A stretch of DNA of 39,449 nt. It comes from a virus. Positions 1 to 39,449 of this stretch are shown piece by piece; position 1 is the first letter of the stretch; each line of letters opens with the position of its first letter. The translations under genes were made by a program, and so were the position numbers. The notes under the pieces were generated by a model, which made no database searches, was not told the DNA's origin, and saw nothing but the letters and a program-made list of their open reading frames with translations. The DNA is taken from IMG/VR virus record IMGVR_UViG_3300045988_065902. One strand, written 5' to 3'.

Positions 1-141
1 CAAATGGAACGCTCAGCTCGCTCAGGCGTGGGCGGTGAAAACTGACGGCAAGGTGACGGAAAACAACCTGCCGGATGGTGCTGAGATAGATTACTCGGCG
101 AAGTACTACGCACAACAGGCCGGGGGTTCGAATAGCGCGGC
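1..141. repeat. Terminal overlap identical to 39309..39449, indicating a circular or terminally redundant assembly with unique length 39308 bp
   Basis: Base-by-base comparison of the first 141 nt (caaatggaacgctcagctcg...aatagcgcggc) with the last 141 nt shows identity. Confidence 0.95.
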
Positions 142-1192
142 GAAGGCATCAGCCGATGCGGCGAAGGCTTCGCAGACTGCGGCGGCATCGAGCGCGGCGG
201 CGGCGAAGACTTCACAGGACGCGGCCAAGGCTAGTGAGAACGCGGCCAAGGCTTCAAAGACGGCGGCGGCTGGTTCGGCTTCTGCGGCCAAGACGTCGGA
301 GACGAATGCCCTTGCGTCTAAGAACGCGGCGGCCACGAGCGCAGGCGCGGCAAAGACTTCAGAGACGAACGCTAAGACGTCTGAGGATAATGCGAAGAAG
401 GCAGAGACAGCGGCGGCATCGTCCAAGACGGCGGCGGCAGAAAGCGCATCTGCGGCGGCGGCATCAGCAGAAGCGGCGAAGGTTTCGCAGAACGCGGCTA
501 AGGCATCCGAAACGGCGGCAGGCAATTCAGCGACTGCGGCGGCAGGGTCAAAGACTGCGGCGGCTACATCAGAAAAGAATGCCGCCAATTCTGCGACTGC
601 GGCTAATGCGTCCAAAACCGCGGCCAAGGGAAGTGCTACGACGGCAAGCACGAAGGCAACTGAGGCCTCTGCTTCTGCGCAAAAAGCCAAGGATTGGGCG
701 TCAAAAGAGGACGGCCCGGTTGAAGGTTCAGGCAAAACCGCCAAGTATTCTGCGAAGTATTACGCCGAGCAAGCGAATCAGAGCAACAGCGTAAAGTACG
801 TTGCGCAGACGCTGACGGCTGAGCAACAGACCCAGGCACGCGCTAATATTGGCGCTGGGTCTGCGGCTGACGTAACTTCGCAGGGCACGCGGCTGACGGC
901 AGTCGAAAAGAAGGCGGCTGACAACGCGACGGCCATCACGAACCTCAGGGGCGATATTCCGACAAAAACGTCTCAGCTCACGAATGATTCGGGGTTCCTG
1001 ACGACACAACAACAGGCGGACTGGAATGCGACTTCGGGGGTGACGGCTATCAAGAACAAGCCGAAGATCCCATCGAAGACGTCCCAGCTCACGAACGATT
1101 CGGGGTACGTCAAGGCCACGAGCGGCACCACTGATCTGACGGCAGGCTCGTCCAACCTTGCGACTGGCGAGATTTATTTGGTTTACGAATAA
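1..1192 (+). CDS. Tail fibre protein, 3' part. The gene starts at 38569 and wraps through the terminal overlap; the full gene is 1932 nt, 643 aa
   Basis: The frame of 38569.. maps onto the frame of track ORF 35..1192 via the overlap. It has a long Ala/Ser/Thr-rich periodic segment (AAKASxxAAxxS), two SAKYYA motifs, and a duplicated KTSQLTNDSG[FY] fibre repeat near the C-terminus. Confidence 0.85.
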   Translation, partial: KWNAQLAQAWAVKTDGKVTENNLPDGAEIDYSAKYYAQQAGGSNSAAKASADAAKASQTAAASSAAAAKTSQDAAKASENAAKASKTAAAGSASAAKTSETNALASKNAAATSAGAAKTSETNAKTSEDNAKKAETAAASSKTAAAESASAAAASAEAAKVSQNAAKASETAAGNSATAAAGSKTAAATSEKNAANSATAANASKTAAKGSATTASTKATEASASAQKAKDWASKEDGPVEGSGKTAKYSAKYYAEQANQSNSVKYVAQTLTAEQQTQARANIGAGSAADVTSQGTRLTAVEKKAADNATAITNLRGDIPTKTSQLTNDSGFLTTQQQADWNATSGVTAIKNKPKIPSKTSQLTNDSGYVKATSGTTDLTAGSSNLATGEIYLVYE

Positions 1193-1203
1193 AAGGAGTA
1201 AAC

Positions 1204-1545
1204 ATGAAGAAGGTAGAAAAGTACACCGGGGAAAAAACATATATGTTCCCTAACGGCGCCTTGGCAACGAAGGACGCAGTACTAGAGCAGTTCCCCGCCG
1301 CTTTGGCGTTCGTGCACTACGTTGAAACGGACGAAAATGGTGAGGTGATGTGGGCTTTTCAGAATTTATCTGCGATGCGCACGATGTATAAGATCGACGC
1401 GGCACTCACGGAATCTGAGGCCCTTGCGAAGATTGAAGAGATCATTAACACCGAACCGAAAGTGGACACAACGCCGTCGGCAGAAGAACGCATCGCGGCG
1501 GCACTTGAATATCAGAGCCTTGCATCGATGGAGACAGTGGCATGA
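1204..1545 (+). CDS. Hypothetical protein downstream of the tail fibre (fibre accessory position)
   Basis: AAGGAG precedes the ATG at 1204. The stop overlaps the next ATG (ATGA at 1542-1545). I recognise no motif. Confidence 0.6.
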   Translation: MKKVEKYTGEKTYMFPNGALATKDAVLEQFPAALAFVHYVETDENGEVMWAFQNLSAMRTMYKIDAALTESEALAKIEEIINTEPKVDTTPSAEERIAAALEYQSLASMETVA

Positions 1546-1670
1546 CTTACGAGCTTGTAAAACGCAATTTCGACAGAGGACTTTGGACGGCGCAGATGGT
1601 TCGCCTCGCTGTGAGAAAAGGCGTCATCACGAAAGAGCAGTTTAAGGAAATCACGGGGAAGGACTACTAA
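1542..1670 (+). CDS. xkdX: XkdX-family small phage protein (42 aa), below the ORF-track size cutoff
   Basis: My translation is MTYELVKRNFDRGLWTAQMVRLAVRKGVITKEQFKEITGKDY. It shows the XkdX signature (GLWT...V..V.KG.IT.EQ..EITG). It is start/stop coupled to both neighbours. Confidence 0.75.
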   Translation: MTYELVKRNFDRGLWTAQMVRLAVRKGVITKEQFKEITGKDY

Positions 1671-2812
1671 TGACGAAAGCGTGCTATGTTGGCGTGGCCG
1701 GTAAGGCTCGCAAGGTCAAAAAAATTTACGTCGGAGTCGCCAACAAGGCGCGCAAAGTCAAAAAGGGCTATGTTGGCGTGGGTGGGAAGGCGAGACCGTT
1801 TTTCTCTGCCGAGCAGAAACTGGAGTACTATGGGACAGTGACGCCGTTAAGCAGTGCAAGATGGCTAGTAGCGGCTACAACAGTAGGAGATTATGCGCTG
1901 TTTGCCGGGGGCGCGGCTCGTTACACATCTGCTTACCCCTTCTATAGTACAGTAGACGCCTACAGCACGTCCCTCGTGCGCAGCAGTCCTACGGAGCTGA
2001 GTAAAACAGGGTGCGACTTAGCCGCGACGTCTGTAGGAGGTTATGCTCTGTTTGGCGGGGGCGCGGCTCTCGGCATAGCTTTTAATACAGTAGACGCCTA
2101 CAGCACGTCCCTCGTGCGCAGCAGTCCTACGGAGCTGAGCCAACAAAAGACCGACTTGGCCGCTACGACTGTAGGAGGTTATGCGCTGTTTGGCGGTGGT
2201 AGTGATGGCGCCCTTCTTGACGCTCAGGCATTCTCTACAGTAGACGCCTACAGCACGTCCCTCGTGCGTAGCAATCCTACGGGGCTGATTCAAGGAAGGT
2301 TCGACTTAGCGGCTACAACCGTAGGAAATTATGGGATGTTTGGTGGTGGTGTCGCGAATGGCTCAACTTTTACCTACGTAGATGCATACAGCCCAGCCCT
2401 AGTGCGATCCAATATAAATATGAGCCAACAAAGGACCAGCTTGGCCGCTACGACTGTAGGAGGTTATGCGCTGTTTGGCGGCGGTGCTACCGGCCGTCAA
2501 GTAGATGCATTCAACGCTTATCTTGTGCTAACCACAACCACAGGATTAAGCCCATCAAGGGACAGAATGGCCGCCACGACCGTGGAGGGGTATGGGCTGT
2601 TTGGCGGGGGTTCTATCTTAGCTAATTTCTCCGGCTCTAATACAGTAGACGCCTACAGCACGTCCCTCGTGAGAAGCACCCCTACACCCCTGAGTCAAGA
2701 AAGGGCCGACTTGGCCGCTACGACTGTAGGAGGTTATGCGCTGTTTGGCGGTGGTAATGATGGCGGTAGTACATCTCTCACCGTAGACGCCTACACAGTA
2801 GGGGGAGGGTAG
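1670..2812 (+). CDS. Seven-blade Kelch-like beta-propeller protein with an N-terminal YVGVxxKARKVKK triple repeat (putative receptor-binding or fibre-associated)
   Basis: There are seven copies of ...DLAATTVGGYALFGGG...TVDAYSTSLVRSxPT... Several blades share near-identical DNA: a 53-nt block starts at 1949 and at 2087, and shorter copies start at 2237 and 2642. Confidence 0.7.
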   Translation: MTKACYVGVAGKARKVKKIYVGVANKARKVKKGYVGVGGKARPFFSAEQKLEYYGTVTPLSSARWLVAATTVGDYALFAGGAARYTSAYPFYSTVDAYSTSLVRSSPTELSKTGCDLAATSVGGYALFGGGAALGIAFNTVDAYSTSLVRSSPTELSQQKTDLAATTVGGYALFGGGSDGALLDAQAFSTVDAYSTSLVRSNPTGLIQGRFDLAATTVGNYGMFGGGVANGSTFTYVDAYSPALVRSNINMSQQRTSLAATTVGGYALFGGGATGRQVDAFNAYLVLTTTTGLSPSRDRMAATTVEGYGLFGGGSILANFSGSNTVDAYSTSLVRSTPTPLSQERADLAATTVGGYALFGGGNDGGSTSLTVDAYTVGGG

Positions 2813-2887
2813 CCAGCCATCGAAGCCTGATCCTGATGACCCGCACAACAAGTATCCTGGCGGCTCATGGCCCGATAAAACCCCCTA

Positions 2888-2911
2888 GGGCGGCAGGTGC
2901 CGCCCTTTTTG
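2888..2911 (+). terminator. Rho-independent terminator
   Basis: Hairpin GGGCGGC-aggt-GCCGCCC followed by T5. Confidence 0.75.
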
Positions 2912-2953
2912 TTAGCTCCTCAGCTTGGGTACGTTTTGTACCCTGACTGCTAC

Positions 2954-2980
2954 GCCCCTCCGTGTGAGGGGCTTTTTTTT
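2954..2980 (+). terminator. Rho-independent terminator, the second of a tandem pair; an extra hairpin gggtac-gtttt-gtaccc lies at 2927-2943
   Basis: Hairpin GCCCCTC-cgtgt-GAGGGGC followed by T8. Confidence 0.8.
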
Positions 2981-2992
2981 ATAGGTGTTGCC

Positions 2993-3544
2993 ATGTACTT
3001 GCGATGGCTTTGCTTTTTACCGGCATCCCTTGCCTTCGACGTTTTCGGACGTCTGCTAACGCCGCTCGTCGTTCTCTTTGCCGATAAAGACGGCTGGCTA
3101 CCGTCATGGCTTTGGTGGTGGCAGACGCCGGACAATCCTATTGACGGCGACGCCGGGCACCTTGCGCGATGGGGCATATCAACCGCCCCGCTGGCGACAT
3201 ACGTTCGGCGTGTAGCGTGGCTTTGGCGAAACTGCGGCTACGGCTTCAACATTGACGTCATCGGCTTTCACCATCAGGCCGGAGACGTGAAGCAGGTCGA
3301 TGGCGATCCAACGATTGGCGACACTTCGGGAATTTCGGGCGTGTGCCGGTGGAAGGTGTTTCGTGACGGAAAGCCTGTCTGCTGGCAGTTCTACTACGTG
3401 AAGCACTACCGGATTTTTGGAGTTTGGAAGTGCGTTCGCATTGGCGCCGGTTGGAAAATTTGGGGTGAGCCCGTCCCGGGATATGTTTACGGTCAACACT
3501 GGGTTTACTTTCACCCAATGAAGGGCTCAGGCCGAAACAATTGA
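2993..3544 (+). CDS. Hypothetical Trp-rich protein with a hydrophobic N-terminus
   Basis: The track ORF 2897..3544 would begin inside the terminators. An in-frame ATG at 2993 follows AGGTG. The sequence contains WLPSWLWWWQTPDNPIDGD. I do not know the function. Confidence 0.55.
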   Translation: MYLRWLCFLPASLAFDVFGRLLTPLVVLFADKDGWLPSWLWWWQTPDNPIDGDAGHLARWGISTAPLATYVRRVAWLWRNCGYGFNIDVIGFHHQAGDVKQVDGDPTIGDTSGISGVCRWKVFRDGKPVCWQFYYVKHYRIFGVWKCVRIGAGWKIWGEPVPGYVYGQHWVYFHPMKGSGRNN

Positions 3545-3565
3545 TATATGCCGGAGAGGGTGCGC

Positions 3566-4063
3566 ATGACGAATGACTTTATGCCGGTAGGCACCGAGAA
3601 AATACTCGCCGCGGCAGTGGGCGCCCTCACCGGCGCCCTTTCGTTTTTCTTCGGGCTCGATACCAAGCCGCTCATTATTTGGCTCGCGATCTTTATCGCC
3701 GCCGACATCGTGACCGGCATGGCGGCGGCGTTCGTCAATCGAGACTTCGAAAGCCGGTGCGTCTCGCGAGGGCTTTTGAAAAAGGGGCTGATGTTTATTG
3801 TCGTAGGCTTTGCGCACGGCCTAGATGTGCAGTTTTCCTACACGCTGAACTATCTCGCAGTGTTTCAGGGCATTGTCATAGCGGCCTACGGCTTCACAGA
3901 GTTCATGAGCATCATTGAGAACCTTGACCGGATGAATCTTGGCGGGTGCATTCCTGCAATCATTCGCAAAGCACTCAAACAGATTAACGCCCGACTGGAC
4001 GAATCAGTAGAGGAGATCGGCAACAAGCCGAAGGATGGCAAAAATGAAAATCGGATACTTTGA
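3566..4063 (+). CDS. Holin (phage_holin_4_1-like)
   Basis: Multiple TM segments are present, together with the motifs D.VTG....F and FTEFMSIIENL....IP typical of that holin family. GGAGAGGG lies 5 nt before the ATG at 3566; the alternative start is 3548. Confidence 0.75.
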   Translation: MTNDFMPVGTEKILAAAVGALTGALSFFFGLDTKPLIIWLAIFIAADIVTGMAAAFVNRDFESRCVSRGLLKKGLMFIVVGFAHGLDVQFSYTLNYLAVFQGIVIAAYGFTEFMSIIENLDRMNLGGCIPAIIRKALKQINARLDESVEEIGNKPKDGKNENRIL

Positions 4064-4415
4064 TACAAAGGAGCTAGCCAGTAAGGACGGCCAGCGCTCG
4101 CCGTTCGGAGAGCAGCAGGTCAGATCAGAGCTGCTATTTTTACTGAACCGAATCCGCACGGCATGGGGCCGCCCGATCATTGTCAATAGCGCCTATCGCT
4201 CGCCGGAGCACAATCGCGCCGTTGGCGGCGTGGAGAACTCTTACCACGTCCAAGGCCTCGCGGCCGACATCCGGCCGGAGCATCAAGAAGACCTCCCGGA
4301 ACTTCAGGACCTCTGTTTAGAACTCAATTCCGACGGCGGTGTAGGGCTTTATGACAGCTTCGTTCATGTTGACGCCCGGGGCTTCAAAGCGCGGTGGGAC
4401 AACTGCAAAAAATGA
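4044..4415 (+). CDS. Endolysin, peptidase M15 family (zinc D-Ala-D-Ala / L-Ala-D-Glu peptidase type)
   Basis: Motifs SAYRSPEHNRAVGGVENSYHVQGLAADI and FVHVD (the H-x6-D ... H zinc ligand pattern). The alternative start is 4035. Confidence 0.8.
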   Translation: MKIGYFDTKELASKDGQRSPFGEQQVRSELLFLLNRIRTAWGRPIIVNSAYRSPEHNRAVGGVENSYHVQGLAADIRPEHQEDLPELQDLCLELNSDGGVGLYDSFVHVDARGFKARWDNCKK

Positions 4416-4465
4416 CCAAGGCAGAAATCCTCAAATACGTTTTTATTTTTTTCAAGGAGTACGCT

Positions 4466-4666
4466 ATGCACAGCGAAGACTTTCGGGATTGGCTTAAGAA
4501 AATCGGCGTGAAGGCCGAAGACCTCACGCGGGACGCCTACGAAAAACTCAAGGCCGAGAAGGCAAAGATGGATACCGAGACGCGCCGCAAGTGCCGTCTT
4601 TTTTGGGCGACTGTCTCAGTCGTGACCTTCTTTATCGGCCTCGGGCTGGGTCATTTGTTCTTCTGA
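4466..4666 (+). CDS. Small C-terminally anchored membrane protein in the lysis cassette (function unknown)
   Basis: AAGGAG lies 7 nt before the ATG at 4466; an alternative ATGA-coupled start is at 4412. The C-terminal TM segment is LFWATVSVVTFFIGLGLGHLFF. The stop overlaps the i-spanin ATG. Confidence 0.5.
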   Translation: MHSEDFRDWLKKIGVKAEDLTRDAYEKLKAEKAKMDTETRRKCRLFWATVSVVTFFIGLGLGHLFF

Positions 4667-5115
4667 TGACCAAATGGCTCTACATTGCTGCGGGCGTGGT
4701 CGTCTTCGGCGCCGGATACGCTTTTGCTGACGCACTGCGCACCGCGGATATCGAGCGCCTTAAAGCCGAGTACGCTCAGGCCGCGCAGGAGTATCAAGCG
4801 AAGCTAACGAAAAGGGAGGCAGACAATGCGAAGAAGCTCGCCGACGCAGTCGACAAGAAGCAGGCTGAGATTGACGCGCTTGACTCTCAGCTCGCTGGCA
4901 TGCGTGACGATGTTGAGCGCCTGCGCCGTGCCGCAAGCGCCGGCCGTGGTGGAATGCCCGCCGGCGCCGGTAGTGCCCGCCTCTCTTGTGAACGACAAGT
5001 CGCAGACTGTAAACGCTTACTTGCAGAGGGTGCGGAGCTTCTTAGCGAAGGCGGCGAATTGGTCGGCGGCCTCAGCGCAGACAGAAACACCGTCCGGGAA
5101 GCCCTGAAACCGTGA
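4666..5115 (+). CDS. i-spanin (Rz-like inner-membrane spanin subunit)
   Basis: N-terminal TM segment (WLYIAAGVVVFGAGYAF) followed by an Ala/Glu/Lys/Gln-rich coiled-coil-like region. It contains an embedded lipoprotein ORF in another frame. Confidence 0.75.
   Translation: MTKWLYIAAGVVVFGAGYAFADALRTADIERLKAEYAQAAQEYQAKLTKREADNAKKLADAVDKKQAEIDALDSQLAGMRDDVERLRRAASAGRGGMPAGAGSARLSCERQVADCKRLLAEGAELLSEGGELVGGLSADRNTVREALKP
4826..5107 (+). CDS. o-spanin (Rz1-like outer-membrane lipoprotein), fully embedded in the i-spanin gene in the +1 frame
   Basis: GGGAGG lies 6 nt before the ATG. A basic n-region and hydrophobic stretch end in the lipobox L-S-A-C (Cys codon 4922-4924). The mature part is Pro-rich (CAVPQAPAVVECPPAPVVP). 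Confidence 0.7.
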   Translation: MRRSSPTQSTRSRLRLTRLTLSSLACVTMLSACAVPQAPAVVECPPAPVVPASLVNDKSQTVNAYLQRVRSFLAKAANWSAASAQTETPSGKP

Positions 5116-5121
5116 CGCACA

Positions 5122-5196
5122 AAAAAAATAGCGTCAACTGCCCTGGTGTTTAAGGCGAACAAAAAAATAGCGTCAACTCCCCCGGTGTTTAATGCG
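5122..5196. repeat. Two 39-bp-period direct repeats (33/36 identical), each starting with an A7-8 tract
   Basis: AAAAAAATAGCGTCAACTGCCCTGGTGTTTAAGGCG at 5122-5157 versus AAAAAAATAGCGTCAACTCCCCCGGTGTTTAATGCG at 5161-5196. A third partial CACAAAAAA follows at 5197. Confidence 0.85.
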
Positions 5197-5252
5197 CACA
5201 AAAAACGATTCAAACCGGCACCGGCATAGGCTTGCCATGCGGTGTTGAAGGC

Positions 5253-5290
5253 AAAGAAAAACCCCGTGACGTCTGGAGATCGCCACGAGG
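5253..5290 (-). terminator. Rho-independent terminator ending the leftward arm
   Basis: On the minus strand: ccucguggcg-9 nt loop-cgucacgggg (10 bp including two G-U pairs) followed by TTTTTCTTT. Confidence 0.65.
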
Positions 5291-5330
5291 CTTTTCAGAA
5301 AACCGACCGCATAGACTGTTTTCGCGGGGC

Positions 5331-5519
5331 TCATTGTACCCTATCTTTTTGTTTTTCGCCCGCCTTCTGCGCTTCCATGAGCCTATCGCGTATCCAGTGC
5401 GAGCCTCCGAGTTCCTTCAGAAGGGCCGCAAGTTCGACCGGCAGGCTGATAGTGACGTTACGCGAACCGTTCTCATACAGGCGCGGCCTGCCGCCGAGGT
5501 TCTTTTTTTCAGAGGCCAT
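5331..5519 (-). CDS. Ribbon-helix-helix (CopG/Arc-like) DNA-binding protein, 62 aa
   Basis: MASEKKNLGGRPRLYENGSRNVTISLPVELAALLKELGG fits the RHH strand-helix pattern. GAGG lies 7 nt before the ATG at 5519. It overlaps the stop of the upstream gene by 11 nt. Confidence 0.6.
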   Translation of the reverse strand: MASEKKNLGGRPRLYENGSRNVTISLPVELAALLKELGGSHWIRDRLMEAQKAGEKQKDRVQ

Positions 5520-6255
5520 TTGCAAGCCTCTCGACAGCGTCGGCAATCAGCGGATGTTCTTTTGCCCACATGGCGCGCTCGATCCCGCTCGCCCCTTTGT
5601 ACCAAATCGCGCGGTCGTACACTATCGCAGACTTCTTCTCAAGCCAGTAAGCCCGGCCCCAGTCCTCTGCCGTCCTCGGCAGAAAATCAAGCTCGAAAGC
5701 TGATACGTAGATGGCGCCTTGTAAGGCCCACGGGGTGCAGTCCGCCCACTCGGTTCCGAGAGTATCAACAGGACCGCCAGCCGCAGCCCAGCCGTTGACG
5801 AATGCGAGTTTTTCGCTCGCAGTCAGTCCGTTCACGTAAAGAACGAACTCAAGATTGTCGGCCATTTCCTGCGCTTCGGCATCGAAGTCAATGACGGCTT
5901 GCGCCTCCCCGCCCAGCAGGCCGTAACACTCGACCATTTCGGTCTTAATCTCTTCAGACATCGGCTGACCGACCTCGTCGAGCCATTCGCCCGACCAAGA
6001 TGTGTTGGCAACCCATTTCGCCCGCTCTTTCGAGTAGACGACTCGAACGGTCAAATCCTGATAAAAGTCGTAGCTGATGTCATCCGGCAGCTCTCCGGTG
6101 CACAAGTGAGCCTTCCCGTGCGCAACGAGTTCGCCGCTTTCGAGCGATAAGCACTCATCGACGATGCATTTAATGTAGTGCTCTCCGCGAGCGTATTCGC
6201 CACGGCGGTCGAATTTCGTGAACGTGGAAACGATGATGTTTGCGGTGGTTCTCAT
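5509..6255 (-). CDS. Hypothetical acidic Trp-rich protein, 248 aa
   Basis: Long ORF with GGAG 7 nt before the ATG at 6255. I recognise no family motif. Confidence 0.65.
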   Translation of the reverse strand: MRTTANIIVSTFTKFDRRGEYARGEHYIKCIVDECLSLESGELVAHGKAHLCTGELPDDISYDFYQDLTVRVVYSKERAKWVANTSWSGEWLDEVGQPMSEEIKTEMVECYGLLGGEAQAVIDFDAEAQEMADNLEFVLYVNGLTASEKLAFVNGWAAAGGPVDTLGTEWADCTPWALQGAIYVSAFELDFLPRTAEDWGRAYWLEKKSAIVYDRAIWYKGASGIERAMWAKEHPLIADAVERLANGL

Positions 6256-6303
6256 TTTGTATCTCCGAAGCCCTGCGGGCTTTGGTGGTTTCTGATAACT
6301 CGA

Positions 6304-6358
6304 ATATTAGGCTAGTTAGTAACGTACGTAAATTAGCAGTTACCCTAATCTGCGTAAA
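6304..6358 (-). promoter_or_regulatory. Two overlapping candidate sigma70 promoters for the 248-aa/RHH cassette
   Basis: On the minus strand: TTTACG-17-TAATTT (-35 at 6358-6353, -10 at 6335-6330) and TTTACG-17-TAATAT (-35 at 6332-6327, -10 at 6309-6304). Confidence 0.35.
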
Positions 6359-6375
6359 TAATTTGCTCGGCTATA

Positions 6376-6448
6376 TTGACAAGCCATACTATAGCTGAGC
6401 TAATTACAGCGCCCGACGCTTGACAGGCTTGTGGCCTGCGGATACGAT
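6376..6448 (+). promoter_or_regulatory. Two tandem plus-strand sigma70-like promoters, each with a perfect -35
   Basis: TTGACA(6376-6381)-17-GCTAAT(6399-6404) and TTGACA(6420-6425)-17-TACGAT(6443-6448). Both point at the terminator at 6510-6537 with no ORF between them. Confidence 0.5.
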
Positions 6449-6454
6449 CTAAAC

Positions 6455-6537
6455 GCGGGTGGACATGGCCACGCCGTACACTCTGCGTGACCGAATCGGA
6501 CGCAGGGGGAAAAGCCGCATTGAGCGGCTTTTCTTTT
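6455..6537 (+). ncRNA. Candidate small non-coding RNA (about 80 nt from the proximal promoter, about 125 nt from the distal one)
   Basis: Promoter-to-terminator unit in an intergenic gap. Internal hairpins are present (gcgt-gaccgaatcgg-acgc). The only ORF (ATG 6465, 24 aa) has a badly spaced SD and runs through the terminator stem. Confidence 0.35.
6510..6537. terminator. Bidirectional rho-independent terminator
   Basis: AAAAGCCGC-attga-GCGGCTTTT followed by cTTTT on the plus strand; the A-tract gives a U-tail on the minus strand just after the stop of gene 6563..7495. Confidence 0.7.
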
Positions 6538-6562
6538 AAAGGGCTTTATCAGTTTGACTTGC

Positions 6563-7495
6563 TTATTCGCAAAGCCCGTATTTGCTTGAGCACATAGAGC
6601 TGGCCTGCTCGCCATCGGCAAATATGTCGTACTGGCGTCCGCCTCGACTGGTTCGTGACCATGTGACAGCATCTCGAATTCCTTGGCCGTTACCGTTGGC
6701 CACTGGGAAGAACGTTGCAATTGATTTCTTTCCAGCTTTTTGCCCGATCTTTTCCCATTCTTCGATCCGATCAATTTGCTCCGGGAAGCGGTTCGCGATT
6801 TCGCGCAACTCTTCTTTGCGGCAATTGATGCACGGCATACATCCAACACGGCCCATGCCAAGTTTGTAGAGCGGATTTGGCTGGATTCCATGACGAAGCA
6901 TCATGTCGAAACAGTCAGAAGCCGTCCAGTCGAGAATCGGCCTGTAATTCCAGAGTTCAGCGCCTGTCTTTTCATCTCGCATTGCCAAGTCAAGTTCAAC
7001 GGCACAGGACCGAGCTTTGCTTTCATCATGGCGAATGCCTTGCCACGAAACAACGTCGATTCCTTGTTTGATCAGCGGCAGCTGAAGCTGTTTCTTCAGA
7101 ACGTCTGCTTTCAATTCAATTGAACAAAAGCGCATTCTGGTTGAAGGAAATCGGCCCTTGCAAATAACCATATCAAGAAACGGAATTCCAGTTGGATGAA
7201 GGACCGCAAGAGCTTCTTCGATCTTGCGTTCTGAAATTCCTTCTTCTCTCCACTTCGTTTGAACCGTTTTACGCTTCTGCTCAATTGCCGCTGTGTAATC
7301 GGCCTTGAGCCATTTAATTTCCAACCCAGTGGACTCGGCCAGGTATTTGATGTACTGGTAGGTAAGCGGATGCTCATTACCCGTATCACAGAAAACTGGT
7401 TGAATGTTTTCTGTGCCTCTTTCGATCGCTAGTAACAACATTGCAGTGGAATCCTTACCACCGCTAACGCTGATAACATTTATTTCTTTTGTCAT
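6563..7495 (-). CDS. PAPS-reductase / DndC-like PP-loop ATPase family protein
   Basis: N-terminal PP-loop VSVSGGKDSTAML, then RMRFCSIELK, GIRHDES, GCMPCINC and a C-terminal Cys pair (MCSSKYGLCE). G+C is visibly lower than in the neighbouring genes. Confidence 0.75.
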   Translation of the reverse strand: MTKEINVISVSGGKDSTAMLLLAIERGTENIQPVFCDTGNEHPLTYQYIKYLAESTGLEIKWLKADYTAAIEQKRKTVQTKWREEGISERKIEEALAVLHPTGIPFLDMVICKGRFPSTRMRFCSIELKADVLKKQLQLPLIKQGIDVVSWQGIRHDESKARSCAVELDLAMRDEKTGAELWNYRPILDWTASDCFDMMLRHGIQPNPLYKLGMGRVGCMPCINCRKEELREIANRFPEQIDRIEEWEKIGQKAGKKSIATFFPVANGNGQGIRDAVTWSRTSRGGRQYDIFADGEQASSMCSSKYGLCE

Positions 7496-7525
7496 GTTAA
7501 AAATGCCCCGGCTTTCTTTTGCTTG

Positions 7526-8092
7526 CTACTTACGCGCCAACCACGCCTGAAGCGCCTTATCATCTTCAGTGAATGCCCGCGGGTCATTGAAGAAGTCGCG
7601 ATAGATGCCGATTGTGTCGTTTCGCATCGTTTCGTTGACGCGCATAAGCTCATCCCTGCGCAACTGCATGACGATATCGCACAGGTCATCAATCGCCTGA
7701 TGCACCACGTCAAAATTGGCTTCGAGAATCTGATGCGTTTTCTGCCAGTGCACATAGGCCGAATCGAGCAGCGCCCCGGCGGCCTGAAACTGCCGCGAGA
7801 GGTTCACCGGCTGAGTCGTGGCGCGGGCGCAGATGAAGCCGGTGATAAGGACGCCCATCAAGTCCGACCAGCACCCGTCATCCTTCTCCGACTCGCCGGA
7901 GCGGCACCTCGCCAGTAACGCGTAAAAACCGAGACAGTATCTATGTAGCTCTATTTCTGTGACAGGGATGACGCGGGCCAGTGCGCCATAACCCCTGCGC
8001 TCAATCAGGTCATCTCCTGCGTAGTGGCACTGCTTTTTTCGGCCGGGCTTACGCTCTGCACGCTTCGCCAGCCTCCTCAATGCTCGGCTCAT
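7526..8092 (-). CDS. Hypothetical protein, 188 aa
   Basis: AGGAGG precedes the ATG at 8092, which is coupled to the stop of the upstream gene at 8089. I recognise no motif. Confidence 0.6.
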   Translation of the reverse strand: MSRALRRLAKRAERKPGRKKQCHYAGDDLIERRGYGALARVIPVTEIELHRYCLGFYALLARCRSGESEKDDGCWSDLMGVLITGFICARATTQPVNLSRQFQAAGALLDSAYVHWQKTHQILEANFDVVHQAIDDLCDIVMQLRRDELMRVNETMRNDTIGIYRDFFNDPRAFTEDDKALQAWLARK

Positions 8093-8316
8093 GCTTCCTC
8101 CTTCGCACATTTCAAAAAGCCAACGAACTTCTGCACGGCAAGCCCCTTCTTAGTGATTTCTGTTGCGAGGCTCTGCGCGAGCATGATCGCCAAATCGTCC
8201 CTGCCGTCCTTGACGCGATCGACAAGGATAGAGAGCTGTGTAGCCTCGCTCTTTGAGAAGCTGTGCTCGGCCTTCATCTCGCGGATCACCATTTTTGTTT
8301 TCTTCAGGTCAATCAT
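8089..8316 (-). CDS. Hypothetical protein, 75 aa
   Basis: The ORF is coupled to both neighbours by short overlaps. Confidence 0.55.
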   Translation of the reverse strand: MIDLKKTKMVIREMKAEHSFSKSEATQLSILVDRVKDGRDDLAIMLAQSLATEITKKGLAVQKFVGFLKCAKEEA

Positions 8317-8806
8317 TTGACGGCTCCCAAAGTTTGGTTATATCGTCATAGAGCTGTCGCGCTGGTATCAACGCATCGAGGCCAATATCTCTAGCGCGCT
8401 TCGGGTCGCTGTTGACTGCGATGTCATAAAGCATTGCATTCACCGGGTCGCTGATTTCTTCTGCCTTAAGGAGAACGGCGGACACAATATTTTTTTGTGC
8501 CCTTGTGAACTCCTTCGGATGCGCAAAGAGAACGAACGTCAGGGCGGCACGCTGACCGACATTGAACACGCAAGAGCCGCCAACGTCGCGATGAGCTGCG
8601 CAACTTTCGACAAGAAGCCGGGCGCCGGTATAGTCATTCGTGAGCCGTGCATACTCGAAAAACCGCGCACCATCCGCCGCTTTTCTCAAAATCGGCCGAG
8701 CTTCAGGCGCGGGCGGCAGAAGCCTGAGTAATGCCTTCCACTCCGACGCCGTCGCGGTAATCTTCGCTGTCGTGGCGGAAAGAAGCGGGAAGAAAGATGT
8801 ATCCAT
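8309..8806 (-). CDS. Hypothetical protein, 165 aa
   Basis: GGAGGA lies 6 nt before the ATG at 8806 (MDTSFFPLL...). The track start at 8851 lacks an SD. Confidence 0.6.
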   Translation of the reverse strand: MDTSFFPLLSATTAKITATASEWKALLRLLPPAPEARPILRKAADGARFFEYARLTNDYTGARLLVESCAAHRDVGGSCVFNVGQRAALTFVLFAHPKEFTRAQKNIVSAVLLKAEEISDPVNAMLYDIAVNSDPKRARDIGLDALIPARQLYDDITKLWEPSND

Positions 8807-8825
8807 GTTTGATCCTCCAAAGAGC

Positions 8826-8927
8826 TTATAAGCCCCAAAGAAAGAAGCCAACGAGCACCCCCGGCGCCAGCAAAAGGATCACGAGCGCCAGCGCGGCTAG
8901 TAAGTCCATAATGCGTTCAAGTATCAT
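8826..8927 (-). CDS. Possible 33-aa hydrophobic membrane peptide, below the ORF-track cutoff
   Basis: My translation is MILERIMDLLAALALVILLLAPGVLVGFFLWGL. It fills the gap between two genes, and its ATG at 8927 overlaps the upstream stop region. Confidence 0.35.
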   Translation of the reverse strand: MILERIMDLLAALALVILLLAPGVLVGFFLWGL

Positions 8928-8934
8928 GACGCCC

Positions 8935-9546
8935 TCACGCTGAAATCTTGAGGCCAGGCGTGCGGAAAATCACAGTGCCGGGGATTGTGTTCTTGCCGAG
9001 CTTCCACTCATTCATAACCGCGATCTTGTCCACTGAGCGCACGACCTCGGCGCCAGCGCCCATCGACCGCGCGAGACGCCGCGCATCCGTGTAGGAAAGA
9101 GTCGGCGGGCACCTAATCGCATTCACTTTGACGAAGTCCGAGGGGACGGCCTCAATATCAAGCACGGCCACAGACTCACGCCCGGCGAGCGCCTTCACCT
9201 CGATATCGACGTCTGTTATCCGGTTGATTTTGCCGCTCAGCATGAACTGCGCTAAGAAGTCAGAAAGCTTGTCGGCCTTCGTTTCCAGTCGCTTCAAAAT
9301 CGCTTTCTCGGCCTCAATGTGCTCGGCGACGGCGGCGGCCTCACGGCGCACGGCACGTACCACGCGGGCAAGCGCCGCGACCTTGTCAGCTTCCTTCCCT
9401 TCGGCCTCCCGCAGCTTGTCGAGGCCCGTAATCTCCCCAGTTTCCGGGTCGACCTCGACGGCCTCAGCCGCTTGGCGCACGGCTTCGCGCAAGTCAAGCG
9501 CCGTAGCCTTCGGCGCGTCGGGGTCTTTCTTCATGTCTACGAACAT
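8935..9546 (-). CDS. Siphovirus Gp157-like protein (recombination-module accessory)
   Basis: Coiled-coil pattern ...ETGEITGLDKLREAEGKEADKVAALARVV...EKAILKRLETKADKLSDFLAQFM..., and a position beside ssb/erf typical of Gp157-like genes. Confidence 0.45.
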   Translation of the reverse strand: MFVDMKKDPDAPKATALDLREAVRQAAEAVEVDPETGEITGLDKLREAEGKEADKVAALARVVRAVRREAAAVAEHIEAEKAILKRLETKADKLSDFLAQFMLSGKINRITDVDIEVKALAGRESVAVLDIEAVPSDFVKVNAIRCPPTLSYTDARRLARSMGAGAEVVRSVDKIAVMNEWKLGKNTIPGTVIFRTPGLKISA

Positions 9547-9558
9547 TTTTAGCGGTCC

Positions 9559-9999
9559 TTAAAACGGGCAATCCTCATCAATGTCAGCGGCGTTCGCGGG
9601 CGCGGACTTCTTCGCCGCCGGTGCGCTGACAGGCTTCGTAGCCGGGCGCTGAGGCTGACTGTCCGTGGCGCCCCGGCTTCCAAATTGCTGGCGCTCAACA
9701 AGAACCTCGGTCGAGTAACGTTTGACGCCCTGAGCGTCTATGTATTCGCGCGTGCGTAACCGGCCTTCCACCATCAACTGCGTGCCCTTGTCAAGGTACT
9801 CACAGAAGATTTCAGCGACACGACCGAAGGCAGTGCAGTTGTGCCATTCTGTTTCGGACTGCTTCTGTCCGTTCGCGTCCGTCCAGTGCCTGGTCGTCGC
9901 GAGGCTCACGCGGCACACAGGCCCGGCCTTCGATTCTTTCAGTTCAGGTTTCTTGCCAACGTTCCCGATGAGCATCACCTTGTTCATGTAAATGGCCAT
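9559..9999 (-). CDS. ssb: Single-stranded DNA-binding protein
   Basis: OB-fold signature NKVMLIGNVGKKPELK...TEWHNCTAFGRVAE...YLDKGTQLMVEGRLRTREY, a Pro/Ala-rich linker and an acidic tail DIDEDCPF. Confidence 0.9.
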   Translation of the reverse strand: MAIYMNKVMLIGNVGKKPELKESKAGPVCRVSLATTRHWTDANGQKQSETEWHNCTAFGRVAEIFCEYLDKGTQLMVEGRLRTREYIDAQGVKRYSTEVLVERQQFGSRGATDSQPQRPATKPVSAPAAKKSAPANAADIDEDCPF

Positions 10000-10004
10000 T
10001 TTTG

Positions 10005-10667
10005 TTACTCCTCTTTAGTTTCAATTTCGGCGGGGGCGGCCTGCTGGATGGCCTGCGGCGCCTGTGATTTCTCGTCTACACTTCCCGCGAGTACTTTCAA
10101 CTCGTCATGAATGCCCGCAGCAGTAAGCGCTTTTCGGGCCGTGGGCGTTAAGTTTGCATAAAAGTCCTTGTATGCCGCCATGCCGCGATTCGCGGCCTCT
10201 GTGGCGACATCCACCAGTGCGGACGCTAAACGCTCATTCGTCAGCGTCTGTTCATCTACCTTGGCGCCGTTGCCGTCGTCATCCTCATCAGCGCTCACGC
10301 CGAGGAAGGCACTCAGGCTGTAACGCCGGGCGTATGTCTCAGCGCTTCCGAACCCCTGCGCCGGATTCTTGGGCCCGATAACAGGAATAAACAACACGCC
10401 GCTCGAAAGCGTCTCACCCGATGCGTGAGATACGCACGTCTCAACGCTGACTCCGTCTTTCGACGATGCGACGCGCTGGAATAGAAAAAGGCCGTGGCGG
10501 TTGAGCGCCGGGCGTGTGGCGTCAAGGATGCTTTGCAAGTCGGCATACTTCGACTTGAAAGCCGGATTAACGCAATTCTTTGTGACCGGCTTGAATTCCG
10601 CCTGAGCCGCCGCAAGGGCGGCATAGATGTTCTCAGCCGGGGCCGGGGTTGTGGTTTTGTCTGTCAT
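10005..10667 (-). CDS. erf: ERF-family single-strand annealing recombinase
   Basis: Motifs FKSKYADLQSILDATRPAL..HGL, HASGE, GSAETYARRYSLSAFLGVSADEDDDG. Confidence 0.85.
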   Translation of the reverse strand: MTDKTTTPAPAENIYAALAAAQAEFKPVTKNCVNPAFKSKYADLQSILDATRPALNRHGLFLFQRVASSKDGVSVETCVSHASGETLSSGVLFIPVIGPKNPAQGFGSAETYARRYSLSAFLGVSADEDDDGNGAKVDEQTLTNERLASALVDVATEAANRGMAAYKDFYANLTPTARKALTAAGIHDELKVLAGSVDEKSQAPQAIQQAAPAEIETKEE

Positions 10668-10702
10668 TTGTGATAACCTCTATTTGATCCTTAAGTGAGT
10701 TC

Positions 10703-10741
10703 GCTCGGGTTTAGCTGGCCGCTATCCCGAGCGTTTTTTTT
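10703..10741 (+). terminator. Strong intrinsic terminator oriented against the leftward operon
   Basis: GCTCGGG-tt-TAGC-tggcc-GCTA-t-CCCGAGC followed by gT8 on the plus strand. The minus-strand version has no U-tail. Confidence 0.6.
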
Positions 10742-10745
10742 ATGC

Positions 10746-11135
10746 TCAGTGTGTGGCTATGTAGCCGTCCACGGCGTCGACAGGAACGCCGACATATTCC
10801 AGCGCATAGACGCGTTGAATAGCCGCCCACAGCGGCGAATTACGCGGGCAATACGCGGCGATGGCGCCGGGGGCGTCGTGGCTTAATTCCTCGTAAGCCG
10901 AGCCGAGAAGATCGGCGGCCATGTCATCCAGCGTGACGCTTTCCAGCTGGATGCCGTATGCGGGCCAGTCACAGATTACGTCGAGGGGCTGGGCGAGCTT
11001 TTCACACCACTCGGCCCACTGTTCCGGCTCGCGCGGGCACGGGTCGAACTCTTCTGGACTCATGCCATCCCATGCGGCCTGAGCCGCTTCGTAGGCGGCA
11101 TTACTCGCCGCGCGGCTGTAGGTCGTGAATCTCAT
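10746..11135 (-). CDS. Hypothetical protein, 129 aa
   Basis: ORF directly abutting the upstream gene (stop 11136 / start 11135). Confidence 0.6.
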   Translation of the reverse strand: MRFTTYSRAASNAAYEAAQAAWDGMSPEEFDPCPREPEQWAEWCEKLAQPLDVICDWPAYGIQLESVTLDDMAADLLGSAYEELSHDAPGAIAAYCPRNSPLWAAIQRVYALEYVGVPVDAVDGYIATH

Positions 11136-11462
11136 TTAGATGACCTCCGGGTATTCGGCCGCGGAGTGAAGCTGCGACAAAACGATGTCGTCAATCCGAT
11201 CGGCGAGGGCTTCATTGACCCAACCGGCGAGCGCCGGGAAGTCTTCCCGCGCCTTTTCGTCTGTGAGAACAGAACGAAGCAGGCGGAAGCAAGCCGCCGT
11301 GATCTCAACCTTCTGCGCCTCATCGAACGCCGGGAGTTGTGCATTACCGAACTTGGAATAGAACTCCGTAGAGTTCTTAGATGCGGCGTCATTGATGGCG
11401 CCGAGGAAATCGCCGAGGGCTTCGGCTTTTGCGGCGGATACGTTGATAAGAGTCTGTGACAT
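11136..11462 (-). CDS. Hypothetical protein, 108 aa (first gene of the leftward arm)
   Basis: AAGGAG precedes the ATG at 11462. I recognise no HTH. Confidence 0.6.
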   Translation of the reverse strand: MSQTLINVSAAKAEALGDFLGAINDAASKNSTEFYSKFGNAQLPAFDEAQKVEITAACFRLLRSVLTDEKAREDFPALAGWVNEALADRIDDIVLSQLHSAAEYPEVI

Positions 11463-11532
11463 TTTTCACTCCTTACGGCCCGTGCGGGCAAGTCTTAAAG
11501 TCGGCAGAGGATTAACCTCAACCATTGACAGC

Positions 11533-11561
11533 ATTTTAGCCGCTCGGTCAGAAAAAAGCAA
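11533..11561 (-). promoter_or_regulatory. Candidate leftward early promoter
   Basis: On the minus strand: TTGCTT(11561-11556)-17-TAAAAT(11538-11533). Confidence 0.45.
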
Positions 11562-11710
11562 GAGGCAACATCATAAAAGCGTAGCGCCACGGCTAACCAA
11601 TGTTAAGGAAGTCGCACGGCCTAATGCAGGAAGTCACAGGGGCGGGGAATATATAAGAGGCGGCGCCGTTATTAACCTACGTAAGAATCGCGGCCCGTAT
11701 TAGCTATAAG

Positions 11711-11740
11711 TGTAGAACCGACTCGGGTTTAGCGTATAAT
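11711..11740 (+). promoter_or_regulatory. Candidate rightward early promoter
   Basis: Consensus -10 TATAAT at 11735-11740 with a weak -35 (TGTAGA/GTAGAA), about 40 nt upstream of the cro-like gene. Confidence 0.4.
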
Positions 11741-11781
11741 GTTAGATAGCCATCCGGCTAACCAACAATGAGGAGAAAAAA

Positions 11782-12072
11782 ATGGGGACTTTCAGATTAA
11801 AGCCCGGCGATGAACGTAATGCGGTGAAGCGTGCTGCGGCGTATTTCGGAGGCTGGACGGCCTTCGCTAAAGCGCTGAACACGCGCTACAACACAAATGT
11901 GAAGCCCTGCGCTATCTACGTTTGGGGCCGAAAAGGCAAGGTAGACCAAAAATACCTGCAGGCTGTTTCAGACCTTACCGGCATCCCGCAGGACGAACTG
12001 CGGCCAGGGTATCTGCCGAAGCGTCGGGAGCTTGTCGCGGCGGTGCAACAAGTCGAGGCCGAAAAATCTTAA
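11782..12072 (+). CDS. Cro/YdaS-like HTH transcriptional regulator
   Basis: Pattern ...AAAYFGGWTAFAKALN......VWGRKGKV...YLQAVSDLTGIPQDELRPGY, as in YdaS/Cro-type phage regulators. It is the first gene of the rightward early arm. Confidence 0.55.
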   Translation: MGTFRLKPGDERNAVKRAAAYFGGWTAFAKALNTRYNTNVKPCAIYVWGRKGKVDQKYLQAVSDLTGIPQDELRPGYLPKRRELVAAVQQVEAEKS

Positions 12073-12086
12073 AAGGGGGCGGCGGG

Positions 12087-12887
12087 ATGGAGTTCGACTA
12101 CTTCGCTACTAGAGACGCCATATGGGCACGCTCTGACCTCAGCTTTACCGAGAAGGGCGTAGCCTTGGCCGCGCTCTCTTTTCGGAATTCAAAGACAGGG
12201 TTATGTGCGCCCGCAGTCGAGTCCGACGACCCTGAGAAAAAAACACTGTGCAGTAAAACAGGGCTGACGCATATTTGCGTAAGGAAAACGCTAAAAGCAC
12301 TGGAGGAAAAAGGGGTGATCACGCTCAAAAAGTGTGTGGCAAAACCTTCAGAAATTACCTTCGTTTTGGACGTTACCCTTAACGACGTTACCCTTAACGA
12401 CGTTACCCTTAACGACGTTAAGCCTAAACAACGTTTAGGGCTACCCTTAACGACGTTTAGGGCTACCCTTAACGACGTTAAGGCAAATAAAGAAGTAATA
12501 AAGAAGATAATAAAGAAGAGAGATGCGCACGCTTGCGCGAGCGCCACACCCGAGGGCAAAAAAGGAAGCCGAATCACATTCACAGAGCTGACTGATGAAC
12601 TCAGGGAGCAGGCGATTAAAGTACGTCCTGACTTATCCCCAGATCAAATAGCTTTTGAGTTCGATTGCTTTATTGACTACTGGAGAGCGAAGGCAGGAGC
12701 AGGAGCAGTAAAACGAGATTGGCCAGCGACGTGGCGAAACTGGATCAGAAGAAGCAACCAATTCGGAGCAAACGGAGGACGCCGACCAGCCACGCAGGCT
12801 CAGGCAGTTAATGAGTTTAAGAAGTCGGCTAGCCGTAAGCCGGAACAACAAGAGGAGGAGGAAGCGGCAGAGCTGCTTTTTGGATGA
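12087..12887 (+). CDS. Replication initiator (lambda O-like) with an internal origin
   Basis: N-terminal winged-helix-like region (LSFTEKGVALAALSF...TLCSKTGLTHICVRKTLKALEEKGVI). Iterons inside the gene translate to DVTLNDVTLNDVTLNDV. C-terminal motif DYWRAKAG..VKRDWPATWRNWIRR. The track start at 11922 overlaps cro. Confidence 0.65.
   Translation: MEFDYFATRDAIWARSDLSFTEKGVALAALSFRNSKTGLCAPAVESDDPEKKTLCSKTGLTHICVRKTLKALEEKGVITLKKCVAKPSEITFVLDVTLNDVTLNDVTLNDVKPKQRLGLPLTTFRATLNDVKANKEVIKKIIKKRDAHACASATPEGKKGSRITFTELTDELREQAIKVRPDLSPDQIAFEFDCFIDYWRAKAGAGAVKRDWPATWRNWIRRSNQFGANGGRRPATQAQAVNEFKKSASRKPEQQEEEEAAELLFG
12371..12520. repeat. Putative origin of replication: iterons plus an AT-rich tract
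   Basis: CGTTACCCTTAACGA x3 in tandem (12371-12415), then ACGTTTAGGGCTACCCTTAACG x2 (12431-12474); the core CCCTTAACGACGTT occurs 5 times. This is followed by aaataaagaagtaataaagaagataataaagaag. Confidence 0.7.
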
Positions 12888-13324
12888 TCATGCTGACGCC
12901 CGAAGAAATCGACGCCTTTTTTAATTCTCGTAGGTTCCTTGAAGGTACAGACGTAGAAATAGGCGTATACAGACCGAAAGAACAACAACAGATAAATTTC
13001 GTACTCGCGCCAGCATATTGCCTATTCCCTGACGGGTTCGAGTGCGGAGACGGTAAGGCGCCTTTTTTTGGCGCTATTAACTACTACATTCGTGAGAGCG
13101 ACAACATTGCAGACATTCCGCCGGAGGTATGGACCGACCGGACGTGTGAGATCGAATACGTGCGCGGGTCAGAGAGGAGAGCACGCCAGCTGGCGATGAT
13201 GATTCGCGACAAAGCACGGGACAAGTCGTGTTATTGGACGCCCGACGGCATTTTGGTTTACCTTAAAAACAAACACTGGCACAAATTCGGAGAACTACCT
13301 TATGCAAGACAAGACAATAAGTGA
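12884..13324 (+). CDS. Hypothetical protein, 146 aa (between initiator and helicase)
   Basis: ATGA-coupled to the initiator stop. I recognise no motif. Confidence 0.55.
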   Translation: MIMLTPEEIDAFFNSRRFLEGTDVEIGVYRPKEQQQINFVLAPAYCLFPDGFECGDGKAPFFGAINYYIRESDNIADIPPEVWTDRTCEIEYVRGSERRARQLAMMIRDKARDKSCYWTPDGILVYLKNKHWHKFGELPYARQDNK

Positions 13325-14288
13325 AATGACGATGCAACCGCGCGATTATTCGCCAGCCTTCGCGGCGTGGCAACAGTCCGCCCGCAACGTGATCTATCGA
13401 CCTGACCACTTTGAAGACCCCTTATTTGGCATCATTGAAGGCCGCTTAGCGGGCACGCCGTGCGCATTCGACCAGCGTCTAGCCTTCAGAGAAGGCGAAG
13501 TAACGATGTGGGCCGGGCAAAACGGAAACGGTAAAAGCCTGCTCACAGGTCAGGTCGCCTTACAGCTTTTGGCGGCCGGGCAGAAGGTCGGTATTCAGTC
13601 GTTTGAAATGACGCCCGCACGGACGCTTTATCGAATGCTGCGACAGGGTTGGGGGCGGCTCCCTACGAAATATGACGCGCAGGCGAACGAGAAGAAAATA
13701 CAAGCCTTCTTGAAGTACTGCCGCGACGCGGGCCTGCTACTTTCAAACGAGAAGCAGGCGATAACGATTGAAGGCGTCTTAGGCGTGTCGGTGGTGATGG
13801 CCAAGGAGTTTGGGTGCAAACACATCTTCATTGACAACCTCATGAAGGTCGTGCACGCTGAGGACGATTACACAGGGCAAAAAGAATTCGTGCAGGGGTG
13901 CTGTCAGATTGCCCGCGAACTTTCTGTGCATATTCACATCGTCCATCACGTCAGAAAGGGCGGAAGCGAGAAGGACGAGATTGACAAGTTCGCGGTGCGT
14001 GGTTCGTCTGCGATCGTTGACCAAATTGATAACCTCGTTTTGATCCGCCGTAACCTCGATAAAGAGCGGCTGGCAGAACAGCGCGAACTCACGCCGACCG
14101 AGGATCAGGACGAAGCTGACTCACTCCTGCGTATTTCTAAACAACGCAATGGCGATTTTATGGGGCTTGTGCCGCTTTGGTTTGACAAGAGAGGCGCCGT
14201 ATTTTGCACCAGCGCAGAAAGGGCACTGCCGCGCCTTTTGCCCGACGCCGCACTGCCCGCCGATTGCTTGGACGGGCGCGAAATCTAG
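13302..14288 (+). CDS. DnaB-like replicative helicase (RecA-type C-terminal domain only)
   Basis: Walker A GQNGNGKS, Walker B HIFIDNL, then VHIHIVHHVRKG and ISKQRNG. GGAGAA lies 7 nt before the ATG. Confidence 0.7.
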   Translation: MQDKTISEMTMQPRDYSPAFAAWQQSARNVIYRPDHFEDPLFGIIEGRLAGTPCAFDQRLAFREGEVTMWAGQNGNGKSLLTGQVALQLLAAGQKVGIQSFEMTPARTLYRMLRQGWGRLPTKYDAQANEKKIQAFLKYCRDAGLLLSNEKQAITIEGVLGVSVVMAKEFGCKHIFIDNLMKVVHAEDDYTGQKEFVQGCCQIARELSVHIHIVHHVRKGGSEKDEIDKFAVRGSSAIVDQIDNLVLIRRNLDKERLAEQRELTPTEDQDEADSLLRISKQRNGDFMGLVPLWFDKRGAVFCTSAERALPRLLPDAALPADCLDGREI

Positions 14289-14299
14289 GAGAATGAAAA

Positions 14300-14632
14300 A
14301 TGACTGACAGGAAAAGAATGGCGCCGCGCGTGCTTGAATACAAGCTGACGGCGGCGTTAAGAACGCTACGGGAAGTCACGCAGGCTTTGGAATCGGTGCT
14401 GGAGAGCCGAGGCGGTGAGGGCTGGCATAGCTACGACAAAACCGACGCGGGGACGCACCCGGCAAAGGACGGGGGATACCTTGTGACGCTTAAGGGGCCG
14501 ACCGGGCATCTAAGCGTAGAGGTCAGGCCGTTCGAATCGGGTAAAGGTTTTGCGGGCGACTGGAGTCGTTACAGCGTTCAGGCGTGGCGGCTCATTCCGA
14601 CGCCTTACGAACCCGAGGAGACTGAAGCATGA
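14300..14632 (+). CDS. Hypothetical protein, 110 aa
   Basis: AGGAGAA precedes the ATG. The stop overlaps the next start. Confidence 0.55.
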   Translation: MTDRKRMAPRVLEYKLTAALRTLREVTQALESVLESRGGEGWHSYDKTDAGTHPAKDGGYLVTLKGPTGHLSVEVRPFESGKGFAGDWSRYSVQAWRLIPTPYEPEETEA

Positions 14633-14859
14633 CAACCTACAAAATCGAAATAGACGGGCAAAGGGCGGTAGACCTCGTGACGGCGCTAAGATGCGCCGGG
14701 CTGGACGATTTGGCCGACGACATAGACCGACAGATTCACGAGCAACGTGCTCAGGCCGTGCGGACGCTTTGGATGCAGGGGGCGCCGAAAGCCTGCAAAA
14801 GCGCAGAAAGCCAAAGGATCGACGACTTTTTTAAGTCTGTTTTCGGGGGGCGGGTATGA
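14629..14859 (+). CDS. Hypothetical protein, 76 aa
   Basis: ATGA-coupled at both ends. Confidence 0.5.
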   Translation: MTTYKIEIDGQRAVDLVTALRCAGLDDLADDIDRQIHEQRAQAVRTLWMQGAPKACKSAESQRIDDFFKSVFGGRV

Positions 14860-15209
14860 ACGCTAGTCCGCGATTTGACGAGCCGTATGACGTCCCATCG
14901 GGCTACTTTGACGAAGAACTCTTATTACTCGAAGCCGTGCGCCGGGCGGCGGACGATACGCGCGAAACAGCGCTTATTATGGACGCCTACGACGCCCGCC
15001 GGATGCTGACGCAGATTGTCGCCGGTGAAGGCACCCGTGAAACGTTTCTAGCGCTGATTCGGCTTTGCACGTGCTCCGAGATCAAACAGGCCAATGACGA
15101 TACGATTACGGGCGGGATGGCACGTGTAGCCGATCGCGTGAAGTCCGCTTTACGCGCGAATGAACGTAGCATTACCCACGAAGCCGGTCGAGACCGGCAA
15201 AGGGGCTGA
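14856..15209 (+). CDS. Hypothetical protein, 117 aa
   Basis: ATGA-coupled start; ORF in the operon frame series. Confidence 0.5.
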   Translation: MNASPRFDEPYDVPSGYFDEELLLLEAVRRAADDTRETALIMDAYDARRMLTQIVAGEGTRETFLALIRLCTCSEIKQANDDTITGGMARVADRVKSALRANERSITHEAGRDRQRG

Positions 15210-15441
15210 GGTGAGATACAGCATTGAAACGGTGTTTGAGGTCACGGACGAGGCCGGGCACAAGTACGTCATCAAATTCTTTCCGTTAAATTTTTGGTTC
15301 TTATACCGAATCGACGCGACGGGCAAGCTCGGAGAGCTTGAGGACGCAGGGCGCTGGCACGATGAGGCGGACATTACGCTGGAAACGGCTCGGGCCATCG
15401 TTGACGAGTTCAGAGAATCACGCACACTGGGGGCAGCATGA
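15160..15441 (+). CDS. Hypothetical protein (93 aa; may instead start at the in-frame GTG at 15211)
   Basis: The ORF continues the operon. The GTG at 15211 lies just after the upstream stop, while the ATG at 15160 would overlap it by 50 nt. Confidence 0.45.
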   Translation: MNVALPTKPVETGKGAEVRYSIETVFEVTDEAGHKYVIKFFPLNFWFLYRIDATGKLGELEDAGRWHDEADITLETARAIVDEFRESRTLGAA

Positions 15442-15722
15442 CGATGATCAGGGTCGCAAACCAAAATTTTACGGTGTGGAAGGAGATCACGAAGGGCCGA
15501 AAAGAGCGCCTGCAAAACCTGCCTGAGTACGGCGAGCGCGTCTTACTCGAATTCCGCACGACGCCCGCCCAGCCGGTGCCGTTTCGAGCCTTCGGCAAGC
15601 TCGTGCGCATGAATATCGACGACGGTCCGGCGTTTCTTTTGGAGCTGTACGGCCGCTTTGTGAGTGCTCGAAAGGTCGCGCGATATGCTCAGCGACCGGA
15701 GGACGTCAATGCAGCTTACTGA
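15438..15722 (+). CDS. Hypothetical protein, 94 aa
   Basis: ATGA-coupled start. Confidence 0.5.
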   Translation: MTMIRVANQNFTVWKEITKGRKERLQNLPEYGERVLLEFRTTPAQPVPFRAFGKLVRMNIDDGPAFLLELYGRFVSARKVARYAQRPEDVNAAY

Positions 15723-16140
15723 AATCCTGAGGTTTACCGTTGCCGGGAAGCCGGTCGGGAAGGCCCGCCCGCGCTTTACCCGGCGAGGGTTCGCCTACAC
15801 GCCGGAGAAGACTGTCCGATATGAGGCCGCCGTCCGCGCCGCCTGCATCGAGGCCATGAAGGCGCAGGGCGTTCAAAAGCGCGTCGGGGTGCCGCTTGCG
15901 ATTAAGTGCGAATTCTTTTTCGAGCCGCCGAAGTCGTGGAGCAAAAAGCGCCGCACCGAGGCCGCCGATTTGGCGCCGTACGACCAAAAGCCTGACGGCG
16001 ACAACCTCCTGAAGATCGTCAAGGACGCACTAAATGGCGTCGCTTACGATGACGATAAGCGCATATGCTCAGAAACCGCGATAAAGCTGTATTCTGTCGC
16101 GAGCCTAGCAGACATAACGCTTTACGAGGTCACACGCTAA
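15709..16140 (+). CDS. rusA: RusA-family Holliday junction resolvase
   Basis: FTVAGKPVGKARPRFTRRG.AYTPEKT..YE, PDGDNLLKIVKDALNGVAYDDD. GGAGGA precedes the ATG at 15709. Confidence 0.85.
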   Translation: MQLTEILRFTVAGKPVGKARPRFTRRGFAYTPEKTVRYEAAVRAACIEAMKAQGVQKRVGVPLAIKCEFFFEPPKSWSKKRRTEAADLAPYDQKPDGDNLLKIVKDALNGVAYDDDKRICSETAIKLYSVASLADITLYEVTR

Positions 16141-16565
16141 TGCCGCGATATATCGTCCTGCAAATCCCGACCGATTTCGCCGCCTTGGACAAACGTTTGG
16201 AGATTTGGGGCCGCGTCGTCAAAGACCGCCCGCATTACCAAGAAACGGTGCTTTATCGGCACATGAAACTTTTCGGGAAGGACGATCAACGGCGCTGGCC
16301 GGACGATGCGGAGGCCGAGGCCCGGGCGCTCTCGCGCGGGGATTACGCAGAAGGCTGGCTGATTGATGCCGCGTGGCAGAGCATGAAGGACGCACGATCG
16401 AAAGACCTGCTACTGGCGTGGTACGTCTACAGCGTGCGAGACAGGGCGCTTTTAGGGCGCCTTCTCAGCGTCAACCTGCGCACGATTCAGGAGCGCTTAC
16501 GGCAGGCACTCGAACAAATTCAGGCGGCCATATATCGAGCCGAGGGCCGTAATCCGTACGATTAA
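16140..16565 (+). CDS. Q-like late-gene antiterminator (Phage_antitermQ-type)
   Basis: LEIWGRVV near the N-terminus and DAAWQSM......LLLAWYVYS.....LGRLLSVNLRTIQERLRQALEQI resemble phage 21/82-type Q. It sits directly before a promoter-leader-terminator unit and terS. Confidence 0.6.
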   Translation: MPRYIVLQIPTDFAALDKRLEIWGRVVKDRPHYQETVLYRHMKLFGKDDQRRWPDDAEAEARALSRGDYAEGWLIDAAWQSMKDARSKDLLLAWYVYSVRDRALLGRLLSVNLRTIQERLRQALEQIQAAIYRAEGRNPYD

Positions 16566-16578
16566 ATCGTACGTTTTA
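16555..16578 (+). terminator. Hairpin/terminator overlapping the Q stop codon
   Basis: CGTACGAT-taa-ATCGTACG (perfect 8 bp; the loop is the stop codon) followed by TTTT. Confidence 0.55.
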
Positions 16579-16603
16579 AATTAGTCTTCTGAGGGACGGG
16601 GCC

Positions 16604-16611
16604 TGTATAAT
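16604..16611 (+). promoter_or_regulatory. Late promoter candidate with an extended -10 (TGTATAAT)
   Basis: TGnTATAAT at 16604-16611. It is the only strong promoter-like element between Q and terS. Confidence 0.55.
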
Positions 16612-16652
16612 GCGTTATGGAAAATTGGAAGCTGTGTATCAGCGGGTGGAAT

Positions 16653-16673
16653 GCAGGCTGTGGCCTGCGTTTT
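16653..16673 (+). terminator. First, weaker terminator-like hairpin in the late leader
   Basis: GCAGGC-tgtg-GCCTGC followed by gTTTT, about 40 nt after the predicted start site. Confidence 0.35.
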
Positions 16674-16758
16674 CGCACCCGACAGAATCGCAGCGCCTAG
16701 CTTTCCGGTGGTTTTCTGATATTCTGAAACTCCGTATTGGAATGGTTCTCCGATTTAA

Positions 16759-16793
16759 GCCATCAGGAAGCTCCCTCCTGATGGCCTTTTTTT
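16759..16793 (+). terminator. Strong rho-independent terminator ending the late leader (tR'-like)
   Basis: GCCATCAGGA-7 nt-TCCTGATGGC (10 bp) followed by cT7. The U-tract abuts the terS ATG at 16794. Confidence 0.8.
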
Positions 16794-17207
16794 ATGGCCG
16801 AAAATACTCATCCCAAAAATGGCGAAAGAATACCGAAGCCGTTAGGACGTAGACCGATTGAAATCGACCTGAAGAAGGTTGAGGAGTACGCGCAAGTCTG
16901 CGACAATGAGGAGGAAATCGCCCTTGCGTTGGGGATTTCTCAGGACACGTTGACGCGCCGCAAGCAGAACTATGCGGAATTTGCGGCCGCGATTAAAAGA
17001 GGTAAGGCCAAGGCAAATGTGTTCGTCGGCGGCAAGCTGATGGATCAAATCAAGAACGGAAACATTGCCGCGACGATTTTCTATCTTAAGTCGCGATGCG
17101 GGTGGAAGGAAACTCAGCGCCTAGAAGGCGATTTGACCACAACAGCGAAACCGCCCGAGGGCTTGCAGGATATTTACAACGCGCTGGCCCGCGGGACCAA
17201 GCAATGA
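16794..17207 (+). CDS. terS: Terminase small subunit
   Basis: HTH-type N-terminus (EEIALALGISQDTLTRRKQNYAEFAAAIKRGKAKA) and ...AATIFYLKSRCGWKE, typical of small terminases. ATGA-coupled to terL. Confidence 0.75.
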   Translation: MAENTHPKNGERIPKPLGRRPIEIDLKKVEEYAQVCDNEEEIALALGISQDTLTRRKQNYAEFAAAIKRGKAKANVFVGGKLMDQIKNGNIAATIFYLKSRCGWKETQRLEGDLTTTAKPPEGLQDIYNALARGTKQ

Positions 17208-19366
17208 CAACCAATAGCGCCGACCCATTCGTCGAACTGTACAGGCCGCACCGATACAAGGTGTTTTACGGGGGGCGAGGCAGTGGCAAGAGCTGGGCAG
17301 TCGCACGCGCGCTAATCGCCATGGCTGATTTCGGGCGGGTGCGCATTTTGTGCTGCCGTGAGGTGCAGAACTCTATCCGCGATTCGTCGTATCAGACGCT
17401 GAAAGACACAGCGGAGCGCATGGGCTTATTTGACCGGTTCGACTTCAAAGAGTCTGAGATAGAGCATAAGCGTACCGGAAGCCGCTTTATCTTCTCGGGC
17501 CTCTTGCGTAATGAGAACTCGATTAGGTCAAAGGAAGGCATTGATATTTGCTGGATTGAGGAGGCATCATCCGTTTCGCGCAAATCGTGGGACGTGCTGA
17601 TTCCGACCATCCGCAAACCCGGGTCAGAGTTGTGGCTGACGTTCAACCCGCTCACGGTCGACGACCCAACGAATGATTTCCTAGAGACACCGCCCCCGGG
17701 CGCCTACGTTCGCAAGGTCAACTATACGGACAACCCGTATTTCCCTGAAGTCCTTCGGGAGCAGATGGAATGGGACAAGGCGAACGATTACGAGAAGTAT
17801 CAGCACATTTGGGAGGGCTTCCCGCTCACCATCAGCGGGGCGCAGATTTTCCGCGGCAAGTACGTCGTCGAGTCGATTCCGGACGATCTTTGGCAACAGG
17901 CAGACCGGCTGTTTTTCGGCGCCGACTTCGGTTTTGCGCGTGACCCGTCGACGCTCGTTCGGTGCTTCATATTGGATAATCGCCTGTATATTGACTATGA
18001 GGCGTATGGCGTCGGCGTTGAAATCGACGAGTTGCCTCAGCTGTATCGCTCGGTGCCCGAGTCGACGAAATGGCCGATTAAGGCGGACTGCGCCCGGCCT
18101 GAGACAATCAGCTATCTGAAACGCCACGGGTTCAACATCGAGGGCGCCGAGAAATGGCCGGGGAGCATCGAGGAAGGCATTAGCTTTATTCGAAGCTTCG
18201 ATAAGGTCGTTATCGACCCGCGATGTGTGCACACGGCGGACGAGTTCAGGCTGTACTCGTACAAAACGGATAGACTGACTGGCGAGGTTCTGCCGGTCGT
18301 CTTAGACAAAAACAACCACTGCATAGCAGAAGGGGCATTGATTAGGACAATCAATGGCGATGTTCCTATTGAAAGAATCAAGGTCGGCGACTTGGTTTTG
18401 ACAAGGATGGGATTTAAGCGGGTTTTGGCTAGTGCGATTACTGGCGAAAACAGAGAAGTCCTAGAAATAACAACTGGTTCAGAGGTGTTAAAATGTACCG
18501 CAGAGCATCGAATCTTTACAAAGAATCGAGGCTTTGTTGAGGCACAAAATTTAACTACTCAGGACGTGTTGTTATGCCTAAAGCAGAAACCATTATTTAC
18601 GACGGGAAGCGCTGGAACAGATATCCGGAATCAGAAAGGCGAAGCGACAGAGCTTATTTCAAGCGATCTGTTACCGGCGGGGCAATATGGTTGCACAGAT
18701 ACATTTGGGAGAAAGCTAACGGAGCAATCCCGAAAGGCGCGCATATCCATCACAAAGATGGGAACACGCTTAATAACGATCTGTCAAACCTTGAGTGCCT
18801 TACGCCGAAGGCTCATAGAAAAAACCATCCCATTGTCGGTGAAGCTCGTGAAAGACAGCTTAAGCACCTCGAAGGCATCAGAGAGAAAACGAAAGCCTGG
18901 CACGCTTCTAAGGAAGGACACGAATGGCACAAGGCGCACGCTAAAGCACACCACTGGGGGGTTTTTGACTTACCGGAGAAGAAGTGCGCCCATTGTGGGA
19001 AAATCTTTAAGCCTAAAACATATCGCGGAAAGTTCTGCTCAAACGCGTGTAAATCGGCGTGGCGGAGAGATCAAGGACTTGATAACGTCGAAAGGATTTG
19101 CGCTCAATGCGGAAAGGGTTTTACCTGCAACAAGTACAGCAAACATCGTTTTTGTTCTAAAAGCTGTGCGAGGCGTTACGAAGGTATGCAAAAAAGAAAA
19201 ACGGGTTTATGACCTAACAATTGAAGGTCAGCCGGAGTTTTTCGCAAATGGAATTTTGGTTCACAACTGTATCGATGGAATCAGGTATTCCCTGGCAGAT
19301 TACATAAAGGCACGAGGCTATGGCTTCAAAATCTCGGAAGACGAAACGCCCGACCTCTGGCTTTGA
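17204..19366 (+). CDS. terL: Terminase large subunit (PBSX/Terminase_3-like) precursor interrupted by an intein; the spliced product would be 404 aa
   Basis: Walker A YGGRGSGKSWA, then CCREVQNS and WIEEA (Walker B region). The nuclease motif DKNNH|...|CIDGIRY is split by the intein. The true start is the ATG at 17204, not the track start at 17096. Confidence 0.9.
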   Translation: MTTNSADPFVELYRPHRYKVFYGGRGSGKSWAVARALIAMADFGRVRILCCREVQNSIRDSSYQTLKDTAERMGLFDRFDFKESEIEHKRTGSRFIFSGLLRNENSIRSKEGIDICWIEEASSVSRKSWDVLIPTIRKPGSELWLTFNPLTVDDPTNDFLETPPPGAYVRKVNYTDNPYFPEVLREQMEWDKANDYEKYQHIWEGFPLTISGAQIFRGKYVVESIPDDLWQQADRLFFGADFGFARDPSTLVRCFILDNRLYIDYEAYGVGVEIDELPQLYRSVPESTKWPIKADCARPETISYLKRHGFNIEGAEKWPGSIEEGISFIRSFDKVVIDPRCVHTADEFRLYSYKTDRLTGEVLPVVLDKNNHCIAEGALIRTINGDVPIERIKVGDLVLTRMGFKRVLASAITGENREVLEITTGSEVLKCTAEHRIFTKNRGFVEAQNLTTQDVLLCLKQKPLFTTGSAGTDIRNQKGEATELISSDLLPAGQYGCTDTFGRKLTEQSRKARISITKMGTRLITICQTLSALRRRLIEKTIPLSVKLVKDSLSTSKASERKRKPGTLLRKDTNGTRRTLKHTTGGFLTYRRRSAPIVGKSLSLKHIAESSAQTRVNRRGGEIKDLITSKGFALNAERVLPATSTANIVFVLKAVRGVTKVCKKEKRVYDLTIEGQPEFFANGILVHNCIDGIRYSLADYIKARGYGFKISEDETPDLWL
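18320..19267 (+). mobile_element. Intein 1 (316 aa) in terL
   Basis: Starts CIAEGALIRTINGDVPIERIKVGDLV (block A). Block B is KCTAEHRIFT. The C-terminus is VYDLTIEGQPEFFANGILVHN followed by the +1 Cys (19268). The central roughly 210 codons in this frame show no endonuclease motif. Confidence 0.85.
18574..19212 (+). CDS. HNH homing endonuclease with two C-terminal CxxC...FCSxxC zinc-ribbon repeats, encoded in a different frame inside intein 1
   Basis: WLHRYIWEKANGAIPKGAHIHHKDGNTLNNDLSNLECLTPKAHRKNH is a canonical HNH. The zinc repeats are CAHCGKIF...FCSNAC and CAQCGKGF...FCSKSC. An in-frame TGA lies at 18538-18540, and there is a weak AGGA 9 nt before the ATG. Confidence 0.8.
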   Translation: MPKAETIIYDGKRWNRYPESERRSDRAYFKRSVTGGAIWLHRYIWEKANGAIPKGAHIHHKDGNTLNNDLSNLECLTPKAHRKNHPIVGEARERQLKHLEGIREKTKAWHASKEGHEWHKAHAKAHHWGVFDLPEKKCAHCGKIFKPKTYRGKFCSNACKSAWRRDQGLDNVERICAQCGKGFTCNKYSKHRFCSKSCARRYEGMQKRKTGL

Positions 19367-20807
19367 GGTCACCGGCGAATATGACGGCTCCTCAACGGTG
19401 GTAGACGCTATCCCGCAAGAGAAAGACATTCGCGAACTACTCAAGCCCGCGCGGTCACTCGCAGGGTCAAAAGCGCACTACAAACAGCTAGACGGCGCTA
19501 TGGACGCGGCTTTTGCGGGCGGCATTGTGCCTAAATTCGAATGGTCAGCGATCTCAAGCCTTGTCAGCTTTGTCGGCTACGGCGTTTTGCAACAGCTTTC
19601 GCAAGACGCGCTCATTCGCCTGTGCATTCAAACCCGCACAGATGAGATGCTGCGGGCGTGGATTGAAATCAAGTGCGACGACGACAAGCGCAAGAAGGCA
19701 CTTGAGGAAGAGATTGTCCGGATCGGCTTGCGCGATACGCTTTACAAAGCGCTCACGACCATGGGCATGATGGGTGGCGCCTTCGTGTTTATCGACACGG
19801 GGCACGCCAAGCCGGATGAAGTACTCAATAAGACATCACGCTCGACGGAGCTTAAAGACCGCGTATCGTTCCGCGTGATTGATCCGATCTTCACGACGCC
19901 GCAGAGCTTTAACGCGTCTGACCCGCTGAAAGAAGACTTTTACAAACCCGCGGTGTTCTACATCATGGGCACGGCGGTGCATACGTCGCGCCTGATCCGA
20001 CTTGTTGAGAACGAGGTACCGGACTTACTCAAGCCGTCGTATAACTTCTTCGGCATCGCTCAGGCGCAGTTGCTTTCGGACTACGTGACGCACTTCCGCA
20101 AGAACCGCGAGGAAGTAAATACGCTTCTTACAAAGTTCTCGACGAGCTTCATTAAGACCGATTTGGGCGCTCAGCTCTTTGCCCGTAAGTCGTGGCAACC
20201 GGTGAGCGACCGCGTGAAGTTCTTTGCGAAGTTCCGAGACAATAGCGGCGTCGGCCTTCTCGATAAGGACAAAGAAGACTTCGTGCAGGTCAACACGCCG
20301 ATTACGGGCCTCACTGACATTGTGCGCCAGTCGCTTGAGTTCGTCGTGTCCGTCAACCAAAGCGGTGTAGTGAAGACGCTCGGGCTGTCGCCTTCGGGCT
20401 TTAATGCTACGGGCGAGAGCGACATTAAGTTGCAGGCCGACTTAATCGCCACGCGGCAGGAGAAGATTCTGCGCCGCCCGCTTGAGGAGATACTGCGCAT
20501 TTTGCAGATCAATCTCTTTGGTGACATTGATCCTAGTTTGAGCTTTGAATTCTGTTCGCTGGACGAAGACGACGAGCGCACGACGGCGGAGGTCAAGAAG
20601 ATGATGGCCGACACGGCCGCCGTTTACCTTGACCGCGGCGTGCTCTCAGAGGACGAAGTCCGCGCGGCGTTGAGTAATGCCAAGGATCATCCGTATGGCG
20701 ATCTTGAGGGTGAAGCCCCCGGGGCGCCGGAAGACCCGTTCGGGCAAATGAGCAGCACGACTACGGAGGAGCGCGATGACATCGACAAGGCGGGCGCCGT
20801 CTACTGA
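19320..20807 (+). CDS. Portal protein
   Basis: 495-aa ORF directly after terL, with an acidic C-terminus. The position and size are typical. The family (DUF1073-like) is recalled from sequence character only. Confidence 0.7.
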   Translation: MASKSRKTKRPTSGFEVTGEYDGSSTVVDAIPQEKDIRELLKPARSLAGSKAHYKQLDGAMDAAFAGGIVPKFEWSAISSLVSFVGYGVLQQLSQDALIRLCIQTRTDEMLRAWIEIKCDDDKRKKALEEEIVRIGLRDTLYKALTTMGMMGGAFVFIDTGHAKPDEVLNKTSRSTELKDRVSFRVIDPIFTTPQSFNASDPLKEDFYKPAVFYIMGTAVHTSRLIRLVENEVPDLLKPSYNFFGIAQAQLLSDYVTHFRKNREEVNTLLTKFSTSFIKTDLGAQLFARKSWQPVSDRVKFFAKFRDNSGVGLLDKDKEDFVQVNTPITGLTDIVRQSLEFVVSVNQSGVVKTLGLSPSGFNATGESDIKLQADLIATRQEKILRRPLEEILRILQINLFGDIDPSLSFEFCSLDEDDERTTAEVKKMMADTAAVYLDRGVLSEDEVRAALSNAKDHPYGDLEGEAPGAPEDPFGQMSSTTTEERDDIDKAGAVY

Positions 20808-22587
20808 CGTACGCATACGAGCCGTGCGGCCGAATGCAGGGCTTCGGAAGGCGTACGCGGGCAAACTGCGCTCGCTCGTGCGTCAGATGGCGCAGGACGT
20901 CGCCAAAGAACTTGAGGGGCTGTATCGCAAGGTCGAGCCGCGGATTGCGAAAGACGCTAAGGCTGAGTCCCCTGCCGAGCGCTTGCAAAAGATCATTGAC
21001 CGGATGCGGAAGAAGTGGGAAGAAAGCACGCGCGACTTTGCCGAAGACACAGCGGATTGGTTTGTCCGGAAGACGCGGGACCACGTCGACCGGGCGCAGA
21101 ACTCAGCGCTACGGGCCTCGGGGTTTGATGCCTTCGACCTGCGTTTTGACAAGGGGCAGATTTCGCAAGACGCTTTTGACGCACTTGTGAACGCCAATAC
21201 GTCGCTCATTAAGTCCATCAGCTCCCGATATCTTCAGGAAGTCGAGGGGCTTGTCATGCGTGCCGTGACCGATGGGCGAGACGTAGCGGGGCTTAAGTCC
21301 GAGCTATCCAAGCGCTACGACATCACTCAGCGCCGTGCCGACCTCATTGCCCGCGATCAGTGCAATAAGGCGACCGAAGCCCTGTGCCGCGCGAATGATT
21401 TAGAGGTTGGTGTAGAGCAGGGCGAATGGATTCACGTACCAGGCAAGCACACGAGCCGCGAGACACACAAGGCGATGGACGGCAAAAAGTTCGACCTAAA
21501 AAAAGGACTTTACGACCGCGATGTTGGGCGCTACGTCCTCCCCGGGGAATTGCCGGCCTGTTTTGTTGGGGAATCAAAGCTTAACGATCTTCCATTCCCA
21601 ATGAAGCTGTATCGGCGTCTCTACACGGGAAAATTGGCCGAGTTCATTACGGACGACGGCACAGTGTGTAGTGCGACACCGAATCACCCAGTACTCACGC
21701 TTAAAGGGTGGAAGCCCGCGCGCCTTCTCGACAAGGGAGATTATTTGATCCATAAAAAGCGGACAGATTGCTCCCTCATCAAAGAACTCAACGCAGATTG
21801 GGTTGTACCCACATTCGAGGAGCTTTTTGATGCGCTTGTTCTCGACGGCGTTCCCGCCTCGGTATCTGAGGGTTCCGCAGGTCAATTCCACGGCGACGGG
21901 TCCGACGGCAAAGTCGACGTTATAGACGTCTACGGCCTTCTGACGAACGAAGTCAATGCCGAGCTGAGTCAGGTATGTGGCAAATTCGGCCTCTCCTTTG
22001 CCGAAGCGGCCGACTTTGCCCGTTTGCTCTCGGGATTGCGCCCATCGGACGCGTTCATCGTGCGGGTGAGTAATTCCGGTGACGGCAAGATTGGCGGCCT
22101 TTGTGATCGCTTTTCGAGCTTCTTCAGAAGCTTGAGCAAAACGCAAAAGCTGTGCTTCTTGAATCCCGCGAATTTTGACCCCAGCTCTTTCGAGCCTTCG
22201 CCGGATGGCTTGACGGCCAACGTTGAAATGTTTGGCAATAGCCTGCTCGGATTGTCCGCTTTGGTACATGGTGATGATTTCATCCTCGGGCAGCTGGATG
22301 CGATCGCCCGTGCGGCGGTAAACGGGGATTTCTATTCCTCTCTTCCGAAGGTGCTTGCTGATGATGTCGGCGGAAAACCCGATCTCTTTTGCGATTTGAA
22401 TGAGGCGCTTGCCTTCGGATACGGCCTTAGCCGCGTGAGCGAAGTGCGATTCCGTGAATTTTTTGGACATGTGTACAACCTCCAAACTCAGGTTAATTGG
22501 TACATTGTAAATAATACCGTGGTTCACAATTGCCAGTGTACGTATCGTCCAATATTGAGTAGGAAGCTATGGAAAAAGAACTCTTAG
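20776..22587 (+). CDS. Head morphogenesis protein (Mu F / SPP1 gp7-like) precursor interrupted by an intein; the spliced product would be 279 aa
   Basis: WIHVPGKHTSRETHKAMDGKKF...LPGELPA|intein|CQCTYRPI reconstitutes the Mu F-family C-terminal PG....C.C...P motif. GGAGGAG precedes the ATG. Confidence 0.8.
   Translation: MTSTRRAPSTDVRIRAVRPNAGLRKAYAGKLRSLVRQMAQDVAKELEGLYRKVEPRIAKDAKAESPAERLQKIIDRMRKKWEESTRDFAEDTADWFVRKTRDHVDRAQNSALRASGFDAFDLRFDKGQISQDAFDALVNANTSLIKSISSRYLQEVEGLVMRAVTDGRDVAGLKSELSKRYDITQRRADLIARDQCNKATEALCRANDLEVGVEQGEWIHVPGKHTSRETHKAMDGKKFDLKKGLYDRDVGRYVLPGELPACFVGESKLNDLPFPMKLYRRLYTGKLAEFITDDGTVCSATPNHPVLTLKGWKPARLLDKGDYLIHKKRTDCSLIKELNADWVVPTFEELFDALVLDGVPASVSEGSAGQFHGDGSDGKVDVIDVYGLLTNEVNAELSQVCGKFGLSFAEAADFARLLSGLRPSDAFIVRVSNSGDGKIGGLCDRFSSFFRSLSKTQKLCFLNPANFDPSSFEPSPDGLTANVEMFGNSLLGLSALVHGDDFILGQLDAIARAAVNGDFYSSLPKVLADDVGGKPDLFCDLNEALAFGYGLSRVSEVRFREFFGHVYNLQTQVNWYIVNNTVVHNCQCTYRPILSRKLWKKNS
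21559..22530 (+). mobile_element. Intein 2 (324 aa) in the MuF-like gene
   Basis: Starts CFVGESKL (block A). Block B is SATPNHPVLTLKGWKPARLLDKGD. The C-terminus is GHVYNLQTQVNWYIVNNTVVHN followed by the +1 Cys (22531). I see no LAGLIDADG, HNH or GIY-YIG motif in the sense frame. Confidence 0.8.
21574..22470 (-). CDS. HTH + Vsr/DUF559-like PD-(D/E)xK endonuclease (298 aa), antisense and codon-aligned inside intein 2
   Basis: GGAGG lies 8 nt before the ATG at 22470 (MSKKFTESHF). Two HTH units are present (LIQIAKEIGFSADIISKHLRKRGI; SEQAIAKHFNVGRQAIRRRLERAGV), followed by GEAEFATYLTQLGIDFVRQKAVDVYNVDFAVGPVAVELTCG...NKRIKKLLECGYNPICV. Confidence 0.7.
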   Translation of the reverse strand: MSKKFTESHFAHAAKAVSEGKRLIQIAKEIGFSADIISKHLRKRGIEIPVYRRTGDRIQLPEDEIITMYQSGQSEQAIAKHFNVGRQAIRRRLERAGVKIRGIQEAQLLRFAQASEEARKAITKAANLAVTGITHPHDERVRWAQSREQTGKVGRFGKGEAEFATYLTQLGIDFVRQKAVDVYNVDFAVGPVAVELTCGTLRYRGGNAVENKRIKKLLECGYNPICVEFFDEGAICPLFMDQIISLVEKARGLPPFKREYWVIRCRTTHCAVVRNELGQFSRVETPIQLHWEWKIVKL

Positions 22588-23729
22588 CGCTTGATGAGAA
22601 GGTTGTTATGGAGTCGGCGCGGACGCGCGACAAGAACGGCTTTTTGCAGGTCAAGACATCGAATTTAACGCGCGACCACGTGGCGCCTTACTACGGGCGC
22701 GAGATTCCCGGATGGGAAGAGCGGCAGTTAGACCCGGACCGGATTTATTACGGCTGGCGCAACCCAGACGAGCTTAAGGCGGCACTCGCGACATTCAACG
22801 GCGTTCCGCTTTTAATCGAGCACAAGTTTGACAGCGCCGAGCACCCTAATAAGGAGTTACGCGTCGGCACCGTCGGCACTAGCGCGAAGTGGGAGCCGCC
22901 ATACATTACCAACGCGCTCAGCGTATGGGATGAAAAAGCAATTTCTGCGATTGAGGACGGCACATTGCGTGACCTCAGTTGCGGATACAGATATAAGCCC
23001 GATTTCACGCCCGGGGAGACTCCGGACGGGCTTGCCTATGACTTCGTGATGCGCGAGCTCGCTTGCAATCACGTGGCACTTGTTCACGAGGGTAGAGCTC
23101 CCTACTGTTATGTCTCTGACGAAAAACCGAGAGGAATCACGATGAGTGAAGAAACAAAGGTTGATGGGGCGTGTGACGACTTCACGGAGTTTGCACGCAA
23201 GACTATCGACGAGTCAGGCGTTGAGCTGACGCCCGAGCAGAAGGACGCACTTGTGCGCGCTTTTGCAGAATCTCACGCGAAGTTCGAAGAAAGCAAAGCC
23301 GATGAGGCCGAGCAGGAAACCGAAGGCACGCGAGACGAAGAGCCCGCCAAGCCCGAAGGCGCCGAAGACGCTGACGAGCCCAAGGACGAGGCCAAAGCCG
23401 AAGACGAAGACGCGGGCGAAGCCAAGCCCGAAGGCGGCGCCATGGACGCGGCCATGATTGCCAAGACGGTGCGCGGGCAGTTGTCTGCACAGTACCGCGC
23501 GGCGACCGATGTCAAGTCCGTGCTTGGCAACGTCGACCCGATGGCTTACGACAGCGCCGACGCGATCTATCTCGACGCCGTCAAGGCGATGGGCGTCAAG
23601 AACGTCCCGGCGAGCGCCGCCAAACACGTCTTTGCCGCTTTGCAGTCGGTCAAGACCGCCGCCCCGAGCGGCGCAATGGATTCGGCGCCCAAGAGCGACG
23701 AAGATTTTTTGAAGCAGTTCATTCGATAA
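22569..23729 (+). CDS. Prohead protease/scaffold-like protein (DUF2213-like N-domain with an acidic scaffold-like C-half)
   Basis: RTRDKNGFLQV...SNLTRDHVAPYYGREIP...YYGWRNPDELKAALATFNGVPLLIEHK resembles DUF2213. A long Glu/Asp/Ala/Lys-rich linker follows. Confidence 0.55.
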   Translation: MEKELLALDEKVVMESARTRDKNGFLQVKTSNLTRDHVAPYYGREIPGWEERQLDPDRIYYGWRNPDELKAALATFNGVPLLIEHKFDSAEHPNKELRVGTVGTSAKWEPPYITNALSVWDEKAISAIEDGTLRDLSCGYRYKPDFTPGETPDGLAYDFVMRELACNHVALVHEGRAPYCYVSDEKPRGITMSEETKVDGACDDFTEFARKTIDESGVELTPEQKDALVRAFAESHAKFEESKADEAEQETEGTRDEEPAKPEGAEDADEPKDEAKAEDEDAGEAKPEGGAMDAAMIAKTVRGQLSAQYRAATDVKSVLGNVDPMAYDSADAIYLDAVKAMGVKNVPASAAKHVFAALQSVKTAAPSGAMDSAPKSDEDFLKQFIR

Positions 23730-23741
23730 GGAGATGGGCAA

Positions 23742-24257
23742 ATGGCTCTCCAGTCCAAAGTAAATGTGGGGCTCGCCCCCGCGATTGCGGGTATGCCCGC
23801 TAGCGTTGTTGAGACGCACTACACGGCGCAGACTTATCAGGCCGCCTCTGATCTGACGGTTGGTAATTTCTGCTTTGCCGACGCTACTGCCGGAGGAACG
23901 AAGGTCAACAAGGCCGGTACCGGCATCCTGCGCGGCATCGTCGTTTACACCCGCCAGTACATCACGGGTGAAGTGACTGCCGCTAACGCGATGGTCATTC
24001 CTAAGGGTGGGTTTGCACAGATCGCCACGAACGGCAAGTTTTGGGTTGTCGCGCAGAACGCTAGCGCCAAGGTGGGCGATTACGTGCTCGCCTCTCAGAC
24101 TGACGGCTCTGTAACGACGCAGACGGGCGCCGCCAAGAAGGACGGCTACACGATGACGAATTTCGTCGTTGAGAATGTGCTGGGCACGGAAGCGAAGTCC
24201 CTTGTGCTGATCAGCAACCAGCAGCCCAATGTCGTGCCTCCGATGGCTACGGCTTAA
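23742..24257 (+). CDS. Putative head decoration/cement-like protein
   Basis: 171-aa ORF immediately before the major capsid gene. The assignment rests on position and size only. Confidence 0.35.
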   Translation: MALQSKVNVGLAPAIAGMPASVVETHYTAQTYQAASDLTVGNFCFADATAGGTKVNKAGTGILRGIVVYTRQYITGEVTAANAMVIPKGGFAQIATNGKFWVVAQNASAKVGDYVLASQTDGSVTTQTGAAKKDGYTMTNFVVENVLGTEAKSLVLISNQQPNVVPPMATA

Positions 24258-24281
24258 TCTTTTTTGAAAGGTGGATTAGAA

Positions 24282-25304
24282 ATGGCACGAAGTGAAACCA
24301 TGGAGCGCCTTGGCTTTGACCTGTGCAAAGGCAACGGGCGTTTTCTTCCGACTCAGAACGGCACTGCCGATATCGCGATGGACGCTGCTTTGCAGACCGT
24401 CGCCAACGTGCAGACCCCTGCTCTGTTTGCAACCTACTATAGCCCTGAGATTGTCGAAATCCTTCAGGCTCCCCGCAACTCGACGGAGATTTTCTCCGAA
24501 GAAAAGCGCGGCGACTGGAAGGACGTTCAGACGATGTTCCCGGCTGTCGAATACGTTGGTCAGACGACGGCATACAGCGACTACGGTCGTGGCCTGCTGT
24601 CTGAAGCCAACATTGAGCAGGTGACTCGCGAAACCTACAAGTTCCAGACCTTTATTCAGATCGGCGACTTGGAAGAAGATATCGCGACGGCTCAGAAGAT
24701 CAATTTGCTGTCTGAAAAACAGCGCGCCGCGGCAACCGCGATCGAAATCGACGCCAACAATTACAACCTGTTTGGCGTCGCCGGTATGTCCATCTATGGC
24801 CTTCTGAACGATCCGGCACTGCCTGCCGCCCTGTCGCCCGCTGCCGTCGATACTAAAACGGCATGGGCCGACAAGGATGCGAACGCGATTTATAACGACA
24901 TCCTTTCGATGTTCAATCAGATCGCCGCCGCGTCCAATGGCTACGTGAGCTTTAACAGCAAGCTGAAACTGGTGGTGCCGCCGTCCATCATGGGACAGTT
25001 GGCCAAAACGACGACCCTCGGCGTCGCGCCCGTTCTTCAGACTCTTAAGGGCTTCTTCCCGGGCCTTGAGATCATCTCGCTCCCGCAGCTTCAGGATGAC
25101 ACGGGCGTTTGCAAAGCCATGCTGATCGCGACGGAAATCGCAGGACGGCCTACGGCTAAATTCGGCTTCCTCGAAAAACTGAAGACCTATCCGGTTCTCG
25201 TCGAGCACTCTTCCATGTCTCAGAAGTGGGCATCGTCCACTACCGGCTGTCTGTTGTTCCGTCCGTTCGCTGTTGCGACGATGACGGGTATTCAGAAGTC
25301 GTAA
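24282..25304 (+). CDS. Major capsid protein
   Basis: AGGTGG lies 6 nt before the ATG at 24282. It is a 340-aa ORF in the capsid position and is followed by stem-loops. The family (DUF2184-like) is recalled from memory, not searched. Confidence 0.7.
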   Translation: MARSETMERLGFDLCKGNGRFLPTQNGTADIAMDAALQTVANVQTPALFATYYSPEIVEILQAPRNSTEIFSEEKRGDWKDVQTMFPAVEYVGQTTAYSDYGRGLLSEANIEQVTRETYKFQTFIQIGDLEEDIATAQKINLLSEKQRAAATAIEIDANNYNLFGVAGMSIYGLLNDPALPAALSPAAVDTKTAWADKDANAIYNDILSMFNQIAAASNGYVSFNSKLKLVVPPSIMGQLAKTTTLGVAPVLQTLKGFFPGLEIISLPQLQDDTGVCKAMLIATEIAGRPTAKFGFLEKLKTYPVLVEHSSMSQKWASSTTGCLLFRPFAVATMTGIQKS

Positions 25305-25310
25305 TAACCT

Positions 25311-25380
25311 GATCATTTTGACAATGCTGTCAAGTTGATCATGCCCCGGGGAGGGCTGGCGCTCTCCCCGTTCAATATTT
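25311..25380 (+). terminator. Two stem-loops downstream of the capsid gene (attenuator or RNA-stability element)
   Basis: An 11/13 inverted repeat gatcattttgaca-atgc-tgtcaagttgatc (25311-25340) and CGGGGAG-10 nt-CTCCCCG (25347-25370) followed by ttcaatattt. Confidence 0.35.
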
Positions 25381-25395
25381 AAGGAAACAGAAAAA

Positions 25396-25833
25396 ATGGC
25401 CAATCAGGAAACTAAAGTGAAGCGTGCCCCGAGCGCTCCGAAAGTCAAGGTAATCAGCGAAGACGGCGCCACGGTGAGCGTCGGCAACACTGCCAAGACG
25501 TCGGATACGGTCACGATCCTTTTCCGCTCCCGCATCTCTCAGAAGTTCACGCTGAGTAACGGCAAGAGCGTCACCATCAACGGCAACGGCGTATATCTTG
25601 CGAACGCCTCGGGCGGCGCACTGCCTGCCGGTGGGTACGGCGTGACGGTTGTCGACCGCGCTTTATGGGAGCAGGTGAAGGCCGAACTCGGTCAGGCTTA
25701 TGGCCCGTGGTTCGCATCCGGTCGCATCAAGGAAAAGAAGAGCGAGGCGCAGGGCTTGAATTTCGCGATTGACCACGCCGACGAAAAGACGGGCGACGAC
25801 CCGATGCCTCAAAAGAATTCAACGAAGGAATAA
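25396..25833 (+). CDS. Hypothetical virion-module protein, 145 aa
   Basis: AAGGAAA precedes the ATG. The ORF lies within the head module. Confidence 0.55.
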   Translation: MANQETKVKRAPSAPKVKVISEDGATVSVGNTAKTSDTVTILFRSRISQKFTLSNGKSVTINGNGVYLANASGGALPAGGYGVTVVDRALWEQVKAELGQAYGPWFASGRIKEKKSEAQGLNFAIDHADEKTGDDPMPQKNSTKE

Positions 25834-25838
25834 CGCCA

Positions 25839-26270
25839 ATGACTGCCGTCGTGTTCGATCCCGAGACCTTCCGAAAGGTATACCCCGCATTTTCCGACAT
25901 CACGCGCTTTACTGATGAGATGTTAGAAGCATGCTTTGATCAGGCGGCGGAGCTGATCGGCAACGACGACGACAGCGCGATTCCTTACGATCCCGACGCA
26001 CAGCCGCCCATAAAAACGCGGGCGGTTGTTCTCACCCTCCTGACCTGCCACATTGCCACGCAGTCCTACATTTGGGGCGATCAGCAGGCCGGTCCTTTGC
26101 AGACTGCTGGCGAAGGCTCCGTGAGTGCCGGGTTTGGCGGCATGGTAGATGCTTCCAATCCCGCGTGGTGGAACTCAACGAAGTGCGGCGCGCAAGCGTG
26201 GGTGATTCTCAAGCGCTACGCACAAGGGCCGCTCTATTTTGGCGTCCAGCATATCTACATGGGTGGTTAA
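25839..26270 (+). CDS. Head-tail adaptor candidate (DUF4054-like)
   Basis: N-terminus FDPETFRKVYPAFSD...MLEACFDQAAELI and LLTCHIAT resemble DUF4054-type connector proteins. Confidence 0.4.
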   Translation: MTAVVFDPETFRKVYPAFSDITRFTDEMLEACFDQAAELIGNDDDSAIPYDPDAQPPIKTRAVVLTLLTCHIATQSYIWGDQQAGPLQTAGEGSVSAGFGGMVDASNPAWWNSTKCGAQAWVILKRYAQGPLYFGVQHIYMGG

Positions 26271-26735
26271 ATGCGCGTCAAGGTCGTCTACTCGAAGGGC
26301 GGTTTGAAAGAGCTGGCGAAGGCCGCTCAGAAAGCCAAACTCGAAGCTGTGGCGGGGGTGCTTCGCGGCGCCACGAACTCCGACACAGGCGAGAGCGTGG
26401 CCGCCTATGGGCTGGCGCTTGAATACGGCACATCAAAGATGCCTGCGCGTCCCTTCCTTCGGCAAACGGTCGAAGGACACAAAACGGAATGGCGCGAACA
26501 GCTCGCCACGGGCGTGAAGCGCCTGGGCCTAAGACGAGCCGAAGAAGTGTTAGGCGTCGTCGGCCGCGTGATGCGTGCGGATATCATCGCAACGATTAAG
26601 CGCGGGGACTTCGAGCCGCTTTCGCCCGAGACGATTGAAGCCAAGGAGCGCAAGCGCAGGGAGAACCCGGCGGCGCCCTTGATTGACACAACATCCTTGA
26701 TCAGGTCGATTAGCAGCGAGGTTCGGAACAAATGA
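26271..26735 (+). CDS. HK97 gp10-like head-tail joining / neck protein
   Basis: The LEYGTSKMPARPFLRQT motif is typical of the HK97 gp10 family. Confidence 0.55.
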   Translation: MRVKVVYSKGGLKELAKAAQKAKLEAVAGVLRGATNSDTGESVAAYGLALEYGTSKMPARPFLRQTVEGHKTEWREQLATGVKRLGLRRAEEVLGVVGRVMRADIIATIKRGDFEPLSPETIEAKERKRRENPAAPLIDTTSLIRSISSEVRNK

Positions 26736-27172
26736 ATTTACACGCCGTGGTGCGGGGCGCGATTAACGCCGTTGCCCGCGATCTACCCGCCGAGCTTTAC
26801 ACGATGACGGGGGAGCAGGAGCGCGGTGAGCGCGGCGACTTACTCCCCGTGTTCGCTGGGCCGGTGCCGGTGCTTGGCCAATGGCAGAGCATCAAGCCCG
26901 ACGAGATCATTAAGACCGAGCGCATCAATGAGGCGACAACCGTCCGCAGGGTATACCTTCGCGCGACGGATGACGCTTCTTCGCGCCCGTGGGCGTCGTG
27001 GCGCCCGCTCGGACGGTCAGGGGATTTACTCAAGGACGACCGCGGAGCCTTTTGGCTGGTCGATGCCGTGATTGAGGATTTCACGCACGAGGGATGGGCT
27101 TGCGTGCAGGCCGTTTTGCAGACGGTGCCGCCGCGCTTCAAAGTAAAGGAGCCAACCGATGGCGGCAGTTAA
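26732..27172 (+). CDS. Hypothetical neck/head-closure protein
   Basis: ATGA-coupled ORF in the neck module. Confidence 0.45.
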   Translation: MNLHAVVRGAINAVARDLPAELYTMTGEQERGERGDLLPVFAGPVPVLGQWQSIKPDEIIKTERINEATTVRRVYLRATDDASSRPWASWRPLGRSGDLLKDDRGAFWLVDAVIEDFTHEGWACVQAVLQTVPPRFKVKEPTDGGS

Positions 27173-27710
27173 AGACATATCGCAGGCCGACATACTGAAC
27201 GCGTGCATTAAGTTCTGCTACAACTTCGCGGCCCCGACCCTCACTGACGAGATGCACGTTCTTGACGGCTTCGGCAACAATAGAACGCTCCCGAAGGACG
27301 GCAATGATTTCTGTATTGTCACCCCGATTCGCCAGTCCCGAAGCGGCTCAAACATTGAGAGCTGGAAGCCTGACGGCGAGGAGGTGATGGAGCTTGCCGA
27401 GTACGTCAATCTAGACATTCAAATCGACGTCTATTCGACGAACATATTCGACGCATTGGAGCGTGCGCAGACCTATGAAACGGTCGCGCGTTCTGATTTC
27501 GGCGTGCAACACTTCTTAGCGTTCGGCATTGACTGTTTATTTGCCGAAGACGTTCAGAACCTGACCGCCGTAATGGATTCCAAACAGTACGTGAGCCGTT
27601 GGACTCTCGTTCTGCACTTGGGCTATTGGAAGCGCGTGAAACTCGCGCAGGATTTTTTCAAAACCGCAATTGTCGATGTGATAAACGTCGACACGAAATA
27701 CAAACCATGA
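27159..27710 (+). CDS. Hypothetical tail-terminator/neck candidate
   Basis: ORF immediately before the sheath gene. The assignment rests on position only. Confidence 0.4.
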   Translation: MAAVKDISQADILNACIKFCYNFAAPTLTDEMHVLDGFGNNRTLPKDGNDFCIVTPIRQSRSGSNIESWKPDGEEVMELAEYVNLDIQIDVYSTNIFDALERAQTYETVARSDFGVQHFLAFGIDCLFAEDVQNLTAVMDSKQYVSRWTLVLHLGYWKRVKLAQDFFKTAIVDVINVDTKYKP

Positions 27711-27718
27711 GGTAAAAA

Positions 27719-29221
27719 ATGACAATTCCAGCTGGTTATCTTGTCGCGATCTCGCCGCGCACCATCAGCGCGGGCGCTTCCGATCTTGAAACGAACGGCA
27801 TGGTGCTCACGAAGAGCGCACTGCTCCCGACCGGAGCCCCGGCCGTCGCCTTCGCCTCGGCCTCCGCTGTATCCGATTTCTTCGGTCCGGACTCCGACGA
27901 AGCTCGCTTTGCTCAGCAGTACTTCACGGGCCTGACGAATCAGCAGAAGGCACCGACTGCGCTCGTGATCGGGCGCCGCATCAATGAAGATTGTGCCGCG
28001 TGGATTCGAGGCGCCAGAGTTTCCGCCGACTTGGCCGCATTCAAGGCCATCAAGGACGGCACCATGAAGCTCACGATTGACGGCGCGGAAAAGACCGCCG
28101 CAAAGGTTGACCTCTCGGGCGCCACGTCTCTCTCGGATGTCGCCACGAAGATTGCGACGGCCCTGACCGGTTGCACGGGCTCTTACGATTCGAACACGCA
28201 GACATTTACGTTCACATCGACGACGAAGGGCGCCACGTCTACTGTGGGCTATGCCTCTGCGGGAGAAGGTGGCACGGACCTCTCTGCGAAACTCAACCTG
28301 ACGCAGGCCGCGGGTGCCGTCCTTTCTCAGGGCGCAGCGGCTCAGACCGAAGCGGCTACGCTTGATGCCGTCCGCTCCGTTACGTCCAACTGGGCGCAGT
28401 TCACGACCTTGTGGGAAGTCACTGACAAGGCAGAGGCCGAAGCCTATGCCGCGTGGGCCGATATCGAAGACGATTTTGTGTATGTCTTCTGGTCGAGTGA
28501 CACGAAGATGACGAGCACGCTGACGCAGGAATCGACTATCGCCTACGCGATGAAGGATCGCTATAACTGCACCTTCCCGATCTATGCTCAGGACTACGTT
28601 ACGGCGGCTTTTGCCGTGGCCTACCCGGCTACGATCAAGTGGGATGCGACGCAGGGCATGAAGGTCATTTTTGGCAAGACGGCGAGCGGCCTGACGCCGA
28701 CGGTGACGACCGAGCAGGAAGCTCAGGCGCTTGACGCTCTCGCCGTCTCTTACATCGGCCAGTTTGCCACGCGTAATGATCAGTTCCAGTTCACGAACCG
28801 CGGCGCCCTTTGCAACCCGGCCATGTACGGGTTCTATGACACGCTGATTGGCTCGATTTGGCTTCGCTCCAAATTGCAGACCTCGATTATGAAGGGCTTC
28901 GCTACGGTCAACCGTGCGCCCTACAATGCGACGGGCTTCACGATGCTCAAATCGTGGTGCCAAGACCCGATCACGCAGGCATTGAATGCGGGCGTCATTG
29001 ACGCGGGCATTAGCCTTAGCGACAGTCAGAAAGCGCAGATCATGCAGGAAACGGGCAACGAAGAGGCACCGCGCGAACTGCAAAGCAAGGGATATTTCTT
29101 GCAGGTGCTCGATCCGGGCGCGTCCGTTCGCGCTCAGCGCGGTGCCCCGATCTCGCAACTTTATTACGCTTACAGCGGAAGTATCGCCCGCGTCTCCCTT
29201 CCTGTAACGGCAGTGTTATAG
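27719..29221 (+). CDS. Contractile tail sheath protein (DUF3383-like)
   Basis: 500-aa ORF preceding the tube, chaperone and tape-measure genes. The N-terminus MTIPAGYLVAISPRTISAG... resembles the DUF3383 sheath family. Confidence 0.65.
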   Translation: MTIPAGYLVAISPRTISAGASDLETNGMVLTKSALLPTGAPAVAFASASAVSDFFGPDSDEARFAQQYFTGLTNQQKAPTALVIGRRINEDCAAWIRGARVSADLAAFKAIKDGTMKLTIDGAEKTAAKVDLSGATSLSDVATKIATALTGCTGSYDSNTQTFTFTSTTKGATSTVGYASAGEGGTDLSAKLNLTQAAGAVLSQGAAAQTEAATLDAVRSVTSNWAQFTTLWEVTDKAEAEAYAAWADIEDDFVYVFWSSDTKMTSTLTQESTIAYAMKDRYNCTFPIYAQDYVTAAFAVAYPATIKWDATQGMKVIFGKTASGLTPTVTTEQEAQALDALAVSYIGQFATRNDQFQFTNRGALCNPAMYGFYDTLIGSIWLRSKLQTSIMKGFATVNRAPYNATGFTMLKSWCQDPITQALNAGVIDAGISLSDSQKAQIMQETGNEEAPRELQSKGYFLQVLDPGASVRAQRGAPISQLYYAYSGSIARVSLPVTAVL

Positions 29222-29255
29222 ACAGCCGGTAACCGCAGTCCTGTAAATGTCACGT

Positions 29256-29279
29256 GGCCGCTTTTCGGAGCGGCCTTTT
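29256..29279 (+). terminator. Terminator/attenuator after the sheath gene
   Basis: GGCCGCT-tttcgg-AGCGGCC followed by TTTT. Confidence 0.6.
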
Positions 29280-29291
29280 AGGAGCATATAA

Positions 29292-29717
29292 ATGCCGTTA
29301 AAAAATAAGACCTCAGCGAACGTAGTCGCATGGCTCAAAATCGAAAACGTCTGCCCGTCGGGCATTCAGCTCACGCAGTTCTCGACGGATGCCGGTATTG
29401 CCGCCGACGCCGTGCAGGAAGTGCAGGCGGACATGACGCTTGATGGCCATCTCGTCAAGGGCTACACGCCGAATCCCTATGTGGTCAATCTGACGCTTCA
29501 GCCGACCGCCCCCGCAATTGCTTATCTGCGCGAGGCTCAGGCTTTGCAGAAGTCACTTAAAACGCCGCTTGGTGTGGAACTGACGGTGTATTACCCCGCG
29601 ACTGACCGCACCTATCAGTTCGTCAATGGCGTCTTTACTCAGATGATGCCGATGCCTGCCGCCAATCGCATGCAGGACCCGGTGACGGTTCAAATGACGT
29701 TTGAGGACTGCCAGTAA
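29292..29717 (+). CDS. Tail tube protein (DUF3277-like)
   Basis: 141-aa ORF after the sheath gene. AGGAG precedes the ATG. Confidence 0.55.
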   Translation: MPLKNKTSANVVAWLKIENVCPSGIQLTQFSTDAGIAADAVQEVQADMTLDGHLVKGYTPNPYVVNLTLQPTAPAIAYLREAQALQKSLKTPLGVELTVYYPATDRTYQFVNGVFTQMMPMPAANRMQDPVTVQMTFEDCQ

Positions 29718-30130
29718 TGCGCGAGGCCAAAACCATCACACTCCAAGACGGAGAGCGCAAATTTACGTTCTCGATTAAGCCAATGTCCGCCCTTAAGGCG
29801 GAACGCTGGCTGATCCGTGCGGCGTTCGCGCTGGGCGGCGGCCTGTCGTCTTTGACGAAAGACGCCGACGCGACGGAGATCGTCAAGGCGCTCTCTACCG
29901 TCGACTATGACAAGGTTGCGCCGCTTTGGGATGAGCTTCTTTCGTGCTGTGAGATCGTGCAGGGCGGGGCGACAATTCCGGTGGATGCCGACACGCTTGA
30001 CGGGAAGATTGACTACCCGACGACCGTATTTCTTCTGAAGGCGGCGGCCGTACAGGCGAACTTCGGTTTTTTCGGCAAAGGCGGGTTCTCGCACTTCCTC
30101 TCCACGATGCGTGGCGTTCTGACCTCTTAA
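29717..30130 (+). CDS. Tail assembly chaperone (short form)
   Basis: Its position immediately before the tape measure gene, and a slippery site near its 3' end. Confidence 0.65.
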   Translation: MREAKTITLQDGERKFTFSIKPMSALKAERWLIRAAFALGGGLSSLTKDADATEIVKALSTVDYDKVAPLWDELLSCCEIVQGGATIPVDADTLDGKIDYPTTVFLLKAAAVQANFGFFGKGGFSHFLSTMRGVLTS

Positions 30131-30312
30131 AAGTCAAAGGAACGTCGGCACTAGCGAATCTCCCGCCGGTTTGCGGTCGTGCCGTTTCCTCGCGGCTAGC
30201 GAGCCTGCGGGAGGTTCAAACCTATTACAGCCTGCAAGACGTCTACGACCTCGATGAGGTTTTGACCTTGCAGAACTACCATGAATGGCTTGCAAGCCGC
30301 AGGGATGATTGA
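29717..30312 (+). CDS. Tail assembly chaperone, -1 frameshift-extended form (lambda G-T / P2 E-E' analogue)
   Basis: The -1 frame is open from the slippery site to the TGA at 30310-30312, which overlaps the tape-measure ATG. The extension ends ...LREVQTYYSLQDVYDLDEVLTLQNYHEWLASRRDD. Confidence 0.6.
30067..30073 (+). promoter_or_regulatory. -1 programmed ribosomal frameshift heptamer T_TTT_TTC
   Basis: X_XXY_YYZ in the chaperone zero frame (codons TTT 30068-70, TTC 30071-73). Confidence 0.6.
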
Positions 30313-32033
30313 TGTCTGTCATTGACGAATTACTGATTTCCATCGGGCTTGACGCGAAGGAGTTTGCCAAGGGCGTCGATGCCGTTCGTGGGAAGGTCGA
30401 GAACTTTGCGACAAAGGCAAAGGAGCAATTTGAAGCGGTCGGCACGCAGTCGAAAGACACGGGCGCCGTTTCTGCGCTCTCTTTCTCGCGTGCTGGCGAA
30501 CGCGTGCAAAAGCTCGGCGAAGCGTCGAAAGAAGCCGCCTCGGCTATTGCCGATTCCTTCAAAGGTGCTGCGCCCGCCATTGAGCTGGTGCGCTCAAAGC
30601 TCGGACTGTTGGCCGCGACCTTCGGGCTTGTGGCCGGTGGTGCGCAGACGTTCGGCAACTATGTCGATAAGTCGGAATCGCTTGCGAGGTTGTCGACTCA
30701 GCTCGGTGTGTCGGTGCGCGAGCTTGACGCATTCGGGAAGGCCGCAGAGGCCGCCGGGGGTTCTGCCGAATCAATCTTTGCCTCGATGAAGACTTACTTC
30801 CAGCAGACCGGGCGACCGGCTGAGGAAGTCTTTCAGCTTGCGAGCAAAGTCGAGGGCATGAGTCGCGGTGCGGCTCAGCGCTTCTTACAGGCTCAGGGCG
30901 TGGCGCTCGATGCCATCCCTATCTTCCTGCAAGGACAAAAGGCGCTCGATGCCTTAATGGCGAAGTACCGCAAGACGGCTTTTACTGCGCAGGACAGTCG
31001 GAACGCCCGCGCGTTCAAAGTCGCGTGGATGGATTTCAAGATTGCGGCGCAAGACGTCGGCAATGTGTTCGTGCGGCTGGTGCTCCCGGGCGTCACAAGG
31101 TTGCTTGACGGCTTAAGCGGCCTTGTCGGGATTATCCGCGAGAACTCACGTGCCTTTGCCCTGCTCGCGGTCGGGTTCGGGCTTGTGTTTGGGCTTAAAA
31201 ACCTGAATGCGATTAAGAACGCGATTCTTGCCGTGCGGACCTTCGGCATGGCCGTCAAGATGGCGGCCCTGCCGGTGACGGTAATCGCGGCAGGCGTAGC
31301 GGCCCTGGTGCTCGCTATTGACGACCTGATTGGCTTTGCACAAGGCGCCGACAGTCTTTTTGAGCGAATGCTTAAGAAGATGGGCGCCGGTGCCGCCGAC
31401 ATCGAAGAGTTGCGCGAGAGCTTGAAAACGCTCGGCGAGGGCTTTACATGGCTGTGGGACAAGGTCAAGCCGCTTTTAGGCGGCGCCCTGGCGCTTGTCT
31501 TTAAAGCCGTGTCGGTCGTTATTGTCGGGCTGGTTGCCGCCATTAACGGCGTTGTCATCGGCTTTAACACGCTTTGGCAGACGGCGAAAAAGGTCGGCAA
31601 GGGCATAGCCTCAGTCTTTACGGCTATTCCGGACGCGATCATTGAGGCGCTAAAAACGGCATGGCAGACGCTTACCGGGTGGTTCGATGACGCCGCCGAT
31701 CTCATTAAAAATAAGATTGGCGAACCCATTAAGGGGCTTTTTGGCGGCATCGGTAAATTCCTCGGCTTTAGCGGCGACAAGGCCGACGACGAGGAGAAGA
31801 AGAACCAGCCCACGAGCACCCGCGAGCGTGAGATTGTCGTTGTGAAGCAGGCGGCATATAAGGCCGCCGCCCCCAACGTCGTCACTAACGCAAGCATGAA
31901 TGTCGTGAACAACATCGAGACAAGAGACAACGCGCAGGCCATCAGCCGAGCCATCGGCACCACGGTCACGGGCGGTTTCAACCGTCAGGCGGAACTTATC
32001 GGCCAGTCGACGCGCGGCGTCAATTTGAAGTGA
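30312..32033 (+). CDS. Tail tape measure protein
   Basis: Longest tail-module ORF, directly after the chaperone pair. It has an Ala/Gly-rich helical N-part and hydrophobic central segments (LLAVGFGLVFGL, AALPVTVIAAGVAALVLAI). Confidence 0.8.
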   Translation: MSVIDELLISIGLDAKEFAKGVDAVRGKVENFATKAKEQFEAVGTQSKDTGAVSALSFSRAGERVQKLGEASKEAASAIADSFKGAAPAIELVRSKLGLLAATFGLVAGGAQTFGNYVDKSESLARLSTQLGVSVRELDAFGKAAEAAGGSAESIFASMKTYFQQTGRPAEEVFQLASKVEGMSRGAAQRFLQAQGVALDAIPIFLQGQKALDALMAKYRKTAFTAQDSRNARAFKVAWMDFKIAAQDVGNVFVRLVLPGVTRLLDGLSGLVGIIRENSRAFALLAVGFGLVFGLKNLNAIKNAILAVRTFGMAVKMAALPVTVIAAGVAALVLAIDDLIGFAQGADSLFERMLKKMGAGAADIEELRESLKTLGEGFTWLWDKVKPLLGGALALVFKAVSVVIVGLVAAINGVVIGFNTLWQTAKKVGKGIASVFTAIPDAIIEALKTAWQTLTGWFDDAADLIKNKIGEPIKGLFGGIGKFLGFSGDKADDEEKKNQPTSTREREIVVVKQAAYKAAAPNVVTNASMNVVNNIETRDNAQAISRAIGTTVTGGFNRQAELIGQSTRGVNLK

Positions 32034-32041
32034 GGGACTGA

Positions 32042-32557
32042 ATGGCTCAGGACTTTTCTACGTGGGCGATTCTGAACGCTTCTGATCGGCCTGTTTGCGA
32101 TTACGTCGGCATTGTGTCCTGCTCCCTTGCCGAGGCCGCTCGGGTTCTTACGGAGCCTTTAGAGGGCGGGAACCTTGCGGCCTATAACAAGGTGCAGGCA
32201 CCTGATGCCGTGTCGCTATCGCTTGCGCTTGACGGCGATCCGTCGATTCAGACTCAGGCCTTAAATGCGCTTCGGAGTCTGAAGCAGGCGATAGGCACCG
32301 ACTCGCTTTGTAAACTCGTGACGCCGTATTTCGTGGTCGAAAATCTCGCGCTTGAGACAATCAGCCAGTCGCGATCGGTCACGCAGAACGCGAGTTCTCT
32401 GATCGTTGAATTGGGATTTATCACGATCCGAGCGGTTCAGACCGGCACGCGTAAGGTCGTTTGGTCGCCGCAAAATCCGACGAGTTCGGACGAGGTGAGC
32501 GCCGGGAAGGTGCAGCCGAAGACGCTGGCCGCAAAACTTGCCGAGGGCCTTTTATGA
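32042..32557 (+). CDS. Tail/baseplate-associated hypothetical protein
   Basis: ORF directly after the tape measure gene. Confidence 0.5.
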   Translation: MAQDFSTWAILNASDRPVCDYVGIVSCSLAEAARVLTEPLEGGNLAAYNKVQAPDAVSLSLALDGDPSIQTQALNALRSLKQAIGTDSLCKLVTPYFVVENLALETISQSRSVTQNASSLIVELGFITIRAVQTGTRKVVWSPQNPTSSDEVSAGKVQPKTLAAKLAEGLL

Positions 32558-32856
32558 GCTGGATGCAAATTCCTCTGTCTGCCGTGCCGTTTCAGACGGT
32601 GAGCGCCGTCGTCAACGGGCAGAATTATCGCGTGACGGTACGCCAAAACGGGGCATTTATTTATACCTCGTTGATGGTTGACGGCGTGCGGGTGGTTGAT
32701 AACGCGCTGGCGGTGGCACGCGGGCGCGTGATCCCTTTCGCTCAGACCGTGGCGCGGACCCGGCTTTACTGGGTTGACACGCAGGGCAACGACCGCCCGC
32801 AGTACGGCGGACTGGGCGATAGGTGGATTTTGGTATACGAGGCGGCCAATGAGTAG
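32554..32856 (+). CDS. Tail/baseplate-associated hypothetical protein, 100 aa
   Basis: ATGA-coupled start at 32554; the track start at 32461 overlaps the upstream gene. Confidence 0.5.
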   Translation: MSWMQIPLSAVPFQTVSAVVNGQNYRVTVRQNGAFIYTSLMVDGVRVVDNALAVARGRVIPFAQTVARTRLYWVDTQGNDRPQYGGLGDRWILVYEAANE

Positions 32857-33706
32857 CTACACGCGAAAGATTATCCGCATCCGCATCACGATGGACGACG
32901 GCGCCAGCGGCTCACAGATGACGTTCACGGAGAACGCGATAGCGGTTCGGATTCAGAAGCAGGGGGCGCCGGAACTGCCGAAGGCGCAGGTAGCTATTTG
33001 GGGCCTGTCGCAGGATCAAATGACGCAGCTCACGATGCTGTCTTTTGATGCGCTGTCGTTGCGCCGGAACGTGCTTGAGATTGCCGCAGGCGAAGAGGGG
33101 CGCGAGTTGGCCGTTGTCTTTCAAGGCGAGATCATGAACGCGGCGCCGGACATGAATGCGGCACCGTCGCCCGTGATGCGCCTTGAGGCCATTTCAGCCG
33201 CCTATCCGAAGCTGATCCCCTCGCCTCCCGTAGCGGTCAAGGGTGAGCAGACTGTAGACAGCCTGATGCAGGCTTTTGCGGGTGAGGCGGGCTTGCAATA
33301 CGAATCGTCAGGCATCACATCGAGCCTGACGAACTGCACGATTAACGGCGACCCGATAACCAAAAGCAAGTGGGTAGCCGACACAATCGGCGCCGATCTC
33401 GTTATTGACGATCAAAAGATGGTACTGGTCGGCCCCGACAGTTCTCGCGGGGAGGCTGTGGCCATTGACGTCATCAACCCGCAGACGGGGGAAATCGGAT
33501 ATCCTAGCTTCGACTCGCTAGGCATCCGGGCGGTGTGTCTGTTTAATCCCGTCCTGATGGTCTGCGGGCTGTGCCGTATTGAAAGCTCGATGCCGCGAGC
33601 CACAGGGGTTTGGAAAATTTACAGCGTGACGCATGACATTGCCGCCAACCTTCCGAACGGAGGCGCGTGGCGTACGGAAATCGCAGGAACGTGGGTTGAC
33701 AGATGA
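32849..33706 (+). CDS. Baseplate hub-like protein
   Basis: 285-aa ORF immediately before the spike gene. The assignment rests on position only. Confidence 0.45.
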   Translation: MSSYTRKIIRIRITMDDGASGSQMTFTENAIAVRIQKQGAPELPKAQVAIWGLSQDQMTQLTMLSFDALSLRRNVLEIAAGEEGRELAVVFQGEIMNAAPDMNAAPSPVMRLEAISAAYPKLIPSPPVAVKGEQTVDSLMQAFAGEAGLQYESSGITSSLTNCTINGDPITKSKWVADTIGADLVIDDQKMVLVGPDSSRGEAVAIDVINPQTGEIGYPSFDSLGIRAVCLFNPVLMVCGLCRIESSMPRATGVWKIYSVTHDIAANLPNGGAWRTEIAGTWVDR

Positions 33707-34545
33707 CTGAGCTTAAAACCAATGCGCGGGTATCGTCCTTAGGGTCGGAACTCAACGCACAGGAATTTTTTACGCGTTCGATCGTCAAACAGATGGTGAG
33801 CACCGCGATTCCCGTCCGCGTTGACGTGGTCGAGCGTGCGGCCGACGGTAGCGGCGCCCTGTACGTTGACGCCACGCCCCTTGTGTGTCAGACGGGCGCA
33901 GACGGCAATGTACTGGAACCTGTGAGCATCCCGCACCTCCCGTATTTCAGGCTTCAACACGGCACCGCCGCCGTGATTTGCGATCCGGTTGTGGGCGACA
34001 TCGGGCTAGCGATTTTTGCTCAGCAGGATTGTTCACGACTGACGGGCGGCAATACGCCGGTTGCGCCGGGTACGTTCCGATGCTTTGATATGTCCGATGG
34101 CTTTTACATCGGTGGGTTTTGGGGGCAGGTGCCGAAGACCTTCATTCACATCGAAGAAGCGGGGACGATTCATGTCGTCGCACCGAAGCAGCACCACTTA
34201 GAAAGCCCGACGGTAATCGTGGATTGCGAGACCGTCACGGTGAATGCGAAGGATTCAGCGACAGTCGTCACGAAGACCGCAAAGGTGAATGCATCGAGTT
34301 CGCTCACGGTTGACAGCCCTCAGAGCACGTTCACGGGCAACGTCGCGATTCAAAAGAATCTGACTGTCACTGGCCACATCTCCGGCACGTCCGGCATGAG
34401 CATTACGGGCGGCACCGGGGGAGCGACTGCTACATTCCAGGGTTCGATTAAGGTTTCTGATGATGTTACGGCGAGCGGTATCAGTCTCACGAGGCACACC
34501 CACACCGAGCAGGGCGATGGGAAAGAAACGTCAGGGCCACATTAA
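33703..34545 (+). CDS. Baseplate central spike (gpV / Gp138-like)
   Basis: An N-terminal OB-like region, a beta-helix-like repeat run (TVNAKDSATVVTKTAKVNASSSLTVDSPQSTFTGNVAIQKNLTVTG) and the apex motif ISLTRHTHTEQGDGKETSGP (HxH). Confidence 0.65.
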   Translation: MTELKTNARVSSLGSELNAQEFFTRSIVKQMVSTAIPVRVDVVERAADGSGALYVDATPLVCQTGADGNVLEPVSIPHLPYFRLQHGTAAVICDPVVGDIGLAIFAQQDCSRLTGGNTPVAPGTFRCFDMSDGFYIGGFWGQVPKTFIHIEEAGTIHVVAPKQHHLESPTVIVDCETVTVNAKDSATVVTKTAKVNASSSLTVDSPQSTFTGNVAIQKNLTVTGHISGTSGMSITGGTGGATATFQGSIKVSDDVTASGISLTRHTHTEQGDGKETSGPH

Positions 34546-34554
34546 GGGGGCGAG

Positions 34555-34917
34555 ATGCACACTCAGAAGACTTTGGGTCTTTCTTCAGACTGGGATTTGG
34601 AAATTGACGCAAACGGCAATTTGAAGATGCTTGATCAGGTTGACGCGATCTGTCAGAACGTCTGCAATGAATGCCGGTTGTTCCTTCATGATGCATACTT
34701 TCGCTACGACGAGGGAATTGACTGGTTTACGGATCAGCTCAGTAGGCCCCTGCAAGTTGCGGTAGTCACCGACCGCCTGCGCCGGGCCGCGTTGAGCGTG
34801 CCTGGCGTGCTGGCGGTGACGGCGATCCACCTTGAAGTGTTGAACAAGAAAGAAAGAACCCTGCGCGGGACAATTGAAATCGAAACTGAGTACGGCCATG
34901 GCACAAGTTACATTTAA
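34555..34917 (+). CDS. Small baseplate protein (gp25/W position)
   Basis: 120-aa ORF between the spike gene and the Baseplate_J-like gene. Confidence 0.4.
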   Translation: MHTQKTLGLSSDWDLEIDANGNLKMLDQVDAICQNVCNECRLFLHDAYFRYDEGIDWFTDQLSRPLQVAVVTDRLRRAALSVPGVLAVTAIHLEVLNKKERTLRGTIEIETEYGHGTSYI

Positions 34918-36106
34918 TCAGAAAACGGGGGTAGTCGTTCCGTCGACGCGTGAAGTGCGCGAGGATTTGGCGCGGGCCGTGCAGGACGCGATGCCTGCGG
35001 CCGCCAACGGCGACCCCGTCAACGTCGATTCAACTTCGCCGCTCGGGCAGATCGTTGACCTGACGACGGCAGAGGTTGAGGCCAAGAATTCCGAAGTGGG
35101 CTTTTTAGCGAATCAATACAACCCGGATGTTGCGCATGGCATCTTTCTCGACGCACTGGCGAACCTTTACGGGCTACAACGCAAGGTCTCCGAGCCGACT
35201 GTTGTCGTCTGCACGTGCACGGGCCTGCGCGGAACGGTGATCCCGTACGGCGCAATCGTGGAGGATGCAAACGGCAACAAACTGCGCCACATTGCCGTGG
35301 CGGGAGCCGCCATCGGTGACGCGGGCACGCTGGAAACGACCTTTGCGACTGTAGAACACGGGCCGATTGAAATCGGTGCGGAAACCGTTACGAAGATCGT
35401 GACGGTGGTCGCAGGATGGGATACGGTAAACAACGCCGCCGCGGGCGCCACGGGCCGAGACATTGAGCCGGATGGCGAATTGCGCAACCGAATGAAAGAG
35501 TCCTACGCGATGAACGCCAACGGCACTGTGAGCAACGTTCAGGCCAATTTGTCGCAGCTTGAGGGCGTACTCGATTGCGTCGTTTTAGAGAACTACACGA
35601 ACCTAAAAAAGACAATGTACGCCCTTGAGCTTGAACCACATTCCATTGCAGTGTGCATCGTGGGCGGCGAGGACGATGACATAGCCCGCGTGATTTTTGA
35701 ACGCAAGTCGGGAGGGTGCGGAACGAACGGCGAGACGCTGGTTAAGTACGTCGACAAAGAGCACTTTAACGCCTTATACACGTATCGAATCGTCCGCCCG
35801 ACGGCAGTCGATTTCCGCGTTAAGGTCGAGTTTTTCAGCGCCGACATGAATGCAGAGACGCAGAACGCAGTCAAGGAGGCCATTGTTAAAGACTTCCTAG
35901 GCGAGCTTGATAACTCGCGTGTGACTCTCGCGAGCACGGTTTACGCCTCTCGCTTTTATAAATGCGTGCAGGCCGTTACGACGTCGCCGGTCAAGGCCAT
36001 TACGGTGGGACTGAATGAAGGCGCATTAGGGGCCTCGGTTGAGGTGCCCGCGAACGAGTCGCCGACAATCTCGCCTGAAACGATCACACTGACTTTCGGA
36101 GGCTAG
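34898..36106 (+). CDS. Baseplate J-like wedge protein
   Basis: 402 aa. SPLGQIVDLTTAEVEAKNSEVGFLANQYNPDVAHGIFLDALANLYGLQR is typical of the Baseplate_J family. The ATG is at 34898. Confidence 0.65.
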   Translation: MAQVTFNQKTGVVVPSTREVREDLARAVQDAMPAAANGDPVNVDSTSPLGQIVDLTTAEVEAKNSEVGFLANQYNPDVAHGIFLDALANLYGLQRKVSEPTVVVCTCTGLRGTVIPYGAIVEDANGNKLRHIAVAGAAIGDAGTLETTFATVEHGPIEIGAETVTKIVTVVAGWDTVNNAAAGATGRDIEPDGELRNRMKESYAMNANGTVSNVQANLSQLEGVLDCVVLENYTNLKKTMYALELEPHSIAVCIVGGEDDDIARVIFERKSGGCGTNGETLVKYVDKEHFNALYTYRIVRPTAVDFRVKVEFFSADMNAETQNAVKEAIVKDFLGELDNSRVTLASTVYASRFYKCVQAVTTSPVKAITVGLNEGALGASVEVPANESPTISPETITLTFGG

Positions 36107-36109
36107 CTT

Positions 36110-36742
36110 ATGAGCGATTCACAGACGTGGCAGAACTTTGAATCTGCCGAAGACGTGCGCGAAATGGCCGACGTGACGAGTAACGCGTCTGTGGCCATGC
36201 AAAGCCAGTACGCTCATGCCCCGCGCATGAATGCGGTCGGAAAGATTTTGCAGGACGAGATTGACGCGACGGCTCAGCTCGATGATATCGCGGTGCAGGT
36301 TGCCGACGCACAGACGGCGAAGGGCGTATTTCTCGACTGGTGGGGCAAGCGCATCGGCATTGACCGCTATATTAAGGTCAAGGACGAATATGTCCGGTTC
36401 GATGACGACTATTTTCGTTTCCTGCTGATGTATCGCGCGGTCTGCAACGTGTCGGATTCGACGTGCGCGACGATGAATCGAATGCTTTCCCTGCTCACGA
36501 ATACGAAAGTGTTTTGTGTTGACTATCAAGACATGACGATTTCATCGGTTGTCGTTATCGGCGCAATTAGTGATGTTATGTCGACCGTTCTTGCAACGTA
36601 CGGGCTCTTAAATCGTCCGGCAGGCGTGCTTGCAAATTATTTGATTATATATCCAAACGAAGAAATTTTTGGCTTTCAAGGGTCAGACCTTCTACCATTT
36701 AATCAAGGTGTTTTTAATCCCGGTCGTACAATTCAAGTGTAA
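36110..36742 (+). CDS. Baseplate/fibre-attachment protein (DUF2612-like)
   Basis: GVFLDWWGKRIGIDR motif. It follows Baseplate_J. The 3' third of the gene is visibly AT-rich. Confidence 0.5.
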   Translation: MSDSQTWQNFESAEDVREMADVTSNASVAMQSQYAHAPRMNAVGKILQDEIDATAQLDDIAVQVADAQTAKGVFLDWWGKRIGIDRYIKVKDEYVRFDDDYFRFLLMYRAVCNVSDSTCATMNRMLSLLTNTKVFCVDYQDMTISSVVVIGAISDVMSTVLATYGLLNRPAGVLANYLIIYPNEEIFGFQGSDLLPFNQGVFNPGRTIQV

Positions 36743-36756
36743 ACATAGCAATATAG

Positions 36757-36762
36757 TATAAT
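36757..36762 (+). promoter_or_regulatory. Consensus -10 (TATAAT) upstream of the free-standing endonuclease-like gene
   Basis: atagTATAATttcc, about 30 nt before the ATG at 36792. The -35 is weak (TTCAAG at 36732-36737). Confidence 0.4.
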
Positions 36763-36791
36763 TTCCATATCTTGTAATGCAGGAGGAAATC

Positions 36792-37448
36792 ATGCGTAAG
36801 CTAGATTTGACAAATCAAAAGTTTGGCCGATTAACAGCCCTGTATGAGAATGGAAAAACCCAAGATGGGCGAATTTTGTGGCATTGTGTATGCGAGTGCG
36901 GAAACGAGACAAACGTTCAGGTTTCTTCACTACGTGGTGGAACAACAAGATCGTGCGGATGCCTGTATAGAGAAACACTTAAAACCATGAACAAAATTCA
37001 CGGTTTTAATAAACACGGAAATCCAGAAAGAATTTATCGCGTTTGGCGAGCAATGAAAACTCGTTGCAAAAGTCAAAAGCACCCAGAATTTAACTTGTAT
37101 GGTGGGCGAGGAATTGACGTATGCGACGAATGGAAATCCAGTTTTAAATCGTTTGCTGATTGGGCATTCTCGCATGGCTACAACGACGAATTGCAAATTG
37201 ATAGAATCGACAATGACAAAGGGTATTGTCCTGAAAATTGTAGGTTTGTGACCAGAAAACAAAACTGCAATAACAGACGTAGCAGTCGTCGAGTTCTTTT
37301 CCGTGGAGAAATGAGAACGTCTTCTGAAATTTCCGATCTGACAGGAATCCCATACGACGTTATCTACCAACGAATTACAAAACTACATTGGTCTGGTGAA
37401 GACCTTGCCAAACCAAGTAGGCTTTTACCAAAACGGAAAAAAGCATAA
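36792..37448 (+). CDS. Free-standing homing-endonuclease-like protein (HNH-variant / AP2-type DNA-binding)
   Basis: AGGAGG lies 5 nt before the ATG. N-terminus LTNQKFGRLTALYE...WHCVCECGNET...SCGC. The middle is YRVWRAMKTRC...YGGRGIDVCDEW. It also has IDRIDNDKGYCPENCRFVTRKQNCNNRR. It is AT-rich and interrupts the baseplate-fibre operon. Confidence 0.55.
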   Translation: MRKLDLTNQKFGRLTALYENGKTQDGRILWHCVCECGNETNVQVSSLRGGTTRSCGCLYRETLKTMNKIHGFNKHGNPERIYRVWRAMKTRCKSQKHPEFNLYGGRGIDVCDEWKSSFKSFADWAFSHGYNDELQIDRIDNDKGYCPENCRFVTRKQNCNNRRSSRRVLFRGEMRTSSEISDLTGIPYDVIYQRITKLHWSGEDLAKPSRLLPKRKKA

Positions 37449-37491
37449 CCAAACAGACTCGCGCAAGCGGGGCTTTTCTATTGGGCCACAT

Positions 37492-38565
37492 ATGAGCAAT
37501 TATCCGCAGTTTCTTTTGGCGTCGGCCTTTGCGGCTGATGGGGACAAGACTATCCCTCCGGCTGACTCTCAGACGGCAGGCACAGGGCGTTTTTCGCAGG
37601 CGAAGGGCTGGACCGACGTCAACTCCAAGCCGATCGGCGAGGGCGGAATTCCCCCACGTCGAGACGACATAAATGGAGCCTTTTATCTGCTCTCACAGCT
37701 TCTCGTGTTTTATCAGCAGGGCGGCATTATGCAGTACACCGCCACGCTCGATTATGAGCCTGGAAACGAGGTTTTTAGCGCAGGCGTGAAGTATCGCTGT
37801 CTTGTCGCCAATGGTCCGGGGACTGCCAAGGGCGTTGTCAACCCCTCTGCTGACAAAACTGTTTGGAGCAATCAGGACTTGCCCAGCGTCTTGGCCGGAC
37901 AGGTCACGCCGTTTTACAACTGCAAACTCGGCGGCTCTGACGGCAGAAGGCTCGTTCCGTGGGGGAGCACCGACGCTTATGAGTCTTACGTTATCTGCGA
38001 CGGCGGTAGTGATGGACGCGGCGGGAATGTGCCGAATCTCATCGACAAGTTTTTACTTCCGAGCAATGTGGAGGATGCAGGCAAGACCGGCGGCGGCTTG
38101 AGCCTTCAGGTGCCGGGGGTCACAGTGAACGGCACTGTAGGCGAAACGGTTCTGACGATTGATCAGATTCCGTCGCACACTCACACCGGGTCAACGTCGA
38201 CAACGGGCGCCCATTCTCATGGACGAGGCTCGATGAATATTACAGGCTCTTTCCAAATCGGCAGCTTCCCTCTGTATACAACGAAGCAAACGGGTGCTTT
38301 TTTTGGGTCAAATATAGGGAGTGCAGATTTTCATGGTCAAGATACACAGTCAAACGTCCCGGAGGCTACAAGTTTTGATGCCTCAAGATCATGGACAGGA
38401 TACACGTCCTACGACGGGACCCACAGCCACAGTATGAATCTCAATAACACGGGCGGAGGCAAAGGGCATACGCACACAATCACCAGCTCATCTGAGACGC
38501 AGACGCTTACGCTAGACCGCCCGCCGTTCTATCGTCTTGCCTATTTTGTTAAGTTGCCGGAGTAA
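37492..38565 (+). CDS. Tail fibre protein with a collar-type domain
   Basis: NVPNLIDKFLLPS...LTIDQIPSHTHTGSTSTTGAHSHGRG...GTHSHSMNLNNTGGGKGHTHTI (repeated HxH) and the N-terminal GGIPPRRDDINGAFYLLSQLL...QQGG fibre motif. The ATG is at 37492. Confidence 0.7.
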   Translation: MSNYPQFLLASAFAADGDKTIPPADSQTAGTGRFSQAKGWTDVNSKPIGEGGIPPRRDDINGAFYLLSQLLVFYQQGGIMQYTATLDYEPGNEVFSAGVKYRCLVANGPGTAKGVVNPSADKTVWSNQDLPSVLAGQVTPFYNCKLGGSDGRRLVPWGSTDAYESYVICDGGSDGRGGNVPNLIDKFLLPSNVEDAGKTGGGLSLQVPGVTVNGTVGETVLTIDQIPSHTHTGSTSTTGAHSHGRGSMNITGSFQIGSFPLYTTKQTGAFFGSNIGSADFHGQDTQSNVPEATSFDASRSWTGYTSYDGTHSHSMNLNNTGGGKGHTHTITSSSETQTLTLDRPPFYRLAYFVKLPE

Positions 38566-38568
38566 ATC

Positions 38569-39449
38569 ATGGCATCAAAAGAATTTCGTTTCCATTACGT
38601 CAAAACGCCGACCGGCGCCATAAGCGGGCAGTCTGTCCTTACGCAAACAGAGGACGCGATTAATAACCTCGGCGACTATATGGTCGAGGCTACGGGCGAT
38701 GCGACCGAGGCGCTGAACAAGGCGACTGAGGCGCTCAACACGGCAAATACGGCTCAGCAGAATTCGGCTGAGGCGCTTGCTACTGCGAACTCTGCGATTG
38801 GCAAGGTCAACACTTTAACCAACACCGTTAACACGTTCGACGGGCGCATTAAAACAGCGGAAAGTAATGCCGCCAATGCCGTCACCGCGTCGACTGAAGC
38901 GTCTAATAATGCTGCTCAGGCCGTCACCACGTCCAACTCTGCGCTCAAAACGGCTCAGCAGGCAGTCACAACGGCCAATGCCGCGACGACGACGGCTCAG
39001 GAGGCAAGTGCTGCGGCCGCTCAAGCCGTAGGCACGGCGAACGCTGCGAACGCGACGGCGGCAGACGCGAAGCGAATTGCCCTGCAGGCCGTGACCGATA
39101 CGGACGCCATTCGCGAAGAAATCAATCAGAACATGGCCGTGATGACCGAGAAGGTCACAGAGGCCACGACGCAGGCGCAGAACTCTGCGGCTTCTGCTGG
39201 CGAATCGAAGGCCAGCAGTGACCTTTCTAAGCGGTGGGCGACATGGACGACGGGCGTTGAGACAGAAGACGGCACGATCTACACGGTCGATAACGACGGC
39301 TATTCGTCCAAATGGAACGCTCAGCTCGCTCAGGCGTGGGCGGTGAAAACTGACGGCAAGGTGACGGAAAACAACCTGCCGGATGGTGCTGAGATAGATT
39401 ACTCGGCGAAGTACTACGCACAACAGGCCGGGGGTTCGAATAGCGCGGC
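38569..39449 (+). CDS. Tail fibre protein, 5' part (continues at base 1 through the terminal overlap); not in the ORF track because no stop lies in the window
   Basis: My translation is MASKEFRFHYVKTPTGAISGQSVLTQTEDAINNLGDY...; Ala/Thr/Asn-rich coiled-coil-like repeats follow, then ...DGYSSKWNAQLAQAWAVKTDGKV, identical to the window start. Confidence 0.8.
   Translation, partial: MASKEFRFHYVKTPTGAISGQSVLTQTEDAINNLGDYMVEATGDATEALNKATEALNTANTAQQNSAEALATANSAIGKVNTLTNTVNTFDGRIKTAESNAANAVTASTEASNNAAQAVTTSNSALKTAQQAVTTANAATTTAQEASAAAAQAVGTANAANATAADAKRIALQAVTDTDAIREEINQNMAVMTEKVTEATTQAQNSAASAGESKASSDLSKRWATWTTGVETEDGTIYTVDNDGYSSKWNAQLAQAWAVKTDGKVTENNLPDGAEIDYSAKYYAQQAGGSNSA
39309..39449. repeat. 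Terminal overlap, second copy (identical to 1..141)
   Basis: See feature 1..141. Confidence 0.95.

Follow-up and report, generated by a model that had tools for sequence, protein, structure and literature searches.

Inteins with Displaced Endonuclease Genes

Gosselin, Arsenault, and Gogarten (bioRxiv 10.1101/2025.01.02.630785) described actinobacteriophage inteins in minor capsid proteins that carry a VSR-like (EDxHD) homing endonuclease (HEN) in antisense orientation. Their origin model has a homing endonuclease gene (HEG) of free-standing type invading an intein. The same preprint describes a frame 3 endonuclease VII-like HEN and lists terL as one of four host types for out-of-frame HENs; it does not refer to start codons, ribosome-binding sites, promoters, or metagenomes. 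Antisense LAGLIDADG open reading frames (ORFs) are also on record in inteins (Gorbalenya 1998; Gogarten et al. 2002), among them the Ssp DnaX intein. As cited in the preprint, the HEG lies on the opposite strand while the intein frame stays open.

A related arrangement is that of the fractured genes described by Dassa et al. in 2009 (PMC2677866), in which split inteins, one of them in a terminase, are separated by an intervening free-standing HEG. This HEG, of the GIY-YIG or Vsr-like type, is separately translated, occupies the endonuclease position, and runs with its 3' end into the downstream part of the intein. The insertion in a methylase of phage ShiLan (Arsenault et al. 2025, PMC11855218) is in frame and free of stops and contains an HNH gene out of frame but shows no detectable splicing domains. 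The solved structures closest to the nucleases treated here are those of two phage homing endonucleases, I-Bth0305I (EDxHD) and I-HmuI (HNH), whose DNA-binding regions are modular and whose genes are ordinary, nonoverlapping ORFs in group I introns.

The DNA analyzed here, referred to as the window, is a viral stretch of 39,449 nucleotides (IMG/VR record IMGVR_UViG_3300045988_065902) that, in contrast to the actinophage inteins, comes from an uncultured phage of proteobacterial type. It carries one intein in terL and one in a MuF-like gene. The MuF intein shares with the antisense actinophage inteins the MuF/minor capsid host, the antisense placement, an in-frame center without recognizable structure, and a nuclease family matching 3R3P, by HHpred in the preprint and by Foldseek and hidden Markov models here. 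The collection surveyed in the preprint includes Gordonia phages Fosterous, Vivi2, Affeca, and Angelicage, which carry direct homologues of the antisense element. With the antisense LAGLIDADG inteins, as cited there, the MuF intein has the opposite-strand HEG and the open intein frame in common, whereas nuclease family and cellular hosts differ. The terL intein resembles the one with the frame 3 HEN in having a same-strand +2 ORF between the splicing blocks, but its nuclease is of the Pfam HNH_3 type, with I-HmuI as the closest solved structure and two YacG-like zinc ribbons. The Pfam and PDB matches of this protein do not include T4 endonuclease VII; the two nucleases may still be one lineage under two labels.

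In contrast to the fractured genes, the host frames of the window are continuous, and dual coding extends over ∼640 to 900 nucleotides compared to 6 to 69 nucleotides. Because the host frame continues through the HEG, the window inteins are contiguous and predicted to be cis-splicing. The label of a fractured gene or split intein was rejected for both elements, as both host frames are unbroken. With ShiLan, the window shares the stop-free in-frame insert with an out-of-frame HNH gene and the question of how a hidden HNH gene is translated, whereas the window elements have complete intein blocks. The architecture as a concept is therefore not new, since antisense and out-of-frame intein nucleases and the same origin are found in Gosselin et al. 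2025 and Gorbalenya 1998. What may be new is the breadth outside the actinophages, the HNH_3 nuclease in this architecture, and an antisense start and ribosome-binding site made from intein block F. The codon-position analysis and the overlap of block F with the start codon and Shine-Dalgarno (SD) sequence go beyond the preprint.

Organization of the terL-MuF Region

A preliminary description of this locus had proposed two inteins with one gene between them, each with a different nuclease in a different geometry. Domain matches and block boundaries confirm both inteins and identify the intervening gene as the portal gene (Table 1). The geometries are indeed different: one nuclease is an HNH protein encoded in the sense +2 frame, and the other is a PD-(D/E)xK-like protein encoded antisense. 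Both host frames are uninterrupted through the nuclease genes, with no internal stop in terL, and both nuclease genes have a start codon of their own, each preceded by an SD-like motif.

TABLE 1 Features of the two intein-containing genes and their surroundings in the window
Feature	Position	Strand	Details
terL (large terminase) precursor	17204-19366	+	720 aa; Terminase_3 1.5e-38, Terminase_3C 1.4e-16, TIGR01547 1.7e-53
terL intein	18320-19267	+	316 aa; Pfam Intein_splicing 1.2e-11, TIGR01443 intein_Cterm 3.8e-6
AGGA Shine-Dalgarno-like motif	18561-18564	+	9 nt 5' of HNH ATG (18574); from sequence
terL-intein host-frame "linker"	18572-19210	+	213 codons, K/R/S/T/L-rich; in precursor translation; stop-free, unconserved
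HNH homing-endonuclease gene	18574-19212	+	212 aa, frame +2 relative to terL; HNH_3 4.8e-17, phrog_15471 5e-38
Portal gene, between terL and MuF	19320-20807	+	Phage_portal_3 9.4e-69
MuF-like minor capsid/head morphogenesis precursor	20776-22587	+	603 aa; Phage_Mu_F 5.2e-10; phrog_15127 2.8e-92, full length
MuF intein	21559-22530	+	324 aa; Intein_splicing 7.1e-6
MuF-intein host-frame "linker"	21775-22422	+	∼intein aa 73-288; open, unconstrained at the protein level
Antisense homing-endonuclease gene	22470-21574	-	298 aa + stop; HTH_7 1.4e-5, HTH_Cbp1 1.7e-9
Antisense translation initiation region (putative)	22483-22468	-	ATG 22470-22468; GGAGG 22483-22479, 8 nt upstream

The terL intein shows the features of class 1, with a nucleophile at position 1 (Cys1, C373, in CIAEGAL), a T-x-x-H block B (TAEH), block F (VYDLTIEG), and a C-terminal His-Asn (LVHN) followed by the +1 Cys. 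The MuF intein contains Cys1 (C262, CFVGES), TPNH as block B, GHVYNLQT as block F, and VVHN followed by the +1 Cys. The +1 Cys is found in 77 of 78 homologous MuF-type inteins, and 74 of the 78 end in HN or SN. In the host alignments of both inteins, C1, T, and H are invariant or almost so. Because the blocks are intact and terL is essential, protein splicing would be expected.

The Nested HNH Gene of terL

The HNH gene overlaps the center of the terL intein, and its 3' end lies where intein block F starts. The protein combines an I-HmuI-type HNH_3 domain with two YacG-like zinc ribbons and is modeled by AF2 with a pLDDT of 90.1. In the PDB, I-HmuI (1u3e) matches it best, by sequence (2.6e-4) as well as by fold (prob 0.98). 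Residues H59, H60, D62, N67, N68, N72, and H85, corresponding to the catalytic motif of the HNH_3/I-HmuI (His-Me finger) type with its ββα-metal fold, are invariant.

Nested homologues start with ATG in 36 of 38 cases, and an SD sequence of at least 4 nucleotides precedes the start in 21 of the 38; the AGGA of the window is a putative SD sequence. Programmed ribosomal frameshifting out of the terL frame, which would yield an HNH protein fused to the N-extein and N-intein with no initiation of its own, could explain why about half of the nested copies have no obvious SD sequence, and one relative (P0017) carries the terL N-extein, IntN, and HNH in a single frame. P0017, however, comes from a 1.2-kb contig that may hold an indel, and at most loci a stop lies in the HNH frame 1 to 12 codons 5' of the conserved ATG (ATG in 36/38), which makes frameshifting extremely improbable. 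Internal initiation at this ATG is the preferred reading.

The Antisense Nuclease Gene of MuF

Each codon of the antisense gene is a MuF codon in exact reverse complement. The gene covers ∼92% of the MuF intein, including the N-terminal splicing blocks, and is not confined to an endonuclease slot. The encoded protein is built from two paired-like helix-turn-helix (HTH) modules, a Vsr/I-Bth0305I-like PD-(D/E)xK core, and a C-terminal β-hairpin, and its AF2 model has a pLDDT of 84.8. The top Foldseek matches are the I-Bth0305I chains 3r3p_A/B, with a prob of 1.0 and a target-normalized TM score of 0.66 to 0.70 over 96 columns, and a profile comparison with 3r3p gives an E value of 2.4e-4. The HTH modules would correspond to the N-terminal modular DNA-binding region of the I-Bth0305I family, and site-specific cleavage of the intein-less allele is predicted.

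The antisense frame is open back to GTG 22527 (minus strand), but ATG 22470 is most likely the start. On the sense strand, this ATG reads as CAT, the His codon of block F, and the GGAGG falls on the block F Leu-Gln codons in reverse complement. Among 60 nonredundant MuF inteins, in which the sense peptide reads H-V-Y-N-L-Q/E-T, ATG is present at this position in 55 and an SD sequence of at least 4 nucleotides in 41. The two motifs are thus candidates for the initiation signals of the antisense gene, whose transcription would presumably run head-on within the late operon.

The composite catalytic motif of the I-Bth0305I family is E-D-x-H-D (PMC3239194). In the antisense family, E160, D186, and E195 are invariant or almost so; the E and the first D of the motif are conserved, and the last Asp is not clearly so. 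At the position of the expected general-base His, the window copy has an Arg (YRG), while some relatives (Malisha, P0007) keep W-H-G and others lack it. Because of this replacement and the partial conservation of EDxHD, the activity of the window copy is not assured.

The missing His would suit an explanation in which the nested ORFs are unexpressed or inactive relics and the elements persist solely as vertically inherited inteins. Upstream of the antisense start, a search of the minus strand found no sigma-70-like promoter, promoter-like sites overall being at chance level, and several groups of VSR-like inteins look vertically inherited according to the preprint (bioRxiv 10.1101/2025.01.02.630785). 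On the other hand, the antisense start codon and SD sequence are conserved, the nested frames are under strong purifying selection in very divergent lineages (see below), and an unselected antisense frame would quickly gain stops, which are found in none of 80 loci. Same-metagenome relatives with precise presence or absence of the inteins likewise speak against relics. This explanation is therefore unlikely for the elements as such, although the nuclease copies of the window itself could have been inactivated recently.

Recurrence in Other Phages

The preliminary description had suggested a recurring state in which a HEG occupies the endonuclease slot of an intein, and many further cases in terL and MuF genes are found in viral contigs. 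The HNH gene is nested in an intein in the same register at 64 of 80 loci (GC content of 0.30 to 0.68), and the antisense nuclease at 80 of 80 (0.39 to 0.73); as these are the best-scoring 80 of 294 and 80 of 221 relatives, respectively, the proportions are not unbiased. The genes hosting the nested HNH belong to two terminase families, with intein domains in 55 of 61, and those hosting the antisense nuclease are MuF-type genes with intein domains.

Cultured phages show the same registers. The +2 register of the HNH gene is common to the window, Acinetobacter phage Highwayman, Tetrasphaera phage TJE1, and Clostridioides difficile phage phiCDHM19. The same-register antisense ORF is found in Aaphi23, Gordonia phages Fosterous and Malisha, Edwardsiella phage MSW-3, Klebsiella phage RCIP0054, Vibrio phage PvVp04, Jerseyvirus LP31, and Pseudomonas phage BR141b. 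The cultured carriers span phages of Proteobacteria, Actinobacteria, and Firmicutes. The antisense element is found in at least 221 viral contigs, in Salmonella Jerseyviruses, and in phages of Pseudomonas, Klebsiella, Vibrio, Acinetobacter, Aggregatibacter, and Edwardsiella, and is therefore neither rare nor restricted to actinophages.

The two nuclease families differ in how far they fit the further suggestion of a state intermediate between classical and split inteins. The HNH family does fit: among the best 80 of 294 relatives, the nonnested members comprise 11 between split-intein halves and ∼5 to 6 free-standing genes, and the fractured split-intein terL arrangement is seen in relatives L136, L137, L144/145, L152, and L155. 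The antisense nuclease is free-standing in none of the 80 loci examined (best 80 of 221 relatives), so its nested state looks ancient and stable instead of transitional.

Selection on the Overlapping Frames

In a resampling null, the protein of one frame was fixed and the codons were redrawn from the usage of this phage. When the nuclease proteins are kept, 2.6 to 3.0% of the trials leave the host frame open; when the host-frame linker is kept instead, 0.04% leave the nuclease frame open. Across 65 nonredundant nested HNH loci, there are no host-frame stops in ∼13,000 codons, compared to 3.8% stops in the same frame of nonnested (free-standing and fractured) homologues. These nested copies show a mean BLOSUM score of 2.0 in the HNH frame versus 0.14 in the host frame, and position 2 of the host codons is the most variable.

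The MuF intein shows a switch of the selected frame along its length. For 60 nonredundant MuF inteins, variability in the splicing blocks peaks at sense position 3 (sense BLOSUM, 1.1 to 3.4), whereas at intein residues 73 to 288, sense position 1 is the most variable and antisense BLOSUM scores of 0.7 to 3.2 compare to sense scores of ∼0. In seven phages, a depletion of TTA, CTA, and TCA, the antisense stops, coincides with the MuF intein, with P values of ∼1e-7 to 1e-9 in the AT-rich Aaphi23 and PvVp04. The splicing blocks are thus selected in the host frame and the center in the nuclease frame, where the host frame is just kept free of stops. This selection and the confident folds bear out the view that the nuclease ORFs are not relics.

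The same data bear on the possibility that sequencing or assembly frameshifts have distorted what are ordinary in-frame inteins, or that the nested ORFs are open by chance. A lone metagenome-derived window could hold indels, and a codon-on-codon antisense frame is often open in GC-rich DNA, with a chance of 0.09 in Gordonia phage Fosterous (GC content of 0.68). However, the register is identical at the 64 and 80 independent loci and in many finished phage genomes, AT-rich ones included, and the stop-free host codons stand against the stops of nonnested copies. Furthermore, a host frame would not survive two compensating frameshifts (only 3% are open even with the protein fixed), and the conservation pattern and confident folds favor the nested frames. 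The surveys and the selection analyses of both inteins thus refute an artifact, which had already been doubted from the two occurrences in one genome, and leave it a negligible probability. Same-register recurrence, frame-specific conservation, and the presence or absence of the inteins in relatives together show the nested overlaps to be genuine.

Mobility and Proposed Mode of Action

Relatives from the same metagenome, with 91 to 95% nucleotide identity to the window, lack one or the other intein precisely. Three (L016 to L018) contain the MuF intein and an intein-less terL with no HNH gene, and another (L096) contains the terL intein and an intein-less MuF gene; the exteins are contiguous exactly at the predicted junctions. 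Each intein is therefore an independent mobile unit. No significant similarity between the two inteins was found by sequence comparison, which together with their separate presence and absence upholds the earlier idea of independent acquisition. The sporadic distribution is consistent with ongoing mobility of both elements; precise loss rather than gain could also produce the polymorphism.

The relatives without the HNH gene also bear on a packaging function, in which the HNH protein would assist the terminase in DNA cleavage and be kept in terL for coexpression, with no role in homing. A 46% identical free-standing homologue lies directly upstream of terS in Acinetobacter phage BP10, and zinc-ribbon HNH genes adjoining terminase genes are common (PMC3592412). 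Since L016 to L018 keep an intact terL, however, the HNH gene is dispensable for packaging. The closest solved relative is an intron homing endonuclease, and travel with inteins in two unrelated terminase families and between split-intein halves is typical of HEGs, which renders a packaging role very unlikely.

The terL and MuF elements are thus very probably independent mobile class 1 inteins, each with an internal, separately translated HEG. In the proposed mechanism, the ribosome would read through each element, and in the resulting precursor a stop-free, otherwise unconstrained linker of ∼210 residues would connect the N-terminal to the C-terminal splicing blocks. The Hint domain would then excise itself together with the linker and restore TerL or MuF. 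Translation of the HNH protein would probably begin within the late terL mRNA, at the ATG and SD sequence of the HNH gene itself, and the I-Bth0305I/Vsr-like nuclease would be read off the opposite strand, with the ATG and GGAGG supplied by the block F codons. In coinfected cells, each nuclease would be expected to cleave the intein-less allele where the intein inserts or close by, and recombinational repair would copy intein and nuclease gene into that allele.

Implications for Mobile Elements and Annotation

A further reading takes the MuF intein together with the Vsr-like nuclease antisense to it as an ancient, obligately overlapping composite in place of a transient landing-pad state, with a nuclease that may exist essentially only nested, and dual-coded inteins as common and a source of split inteins; we regard the chances for and against it as evenly balanced. 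Splicing and homing would then be physically interlocked, because block F codons would also spell the antisense start and ribosome-binding site. If this composite is real, dual-coded inteins form a common, largely unannotated class of phage mobile elements and a natural source of split inteins, with the +2 HNH elements of terL grading into fractured genes. Contiguous dual-coded inteins and fractured genes are linked within a single nuclease lineage, and the model in which splicing comes first and the nuclease invades later gains population-scale support. The elements also provide natural dual-coding stretches of 640 to 900 nucleotides with one frame selected solely against stops, and a conserved protein motif, block F, that putatively doubles as antisense ribosome-binding site and start codon. 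Predicted applications include mini-intein-like splicing domains that tolerate arbitrary inserts of ∼210 residues and new modular nucleases with defined natural targets.

For annotation, the consequence is that gene callers give just one of two overlapping genes, which points to a sizeable hidden family of homing endonucleases, present even in phage groups as well studied as the Salmonella Jerseyviruses. The antisense nuclease is represented by 8 clusters among 5.8 billion called proteins, compared to 221 tblastn matches in viral contigs. In some records, the antisense nuclease is called and the MuF gene is annotated as truncated instead.

Two inteins with nested nuclease genes

The region from 17204 to 22587 comprises three late genes, all on the plus strand: terL, a portal gene, and a MuF-like minor capsid gene. 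Neighboring genes overlap: the 3' end of terL and the start of the portal gene share 47 nt (19320-19366), and the 3' end of the portal gene and the start of MuF share 32 nt (20776-20807). Both terL and MuF contain an intein with canonical class 1 residues; a comparison of the two inteins gives no significant similarity (BLASTP E value of 0.14). A megablast search of phage records with the 5.8-kb region yields no match, and relatives are reached by protein-level searches only. In the portal, identity to the nearest cultured relatives (Burkholderia phages) is only ~38%, which characterizes the virus as an uncultured phage of the proteobacterial type; all of its close relatives originate from IMG/VR sample 3300045988.

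Features of the late-gene region and of related terL loci
Feature	Position	Strand	Evidence or remarks
terL	17204-19366	+	Terminase_3 (1.5e-38), Terminase_3C (1.4e-16)
terL intein, 316 aa	18320-19267	+	Cys1 in CIAEGAL, block B TAEH, block F VYDLTIEG, end LVHN/C
HNH ORF, 212 aa	18574-19212	+	Offset +2 in terL intein; HNH_3 (4.8e-17), phrog_15471 "HNH endonuclease" (5e-38)
Portal	19320-20807	+	Phage_portal_3 (9.4e-69)
MuF-like minor capsid gene	20776-22587	+	Phage_Mu_F (5.2e-10); phrog_15127 (2.8e-92) across full length
MuF intein, 324 aa	21559-22530	+	Cys1 in CFVGES, TPNH, GHVYNLQT, end VVHN/C
Antisense open frame in MuF intein	22566 to 21574	-	
Antisense nuclease, 298 aa	ATG 22470 to 21574	-	Conserved start; GGAGG 8 nt upstream
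Putative antisense initiation region	22468-22483	-	ATG and GGAGG within HVYNLQT codons; homologous positions in loci L016-L095
Fractured-type terL loci L136, L137, L141, L143, L144, L145, L152, L153, L155, L156, L158	HNH at ~3501-4100 in most		

The HNH ORF nested in the terL intein has its own ATG, with AGGA 9 nt 5' of the start, and it stops at the point where intein block F begins. The closest solved relative of the protein is the intron homing endonuclease I-HmuI, according to both the sequence profile (2.6e-4) and the fold (probability of 0.98) of a model with a pLDDT of 90.1 built with 27 homologues as input. Two YacG-like zinc ribbons lie C-terminal to the HNH domain. A packaging HNH rather than a homing nuclease was weighed as the identity of this protein and rejected.

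The antisense gene, which begins in block F and reaches the sixth intein codon, covers ~92% of the MuF intein. Its codons share triplets with those of MuF, and each is therefore the reverse complement of a sense codon. Pfam and NCBIfam recognize HTH modules alone in the antisense protein, and a PDB search with the single sequence returns only noise, making a profile and fold search necessary. The model (pLDDT of 84.8 from nine sequences) shows helical HTH modules, an alpha/beta core, and a beta-hairpin. The best structural match of the core is the catalytic domain of I-Bth0305I (PDB entry 3r3p; probability of 1.0 and TM score of 0.66 to 0.70), in agreement with a profile-to-sequence match to the same entry (2.4e-4). 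Both matches show that the nuclease was rightly called PD-(D/E)xK-like in the preliminary description. On the basis of profile and modeled fold, the protein probably belongs among the Vsr-like "EDxHD" homing endonucleases. The EDxHD motif is partly kept in the window copy, with E160 and D186 present and an arginine at the expected histidine position.

Recurrence of the nested arrangement

When the nuclease proteins are fixed and synonymous codons are resampled, the host frame is open in only 2.6 to 3.0% of trials; when the host-frame linker is fixed instead, the nuclease frame is open in 0.04%. What decides against chance or error is the comparative evidence. An HNH gene at +2 inside terL is found in Acinetobacter phage Highwayman, Tetrasphaera phage TJE1, and C. 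difficile phage phiCDHM19, with all host frames open, and the same nesting and offset recur in 64 of 80 viral-contig loci (the best 80 of 294 relatives) with GC contents of 0.30 to 0.68. The hosts represent two terminase families, Terminase_3 in 32 cases and Terminase_6N in 36, and intein domains are present in 55 of 61 HNH host ORFs. The antisense ORF occurs in the same register inside MuF-type genes of Aaphi23, Gordonia phages Fosterous and Malisha, Edwardsiella MSW-3, Klebsiella RCIP0054, Vibrio PvVp04, Salmonella Jerseyvirus LP31, and Pseudomonas BR141b, and it is nested in all 80 viral-contig loci (the best 80 of 221 relatives; GC contents of 0.39 to 0.73). A scan of genome contigs with alignment A6, for which the peptide patterns are narrow, returned one MAG contig.

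A sequencing artefact is rejected, as the same nesting and register persist across 64/80 and 80/80 loci. Chance ORFs at high GC content are likewise rejected, since nesting also occurs in AT-rich phages, where the probability that TTA, CTA, and TCA codons are missing over the intein only is 1e-7 to 1e-9. The nested-nuclease arrangement is confirmed in both inteins, and the comparative survey supports the interpretation first offered for it, a homing endonuclease gene (HEG) in the endonuclease slot of an intein with the host frame kept open. Splicing, expression, cleavage, and homing of both elements are predicted.

The frame under selection

Codon-position variability and BLOSUM62 scores of the MuF intein were analyzed in 60 non-redundant lineages. 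In the splicing blocks (amino acids 1 to 54 and 289 to 324), variability is highest at sense codon position 3, and mean BLOSUM62 scores are 1.1 to 3.4 in the sense frame and -0.2 to 1.7 in the antisense frame. Across amino acids 73 to 288, variability is highest at sense position 1, the counterpart of antisense position 3, with scores of 0.7 to 3.2 for the antisense frame and ~0 for the sense frame. For the terL intein, 65 non-redundant nested HNH copies give a BLOSUM score of 2.0 in the HNH frame versus 0.14 in the host frame, and host codon position 2 is the most variable site. The host frame contains no stops in ~13,000 codons of nested copies, versus 3.8% in non-nested (free-standing and fractured) homologues. 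This pattern in both inteins indicates that the central DNA is a nuclease gene and that selection on the central host frame, a linker, acts only to keep it open. A pairwise comparison of the window with a 96%-identical relative, with 22 informative differences distributed 11/4/7 over sense positions 1/2/3, points in the same direction as the 60-lineage analysis, which replaced it because so few differences are merely suggestive.

Initiation and transcription of the nested genes

Frameshift fusion as the source of the HNH protein was considered and rejected. The start codon is ATG in 36 of 38 nested copies, 21 of 38 have a Shine-Dalgarno (SD) sequence, and the HNH frame is closed 1 to 12 codons 5' of the start in most loci, all of which favors internal initiation. 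A CGATATGGTGATATAAT-like sequence, resembling an extended -10 element (TGnTATAAT), recurs 5 to 25 nt upstream of the HNH start in nested (L111, L126, L134, and L135) and non-nested (L112, L113, and L137) copies alike; it could be an HEG-borne promoter or intein-block codons.

In the majority of MuF-intein lineages, the block F histidine codon CAT (H-V-Y-N-L-Q/E-T) reads as the antisense ATG on the opposite strand, where the Leu-Gln codons of block F likewise read as the SD sequence (GGAG or GGAGG). The antisense start is ATG in 55 of 60 lineages, with an SD sequence of at least 4 nt in 41; the histidine codon is CAT in 55 of 60 regardless of GC content. The same DNA thus appears to encode a splicing motif of the MuF intein and a putative antisense initiation region.

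Antisense transcription is the weakest link of the model. A promoter and terminator scan gave counts at or below the shuffled expectation, with no minus-strand promoter near 22470-22700. Hexamers resembling a -10 element (TATTAT and TACAAT, found by eye) within ~45 nt upstream of the antisense ATG were rejected for lack of a properly spaced -35 element. In Edwardsiella MSW-3 (L003, 512-2372) and Klebsiella RCIP0054 (L008, 671-2412), small annotated ORFs run directly upstream of the antisense nuclease on its strand, which is not that of the structural genes; a block of this kind is absent from the window. In these two phages, the antisense transcript could arise by read-through from the small-ORF block.

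Mobility and empty sites

Contigs of the same metagenome (IMG/VR 3300045988) show 91 to 95% identity to the window. Three of these relatives (L016 to L018) contain the MuF intein and have the terL exteins joined exactly at the predicted junction; another (L096) contains the terL intein, with an HNH 89% identical, and has the MuF exteins joined exactly. The intein-less terL site of L016 reads CTGCCGGTCGTCTTAGACAAAAACAATCAT followed directly by ATAATTGACGGACTTAGGTATAGCCTATCC, and the intein-less MuF site of L096 reads CGCTACGTACTTCCGGGGGAACTTTGTGCG followed directly by TGCCAGTGTACGTATCGTCCAATATTTAGT. This reciprocal presence and absence indicates that the two inteins, each together with its nuclease gene, are gained or lost independently, the pattern that would be expected of homing. 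At the empty terL site (L016, reverse strand), isoleucine replaces the +1 cysteine of the intein-bearing allele. Compared with window positions 18290-18319 and 19268-19297, ~10 of the first 30 C-extein nucleotides of L016 differ and the N-extein side is nearly identical; the C-extein differences are consistent with co-conversion or target-site divergence.

Nested, fractured, and free-standing copies

A host frame spanning the HNH gene is missing from 17 loci; in 11 of them, the N-terminal half of the intein lies directly upstream of the HNH gene and the C-terminal half directly downstream, in one common frame that is interrupted by 5 to 19 stops in and around the HNH ORF. Such loci look like fractured terL genes with split inteins and an HNH HEG. 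They correspond, with an HNH, to the "fractured genes" of Dassa et al. 2009 (PMC2677866), in which only GIY-YIG and Vsr-like HEGs were described. The other HNH copies without a spanning host frame lack an intein on both flanks, an example being BP10, with its HNH upstream of terS. P0017, a 357-aa protein from a 1.2-kb metagenome contig, joins the terL N-extein and IntN to the HNH in one frame ending at the HNH stop; it represents either a true variant with IntN fused to HNH or the product of an indel in a short contig. One HNH lineage therefore spans the nested, fractured, and free-standing states, which bears out, for the HNH, the proposal that nesting is intermediate between these forms. Free-standing copies of the antisense nuclease were not found among the best 80 of 221 relatives.

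Relation to published elements

Gosselin, Arsenault, and Gogarten (bioRxiv 10.1101/2025.01.02.630785) describe 63 actinophage inteins with non-canonical homing endonucleases (HENs): in-frame HNH, antisense VSR-like, antisense LAGLIDADG, and "frame 3" endonuclease VII-like. Their antisense VSR-like HENs likewise match 3R3P in HHpred, and the in-frame center shows no recognizable structure. The authors propose that free-standing HEGs invade inteins and call the architectures rare; for inteins with antisense LAGLIDADG ORFs, they refer to Gorbalenya 1998 and Gogarten 2002. In Arsenault et al. 2025 (PMC11855218), an HNH is reported to lie hidden out of frame in an insertion in a methylase, and this insertion has no splicing domains. 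The MuF element of the window and the Gordonia phage elements are direct homologues. In the terL element, the "+2" architecture is that of the "frame 3" HEN, but its nuclease is an I-HmuI-type HNH_3 in contrast to the endonuclease VII-like enzyme of the preprint; the two nucleases could still represent a single lineage.

The arrangement is striking and its comparative support unusually clean; the central idea is anticipated in the literature. What appears to go beyond the preprint is the wide occurrence outside actinophages (hundreds of loci, among them 63 records of Salmonella phages that are largely Jerseyvirus-like), the quantitative frame switch in selection, and the block F start/SD overlap; the text of the preprint is silent on ribosome-binding sites, start codons, promoters, and metagenomes. 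An HNH_3 nuclease in this out-of-frame intein architecture may also be new.

Gene calling and host variants

The antisense ORF is called by annotators or gene callers in Acinetobacter phage IME285 (L009, 455-1348) and in L013 (8942-9832), and the MuF gene is truncated there as a result. Most other records call MuF alone, so that either way one of two overlapping genes is missing from the annotation. Four of 61 terL hosts (alignment A4) also match LAGLIDADG_3 or Hom_end_hint, and their terL carries a second, canonical intein besides the HNH-bearing one. Among the MuF hosts (alignment A5), two have a C-terminal ADP-ribosyltransferase toxin domain, five match Phage_min_cap2, and five match VG15; several MuF-type architectures use the same intein site.

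Follow-up and report, generated by a model that had tools for sequence, protein, structure and literature searches.

Within a gene for the large terminase subunit (terL), one stretch of viral DNA is open in two reading frames of the same strand, of which one belongs to an intein and the other encodes an HNH nuclease. The question raised by this locus is whether the nuclease is the homing endonuclease of the intein, carried as a separate overlapping gene, and how two open frames would be maintained over the same DNA. The locus lies in the IMG/VR virus record IMGVR_UViG_3300045988_065902, the whole 39,449-nucleotide stretch of which is referred to here as the window, and its features are listed in Table 1.

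Table 1. Features of the intein-bearing terL gene and of the HNH gene nested in it.
Feature	Position	Strand	Description and basis
terL precursor gene	17204..19366	+	720 codons from likely start; ORF list and Pfam Terminase_3, Terminase_3C, Intein_splicing
N-extein	17204..18319	+	ATPase domain and most of the RNaseH-like nuclease domain, ends ...VLDKNNH; Pfam
Class-1 intein	18320..19267	+	316 codons, terL frame; Cys1, block B CTAEH, blocks F/G VYDLTIEGQPEFFANGILVHN, +1 Cys
N-terminal splicing domain	18320..18589	+	intein residues 1-90; AlphaFold2 pLDDT 91-97
Shine-Dalgarno-like AGGA	18561..18564	+	9 nt 5′ of the HNH ATG, within intein codons; sequence
HNH homing-endonuclease gene	18574..19212	+	212 aa, -1 frame relative to terL; HNH_3 E=4.8e-17 (Pfam)
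In-frame linker	18590..19150	+	intein residues ~91-277; HNH gene read through in the +1 frame
HNH catalytic motif HIHHKDGNTLNNDLSNLECLTPKAHRKNH	18742..18828	+	HNH residues 57-85
Two CxxC...CxxxC zinc ribbons	18985..19167	+	HNH residues 138-159 and 176-198
C-terminal splicing region	19151..19267	+	intein residues 278-316 including blocks F and G; pLDDT >90, alignment to mini-inteins
C-extein	19268..19366	+	begins CIDGIRY, conserved nuclease-domain motif; sequence

The terL gene and its intein

The terL ORF is open from 17096 to 19366, and the gene likely starts at 17204, since both the N-termini of the homologues P0122 and P0126 and an ATGA overlap with the upstream ORF 16794..17207 point to this position. 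The gene is one stop-free ORF rather than the two of a fractured gene with a split intein, and splicing of the precursor would yield a TerL of 404 aa. The intein boundaries read NNH/CIAEGALIR ... CTAEH ... ANGILVHN/CIDGIRY, where the slashes denote the splice junctions, and the element has the hallmarks of a class-1 intein with a Hint fold, namely Cys1 and the T-x-x-H of block B, followed in blocks F and G by His-Asn and then the +1 Cys. The Pfam family Intein_splicing scores 48.2 bits on the intein alone (cut-off 35.8), a purpose-built profile HMM of the N-terminal splicing domain matches all relatives, and in an alignment of 23 inteins the residues T60, H63 and N316 are invariant and H315 nearly so. 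At the same place the intein-less homologue L003 reads ...AYNH/YWDATAYAL. Searches of a phage collection with the terL DNA, for near and distant relatives alike, gave weak matches to the exteins only and none to the intein.

The linker between the splicing domains is of a different nature. In the AlphaFold2 model it has a pLDDT of 34-70, as opposed to values above 90 in the domains on either side (residues 1-90 and 278-316), 42% of its residues are Lys, Arg, Ser or Thr, no Pfam family matches it, and it is absent from mini-intein relatives. The G+C content is 0.41-0.52 within the intein versus 0.55-0.59 in the flanks, and the third forward frame contains 26 stops.

The nested HNH gene

The ORF in the -1 frame scores 61.8 bits against HNH_3 (cut-off 24.8), its product matches phrog_15471, annotated as "HNH endonuclease", with E=5e-38, and 270 homologues were found. 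The ends of the ORF are fitted closely into the intein: its ATG is made from the Leu-Cys codons (tTA TGc) that close the N-terminal splicing domain, a TGA in the HNH frame is present at 18538-40, 11 codons 5′ of the ATG, and the stop codon TGA at 19210-12 falls in the Tyr-Asp codons of block F (taT GAc). The C-terminal splicing region is truly dual-coding, since the C-terminus of the HNH protein is likewise read from the first ~20 codons of this region.

The predicted protein is modelled with high confidence (AlphaFold2 pLDDT = 94.1). Its best fold match in the PDB is I-HmuI (1u3e) with a probability of 0.99, which covers 82 columns only, with E=0.065 and TM of 0.27-0.32, and a sequence search of the PDB gave nothing significant. 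Among 46 homologues, the residues H59, H60, N68, N72 and H85 are invariant and D62, N67 and H81 nearly so, and all 8 of the 8 zinc-ribbon cysteines are likewise invariant. The ribbons resemble YacG zinc fingers (fold-match probability 0.84-0.93) and are presumed to be DNA-binding modules. An earlier note, made from the letters of this DNA, had described the complete splicing blocks in the terL frame, the Lys/Arg/Ser/Thr-rich linker devoid of endonuclease motifs, the relatively AT-rich DNA open in two frames, the HNH ORF with its two zinc-ribbon repeats, the in-frame TGA ahead of it and its end within block F; all of these are borne out, and the profile searches it had proposed place Intein_splicing in the terL frame and HNH_3 in the -1 frame.

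Start signals of the HNH gene

An ATG begins 67 of 68 nested HNH ORFs, and Shine-Dalgarno-like tetramers are found 5′ of the start in 43 of the 68 (63%), compared to 17% at random positions (p=2e-17). In 31 of these loci an HNH-frame stop lies at most 4 codons upstream of the ATG, while 5 of 71 loci with an open terL frame either have no ATG at the HNH start or a broken HNH gene. A search for an internal promoter yielded one sigma-70-like site at 18467-18494, a count equal to the shuffle expectation, and no stable RNA structure that would mask the HNH start was found (z=+1.0). On the comparative evidence, synthesis of the HNH nuclease as a separate protein appears well supported.

Internal initiation at the HNH start would have to contend with ribosomes that are already translating the terL frame.

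Recurrence of the nested layout

The layout recurs widely among relatives. The IMG/VR set comprises 84 loci, of which 83 were fetched with a relative of the HNH protein and one is the present window, and in 71 of them the terL-side (+1) frame contains no stops. Both intein halves flank the HNH gene in 70 of these 71 loci, in the same frame every time; at locus L056 the +1 frame is open across the HNH gene with no recognisable intein blocks. In GTDB, an open frame is present at 51 of 80 loci, 42 of which have both intein halves, and the nested loci come from Actinobacteria, Firmicutes, Bacteroidota, Chloroflexota, Cyanobacteria and archaea. Together, more than 110 independent loci in IMG/VR and GTDB share the -1-frame arrangement. 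It is also found in three isolated phages, Acinetobacter phage Highwayman, Tetrasphaera phage TJE1 and Clostridium phage phiCDHM19, in each of which it lies within the only terL gene, annotated as one uninterrupted CDS. The unit of intein and HNH gene occurs at several insertion points in two TerL families (Terminase_3 and Terminase_6) and also inside an NlpC/P60 protein. Among the best 150 cluster representatives there is no in-frame HNH relative longer than 363 aa apart from a single metagenomic contig with a 1-nt indel (P0009), which was rejected as an in-frame HNH intein on account of the one-base difference at the junction and of its +1 frame, still open into the C-terminal intein half.

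Stop avoidance and selection

Synonymous recoding of the window's HNH gene leaves the terL frame without stops with a probability of 0.1-7%, depending on the codon table, and since a value of up to 7% is too weak to carry the claim, comparative controls were used. Over the same homologous stretch, 13 free-standing homologues contain a mean of 8.2 stops (range 3-12) versus 0 in the 71 open-frame loci, with similar numbers of potential stop sites (17.3 in the free-standing and 15.2 in the nested copies). Within-gene synonymous shuffles of the nested copies produce a mean of 1.9 stops, with a median probability of zero stops of 0.07 per gene, and the avoidance of stops works mainly through codon choice. 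A doubly open frame is modestly unlikely in a single sequence; judged across the homologues, the comparative stop counts make it decisive.

Close pairs differ at 331, 198 and 678 sites in HNH codon positions 1, 2 and 3, respectively. Compared with the closest relatives, the HNH frame has a dN/dS of 0.20 and the terL frame of this DNA one of 1.3; the value for the N-terminal splicing domain is 0.19, and that for the N-extein, versus locus L004, is 0.04. By these measures the HNH frame is under purifying selection and the overlapping intein frame is free of amino-acid constraint. The intein thus consists of intact N- and C-terminal splicing domains joined by ~190 fold-less, stop-free codons on which no amino-acid constraint acts. 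The comparison of homologous terL inteins that the earlier note had called for accordingly places the constraint in the HNH frame and not in the terL frame, and its suggestion that the latter is kept free of stops only for translation and splicing of the precursor is supported by the stop counts and substitution ratios above.

Empty, decayed and free-standing forms

The distribution of the element among close relatives is sporadic. The full element is present in the window and in loci L001 and L002, whereas L003 has no intein and carries an HNH gene directly downstream of terL. In L004, which is 89% identical, Tyr17 of the HNH protein is replaced by a stop codon and the intein frame is intact. 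Locus L084 contains a mini-intein at the same insertion site in a TerL whose extein is 72% identical to that of the window, and it retains both ends of the HNH ORF in the -1 frame (MSKVERIFF...CRARYIARKRWGKGL, followed by the stop codon); these remnants show it to be a deletion product. Free-standing copies of the HNH gene adjoin terL in 13 of 13 cases, and in Acinetobacter phage BP10 the copy is located immediately upstream of terS-terL.

Proposed mechanism and evolution

The locus is best explained, with good though not full confidence, as a mobile element of two parts, a class-1 intein inserted at a motif of the TerL nuclease domain and a homing endonuclease that is encoded as a separate overprinted gene. 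Translation of terL would give the 720-aa precursor, in which the Hint fold would assemble around the floppy linker and splice it out to release TerL. A minority of ribosomes would instead begin at 18574, within the same late mRNA, and produce the free HNH protein, which in a mixed infection would cut intein-less terL alleles near the insertion site, and repair from the intein-bearing copy would then transfer the intein and HNH gene together. Selection at the level of the phage would keep the terL frame open, mainly by avoiding NTA and NTG in the HNH frame wherever the next codon begins with a purine, and selection at the level of the element would keep the HNH gene intact as long as empty target alleles remain. 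Afterwards, the HNH gene would decay either through a nonsense mutation or through an internal deletion that yields a mini-intein. That the free-standing relatives are always found beside terL suggests that the nested form may have arisen when a free-standing, terL-targeting HNH gene entered an intein linker. Several later switches between nested and free-standing states would have followed, the tree of these states being a crude neighbour-joining one without support values.

A bolder reading, which is possible but rather doubtful, is that the overprinted layout represents a stable, ancient and very widespread organisation of intein mobility as opposed to a rare accident of transition. One lineage of HNH_3/zinc-ribbon nucleases, in the -1 frame throughout, would have travelled with one lineage of inteins into many TerL families, into further phage proteins and into bacterial and archaeal viruses while switching repeatedly between the nested and the free-standing, terL-flanking state, and keeping the nuclease off the intein polypeptide would be an adaptation. 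If so, this would explain the absence of an in-frame version, the nuclease would be expressed at a low level, late and coupled to the mRNA through internal initiation, and the splicing domain would be spared from folding around a DNA-binding nuclease.

Alternative explanations

Two alternatives concern the frame itself. The HNH gene could in truth be in frame, like the nuclease domain of canonical HNH inteins, and be displaced by two compensating indels in the assembly or sequencing, for which the homopolymer runs by the 3′ junction (caaaaaagaaaaac, 19190-19203) offer an opportunity; however, the terL frame would then not be expected to stay free of stops over 213 codons, nor would over 110 independent assemblies, along with the finished genomes of three phages, all show the same offset, and no long in-frame relative is found among the cluster representatives noted above. 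Such an artefact, which the earlier note had named as a possible refutation, thus appears effectively refuted. Alternatively, ribosomes could undergo programmed -1 frameshifting near 18547-18553 to yield a fusion of the N-extein, the N-terminal intein half and the HNH protein, so that the nuclease would be part of a truncated precursor. The HNH frame is indeed exactly -1 relative to terL, the sequence A_AAT_TTA at this position is a formal X_XXY_YYZ heptamer in the right phase, and P0009 is a metagenomic protein of just such a composition. The heptamer is present, however, in only 3 of 68 loci, equal to the background expectation of ~3, HNH-frame stops lie shortly upstream of the ATG in 31 of the 68, the ATG and the Shine-Dalgarno-like signals are conserved at the HNH start as for free-standing genes, and the P0009 fusion comes down to its single-base indel. 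Frameshifting is consequently considered highly improbable.

The other two alternatives accept a separate gene and concern its role. As a silent relic, the HNH ORF would be the decaying, unexpressed remnant of a free-standing gene within an intein inherited only vertically, as might be suggested by L004, L027 and L031, where the HNH ORF is broken or lacks an ATG, and by the existence of mini-intein derivatives. The window's ORF is nevertheless intact and conserved at the level of dN/dS, the catalytic and zinc-binding residues are invariant among the 46 homologues, and full-length HNH ORFs with identities of 35-90% are kept in ~66 of the 71 open-frame loci, all of which makes a relic very unlikely. 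Somewhat more credit, while still unlikely, may be given to a terminase-associated packaging cofactor that is nested in terL for co-expression to the phage's own benefit. A constant neighbourhood would fit this role, and the free-standing relatives do lie beside terminase genes, the copy in phage BP10 included; zinc-ribbon HNH nickases beside cos and terminase genes are also documented (PMC3592412). A required cofactor should, however, be retained, and by sequence the HNH gene appears dispensable, given the nonsense mutation in L004, the HNH-less mini-intein in closely related TerL genes and the many intein-less relatives. The unit is moreover found in the NlpC/P60 protein, the HNH gene invariably goes together with an intein that occupies a conserved catalytic motif, which is a classic homing signature, and its family is HNH_3 with a probably I-HmuI-like fold.

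Relation to known systems

The earlier note held the architecture to be undescribed, a view that is out of date. Inteins with a homing endonuclease in another frame or strand have already been published (Gorbalenya 1998, PMC147447, as represented in citing papers; bioRxiv 10.1101/2025.01.02.630785; bioRxiv 10.64898/2026.09.14.751524), and the class of layout is known and only recently described (Gorbalenya 1998; Gogarten-lab preprints 2025-2026). The present element belongs to these non-canonical inteins, with an endonuclease ORF on the same strand in another frame between the splicing blocks and selection on the frame of that ORF only. The nested HNH protein has no Pfam match to Endonuclease_7 (none at E<0.1), LAGLIDADG or Vsr and is therefore set apart from the described endonuclease VII-like, LAGLIDADG and VSR-like subgroups; an HNH_3 variant of an out-of-frame-endonuclease intein, or its breadth, was not found in the literature searched.

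The closest counterparts are the out-of-frame inteins reported from actinophages, which likewise have a same-strand endonuclease ORF between the splicing blocks ("frame 3", equal to -1) and an open intein frame with no recognisable fold, count terL among their host genes, and have been proposed to originate from free-standing phage endonuclease genes, as here. They differ in that the nuclease of the present family is of the HNH_3 type, with a core that probably resembles I-HmuI and two zinc ribbons of the YacG kind. Nor is the present family confined to actinophages: it is found across many bacterial phyla, in phages as well as prophages, and in archaeal bins, and when the phage collection was searched with tblastn, Tetrasphaera phage TJE1 was the only actinophage among the matches listed. 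In addition, the present analysis puts numbers on the avoidance of stops, on the start signals and on the deletion derivatives. The intein of cyanobacterial dnaX, whose LAGLIDADG endonuclease is out of frame (Gorbalenya 1998; Phillips, DeSimone & Gogarten, bioRxiv 10.64898/2026.09.14.751524), shares an overlapping ORF under purifying selection, an inflated dN/dS in the intein frame, homologous mini-inteins and the proposal of a secondary invasion of a mini-intein. It combines a cellular replication gene with LAGLIDADG, whereas the present case combines a phage packaging gene with HNH, and here, unlike there, a mini-intein carries both HNH ORF ends as the mark of a deletion.

The hidden HNH genes of the ShiLan type in phage DNA methylases (Arsenault et al. 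2025, PMC11855218) also consist of an out-of-frame HNH ORF in a stop-free host frame and have related free-standing HNH genes beside the target gene in other phages. The ShiLan insertion lacks splicing domains and is thought to remain in the protein, in contrast to the present HNH gene, which is flanked by a complete intein, so that the read-through peptide would be removed by splicing. In fractured genes (Dassa et al. 2009, PMC2677866), an endonuclease gene of the free-standing type similarly takes the place of the endonuclease domain of the intein, and the 3′ end of this gene often runs 6-69 bp into the coding sequence of the intein-C half that follows (PMC2677866). The host gene there is divided into two ORFs joined by trans-splicing, whereas the terL frame is continuous and cis-splicing is therefore expected. 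Finally, canonical in-frame HNH inteins and the free-standing I-HmuI share the nuclease superfamily, probably the fold, and the presumed homing role, but in contrast to canonical HNH inteins the nuclease here lies outside the intein polypeptide.

Annotation and use

Hundreds of phage terL genes, those in the published genomes of the three isolates among them, carry a single long "terminase large subunit" annotation in which neither the intein nor the nuclease gene is marked, and gene callers that forbid same-strand overlaps systematically hide the nested HNH gene. The free-standing, nested, nonsense and deletion-derived mini-intein forms together offer a large body of natural variants with which to examine the "splicing first, nuclease later" model, and the overlap is an unusually clean case of selection acting only against stop codons, with the free-standing paralogues as a built-in control. 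Possible uses of the pairs of mini- and full inteins and of the compact zinc-ribbon HNH are as splicing tools or as nicking or cleavage modules.

Other overlapping reading frames

A PDB sequence search with the antisense ORF of a second intein gave nothing significant, and its codon-position comparison with L001 rests on 14 differences only. Another 212-aa alternative-frame ORF, at 156..794, was discounted as a side effect of a tail-fibre repeat that is rich in Ala and of low complexity.

The terL intein and its nested HNH gene

In the terL intein of the window the splicing blocks are intact, the linker between them is stop-free and unconstrained, and an HNH gene conserved in the -1 frame across this linker has start signals of its own. 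The earlier note had described the splicing blocks, the HNH ORF, the TGA upstream of it, its stop within block F and the coordinates of these features from the sequence alone, and every item proved correct; Pfam searches likewise placed an intein splicing domain in the terL frame and HNH_3 in the -1 frame. The terL start is assigned to 17204 from comparison with homologues and from the overlapping ATGA that the gene shares with the preceding ORF, 16794..17207. The HNH ATG, located 11 codons 3′ of a TGA in its own frame, arises from the Leu-Cys codons closing the N-splicing domain, and the HNH stop TGA from the Tyr-Asp codons of block F. Structured protein is encoded in both frames only over short stretches: about 4 codons on the 5′ side and about 20 on the 3′ side, the latter with the terminal helix and final zinc-ribbon Cys of the HNH lying over two β-strands of the intein and the beginning of its block F. 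The third forward frame contains 26 stops, and G+C falls from about 0.57 in the flanks to 0.41-0.52 within the intein.

Features of the window and of the mini-intein loci (an arrow within a motif marks the splice junction)
Feature	Coordinates	Strand	Characteristics
terL, open frame	17096..19366	+	Pfam: Terminase_3, Terminase_3C, intein splicing domain
Intein in terL, 316 codons	18320..19267	+	Cys1, block B CTAEH, blocks F/G VYDLTIEGQPEFFANGILVHN, +1 Cys
Shine-Dalgarno-like AGGA	18561-18564		9 nt from HNH ATG
HNH ORF, 212 aa, -1 frame	18574..19212	+	HNH_3, E=4.8e-17; phrog_15471 'HNH endonuclease'
Mu-F-like head morphogenesis gene	20776..22587	+	two genes 3′ of terL; carries second intein
Second intein, 324 aa	21559..22530	+	CFVGESK...NTVVHN↓C; within Mu-F-like gene
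Antisense ORF, 317 aa	21574..22527	-	fills second intein; HTH_7, E=1.4e-5; phrog_8446 'HNH endonuclease', N-terminal region, E=3e-6
Mini-intein loci L084/L085 (protein P0126)	terL 2429..4030 of L084		-1 frame spells MSKVERIFF...CRARYIARKRWGKGL and a stop

Conservation of the nested arrangement

Taken from the window sequence alone, the doubly open frame is evidence of moderate weight: when the HNH was recoded synonymously, with its protein kept, the terL frame stayed stop-free in 0.1-7% of trials. Comparative evidence that the nested layout is not a product of chance is decisive. The comparison set consisted of 83 loci encoding HNH relatives (35-90% identity), of which 80 came from IMG/VR and three from contig look-ups, or 84 loci with the window. 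The terL-side (+1) frame lacks a stop across the entire HNH in 71 of the 84, each with an ORF of 360-1120 codons spanning the HNH, while the +2 frame always contains many stops. Profile HMMs built in this analysis recognised both intein halves in 70 of these 71 loci, with an N-terminal splicing domain beginning with Cys directly 5′ of the HNH and a block F/G ending in [H/S]N↓[C/S/T] directly 3′ of it, and the inteins measure 278-346 aa. The sole exception, L056 (2355..3443), has an intact HNH ORF 3′ of a terL-like gene and a 362-codon +1 open frame overlapping it, in which a search for intein blocks found none.

Free-standing HNH genes, located outside inteins, serve as a control. The claim of the earlier note that the host frame is kept open holds among homologues, with 0 stops in the 71 loci against a mean of 8.2 (range 3-12) in the corresponding frame of the 13 remaining loci, all free-standing genes, over the same homologous stretch. 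Since dipeptide sites that permit a stop are similarly numerous in free-standing and nested copies (17.3 vs 15.2), stop avoidance in the latter works mainly via codon choice. A GTDB scan with one genome per species yielded 80 loci, 51 of them nested (both intein halves recognised in 42); the 29 others are free-standing and average 6.2 stops in the corresponding frame. The host bins comprise Actinobacteria, Firmicutes, Bacteroidota, Chloroflexota, Cyanobacteria, Planctomycetota and archaea.

The layout is also present in three isolated phages, Acinetobacter phage vB_AbaM_Highwayman (L087, OZ038341.1), Tetrasphaera phage TJE1 (L088, HQ225832.1) and Clostridium phage phiCDHM19 (L089, NC_028996.1), where the -1-frame HNH is hidden beneath one long, uninterrupted 'terminase large subunit' CDS and both intein and HNH are unmarked. 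Its recurrence in IMG/VR, GTDB and these isolates therefore excludes an assembly artefact created by two compensating indels. In Clostridium phage phiCD119 (L092, NC_007917.1) the annotation divides the corresponding region into three CDSs.

In a full HMMER scan against 1.84 billion cluster representatives, 1896 clusters reached E<=1e-10 and 298 reached E<=1e-30; no in-frame intein-HNH fusion was seen among the best 150 of the 1896, because these representatives are all 160-363 aa long. The only candidate for such a fusion, the homologous protein P0009, was rejected, as it derives from a 1.2-kb metagenomic contig with one base different at the N-junction and the usual frame still open into the C-terminal splicing part.

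Selection on the two frames and predicted structure

Across nine nested pairs of 70-99.5% DNA identity, differences at HNH codon positions 1, 2 and 3 number 331, 198 and 678, respectively; the most variable of these, position 3, coincides with position 2 of the terL codons, which identifies the HNH frame as the conserved one. For the window and its closest relatives, L001 and L004, dN/dS is 0.20 in the HNH frame and 1.3 in the terL frame of the same DNA, and 0.19 and 0.04 in the N-splicing domain and N-extein, respectively.

Structure prediction agrees with the HNH frame being the gene. The AlphaFold2 model of the HNH protein, based on a 46-sequence alignment, has a mean pLDDT of 94; among PDB entries it matches the homing endonuclease I-HmuI best, its C-terminal ribbons are similar to YacG zinc fingers, and the catalytic His/Asn/His and all eight ribbon Cys are invariant in the 46 homologues. 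The predicted intein-frame product has pLDDT >90 at residues 1-90 and 278-316 and 34-70 in the intervening linker.

Proposed expression of the HNH

Internal initiation of the HNH is well supported by conserved sequence signals. An ATG at the homologous N-terminus is kept in 67 of 68 nested ORFs, and a Shine-Dalgarno-like tetramer lies 5-18 nt 5′ of it in 43 of the 68, as opposed to 17% at random positions of the precursor ORFs (p=2e-17); 7 of 13 free-standing genes have one as well. In the window, the region around the HNH start is unstructured at the RNA level (z=+1.0). Programmed -1 frameshifting is without support: the slippery heptamer A_AAT_TTA (18547-53) of the window recurs in only 3 of 68 loci, which is the background rate, and an HNH-frame stop is found at most 4 codons 5′ of the ATG in 31 of 68. 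A search for an internal promoter gave no convincing one, so the HNH would most simply be translated from the terL late transcript.

Mobility, decay and possible function

The mechanism that we consider probable as a whole combines splicing, separate expression and homing. The 720-aa precursor would splice in cis to a 404-aa TerL, internal initiation would yield free HNH, and this would cut empty terL alleles of co-infecting genomes, whose repair would copy intein and HNH jointly. At the level of the phage, selection would keep the terL frame open, and at the level of the element it would maintain an active HNH for as long as empty targets exist.

The main rival is that the HNH is a terminase-associated packaging nuclease, for which a precedent exists (PMC3592412). 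The neighbourhood of terL fits such a role, and all 13 free-standing IMG/VR copies adjoin terL; in Acinetobacter phage BP10 a free copy lies 5′ of terS-terL, while phage Highwayman has the nested form. However, the strict tie of the HNH to inteins does not fit a packaging nuclease, nor does a non-terminase extein: in L091 (178..1440, protein P0138) the same intein with its -1-frame HNH is carried by a gene for an NlpC/P60-type hydrolase, indicating a change of host gene. The unit is, judging by its distribution, clearly mobile among exteins. It is found in two TerL families, Terminase_3 and Terminase_6N/6C, at several points around the conserved nuclease motif (NNH↓C-IDALRY, DA↓C-RYA, DH.↓C-DALRY and HDD.↓C-DAL), and free-standing copies fall at at least five places among nested ones in a crude neighbour-joining tree. 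The HNH-overprinted intein is sometimes accompanied by a second, LAGLIDADG intein; L037 and L058 encode TerL precursors of about 1100 aa with two inteins each: the HNH-overprinted intein is inserted at the nuclease motif, and the other, which includes an in-frame LAGLIDADG domain, lies upstream of it.

Losses of the HNH likewise do not fit a packaging nuclease. Read as a selfish homing element, the unit appears in every expected stage among close relatives. It is intact in the window, L001 and L002. In L004 (IMGVR_UViG_3300045988_062966, 2501..3139), the closest full-length relative at 89% identity, HNH codon 17 has changed from TAT to TAA (Tyr17 to stop) within an uninterrupted 722-codon terL-frame stretch that includes the intein, and the nuclease looks freshly inactivated. 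A 133-aa mini-intein occupies the same NNH↓C site in TerL genes of 72% extein identity, with no HNH gene in the vicinity in L084/L085; its -1 frame still reads MSKVERIFF...CVQCRARYIARKRWGKGL and a stop, which correspond to roughly the first 8 and the last 20 HNH codons, so it is an internal deletion of the full element. In L003 the site is empty, with a free-standing HNH directly downstream of the intein-less terL. The broken and deleted copies clearly indicate that the HNH is dispensable. The interpretation of the earlier note, by which the endonuclease would be expressed on its own and the host frame kept open so that TerL can be translated and spliced, has strong comparative evidence behind it.

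Relation to known systems

The earlier note knew of no description of this architecture, a view that does not stand, as out-of-frame endonucleases in inteins have already been published (Gorbalenya 1998; 2025 and 2026 preprints). As cited by later papers, Gorbalenya (1998) reported that alternative ORFs within the dnaX intein encode endonuclease homologues; frame-specific selection has been shown for this case (bioRxiv 10.64898/2026.09.14.751524). A survey of about 800 actinophage inteins describes antisense LAGLIDADG and VSR-like endonucleases and, partly in terL, an endonuclease VII-like enzyme encoded 'in reading frame 3 relative to the intein', for which the same model of invasion by a free-standing gene is proposed (bioRxiv 10.1101/2025.01.02.630785). 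Phage methylases also contain hidden out-of-frame HNH genes, although without splicing domains (PMC11855218). For true inteins, the papers named here give HNH endonucleases only as in-frame domains. These papers and further full-text searches yielded no HNH_3/zinc-ribbon nuclease overprinted in a bona fide intein, no constant -1 frame over >110 loci from many phyla, no use of free-standing paralogues as a stop-codon control and no mini-intein retaining HNH remnants. As endonuclease VII and HNH both belong to the His-Me finger superfamily, a specialist might count the present case as a new member of the described group, and its novelty is below the estimate of the earlier note. The nested HNH genes nevertheless constitute a large family that lacks annotation, and they show with unusual clarity how selection can act purely against stop codons.

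The second intein and other ORFs

Pfam detected no in-frame endonuclease domain in the second intein, and the matches of the antisense ORF filling it are helix-turn-helix, with no nuclease domain identified. The ORF looks like an antisense-encoded homing endonuclease, of the sort reported from actinophage minor-capsid inteins. Antisense 'shadow' ORFs of 362-511 aa are common opposite structural genes of the window (24264..25403, 27623..29221 and 30309..32033), so an open antisense frame alone is no evidence of a gene here. The repetitive, Ala/Lys/Ser-rich tail-fibre-like gene 35..1192 (+) is open in several frames on both strands; the 212-aa ORF 156..794 (+) and the ORF 106..744 (-) were rejected as a second overprinted gene, being its low-complexity by-products. 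Compared with L001, the second intein differs at 14 of 573 positions (2.4%; 21640..22212), too few to tell which strand is under selection, while the Mu-F extein and the portal gene differ at about 9% (71/795 and 131/1381); the low divergence of the second intein may be a sign of its recent horizontal transfer.

What the first reader, a model, noticed from the sequence alone, without database searches (positions are those of the whole stretch)
21559..22530. Head-morphogenesis (MuF-like) intein carrying a codon-aligned antisense endonuclease gene with its own Shine-Dalgarno
Seen:
- The MuF-like ORF is split at its conserved C-terminal PG....C.C...P motif by a 324-aa intein (CFVGESKL..., TPNHP, ...NNTVVHN|CQC).
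- On the opposite strand, triplet-for-triplet aligned with the sense codons, is a 298-aa ORF. It is preceded by GGAGG-8 nt-ATG, and that SD sits in the N-L-Q codons of intein block F.
- The antisense ORF encodes two HTH units and a Vsr/DUF559-type PD-(D/E)xK-like core (VDF...VAVELTCG...).
- It spans almost exactly the intein.
- The sense frame has no stop over all 299 antisense codons, so the endonuclease gene contains no in-frame TTA, CTA or TCA.

Inference: this is a mini-intein whose homing endonuclease is encoded antisense. The intein linker is simply the open shadow frame of that gene.

Vsr-like free-standing endonucleases are known from split-intein 'fractured genes'. Here the intein is still contiguous.
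Basis: partly seen in the sequence, partly recalled or inferred. Interest (0 to 1): 0.9.

Follow-up and report, generated by a model that had tools for sequence, protein, structure and literature searches.

The report
Intein with antisense homing-endonuclease gene
A phage head-assembly gene carries a self-splicing protein insert (intein) whose DNA-cutting "homing" enzyme is encoded backwards on the opposite strand, codon for codon; this is real and strongly conserved, but the same design was reported for actinobacteriophages in a 2025 preprint.

Summary
The MuF gene (20776-22587, +) holds a 324-codon class-1 intein (21559-22530) at its conserved PGELP|CxC motif. A 298-aa ORF (22470-21574, -) lies in exact codon register on the other strand, behind GGAGG-8 nt-ATG.

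- **The antisense protein is real.** It has two HTH units plus a Vsr-like nuclease domain. Its best PDB match by fold and by profile is the homing endonuclease I-Bth0305I.
- **Selection reads the antisense frame.** Over the intein linker the antisense frame is the conserved one. This flips to the sense frame over the N-terminal splicing (Hint) domain.
- **The sense frame is actively kept open.** Sixty-five non-redundant embedded relatives contain 0 TTA/CTA/TCA codons where about 418 are expected. A free-standing relative has 12.
- **The start codon is conserved.** It is the antisense of a block-F His codon: CAT in 55 of 61 loci, CAC in 4.
- **The design is widespread.** It occurs in 126 GenBank phage records, 80/80 IMG/VR loci and 33/33 bacterial-genome loci.

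Not shown: transcription, nuclease activity, splicing. The window's enzyme lacks the catalytic His of the EDxHD family.

Prior art exists. Anti-sense VSR-like endonucleases in actinophage minor-capsid inteins were reported in bioRxiv 10.1101/2025.01.02.630785, and Gorbalenya (1998) is cited there for anti-sense LAGLIDADG. This is a new member of a known, rare kind.

Side finding: the terminase intein in the same window carries an HNH gene in the +2 frame.

The parts
20776..21558 (+). MuF / head-morphogenesis N-extein (aa 1-261)
   Evidence: Pfam Phage_Mu_F E=5e-10 and PHROG head protein / head morphogenesis hits. It ends ...VLPGELPA, aligned with intein-less homologues P0103 and P0099.
21559..21762 (+). 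Intein N-terminal splicing (Hint) domain, codons 1-68: Cys1, block B T40-P-N-H43, ...GDYLIHKK
   Evidence: NCBIfam and Pfam intein hits. pLDDT 76-93. Foldseek hits to Mtu RecA and Ssp DnaB mini-inteins. Here the sense frame is the more conserved one (region C).
21763..22425 (+). Sense-frame linker of the intein, codons 69-289: the open shadow frame of the endonuclease gene
   Evidence: No conserved sense residues except FHGDG..VDV, which mirrors the nuclease motif. Sense pN/pS about 1, and sense identity 0.29-0.36 against 0.52-0.56 in the antisense frame. pLDDT 33-58.
22426..22530 (+). Intein C-terminal splicing domain, codons 290-324: block F GHVYNLQT, block G VVHN
   Evidence: pLDDT 89-94. 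Pfam Intein_splicing model end matched. Followed by Cys+1 at 22531.
22531..22587 (+). MuF C-extein (CQCTYRPILSRKLWKKNS) and stop codon
   Evidence: The CxC motif is continuous with PGELP in intein-less homologues.
21574..22470 (-). Antisense homing-endonuclease gene, 298 aa: HTH 1 (aa 8-44), HTH 2 (aa 63-96), helical region (aa 104-151), Vsr-like nuclease core (aa 160-252; E160, Y183, D186, E195), C-terminal beta-hairpin (aa 260-298) that overlaps the Hint N-domain
   Evidence: Homologues 96-32% identical, all about 296-299 aa. 1110 clusters at E<=1e-30. AlphaFold pLDDT 81. Foldseek top hit 3R3P. Profile against PDB: 3R3P E=1.8e-6. Purifying selection in this frame. No TTA/CTA/TCA.
22479..22483 (-). 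Shine-Dalgarno GGAGG, 8 nt upstream of the antisense ATG; antisense of the N-L-Q codons of block F
   Evidence: GAGG/GGAGG at the same spacing in most relatives: the sense Leu codon is CTC in 39 and CTT in 12 of 61 loci.
22468..22470 (-). Antisense start codon ATG, the reverse complement of the block-F His codon CAT
   Evidence: The His codon is CAT in 55, CAC (giving GTG) in 4 and TAT in 2 of 61 loci, while third positions of neighbouring codons are randomised.
22504..22540 (-). Region where an antisense promoter would lie; only weak candidates in this copy (TTGTGA-14 nt-TACAAT, or TACACT-18 nt-TATTAT)
   Evidence: The consensus scan found none. In about 11 of 27 relatives a near-consensus TTGACA-18-TATAAT sits at the homologous place, with the -10 ending 28 nt before the ATG and the -35 being the antisense of the VSN|C splice junction.

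Best explanation
**What it is.** This is a composite selfish element. A class-1 intein sits in the conserved PGELP|CxC motif near the C-terminus of the phage MuF (head-morphogenesis) protein. At the usual endonuclease-insertion point, between its N- and C-terminal splicing halves, it carries a complete endonuclease gene on the opposite strand.

**How the two frames coexist.**
- The endonuclease gene is in exact codon register with the intein frame.
- In that register a sense stop can arise only from an antisense TTA, CTA or TCA codon (Leu, Leu, Ser).
- All three have synonyms, so the endonuclease can keep any amino-acid sequence while MuF stays translatable.

**Fate of the sense product.** The ribosome reads the sense strand straight through. 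It makes about 220 residues of unselected, probably disordered linker. The intein then removes itself, linker included, by protein splicing to give functional MuF.

**The antisense product.** It is a 298-aa protein with two helix-turn-helix DNA-binding units and a Vsr-like (EDxHD-related) nuclease core. It is translated from its own SD and ATG, which are written in the antisense of intein block F (GHVYNLQ). It most likely cuts intein-less MuF alleles during co-infection, so that repair copies the whole element in (homing).

**Shown:** the anatomy, the homology, which frame is under selection, stop-codon exclusion, start-codon conservation, and the wide distribution with empty, full, decayed and deleted states.

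**Inferred:** antisense transcription, nuclease activity and target, splicing.
For: - **Anatomy and register:**
- **Intein:** Pfam and NCBIfam hits. AlphaFold gives high confidence for both Hint halves and low confidence for the linker. The top Foldseek hits are mini-inteins. Intein-less homologues are continuous across the site.
- **Antisense protein:** a family of about 300-aa proteins. pLDDT is 81. The best PDB fold match is the I-Bth0305I catalytic domain 3R3P. The profile gives 3R3P at E=1.8e-6, the DUF559-like 3HRL at 1.4e-5, and the double-HTH protein Cbp1 at 4e-7.
- **Selection:** over the linker, the antisense third codon position varies most. Antisense identity is 0.52-0.56 against 0.29-0.36 for sense. 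pN/pS is 0.4-0.6 against about 1. The pattern flips over the Hint N-domain.
- **Stop exclusion:** 0 sense stops in every embedded copy except L001 (one), with per-locus P0 down to 1e-8 in AT-rich phages. IMG/VR gives 80/80 and bacterial genomes 33/33. Pooled, there are 0 of 2424 Leu+Ser codons where about 418 are expected. The free-standing Acinetobacter-phage homologue has 12.
- **Fragility:** one endonuclease-synonymous TTG>TTA change in L001 creates a TAA in MuF.
- **Expression signals:** start codon and SD are conserved. A near-consensus antisense promoter is present in a subset of relatives.
- **Homing-cycle states:**
- **Independent description:** the same architecture is described in actinophages.
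Against: - There is no transcript, protein, cleavage or splicing data.
- No convincing sigma-70 promoter lies upstream of the antisense ORF in this window.
- The window's enzyme lacks the I-Bth0305I general-base His (H213 aligns with R202/Y203), and the D222 equivalent is unclear (N211/E210). Catalysis, if any, uses a variant active site.
- Antisense transcription inside a late structural operon would collide with sense transcription.
- Much of the conservation statistic comes from related sequences, so it is not from fully independent events.
Confidence: 0.8

Rival explanations
1. The architecture is as described, but the antisense protein in this lineage is no longer a nuclease. It would be either a decaying homing endonuclease or one domesticated as a DNA-binding or regulatory protein, and the element would now be inherited only vertically.
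For: - The catalytic His of the EDxHD family is replaced (R202/Y203), and the second metal-binding Asp is not clearly present.
- No consensus promoter was found in the window copy.
- Clearly decayed copies exist elsewhere (L105 and L106).
- The 2025 preprint notes that some VSR-like cases look vertically inherited.
Against: - The full-length ORF is kept at about 298 aa across relatives only 30-50% identical, with pN/pS 0.4-0.6.
- E160, Y183, D186 and E195 in the nuclease core are invariant in 100 diverse members.
- The start codon is conserved.
- The element has a patchy distribution with empty sites in close MuF homologues.
- Decay, where it occurs, is quick and obvious.
Confidence: 0.15
2. 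The sense frame encodes a genuine, novel in-frame endonuclease or other domain, and the antisense ORF is a chance shadow ORF.
For: - The sense motif FHGDG..VDV is conserved.
- Long antisense shadow ORFs are common in GC-rich DNA.
Against: - The sense linker has pN/pS about 1, far lower identity than the antisense frame, and low pLDDT.
- FHGDG..VDV is simply the reverse reading of the nuclease motif NxDFAxGxVAVE.
- The antisense protein has a confident fold and PDB homologues.
- It exists as a free-standing gene where the other frame is full of stops.
- The antisense ORF is intact even in 36-44% GC phages.
Confidence: 0.02
3. This is a fractured gene: MuF is made as two polypeptides joined by a split intein, with the endonuclease gene between the halves, and the sense read-through is accidental.
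For: - Vsr-like endonucleases were first found in such loci.
- One relative (L001) has a stop exactly at the canonical split point after ...GDYLACEIK.
Against: - The sense frame is uninterrupted in the window and in more than 110 further loci, against expectations of 2-15 stops each.
- No start codon or SD for a C-terminal half was identified.
- L001 differs from phage Aaphi23 by a single TTG>TTA change, so it looks like a recent nonsense mutation.
Confidence: 0.02
4. The insert is a group I intron carrying an endonuclease gene, removed at the RNA level.
For: EDxHD endonucleases such as I-Bth0305I are intron-encoded.
Against: - No Rfam family matches 21000-23000 at E<=1.
- The insert has canonical intein blocks A, B, F and G, an open frame kept by selection, and a predicted Hint fold.
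Confidence: 0.01

Closest known systems
Inteins with anti-sense VSR-like homing endonucleases in actinobacteriophage minor capsid proteins (Gosselin, Arsenault & Gogarten, bioRxiv 10.1101/2025.01.02.630785)
   Same: - A full (contiguous) intein whose in-frame middle part has no recognisable structure.
[quoted passage not shown]
- The host protein is a minor capsid / MuF-type protein.
- HHpred links the endonuclease to 3R3P (EDxHD).
- My tblastn finds homologues of the window's protein antisense in MuF genes of Gordonia phages Vivi2, Malisha and Fosterous.
   Different: - The window is not an actinophage. It has 55.6% GC, and the closest named relative of its endonuclease is Aaphi23 at 40% identity.
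- The passages of the preprint I read list the architecture but do not mention these points: the obligatory codon register, TTA/CTA/TCA exclusion, the start/SD/promoter written in blocks F and G, the free-standing relative next to an intein-less MuF, or the spread through Jerseyvirus, Kagunavirus, Vibrio, Klebsiella, Pseudomonas, Edwardsiella, Helicobacter and many bacterial phyla. I did not read the whole paper or its supplements.
Anti-sense LAGLIDADG endonucleases in the Synechocystis dnaX and Chloroflexus SpoVR-like inteins (Gorbalenya 1998 and Gogarten 2002, as cited); see also the 2026 dnaX preprint 10.64898/2026.09.14.751524
   Same: The endonuclease is encoded in a reading frame other than the intein's, while the intein frame stays open.
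   Different: - A different endonuclease family (LAGLIDADG).
- Cellular rather than phage genes.
- The 2026 preprint describes the dnaX endonuclease as a +2-frame ORF.
Fractured genes: split inteins with a free-standing Vsr-like or GIY-YIG endonuclease gene between the halves (Dassa et al. 2009, PMC2677866)
   Same: - A related Vsr-like (EDxHD-type) endonuclease with its own expression signals.
- It is inserted at the N/C boundary of an intein.
- The loci are mainly phage loci.
   Different: - There the host gene is broken into two ORFs and the products are joined by trans-splicing.
- Here the gene is contiguous because the endonuclease is antisense, in register and free of TTA/CTA/TCA.
I-Bth0305I, prototype of the EDxHD homing endonucleases (Taylor et al. 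2011, PMC3239194; PDB 3R3P)
   Same: - Two N-terminal HTH/NUMOD-like units plus a C-terminal Vsr-like nuclease domain.
- E170 and D196 equivalents are conserved (E160, D186).
- It is the best PDB match by fold and by profile.
   Different: - It is encoded in a group I intron.
- The H213 and D222 equivalents are not conserved in the window's protein.
- The window's family has an extra C-terminal beta-hairpin and its own invariant Y183 and E195.
Intein in protein F (Mu gp30) of the Methylococcus capsulatus Bath Mu-like prophage (Ward et al. 2004, PMC517821)
   Same: - An intein in a Mu F-type head protein.
- It resembles archaeal IF-2 inteins, as does the window's intein (NCBIfam hit).
- It was reported to lack a recognisable endonuclease.
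   Different: I did not examine that locus. Whether it hides an antisense endonuclease gene is untested.

Membership tests
Intein (class 1, Hint fold) | Cys/Ser at position 1 and Cys/Ser/Thr at +1 | tested here: met
   Cys1 at 21559-21561 and Cys+1 at 22531-22533.
Intein (class 1, Hint fold) | Block B TxxH, and block G penultimate His plus terminal Asn | tested here: met
   T40-P-N-H43 and ...VVH323-N324. T, P, N, H and the terminal N are more than 90% conserved in 69 homologues.
Intein (class 1, Hint fold) | Hint fold of the two splicing halves | tested here: met
   Pfam Intein_splicing scores 28.1 bits, E=2e-6, which is below the gathering cut-off of 35.8. AlphaFold pLDDT is 76-94 for both halves. 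The Foldseek top hits are Mtu RecA, Ssp DnaB and Npu DnaB mini-inteins, with probability up to 1.00.
Intein (class 1, Hint fold) | In-frame insertion at a conserved host site, with intein-less homologues continuous across it | tested here: met
   P0103 reads ...PGELPNCRCV and P0099 reads ...PGQPINCRCV, against the window's PGELPA|...|CQC. An intein-less MuF is also present in Acinetobacter phages.
Intein (class 1, Hint fold) | Protein splicing activity | not testable with these tools
   Inferred only from intact catalytic residues and from selection to keep the frame open.
EDxHD / Vsr-like homing endonucleases (I-Bth0305I) | Vsr-like nuclease fold in the C-terminal domain | tested here: met
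   Foldseek top hit is 3R3P (probability 1.00, TM-target 0.58). hmmsearch of the 100-sequence profile gives 3R3P at E=1.8e-6.
EDxHD / Vsr-like homing endonucleases (I-Bth0305I) | N-terminal tandem HTH / NUMOD-like DNA-binding units | tested here: met
   Pfam HTH_7 and HTH_23 at aa 64-96. NCBIfam Cbp1 hits with two stretches. The model shows two three-helix units at 8-44 and 63-96. 2LVS matches at E=4e-7.
EDxHD / Vsr-like homing endonucleases (I-Bth0305I) | Active-site E170 and D196 | tested here: met
   E160 and D186 align with them and are invariant in 100 family members.
EDxHD / Vsr-like homing endonucleases (I-Bth0305I) | General-base His (H213) | tested here: not met
   The aligned position is R202, with Y203 next to it. 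A His is present at this place in some relatives, for example Gordonia phage Malisha (GGNWH).
EDxHD / Vsr-like homing endonucleases (I-Bth0305I) | Metal-binding D222 | tested here: inconclusive
   It aligns with N211, with E210 adjacent. This position is not conserved across the family.
EDxHD / Vsr-like homing endonucleases (I-Bth0305I) | Site-specific cleavage of the empty allele | not testable with these tools
Fractured gene (Dassa 2009) | Host gene broken into two ORFs, each ending or starting with a split-intein half | tested here: not met
   A single 603-codon ORF with no stop across the insert.
Non-canonical intein with anti-sense endonuclease (Gorbalenya 1998; Gosselin et al. 2025) | Endonuclease ORF on the antisense strand within the intein, with the in-frame middle part lacking a recognisable fold | tested here: met
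Group I intron with endonuclease ORF | Group I ribozyme core | tested here: not met
   No Rfam match at E<=1 in 21000-23000.

The most novel reading that the evidence does not exclude
The element is more than an endonuclease gene that happened to land backwards in an intein. On this reading it is an integrated, bidirectionally coded mobile unit with a design rule.

- **Design rule.** The codon-aligned antisense phase is the only antisense phase in which every sense stop can be avoided by synonymous choices. This follows from the genetic code. All roughly 130 loci examined use that phase.
- **Dual coding of blocks F and G.** These intein blocks have co-evolved to spell the endonuclease's -35, -10, SD and ATG. 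The conserved block-F His would then be kept for the antisense start codon rather than for splicing.
- **Abundance.** This unit is abundant (more than 1000 protein clusters) yet unannotated in cultured model phages such as Jerseyvirus, Aaphi23 and MSW-3. It may explain 'endonuclease-less' MuF inteins such as that of M. capsulatus.
- **A general solution.** The same phage also holds a terminase intein with an HNH gene in the +2 frame. Overprinted endonuclease genes would then be a general, overlooked way for free-standing endonucleases to colonise inteins.
Probability: 0.5. Interest if true: 0.65.

Novelty: new member of a known kind. Interest (0 to 1): 0.5.

Why it matters
- **Mobility without a recognisable in-frame endonuclease.** An intein can look like a decayed or mini-intein in its own frame and still carry a working mobility gene. 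Automatic annotation calls only the long sense ORF and misses the endonuclease, including in well-studied Salmonella, Aggregatibacter and Edwardsiella phages.
- **A clean natural case of antisense dual coding.**
  - Which strand is under selection changes along one stretch of DNA.
  - A simple codon rule (no TTA, CTA or TCA) keeps two genes compatible.
  - Translation signals of one gene are written inside a conserved protein motif of the other.
- **Experimentally tractable.** Jerseyvirus phages with and without the insert are in culture, so homing, antisense expression and splicing can be tested directly.
- **Practical uses.** The endonucleases are candidate long-target nucleases. The intein tolerates a 220-residue unstructured insert.

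Tried and rejected
- **Single-sequence searches for a nuclease domain failed.** Pfam, NCBIfam and PHROGs gave only HTH hits for the antisense protein. phmmer against PDB sequences gave nothing meaningful. Homology to I-Bth0305I appeared only with a 100-sequence profile and with the predicted fold.
- **DNA search was uninformative.** A distant DNA search of the MuF gene against GenBank phages found only a 75-nt match, at the nuclease motif, in Jerseyvirus-like phages. There is no close cultured relative.
- **No promoter in the window copy.** The sigma-70 scan of 21300-23000 found none. A hand search gave only weak candidates, so I do not claim a promoter for this copy.
- **No group I intron.** The Rfam scan was negative.
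- **Early literature searches found nothing relevant.** I tried 'opposite strand', 'antisense', 'MupF', 'MuF', 'MuF-like' and 'complementary strand'. Only the 'out-of-frame' query turned up the prior art. Before that I would have over-rated the novelty.
- **Rejected readings:** chance shadow ORF, in-frame sense endonuclease, fractured gene and intron. Reasons are given under the rival explanations.
- **Weak correlation.** I checked whether the block-F His tracks the presence of an intact endonuclease gene. His occurs in 76 of 87 full-size inserts. The two inserts with the gene deleted have L or Y. A group with F at that position has a decayed gene. This is suggestive, not clean.
Full report
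**1. The observation**

The window carries a phage head module:

| Gene | Coordinates |
|---|---|
| Large terminase | 17096-19366 |
| Portal | 19320-20807 |
| MuF-like head-morphogenesis gene | 20776-22587 |
| DUF2213 protein | 22569-23729 |
| Major capsid | 24264-25304 |

- The MuF ORF is 603 codons. Codons 262-585 (nt 21559-22530) begin CFVGESKL, contain T-P-N-H, and end VVHN before CQC.
- On the minus strand an ORF runs from ATG 22470 to stop 21574 (298 aa). It is preceded by GGAGG (22483-22479) and an 8-nt spacer.
- Both ORFs are in phase 1 mod 3, so each antisense codon is the reverse complement of one sense codon.
- The antisense ORF has no TTA, CTA or TCA. From the codon usage of the window's other genes 4.4 would be expected, giving P = 0.0085.

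**2. Which strand codes for what**

*The sense insert is an intein*
- Pfam Intein_splicing matches at E = 2e-6, below the gathering cut-off, and the match is split by a large gap.
- NCBIfam matches intein-containing IF-2, RecA and DnaB models.
- Intein-less MuF homologues read straight across the insertion point, PGELPN-CRC.
- An AlphaFold model built from 69 homologues gives pLDDT 76-94 for intein residues 1-68 and 290-324, but 33-58 for the 220 residues between them.
- Its best PDB matches are mini-inteins.
- In the 69-sequence alignment the middle part has no conserved column except FHGDG..VDV.

*The antisense ORF is a protein family*
- Seven full-length homologues at 96-32% identity came from a word-indexed search. 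A profile search found 1110 clusters at E <= 1e-30.
- Its model has pLDDT 81. It shows two three-helix HTH units, a helical region, an alpha-beta-beta-beta-alpha-beta-alpha core and a C-terminal hairpin.
- Foldseek's top PDB hit is the catalytic domain of the homing endonuclease I-Bth0305I, 3R3P.
- A 100-sequence profile finds 3R3P at E = 1.8e-6, the DUF559-like 3HRL at 1.4e-5 and the double-HTH protein Cbp1 at 4e-7.
- FHGDG..VDV is simply the reverse reading of the nuclease motif N-x-D-F-A-x-G-x-V-A-V-E.

**3. Selection**

I aligned the antisense proteins of 21 loci, threaded the DNA onto the alignment, and counted changes in both frames.

| Region | Antisense frame | Sense frame |
|---|---|---|
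| Linker (endonuclease aa 16-236): identity at about 50% divergence | 0.52-0.56 | 0.29-0.36 |
| Linker: pN/pS | 0.4-0.6 | about 1 |
| Hint N-domain overlap (last 62 endonuclease codons) | less conserved | more conserved, lower pN/pS |

- Over the linker, the third position of the antisense codon is the most variable.
- The constrained strand therefore switches along the element, as expected if both the intein and the antisense gene are functional.

**4. The sense frame is kept open by selection**

- All 15 GenBank and metagenome loci examined by hand have the antisense gene in the same codon-aligned phase.
- None of the embedded copies has a TTA, CTA or TCA codon. In AT-rich phages (Aaphi23, Vibrio, Helicobacter prophage) 9-15 would be expected, giving P down to 1e-8 per locus.
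- The same holds for 80 of 80 IMG/VR loci and 33 of 33 loci from bacterial genomes and MAGs. The latter were found with a pattern taken only from the endonuclease.
- Pooled over 65 non-redundant copies there are 17,602 codons, including 1264 Leu and 1160 Ser. The three codons occur 0 times against about 418 expected from the N-exteins of the same genes.
- **Control.** In Acinetobacter Obolenskvirus phages the homologue is free-standing. It is convergent with, and abuts, an intein-less MuF gene ending ...WLPMCKCRAKL. It has 12 such codons.
- **Fragility.** A prophage copy (L001) differs from phage Aaphi23 by TTG>TTA at endonuclease codon 237. The change is silent for the endonuclease but creates TAA in MuF right after the Hint N-domain.
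- **Why this phase.** From the genetic code, the aligned phase is the only antisense phase in which all sense stops can be removed synonymously. In the other two phases some dipeptides would be forbidden. This is my own reasoning, not a tool result.

**5. Expression signals are written inside the intein**

- The antisense ATG is the reverse complement of the His codon in block F (G-H-V-Y-N-L-Q/E-T).
- In 61 distinct loci that codon is CAT 55 times, CAC (giving GTG) 4 times and TAT twice. Third positions of the neighbouring Gly, Val and Thr codons are fully randomised.
- The Asn-Leu codons are mostly AAC-CTC, giving GAGG or GGAGG 8 nt upstream.
- In about 11 of 27 relatives a near-consensus TTGACA-18-TATAAT lies on the antisense strand at a fixed place. 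Its -10 ends 28 nt before the ATG. Its -35 is the antisense of the V-S-N|C splice junction.
- In the window itself, where block G is VHN, only weak candidates exist and the scan tool found none. The promoter of this copy is therefore unresolved.

**6. Distribution and life cycle**

- tblastn finds the endonuclease in 126 GenBank phage records, under genes annotated head morphogenesis, MuF or minor head protein in most of the 60 rows listed. In 14 of the 15 records inspected it lies on the opposite strand to that gene and inside it; the Acinetobacter phages, where it is free-standing, are the exception.
- The hosts include 63 Salmonella records (Jerseyvirus among them), Kagunavirus, Aaphi23, Vibrio, Klebsiella, Edwardsiella MSW-3, Pseudomonas, Gordonia and a Helicobacter prophage.
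- Only a few records annotate the antisense ORF.
- Bacterial-genome copies span Proteobacteria, Actinobacteria, Chloroflexi, Bacteroidota, Firmicutes and candidate phyla.
- All stages of a homing cycle are present:

| Stage | Example |
|---|---|
| Empty site | P0103, P0099 |
| Full element | the window and most relatives |
| Intein with a decayed endonuclease gene (in-frame stop, no start) but intact sense frame | L105 |
| Intein with the gene largely deleted | L106, P0120 |

**7. Is it a member of the EDxHD family?**

- Homology and domain architecture are met.
- The I-Bth0305I active-site residues map as follows:

| I-Bth0305I | Window's protein | Status |
|---|---|---|
| E170 | E160 | conserved |
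| D196 | D186 | conserved |
| H213 | R202 (Y203 adjacent) | not conserved |
| D222 | N211 (E210 adjacent) | unclear |

- Some relatives, such as Gordonia phage Malisha, keep the His.
- The family's own invariant residues are E160, Y183, D186 and E195.
- I file it as an EDxHD-related, Vsr-like endonuclease with a variant active site. Activity is inferred from conservation only.

**8. What is known**

- Early literature searches found nothing on antisense endonucleases in inteins. A later query did.
- Gosselin, Arsenault and Gogarten (bioRxiv 10.1101/2025.01.02.630785) report anti-sense VSR-like endonucleases in full inteins among 784 actinophage inteins. The non-canonical types occur in four host proteins, minor capsid among them, and all minor-capsid inteins are non-canonical. 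Their in-frame regions are unstructured, and HHpred links the endonuclease to 3R3P.
- They cite Gorbalenya 1998 and Gogarten 2002 for anti-sense LAGLIDADG endonucleases.
- Related reports cover an out-of-frame endonuclease in cyanobacterial dnaX inteins and out-of-frame HNH insertions in phage methylases.
- Ward et al. 2004 described a Mu F intein in M. capsulatus 'lacking a recognizable endonuclease'.
- Dassa et al. 2009 described the split-intein 'fractured gene' version.
- The window's element is therefore a new member of a recently described, rare kind.
- What I did not see in the passages I read:
  - the codon-register rule
  - the exclusion statistics
  - the strand-switching selection
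  - the dual-coded start, SD and promoter
  - the free-standing relative
  - the breadth outside actinophages

**9. Verdict**

- The mechanism is well supported at the level of sequence evolution, but untested for transcription, cleavage and splicing.
- Interest is moderate. It is a striking and instructive case, but not a first.

**10. Side finding**

- The terminase gene of the same window has a second intein at nt 18320-19267.
- Its HNH_3 endonuclease (ORF 18574-19212, Pfam E = 5e-17) is encoded on the same strand in the +2 frame.
- Homologues sit in the same +2 frame of terminase genes in Tetrasphaera phage TJE1, Acinetobacter phage Highwayman and Clostridium phage phiCDHM19.
- In those comparisons the HNH frame is conserved (35-42% identity). 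The terminase frame over the same DNA shows at most marginal similarity (best E about 1e-5 over short stretches).

Noticed in passing
window 17096-19366 (terminase); intein 18320-19267; ORF 18574-19212 (+): The large terminase carries a second intein. Its homing endonuclease (Pfam HNH_3, E=5e-17, 212 aa) is encoded on the same strand in the +2 frame, while the terminase-frame translation of that stretch looks like unselected linker. The same +2 arrangement occurs in the terminase genes of Tetrasphaera phage TJE1, Acinetobacter phage Highwayman and Clostridium phage phiCDHM19. There the HNH frame is conserved (35-42% identity, E 1e-22 to 1e-56), while the terminase frame shows at most marginal similarity (best E about 1e-5 over short stretches). 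In the papers I read, I did not see an out-of-frame HNH inside a bona fide terminase intein. They report in-frame HNH, frame-3 endonuclease VII-like genes, and out-of-frame HNH in methylases without splicing domains.
   Followed up: partly
L001 4709-4711 (NCBI GCA_021310225.1 contig JABKAD010000003.1), compared with L004 (phage Aaphi23): A single TTG>TTA change is silent in the antisense endonuclease (codon 237). It turns MuF codon Q into TAA exactly at the canonical intein split point (...GDYLACEIK*). This is either a dead prophage gene or a nascent split intein.
   Followed up: partly
L010 449-1348 (Acinetobacter phage IME285) and L101 2504-3397 (phage BUCT629): Here a homologue of the endonuclease is free-standing. 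It is convergent with an intein-less MuF gene and overlaps its 3' end by 7 nt. It carries 12 TTA/CTA/TCA codons. It still has a C-terminal tail resembling the one that overlaps the Hint N-domain in embedded copies. That hints it either escaped from an intein or that the tail is an original part of the enzyme.
   Followed up: partly
window 21574-21762 (-/+), endonuclease aa 237-298 against intein aa 7-68: This is a true dual-coding stretch. The endonuclease's predicted C-terminal beta-hairpin (YWVIRC...GQF) is the antisense of the intein's block B region (TPNHP...KLA). The antisense stop TGA is the reverse of Ser6 (TCA) of the intein. Selection here favours the sense frame, but the antisense frame is not free either.
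   Followed up: partly
L002 7242-8891 (-), ENA metagenome scaffold related to the window: The terminase of this relative contains a LAGLIDADG-like motif (AGLIDTDGHFD) in frame. It probably has a conventional intein where the window has the out-of-frame HNH type.
   Followed up: no
P0124 and P0125: The same intein type (FHGDG...VD, GHVYNLQT/GHVYNLST) also sits in other head proteins, including a Phage_min_cap2 protein, at an HPNC / DDC motif. The element therefore appears to have moved between related but distinct host genes.
   Followed up: no
L105 (Logan ERR10418686 contig, P0037 gene 1001-2701): This intein has a decaying antisense endonuclease gene. There is one in-frame stop, the first HTH is lost, and block F has Phe instead of His, so there is no antisense start. 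The sense MuF frame stays fully open.
   Followed up: yes
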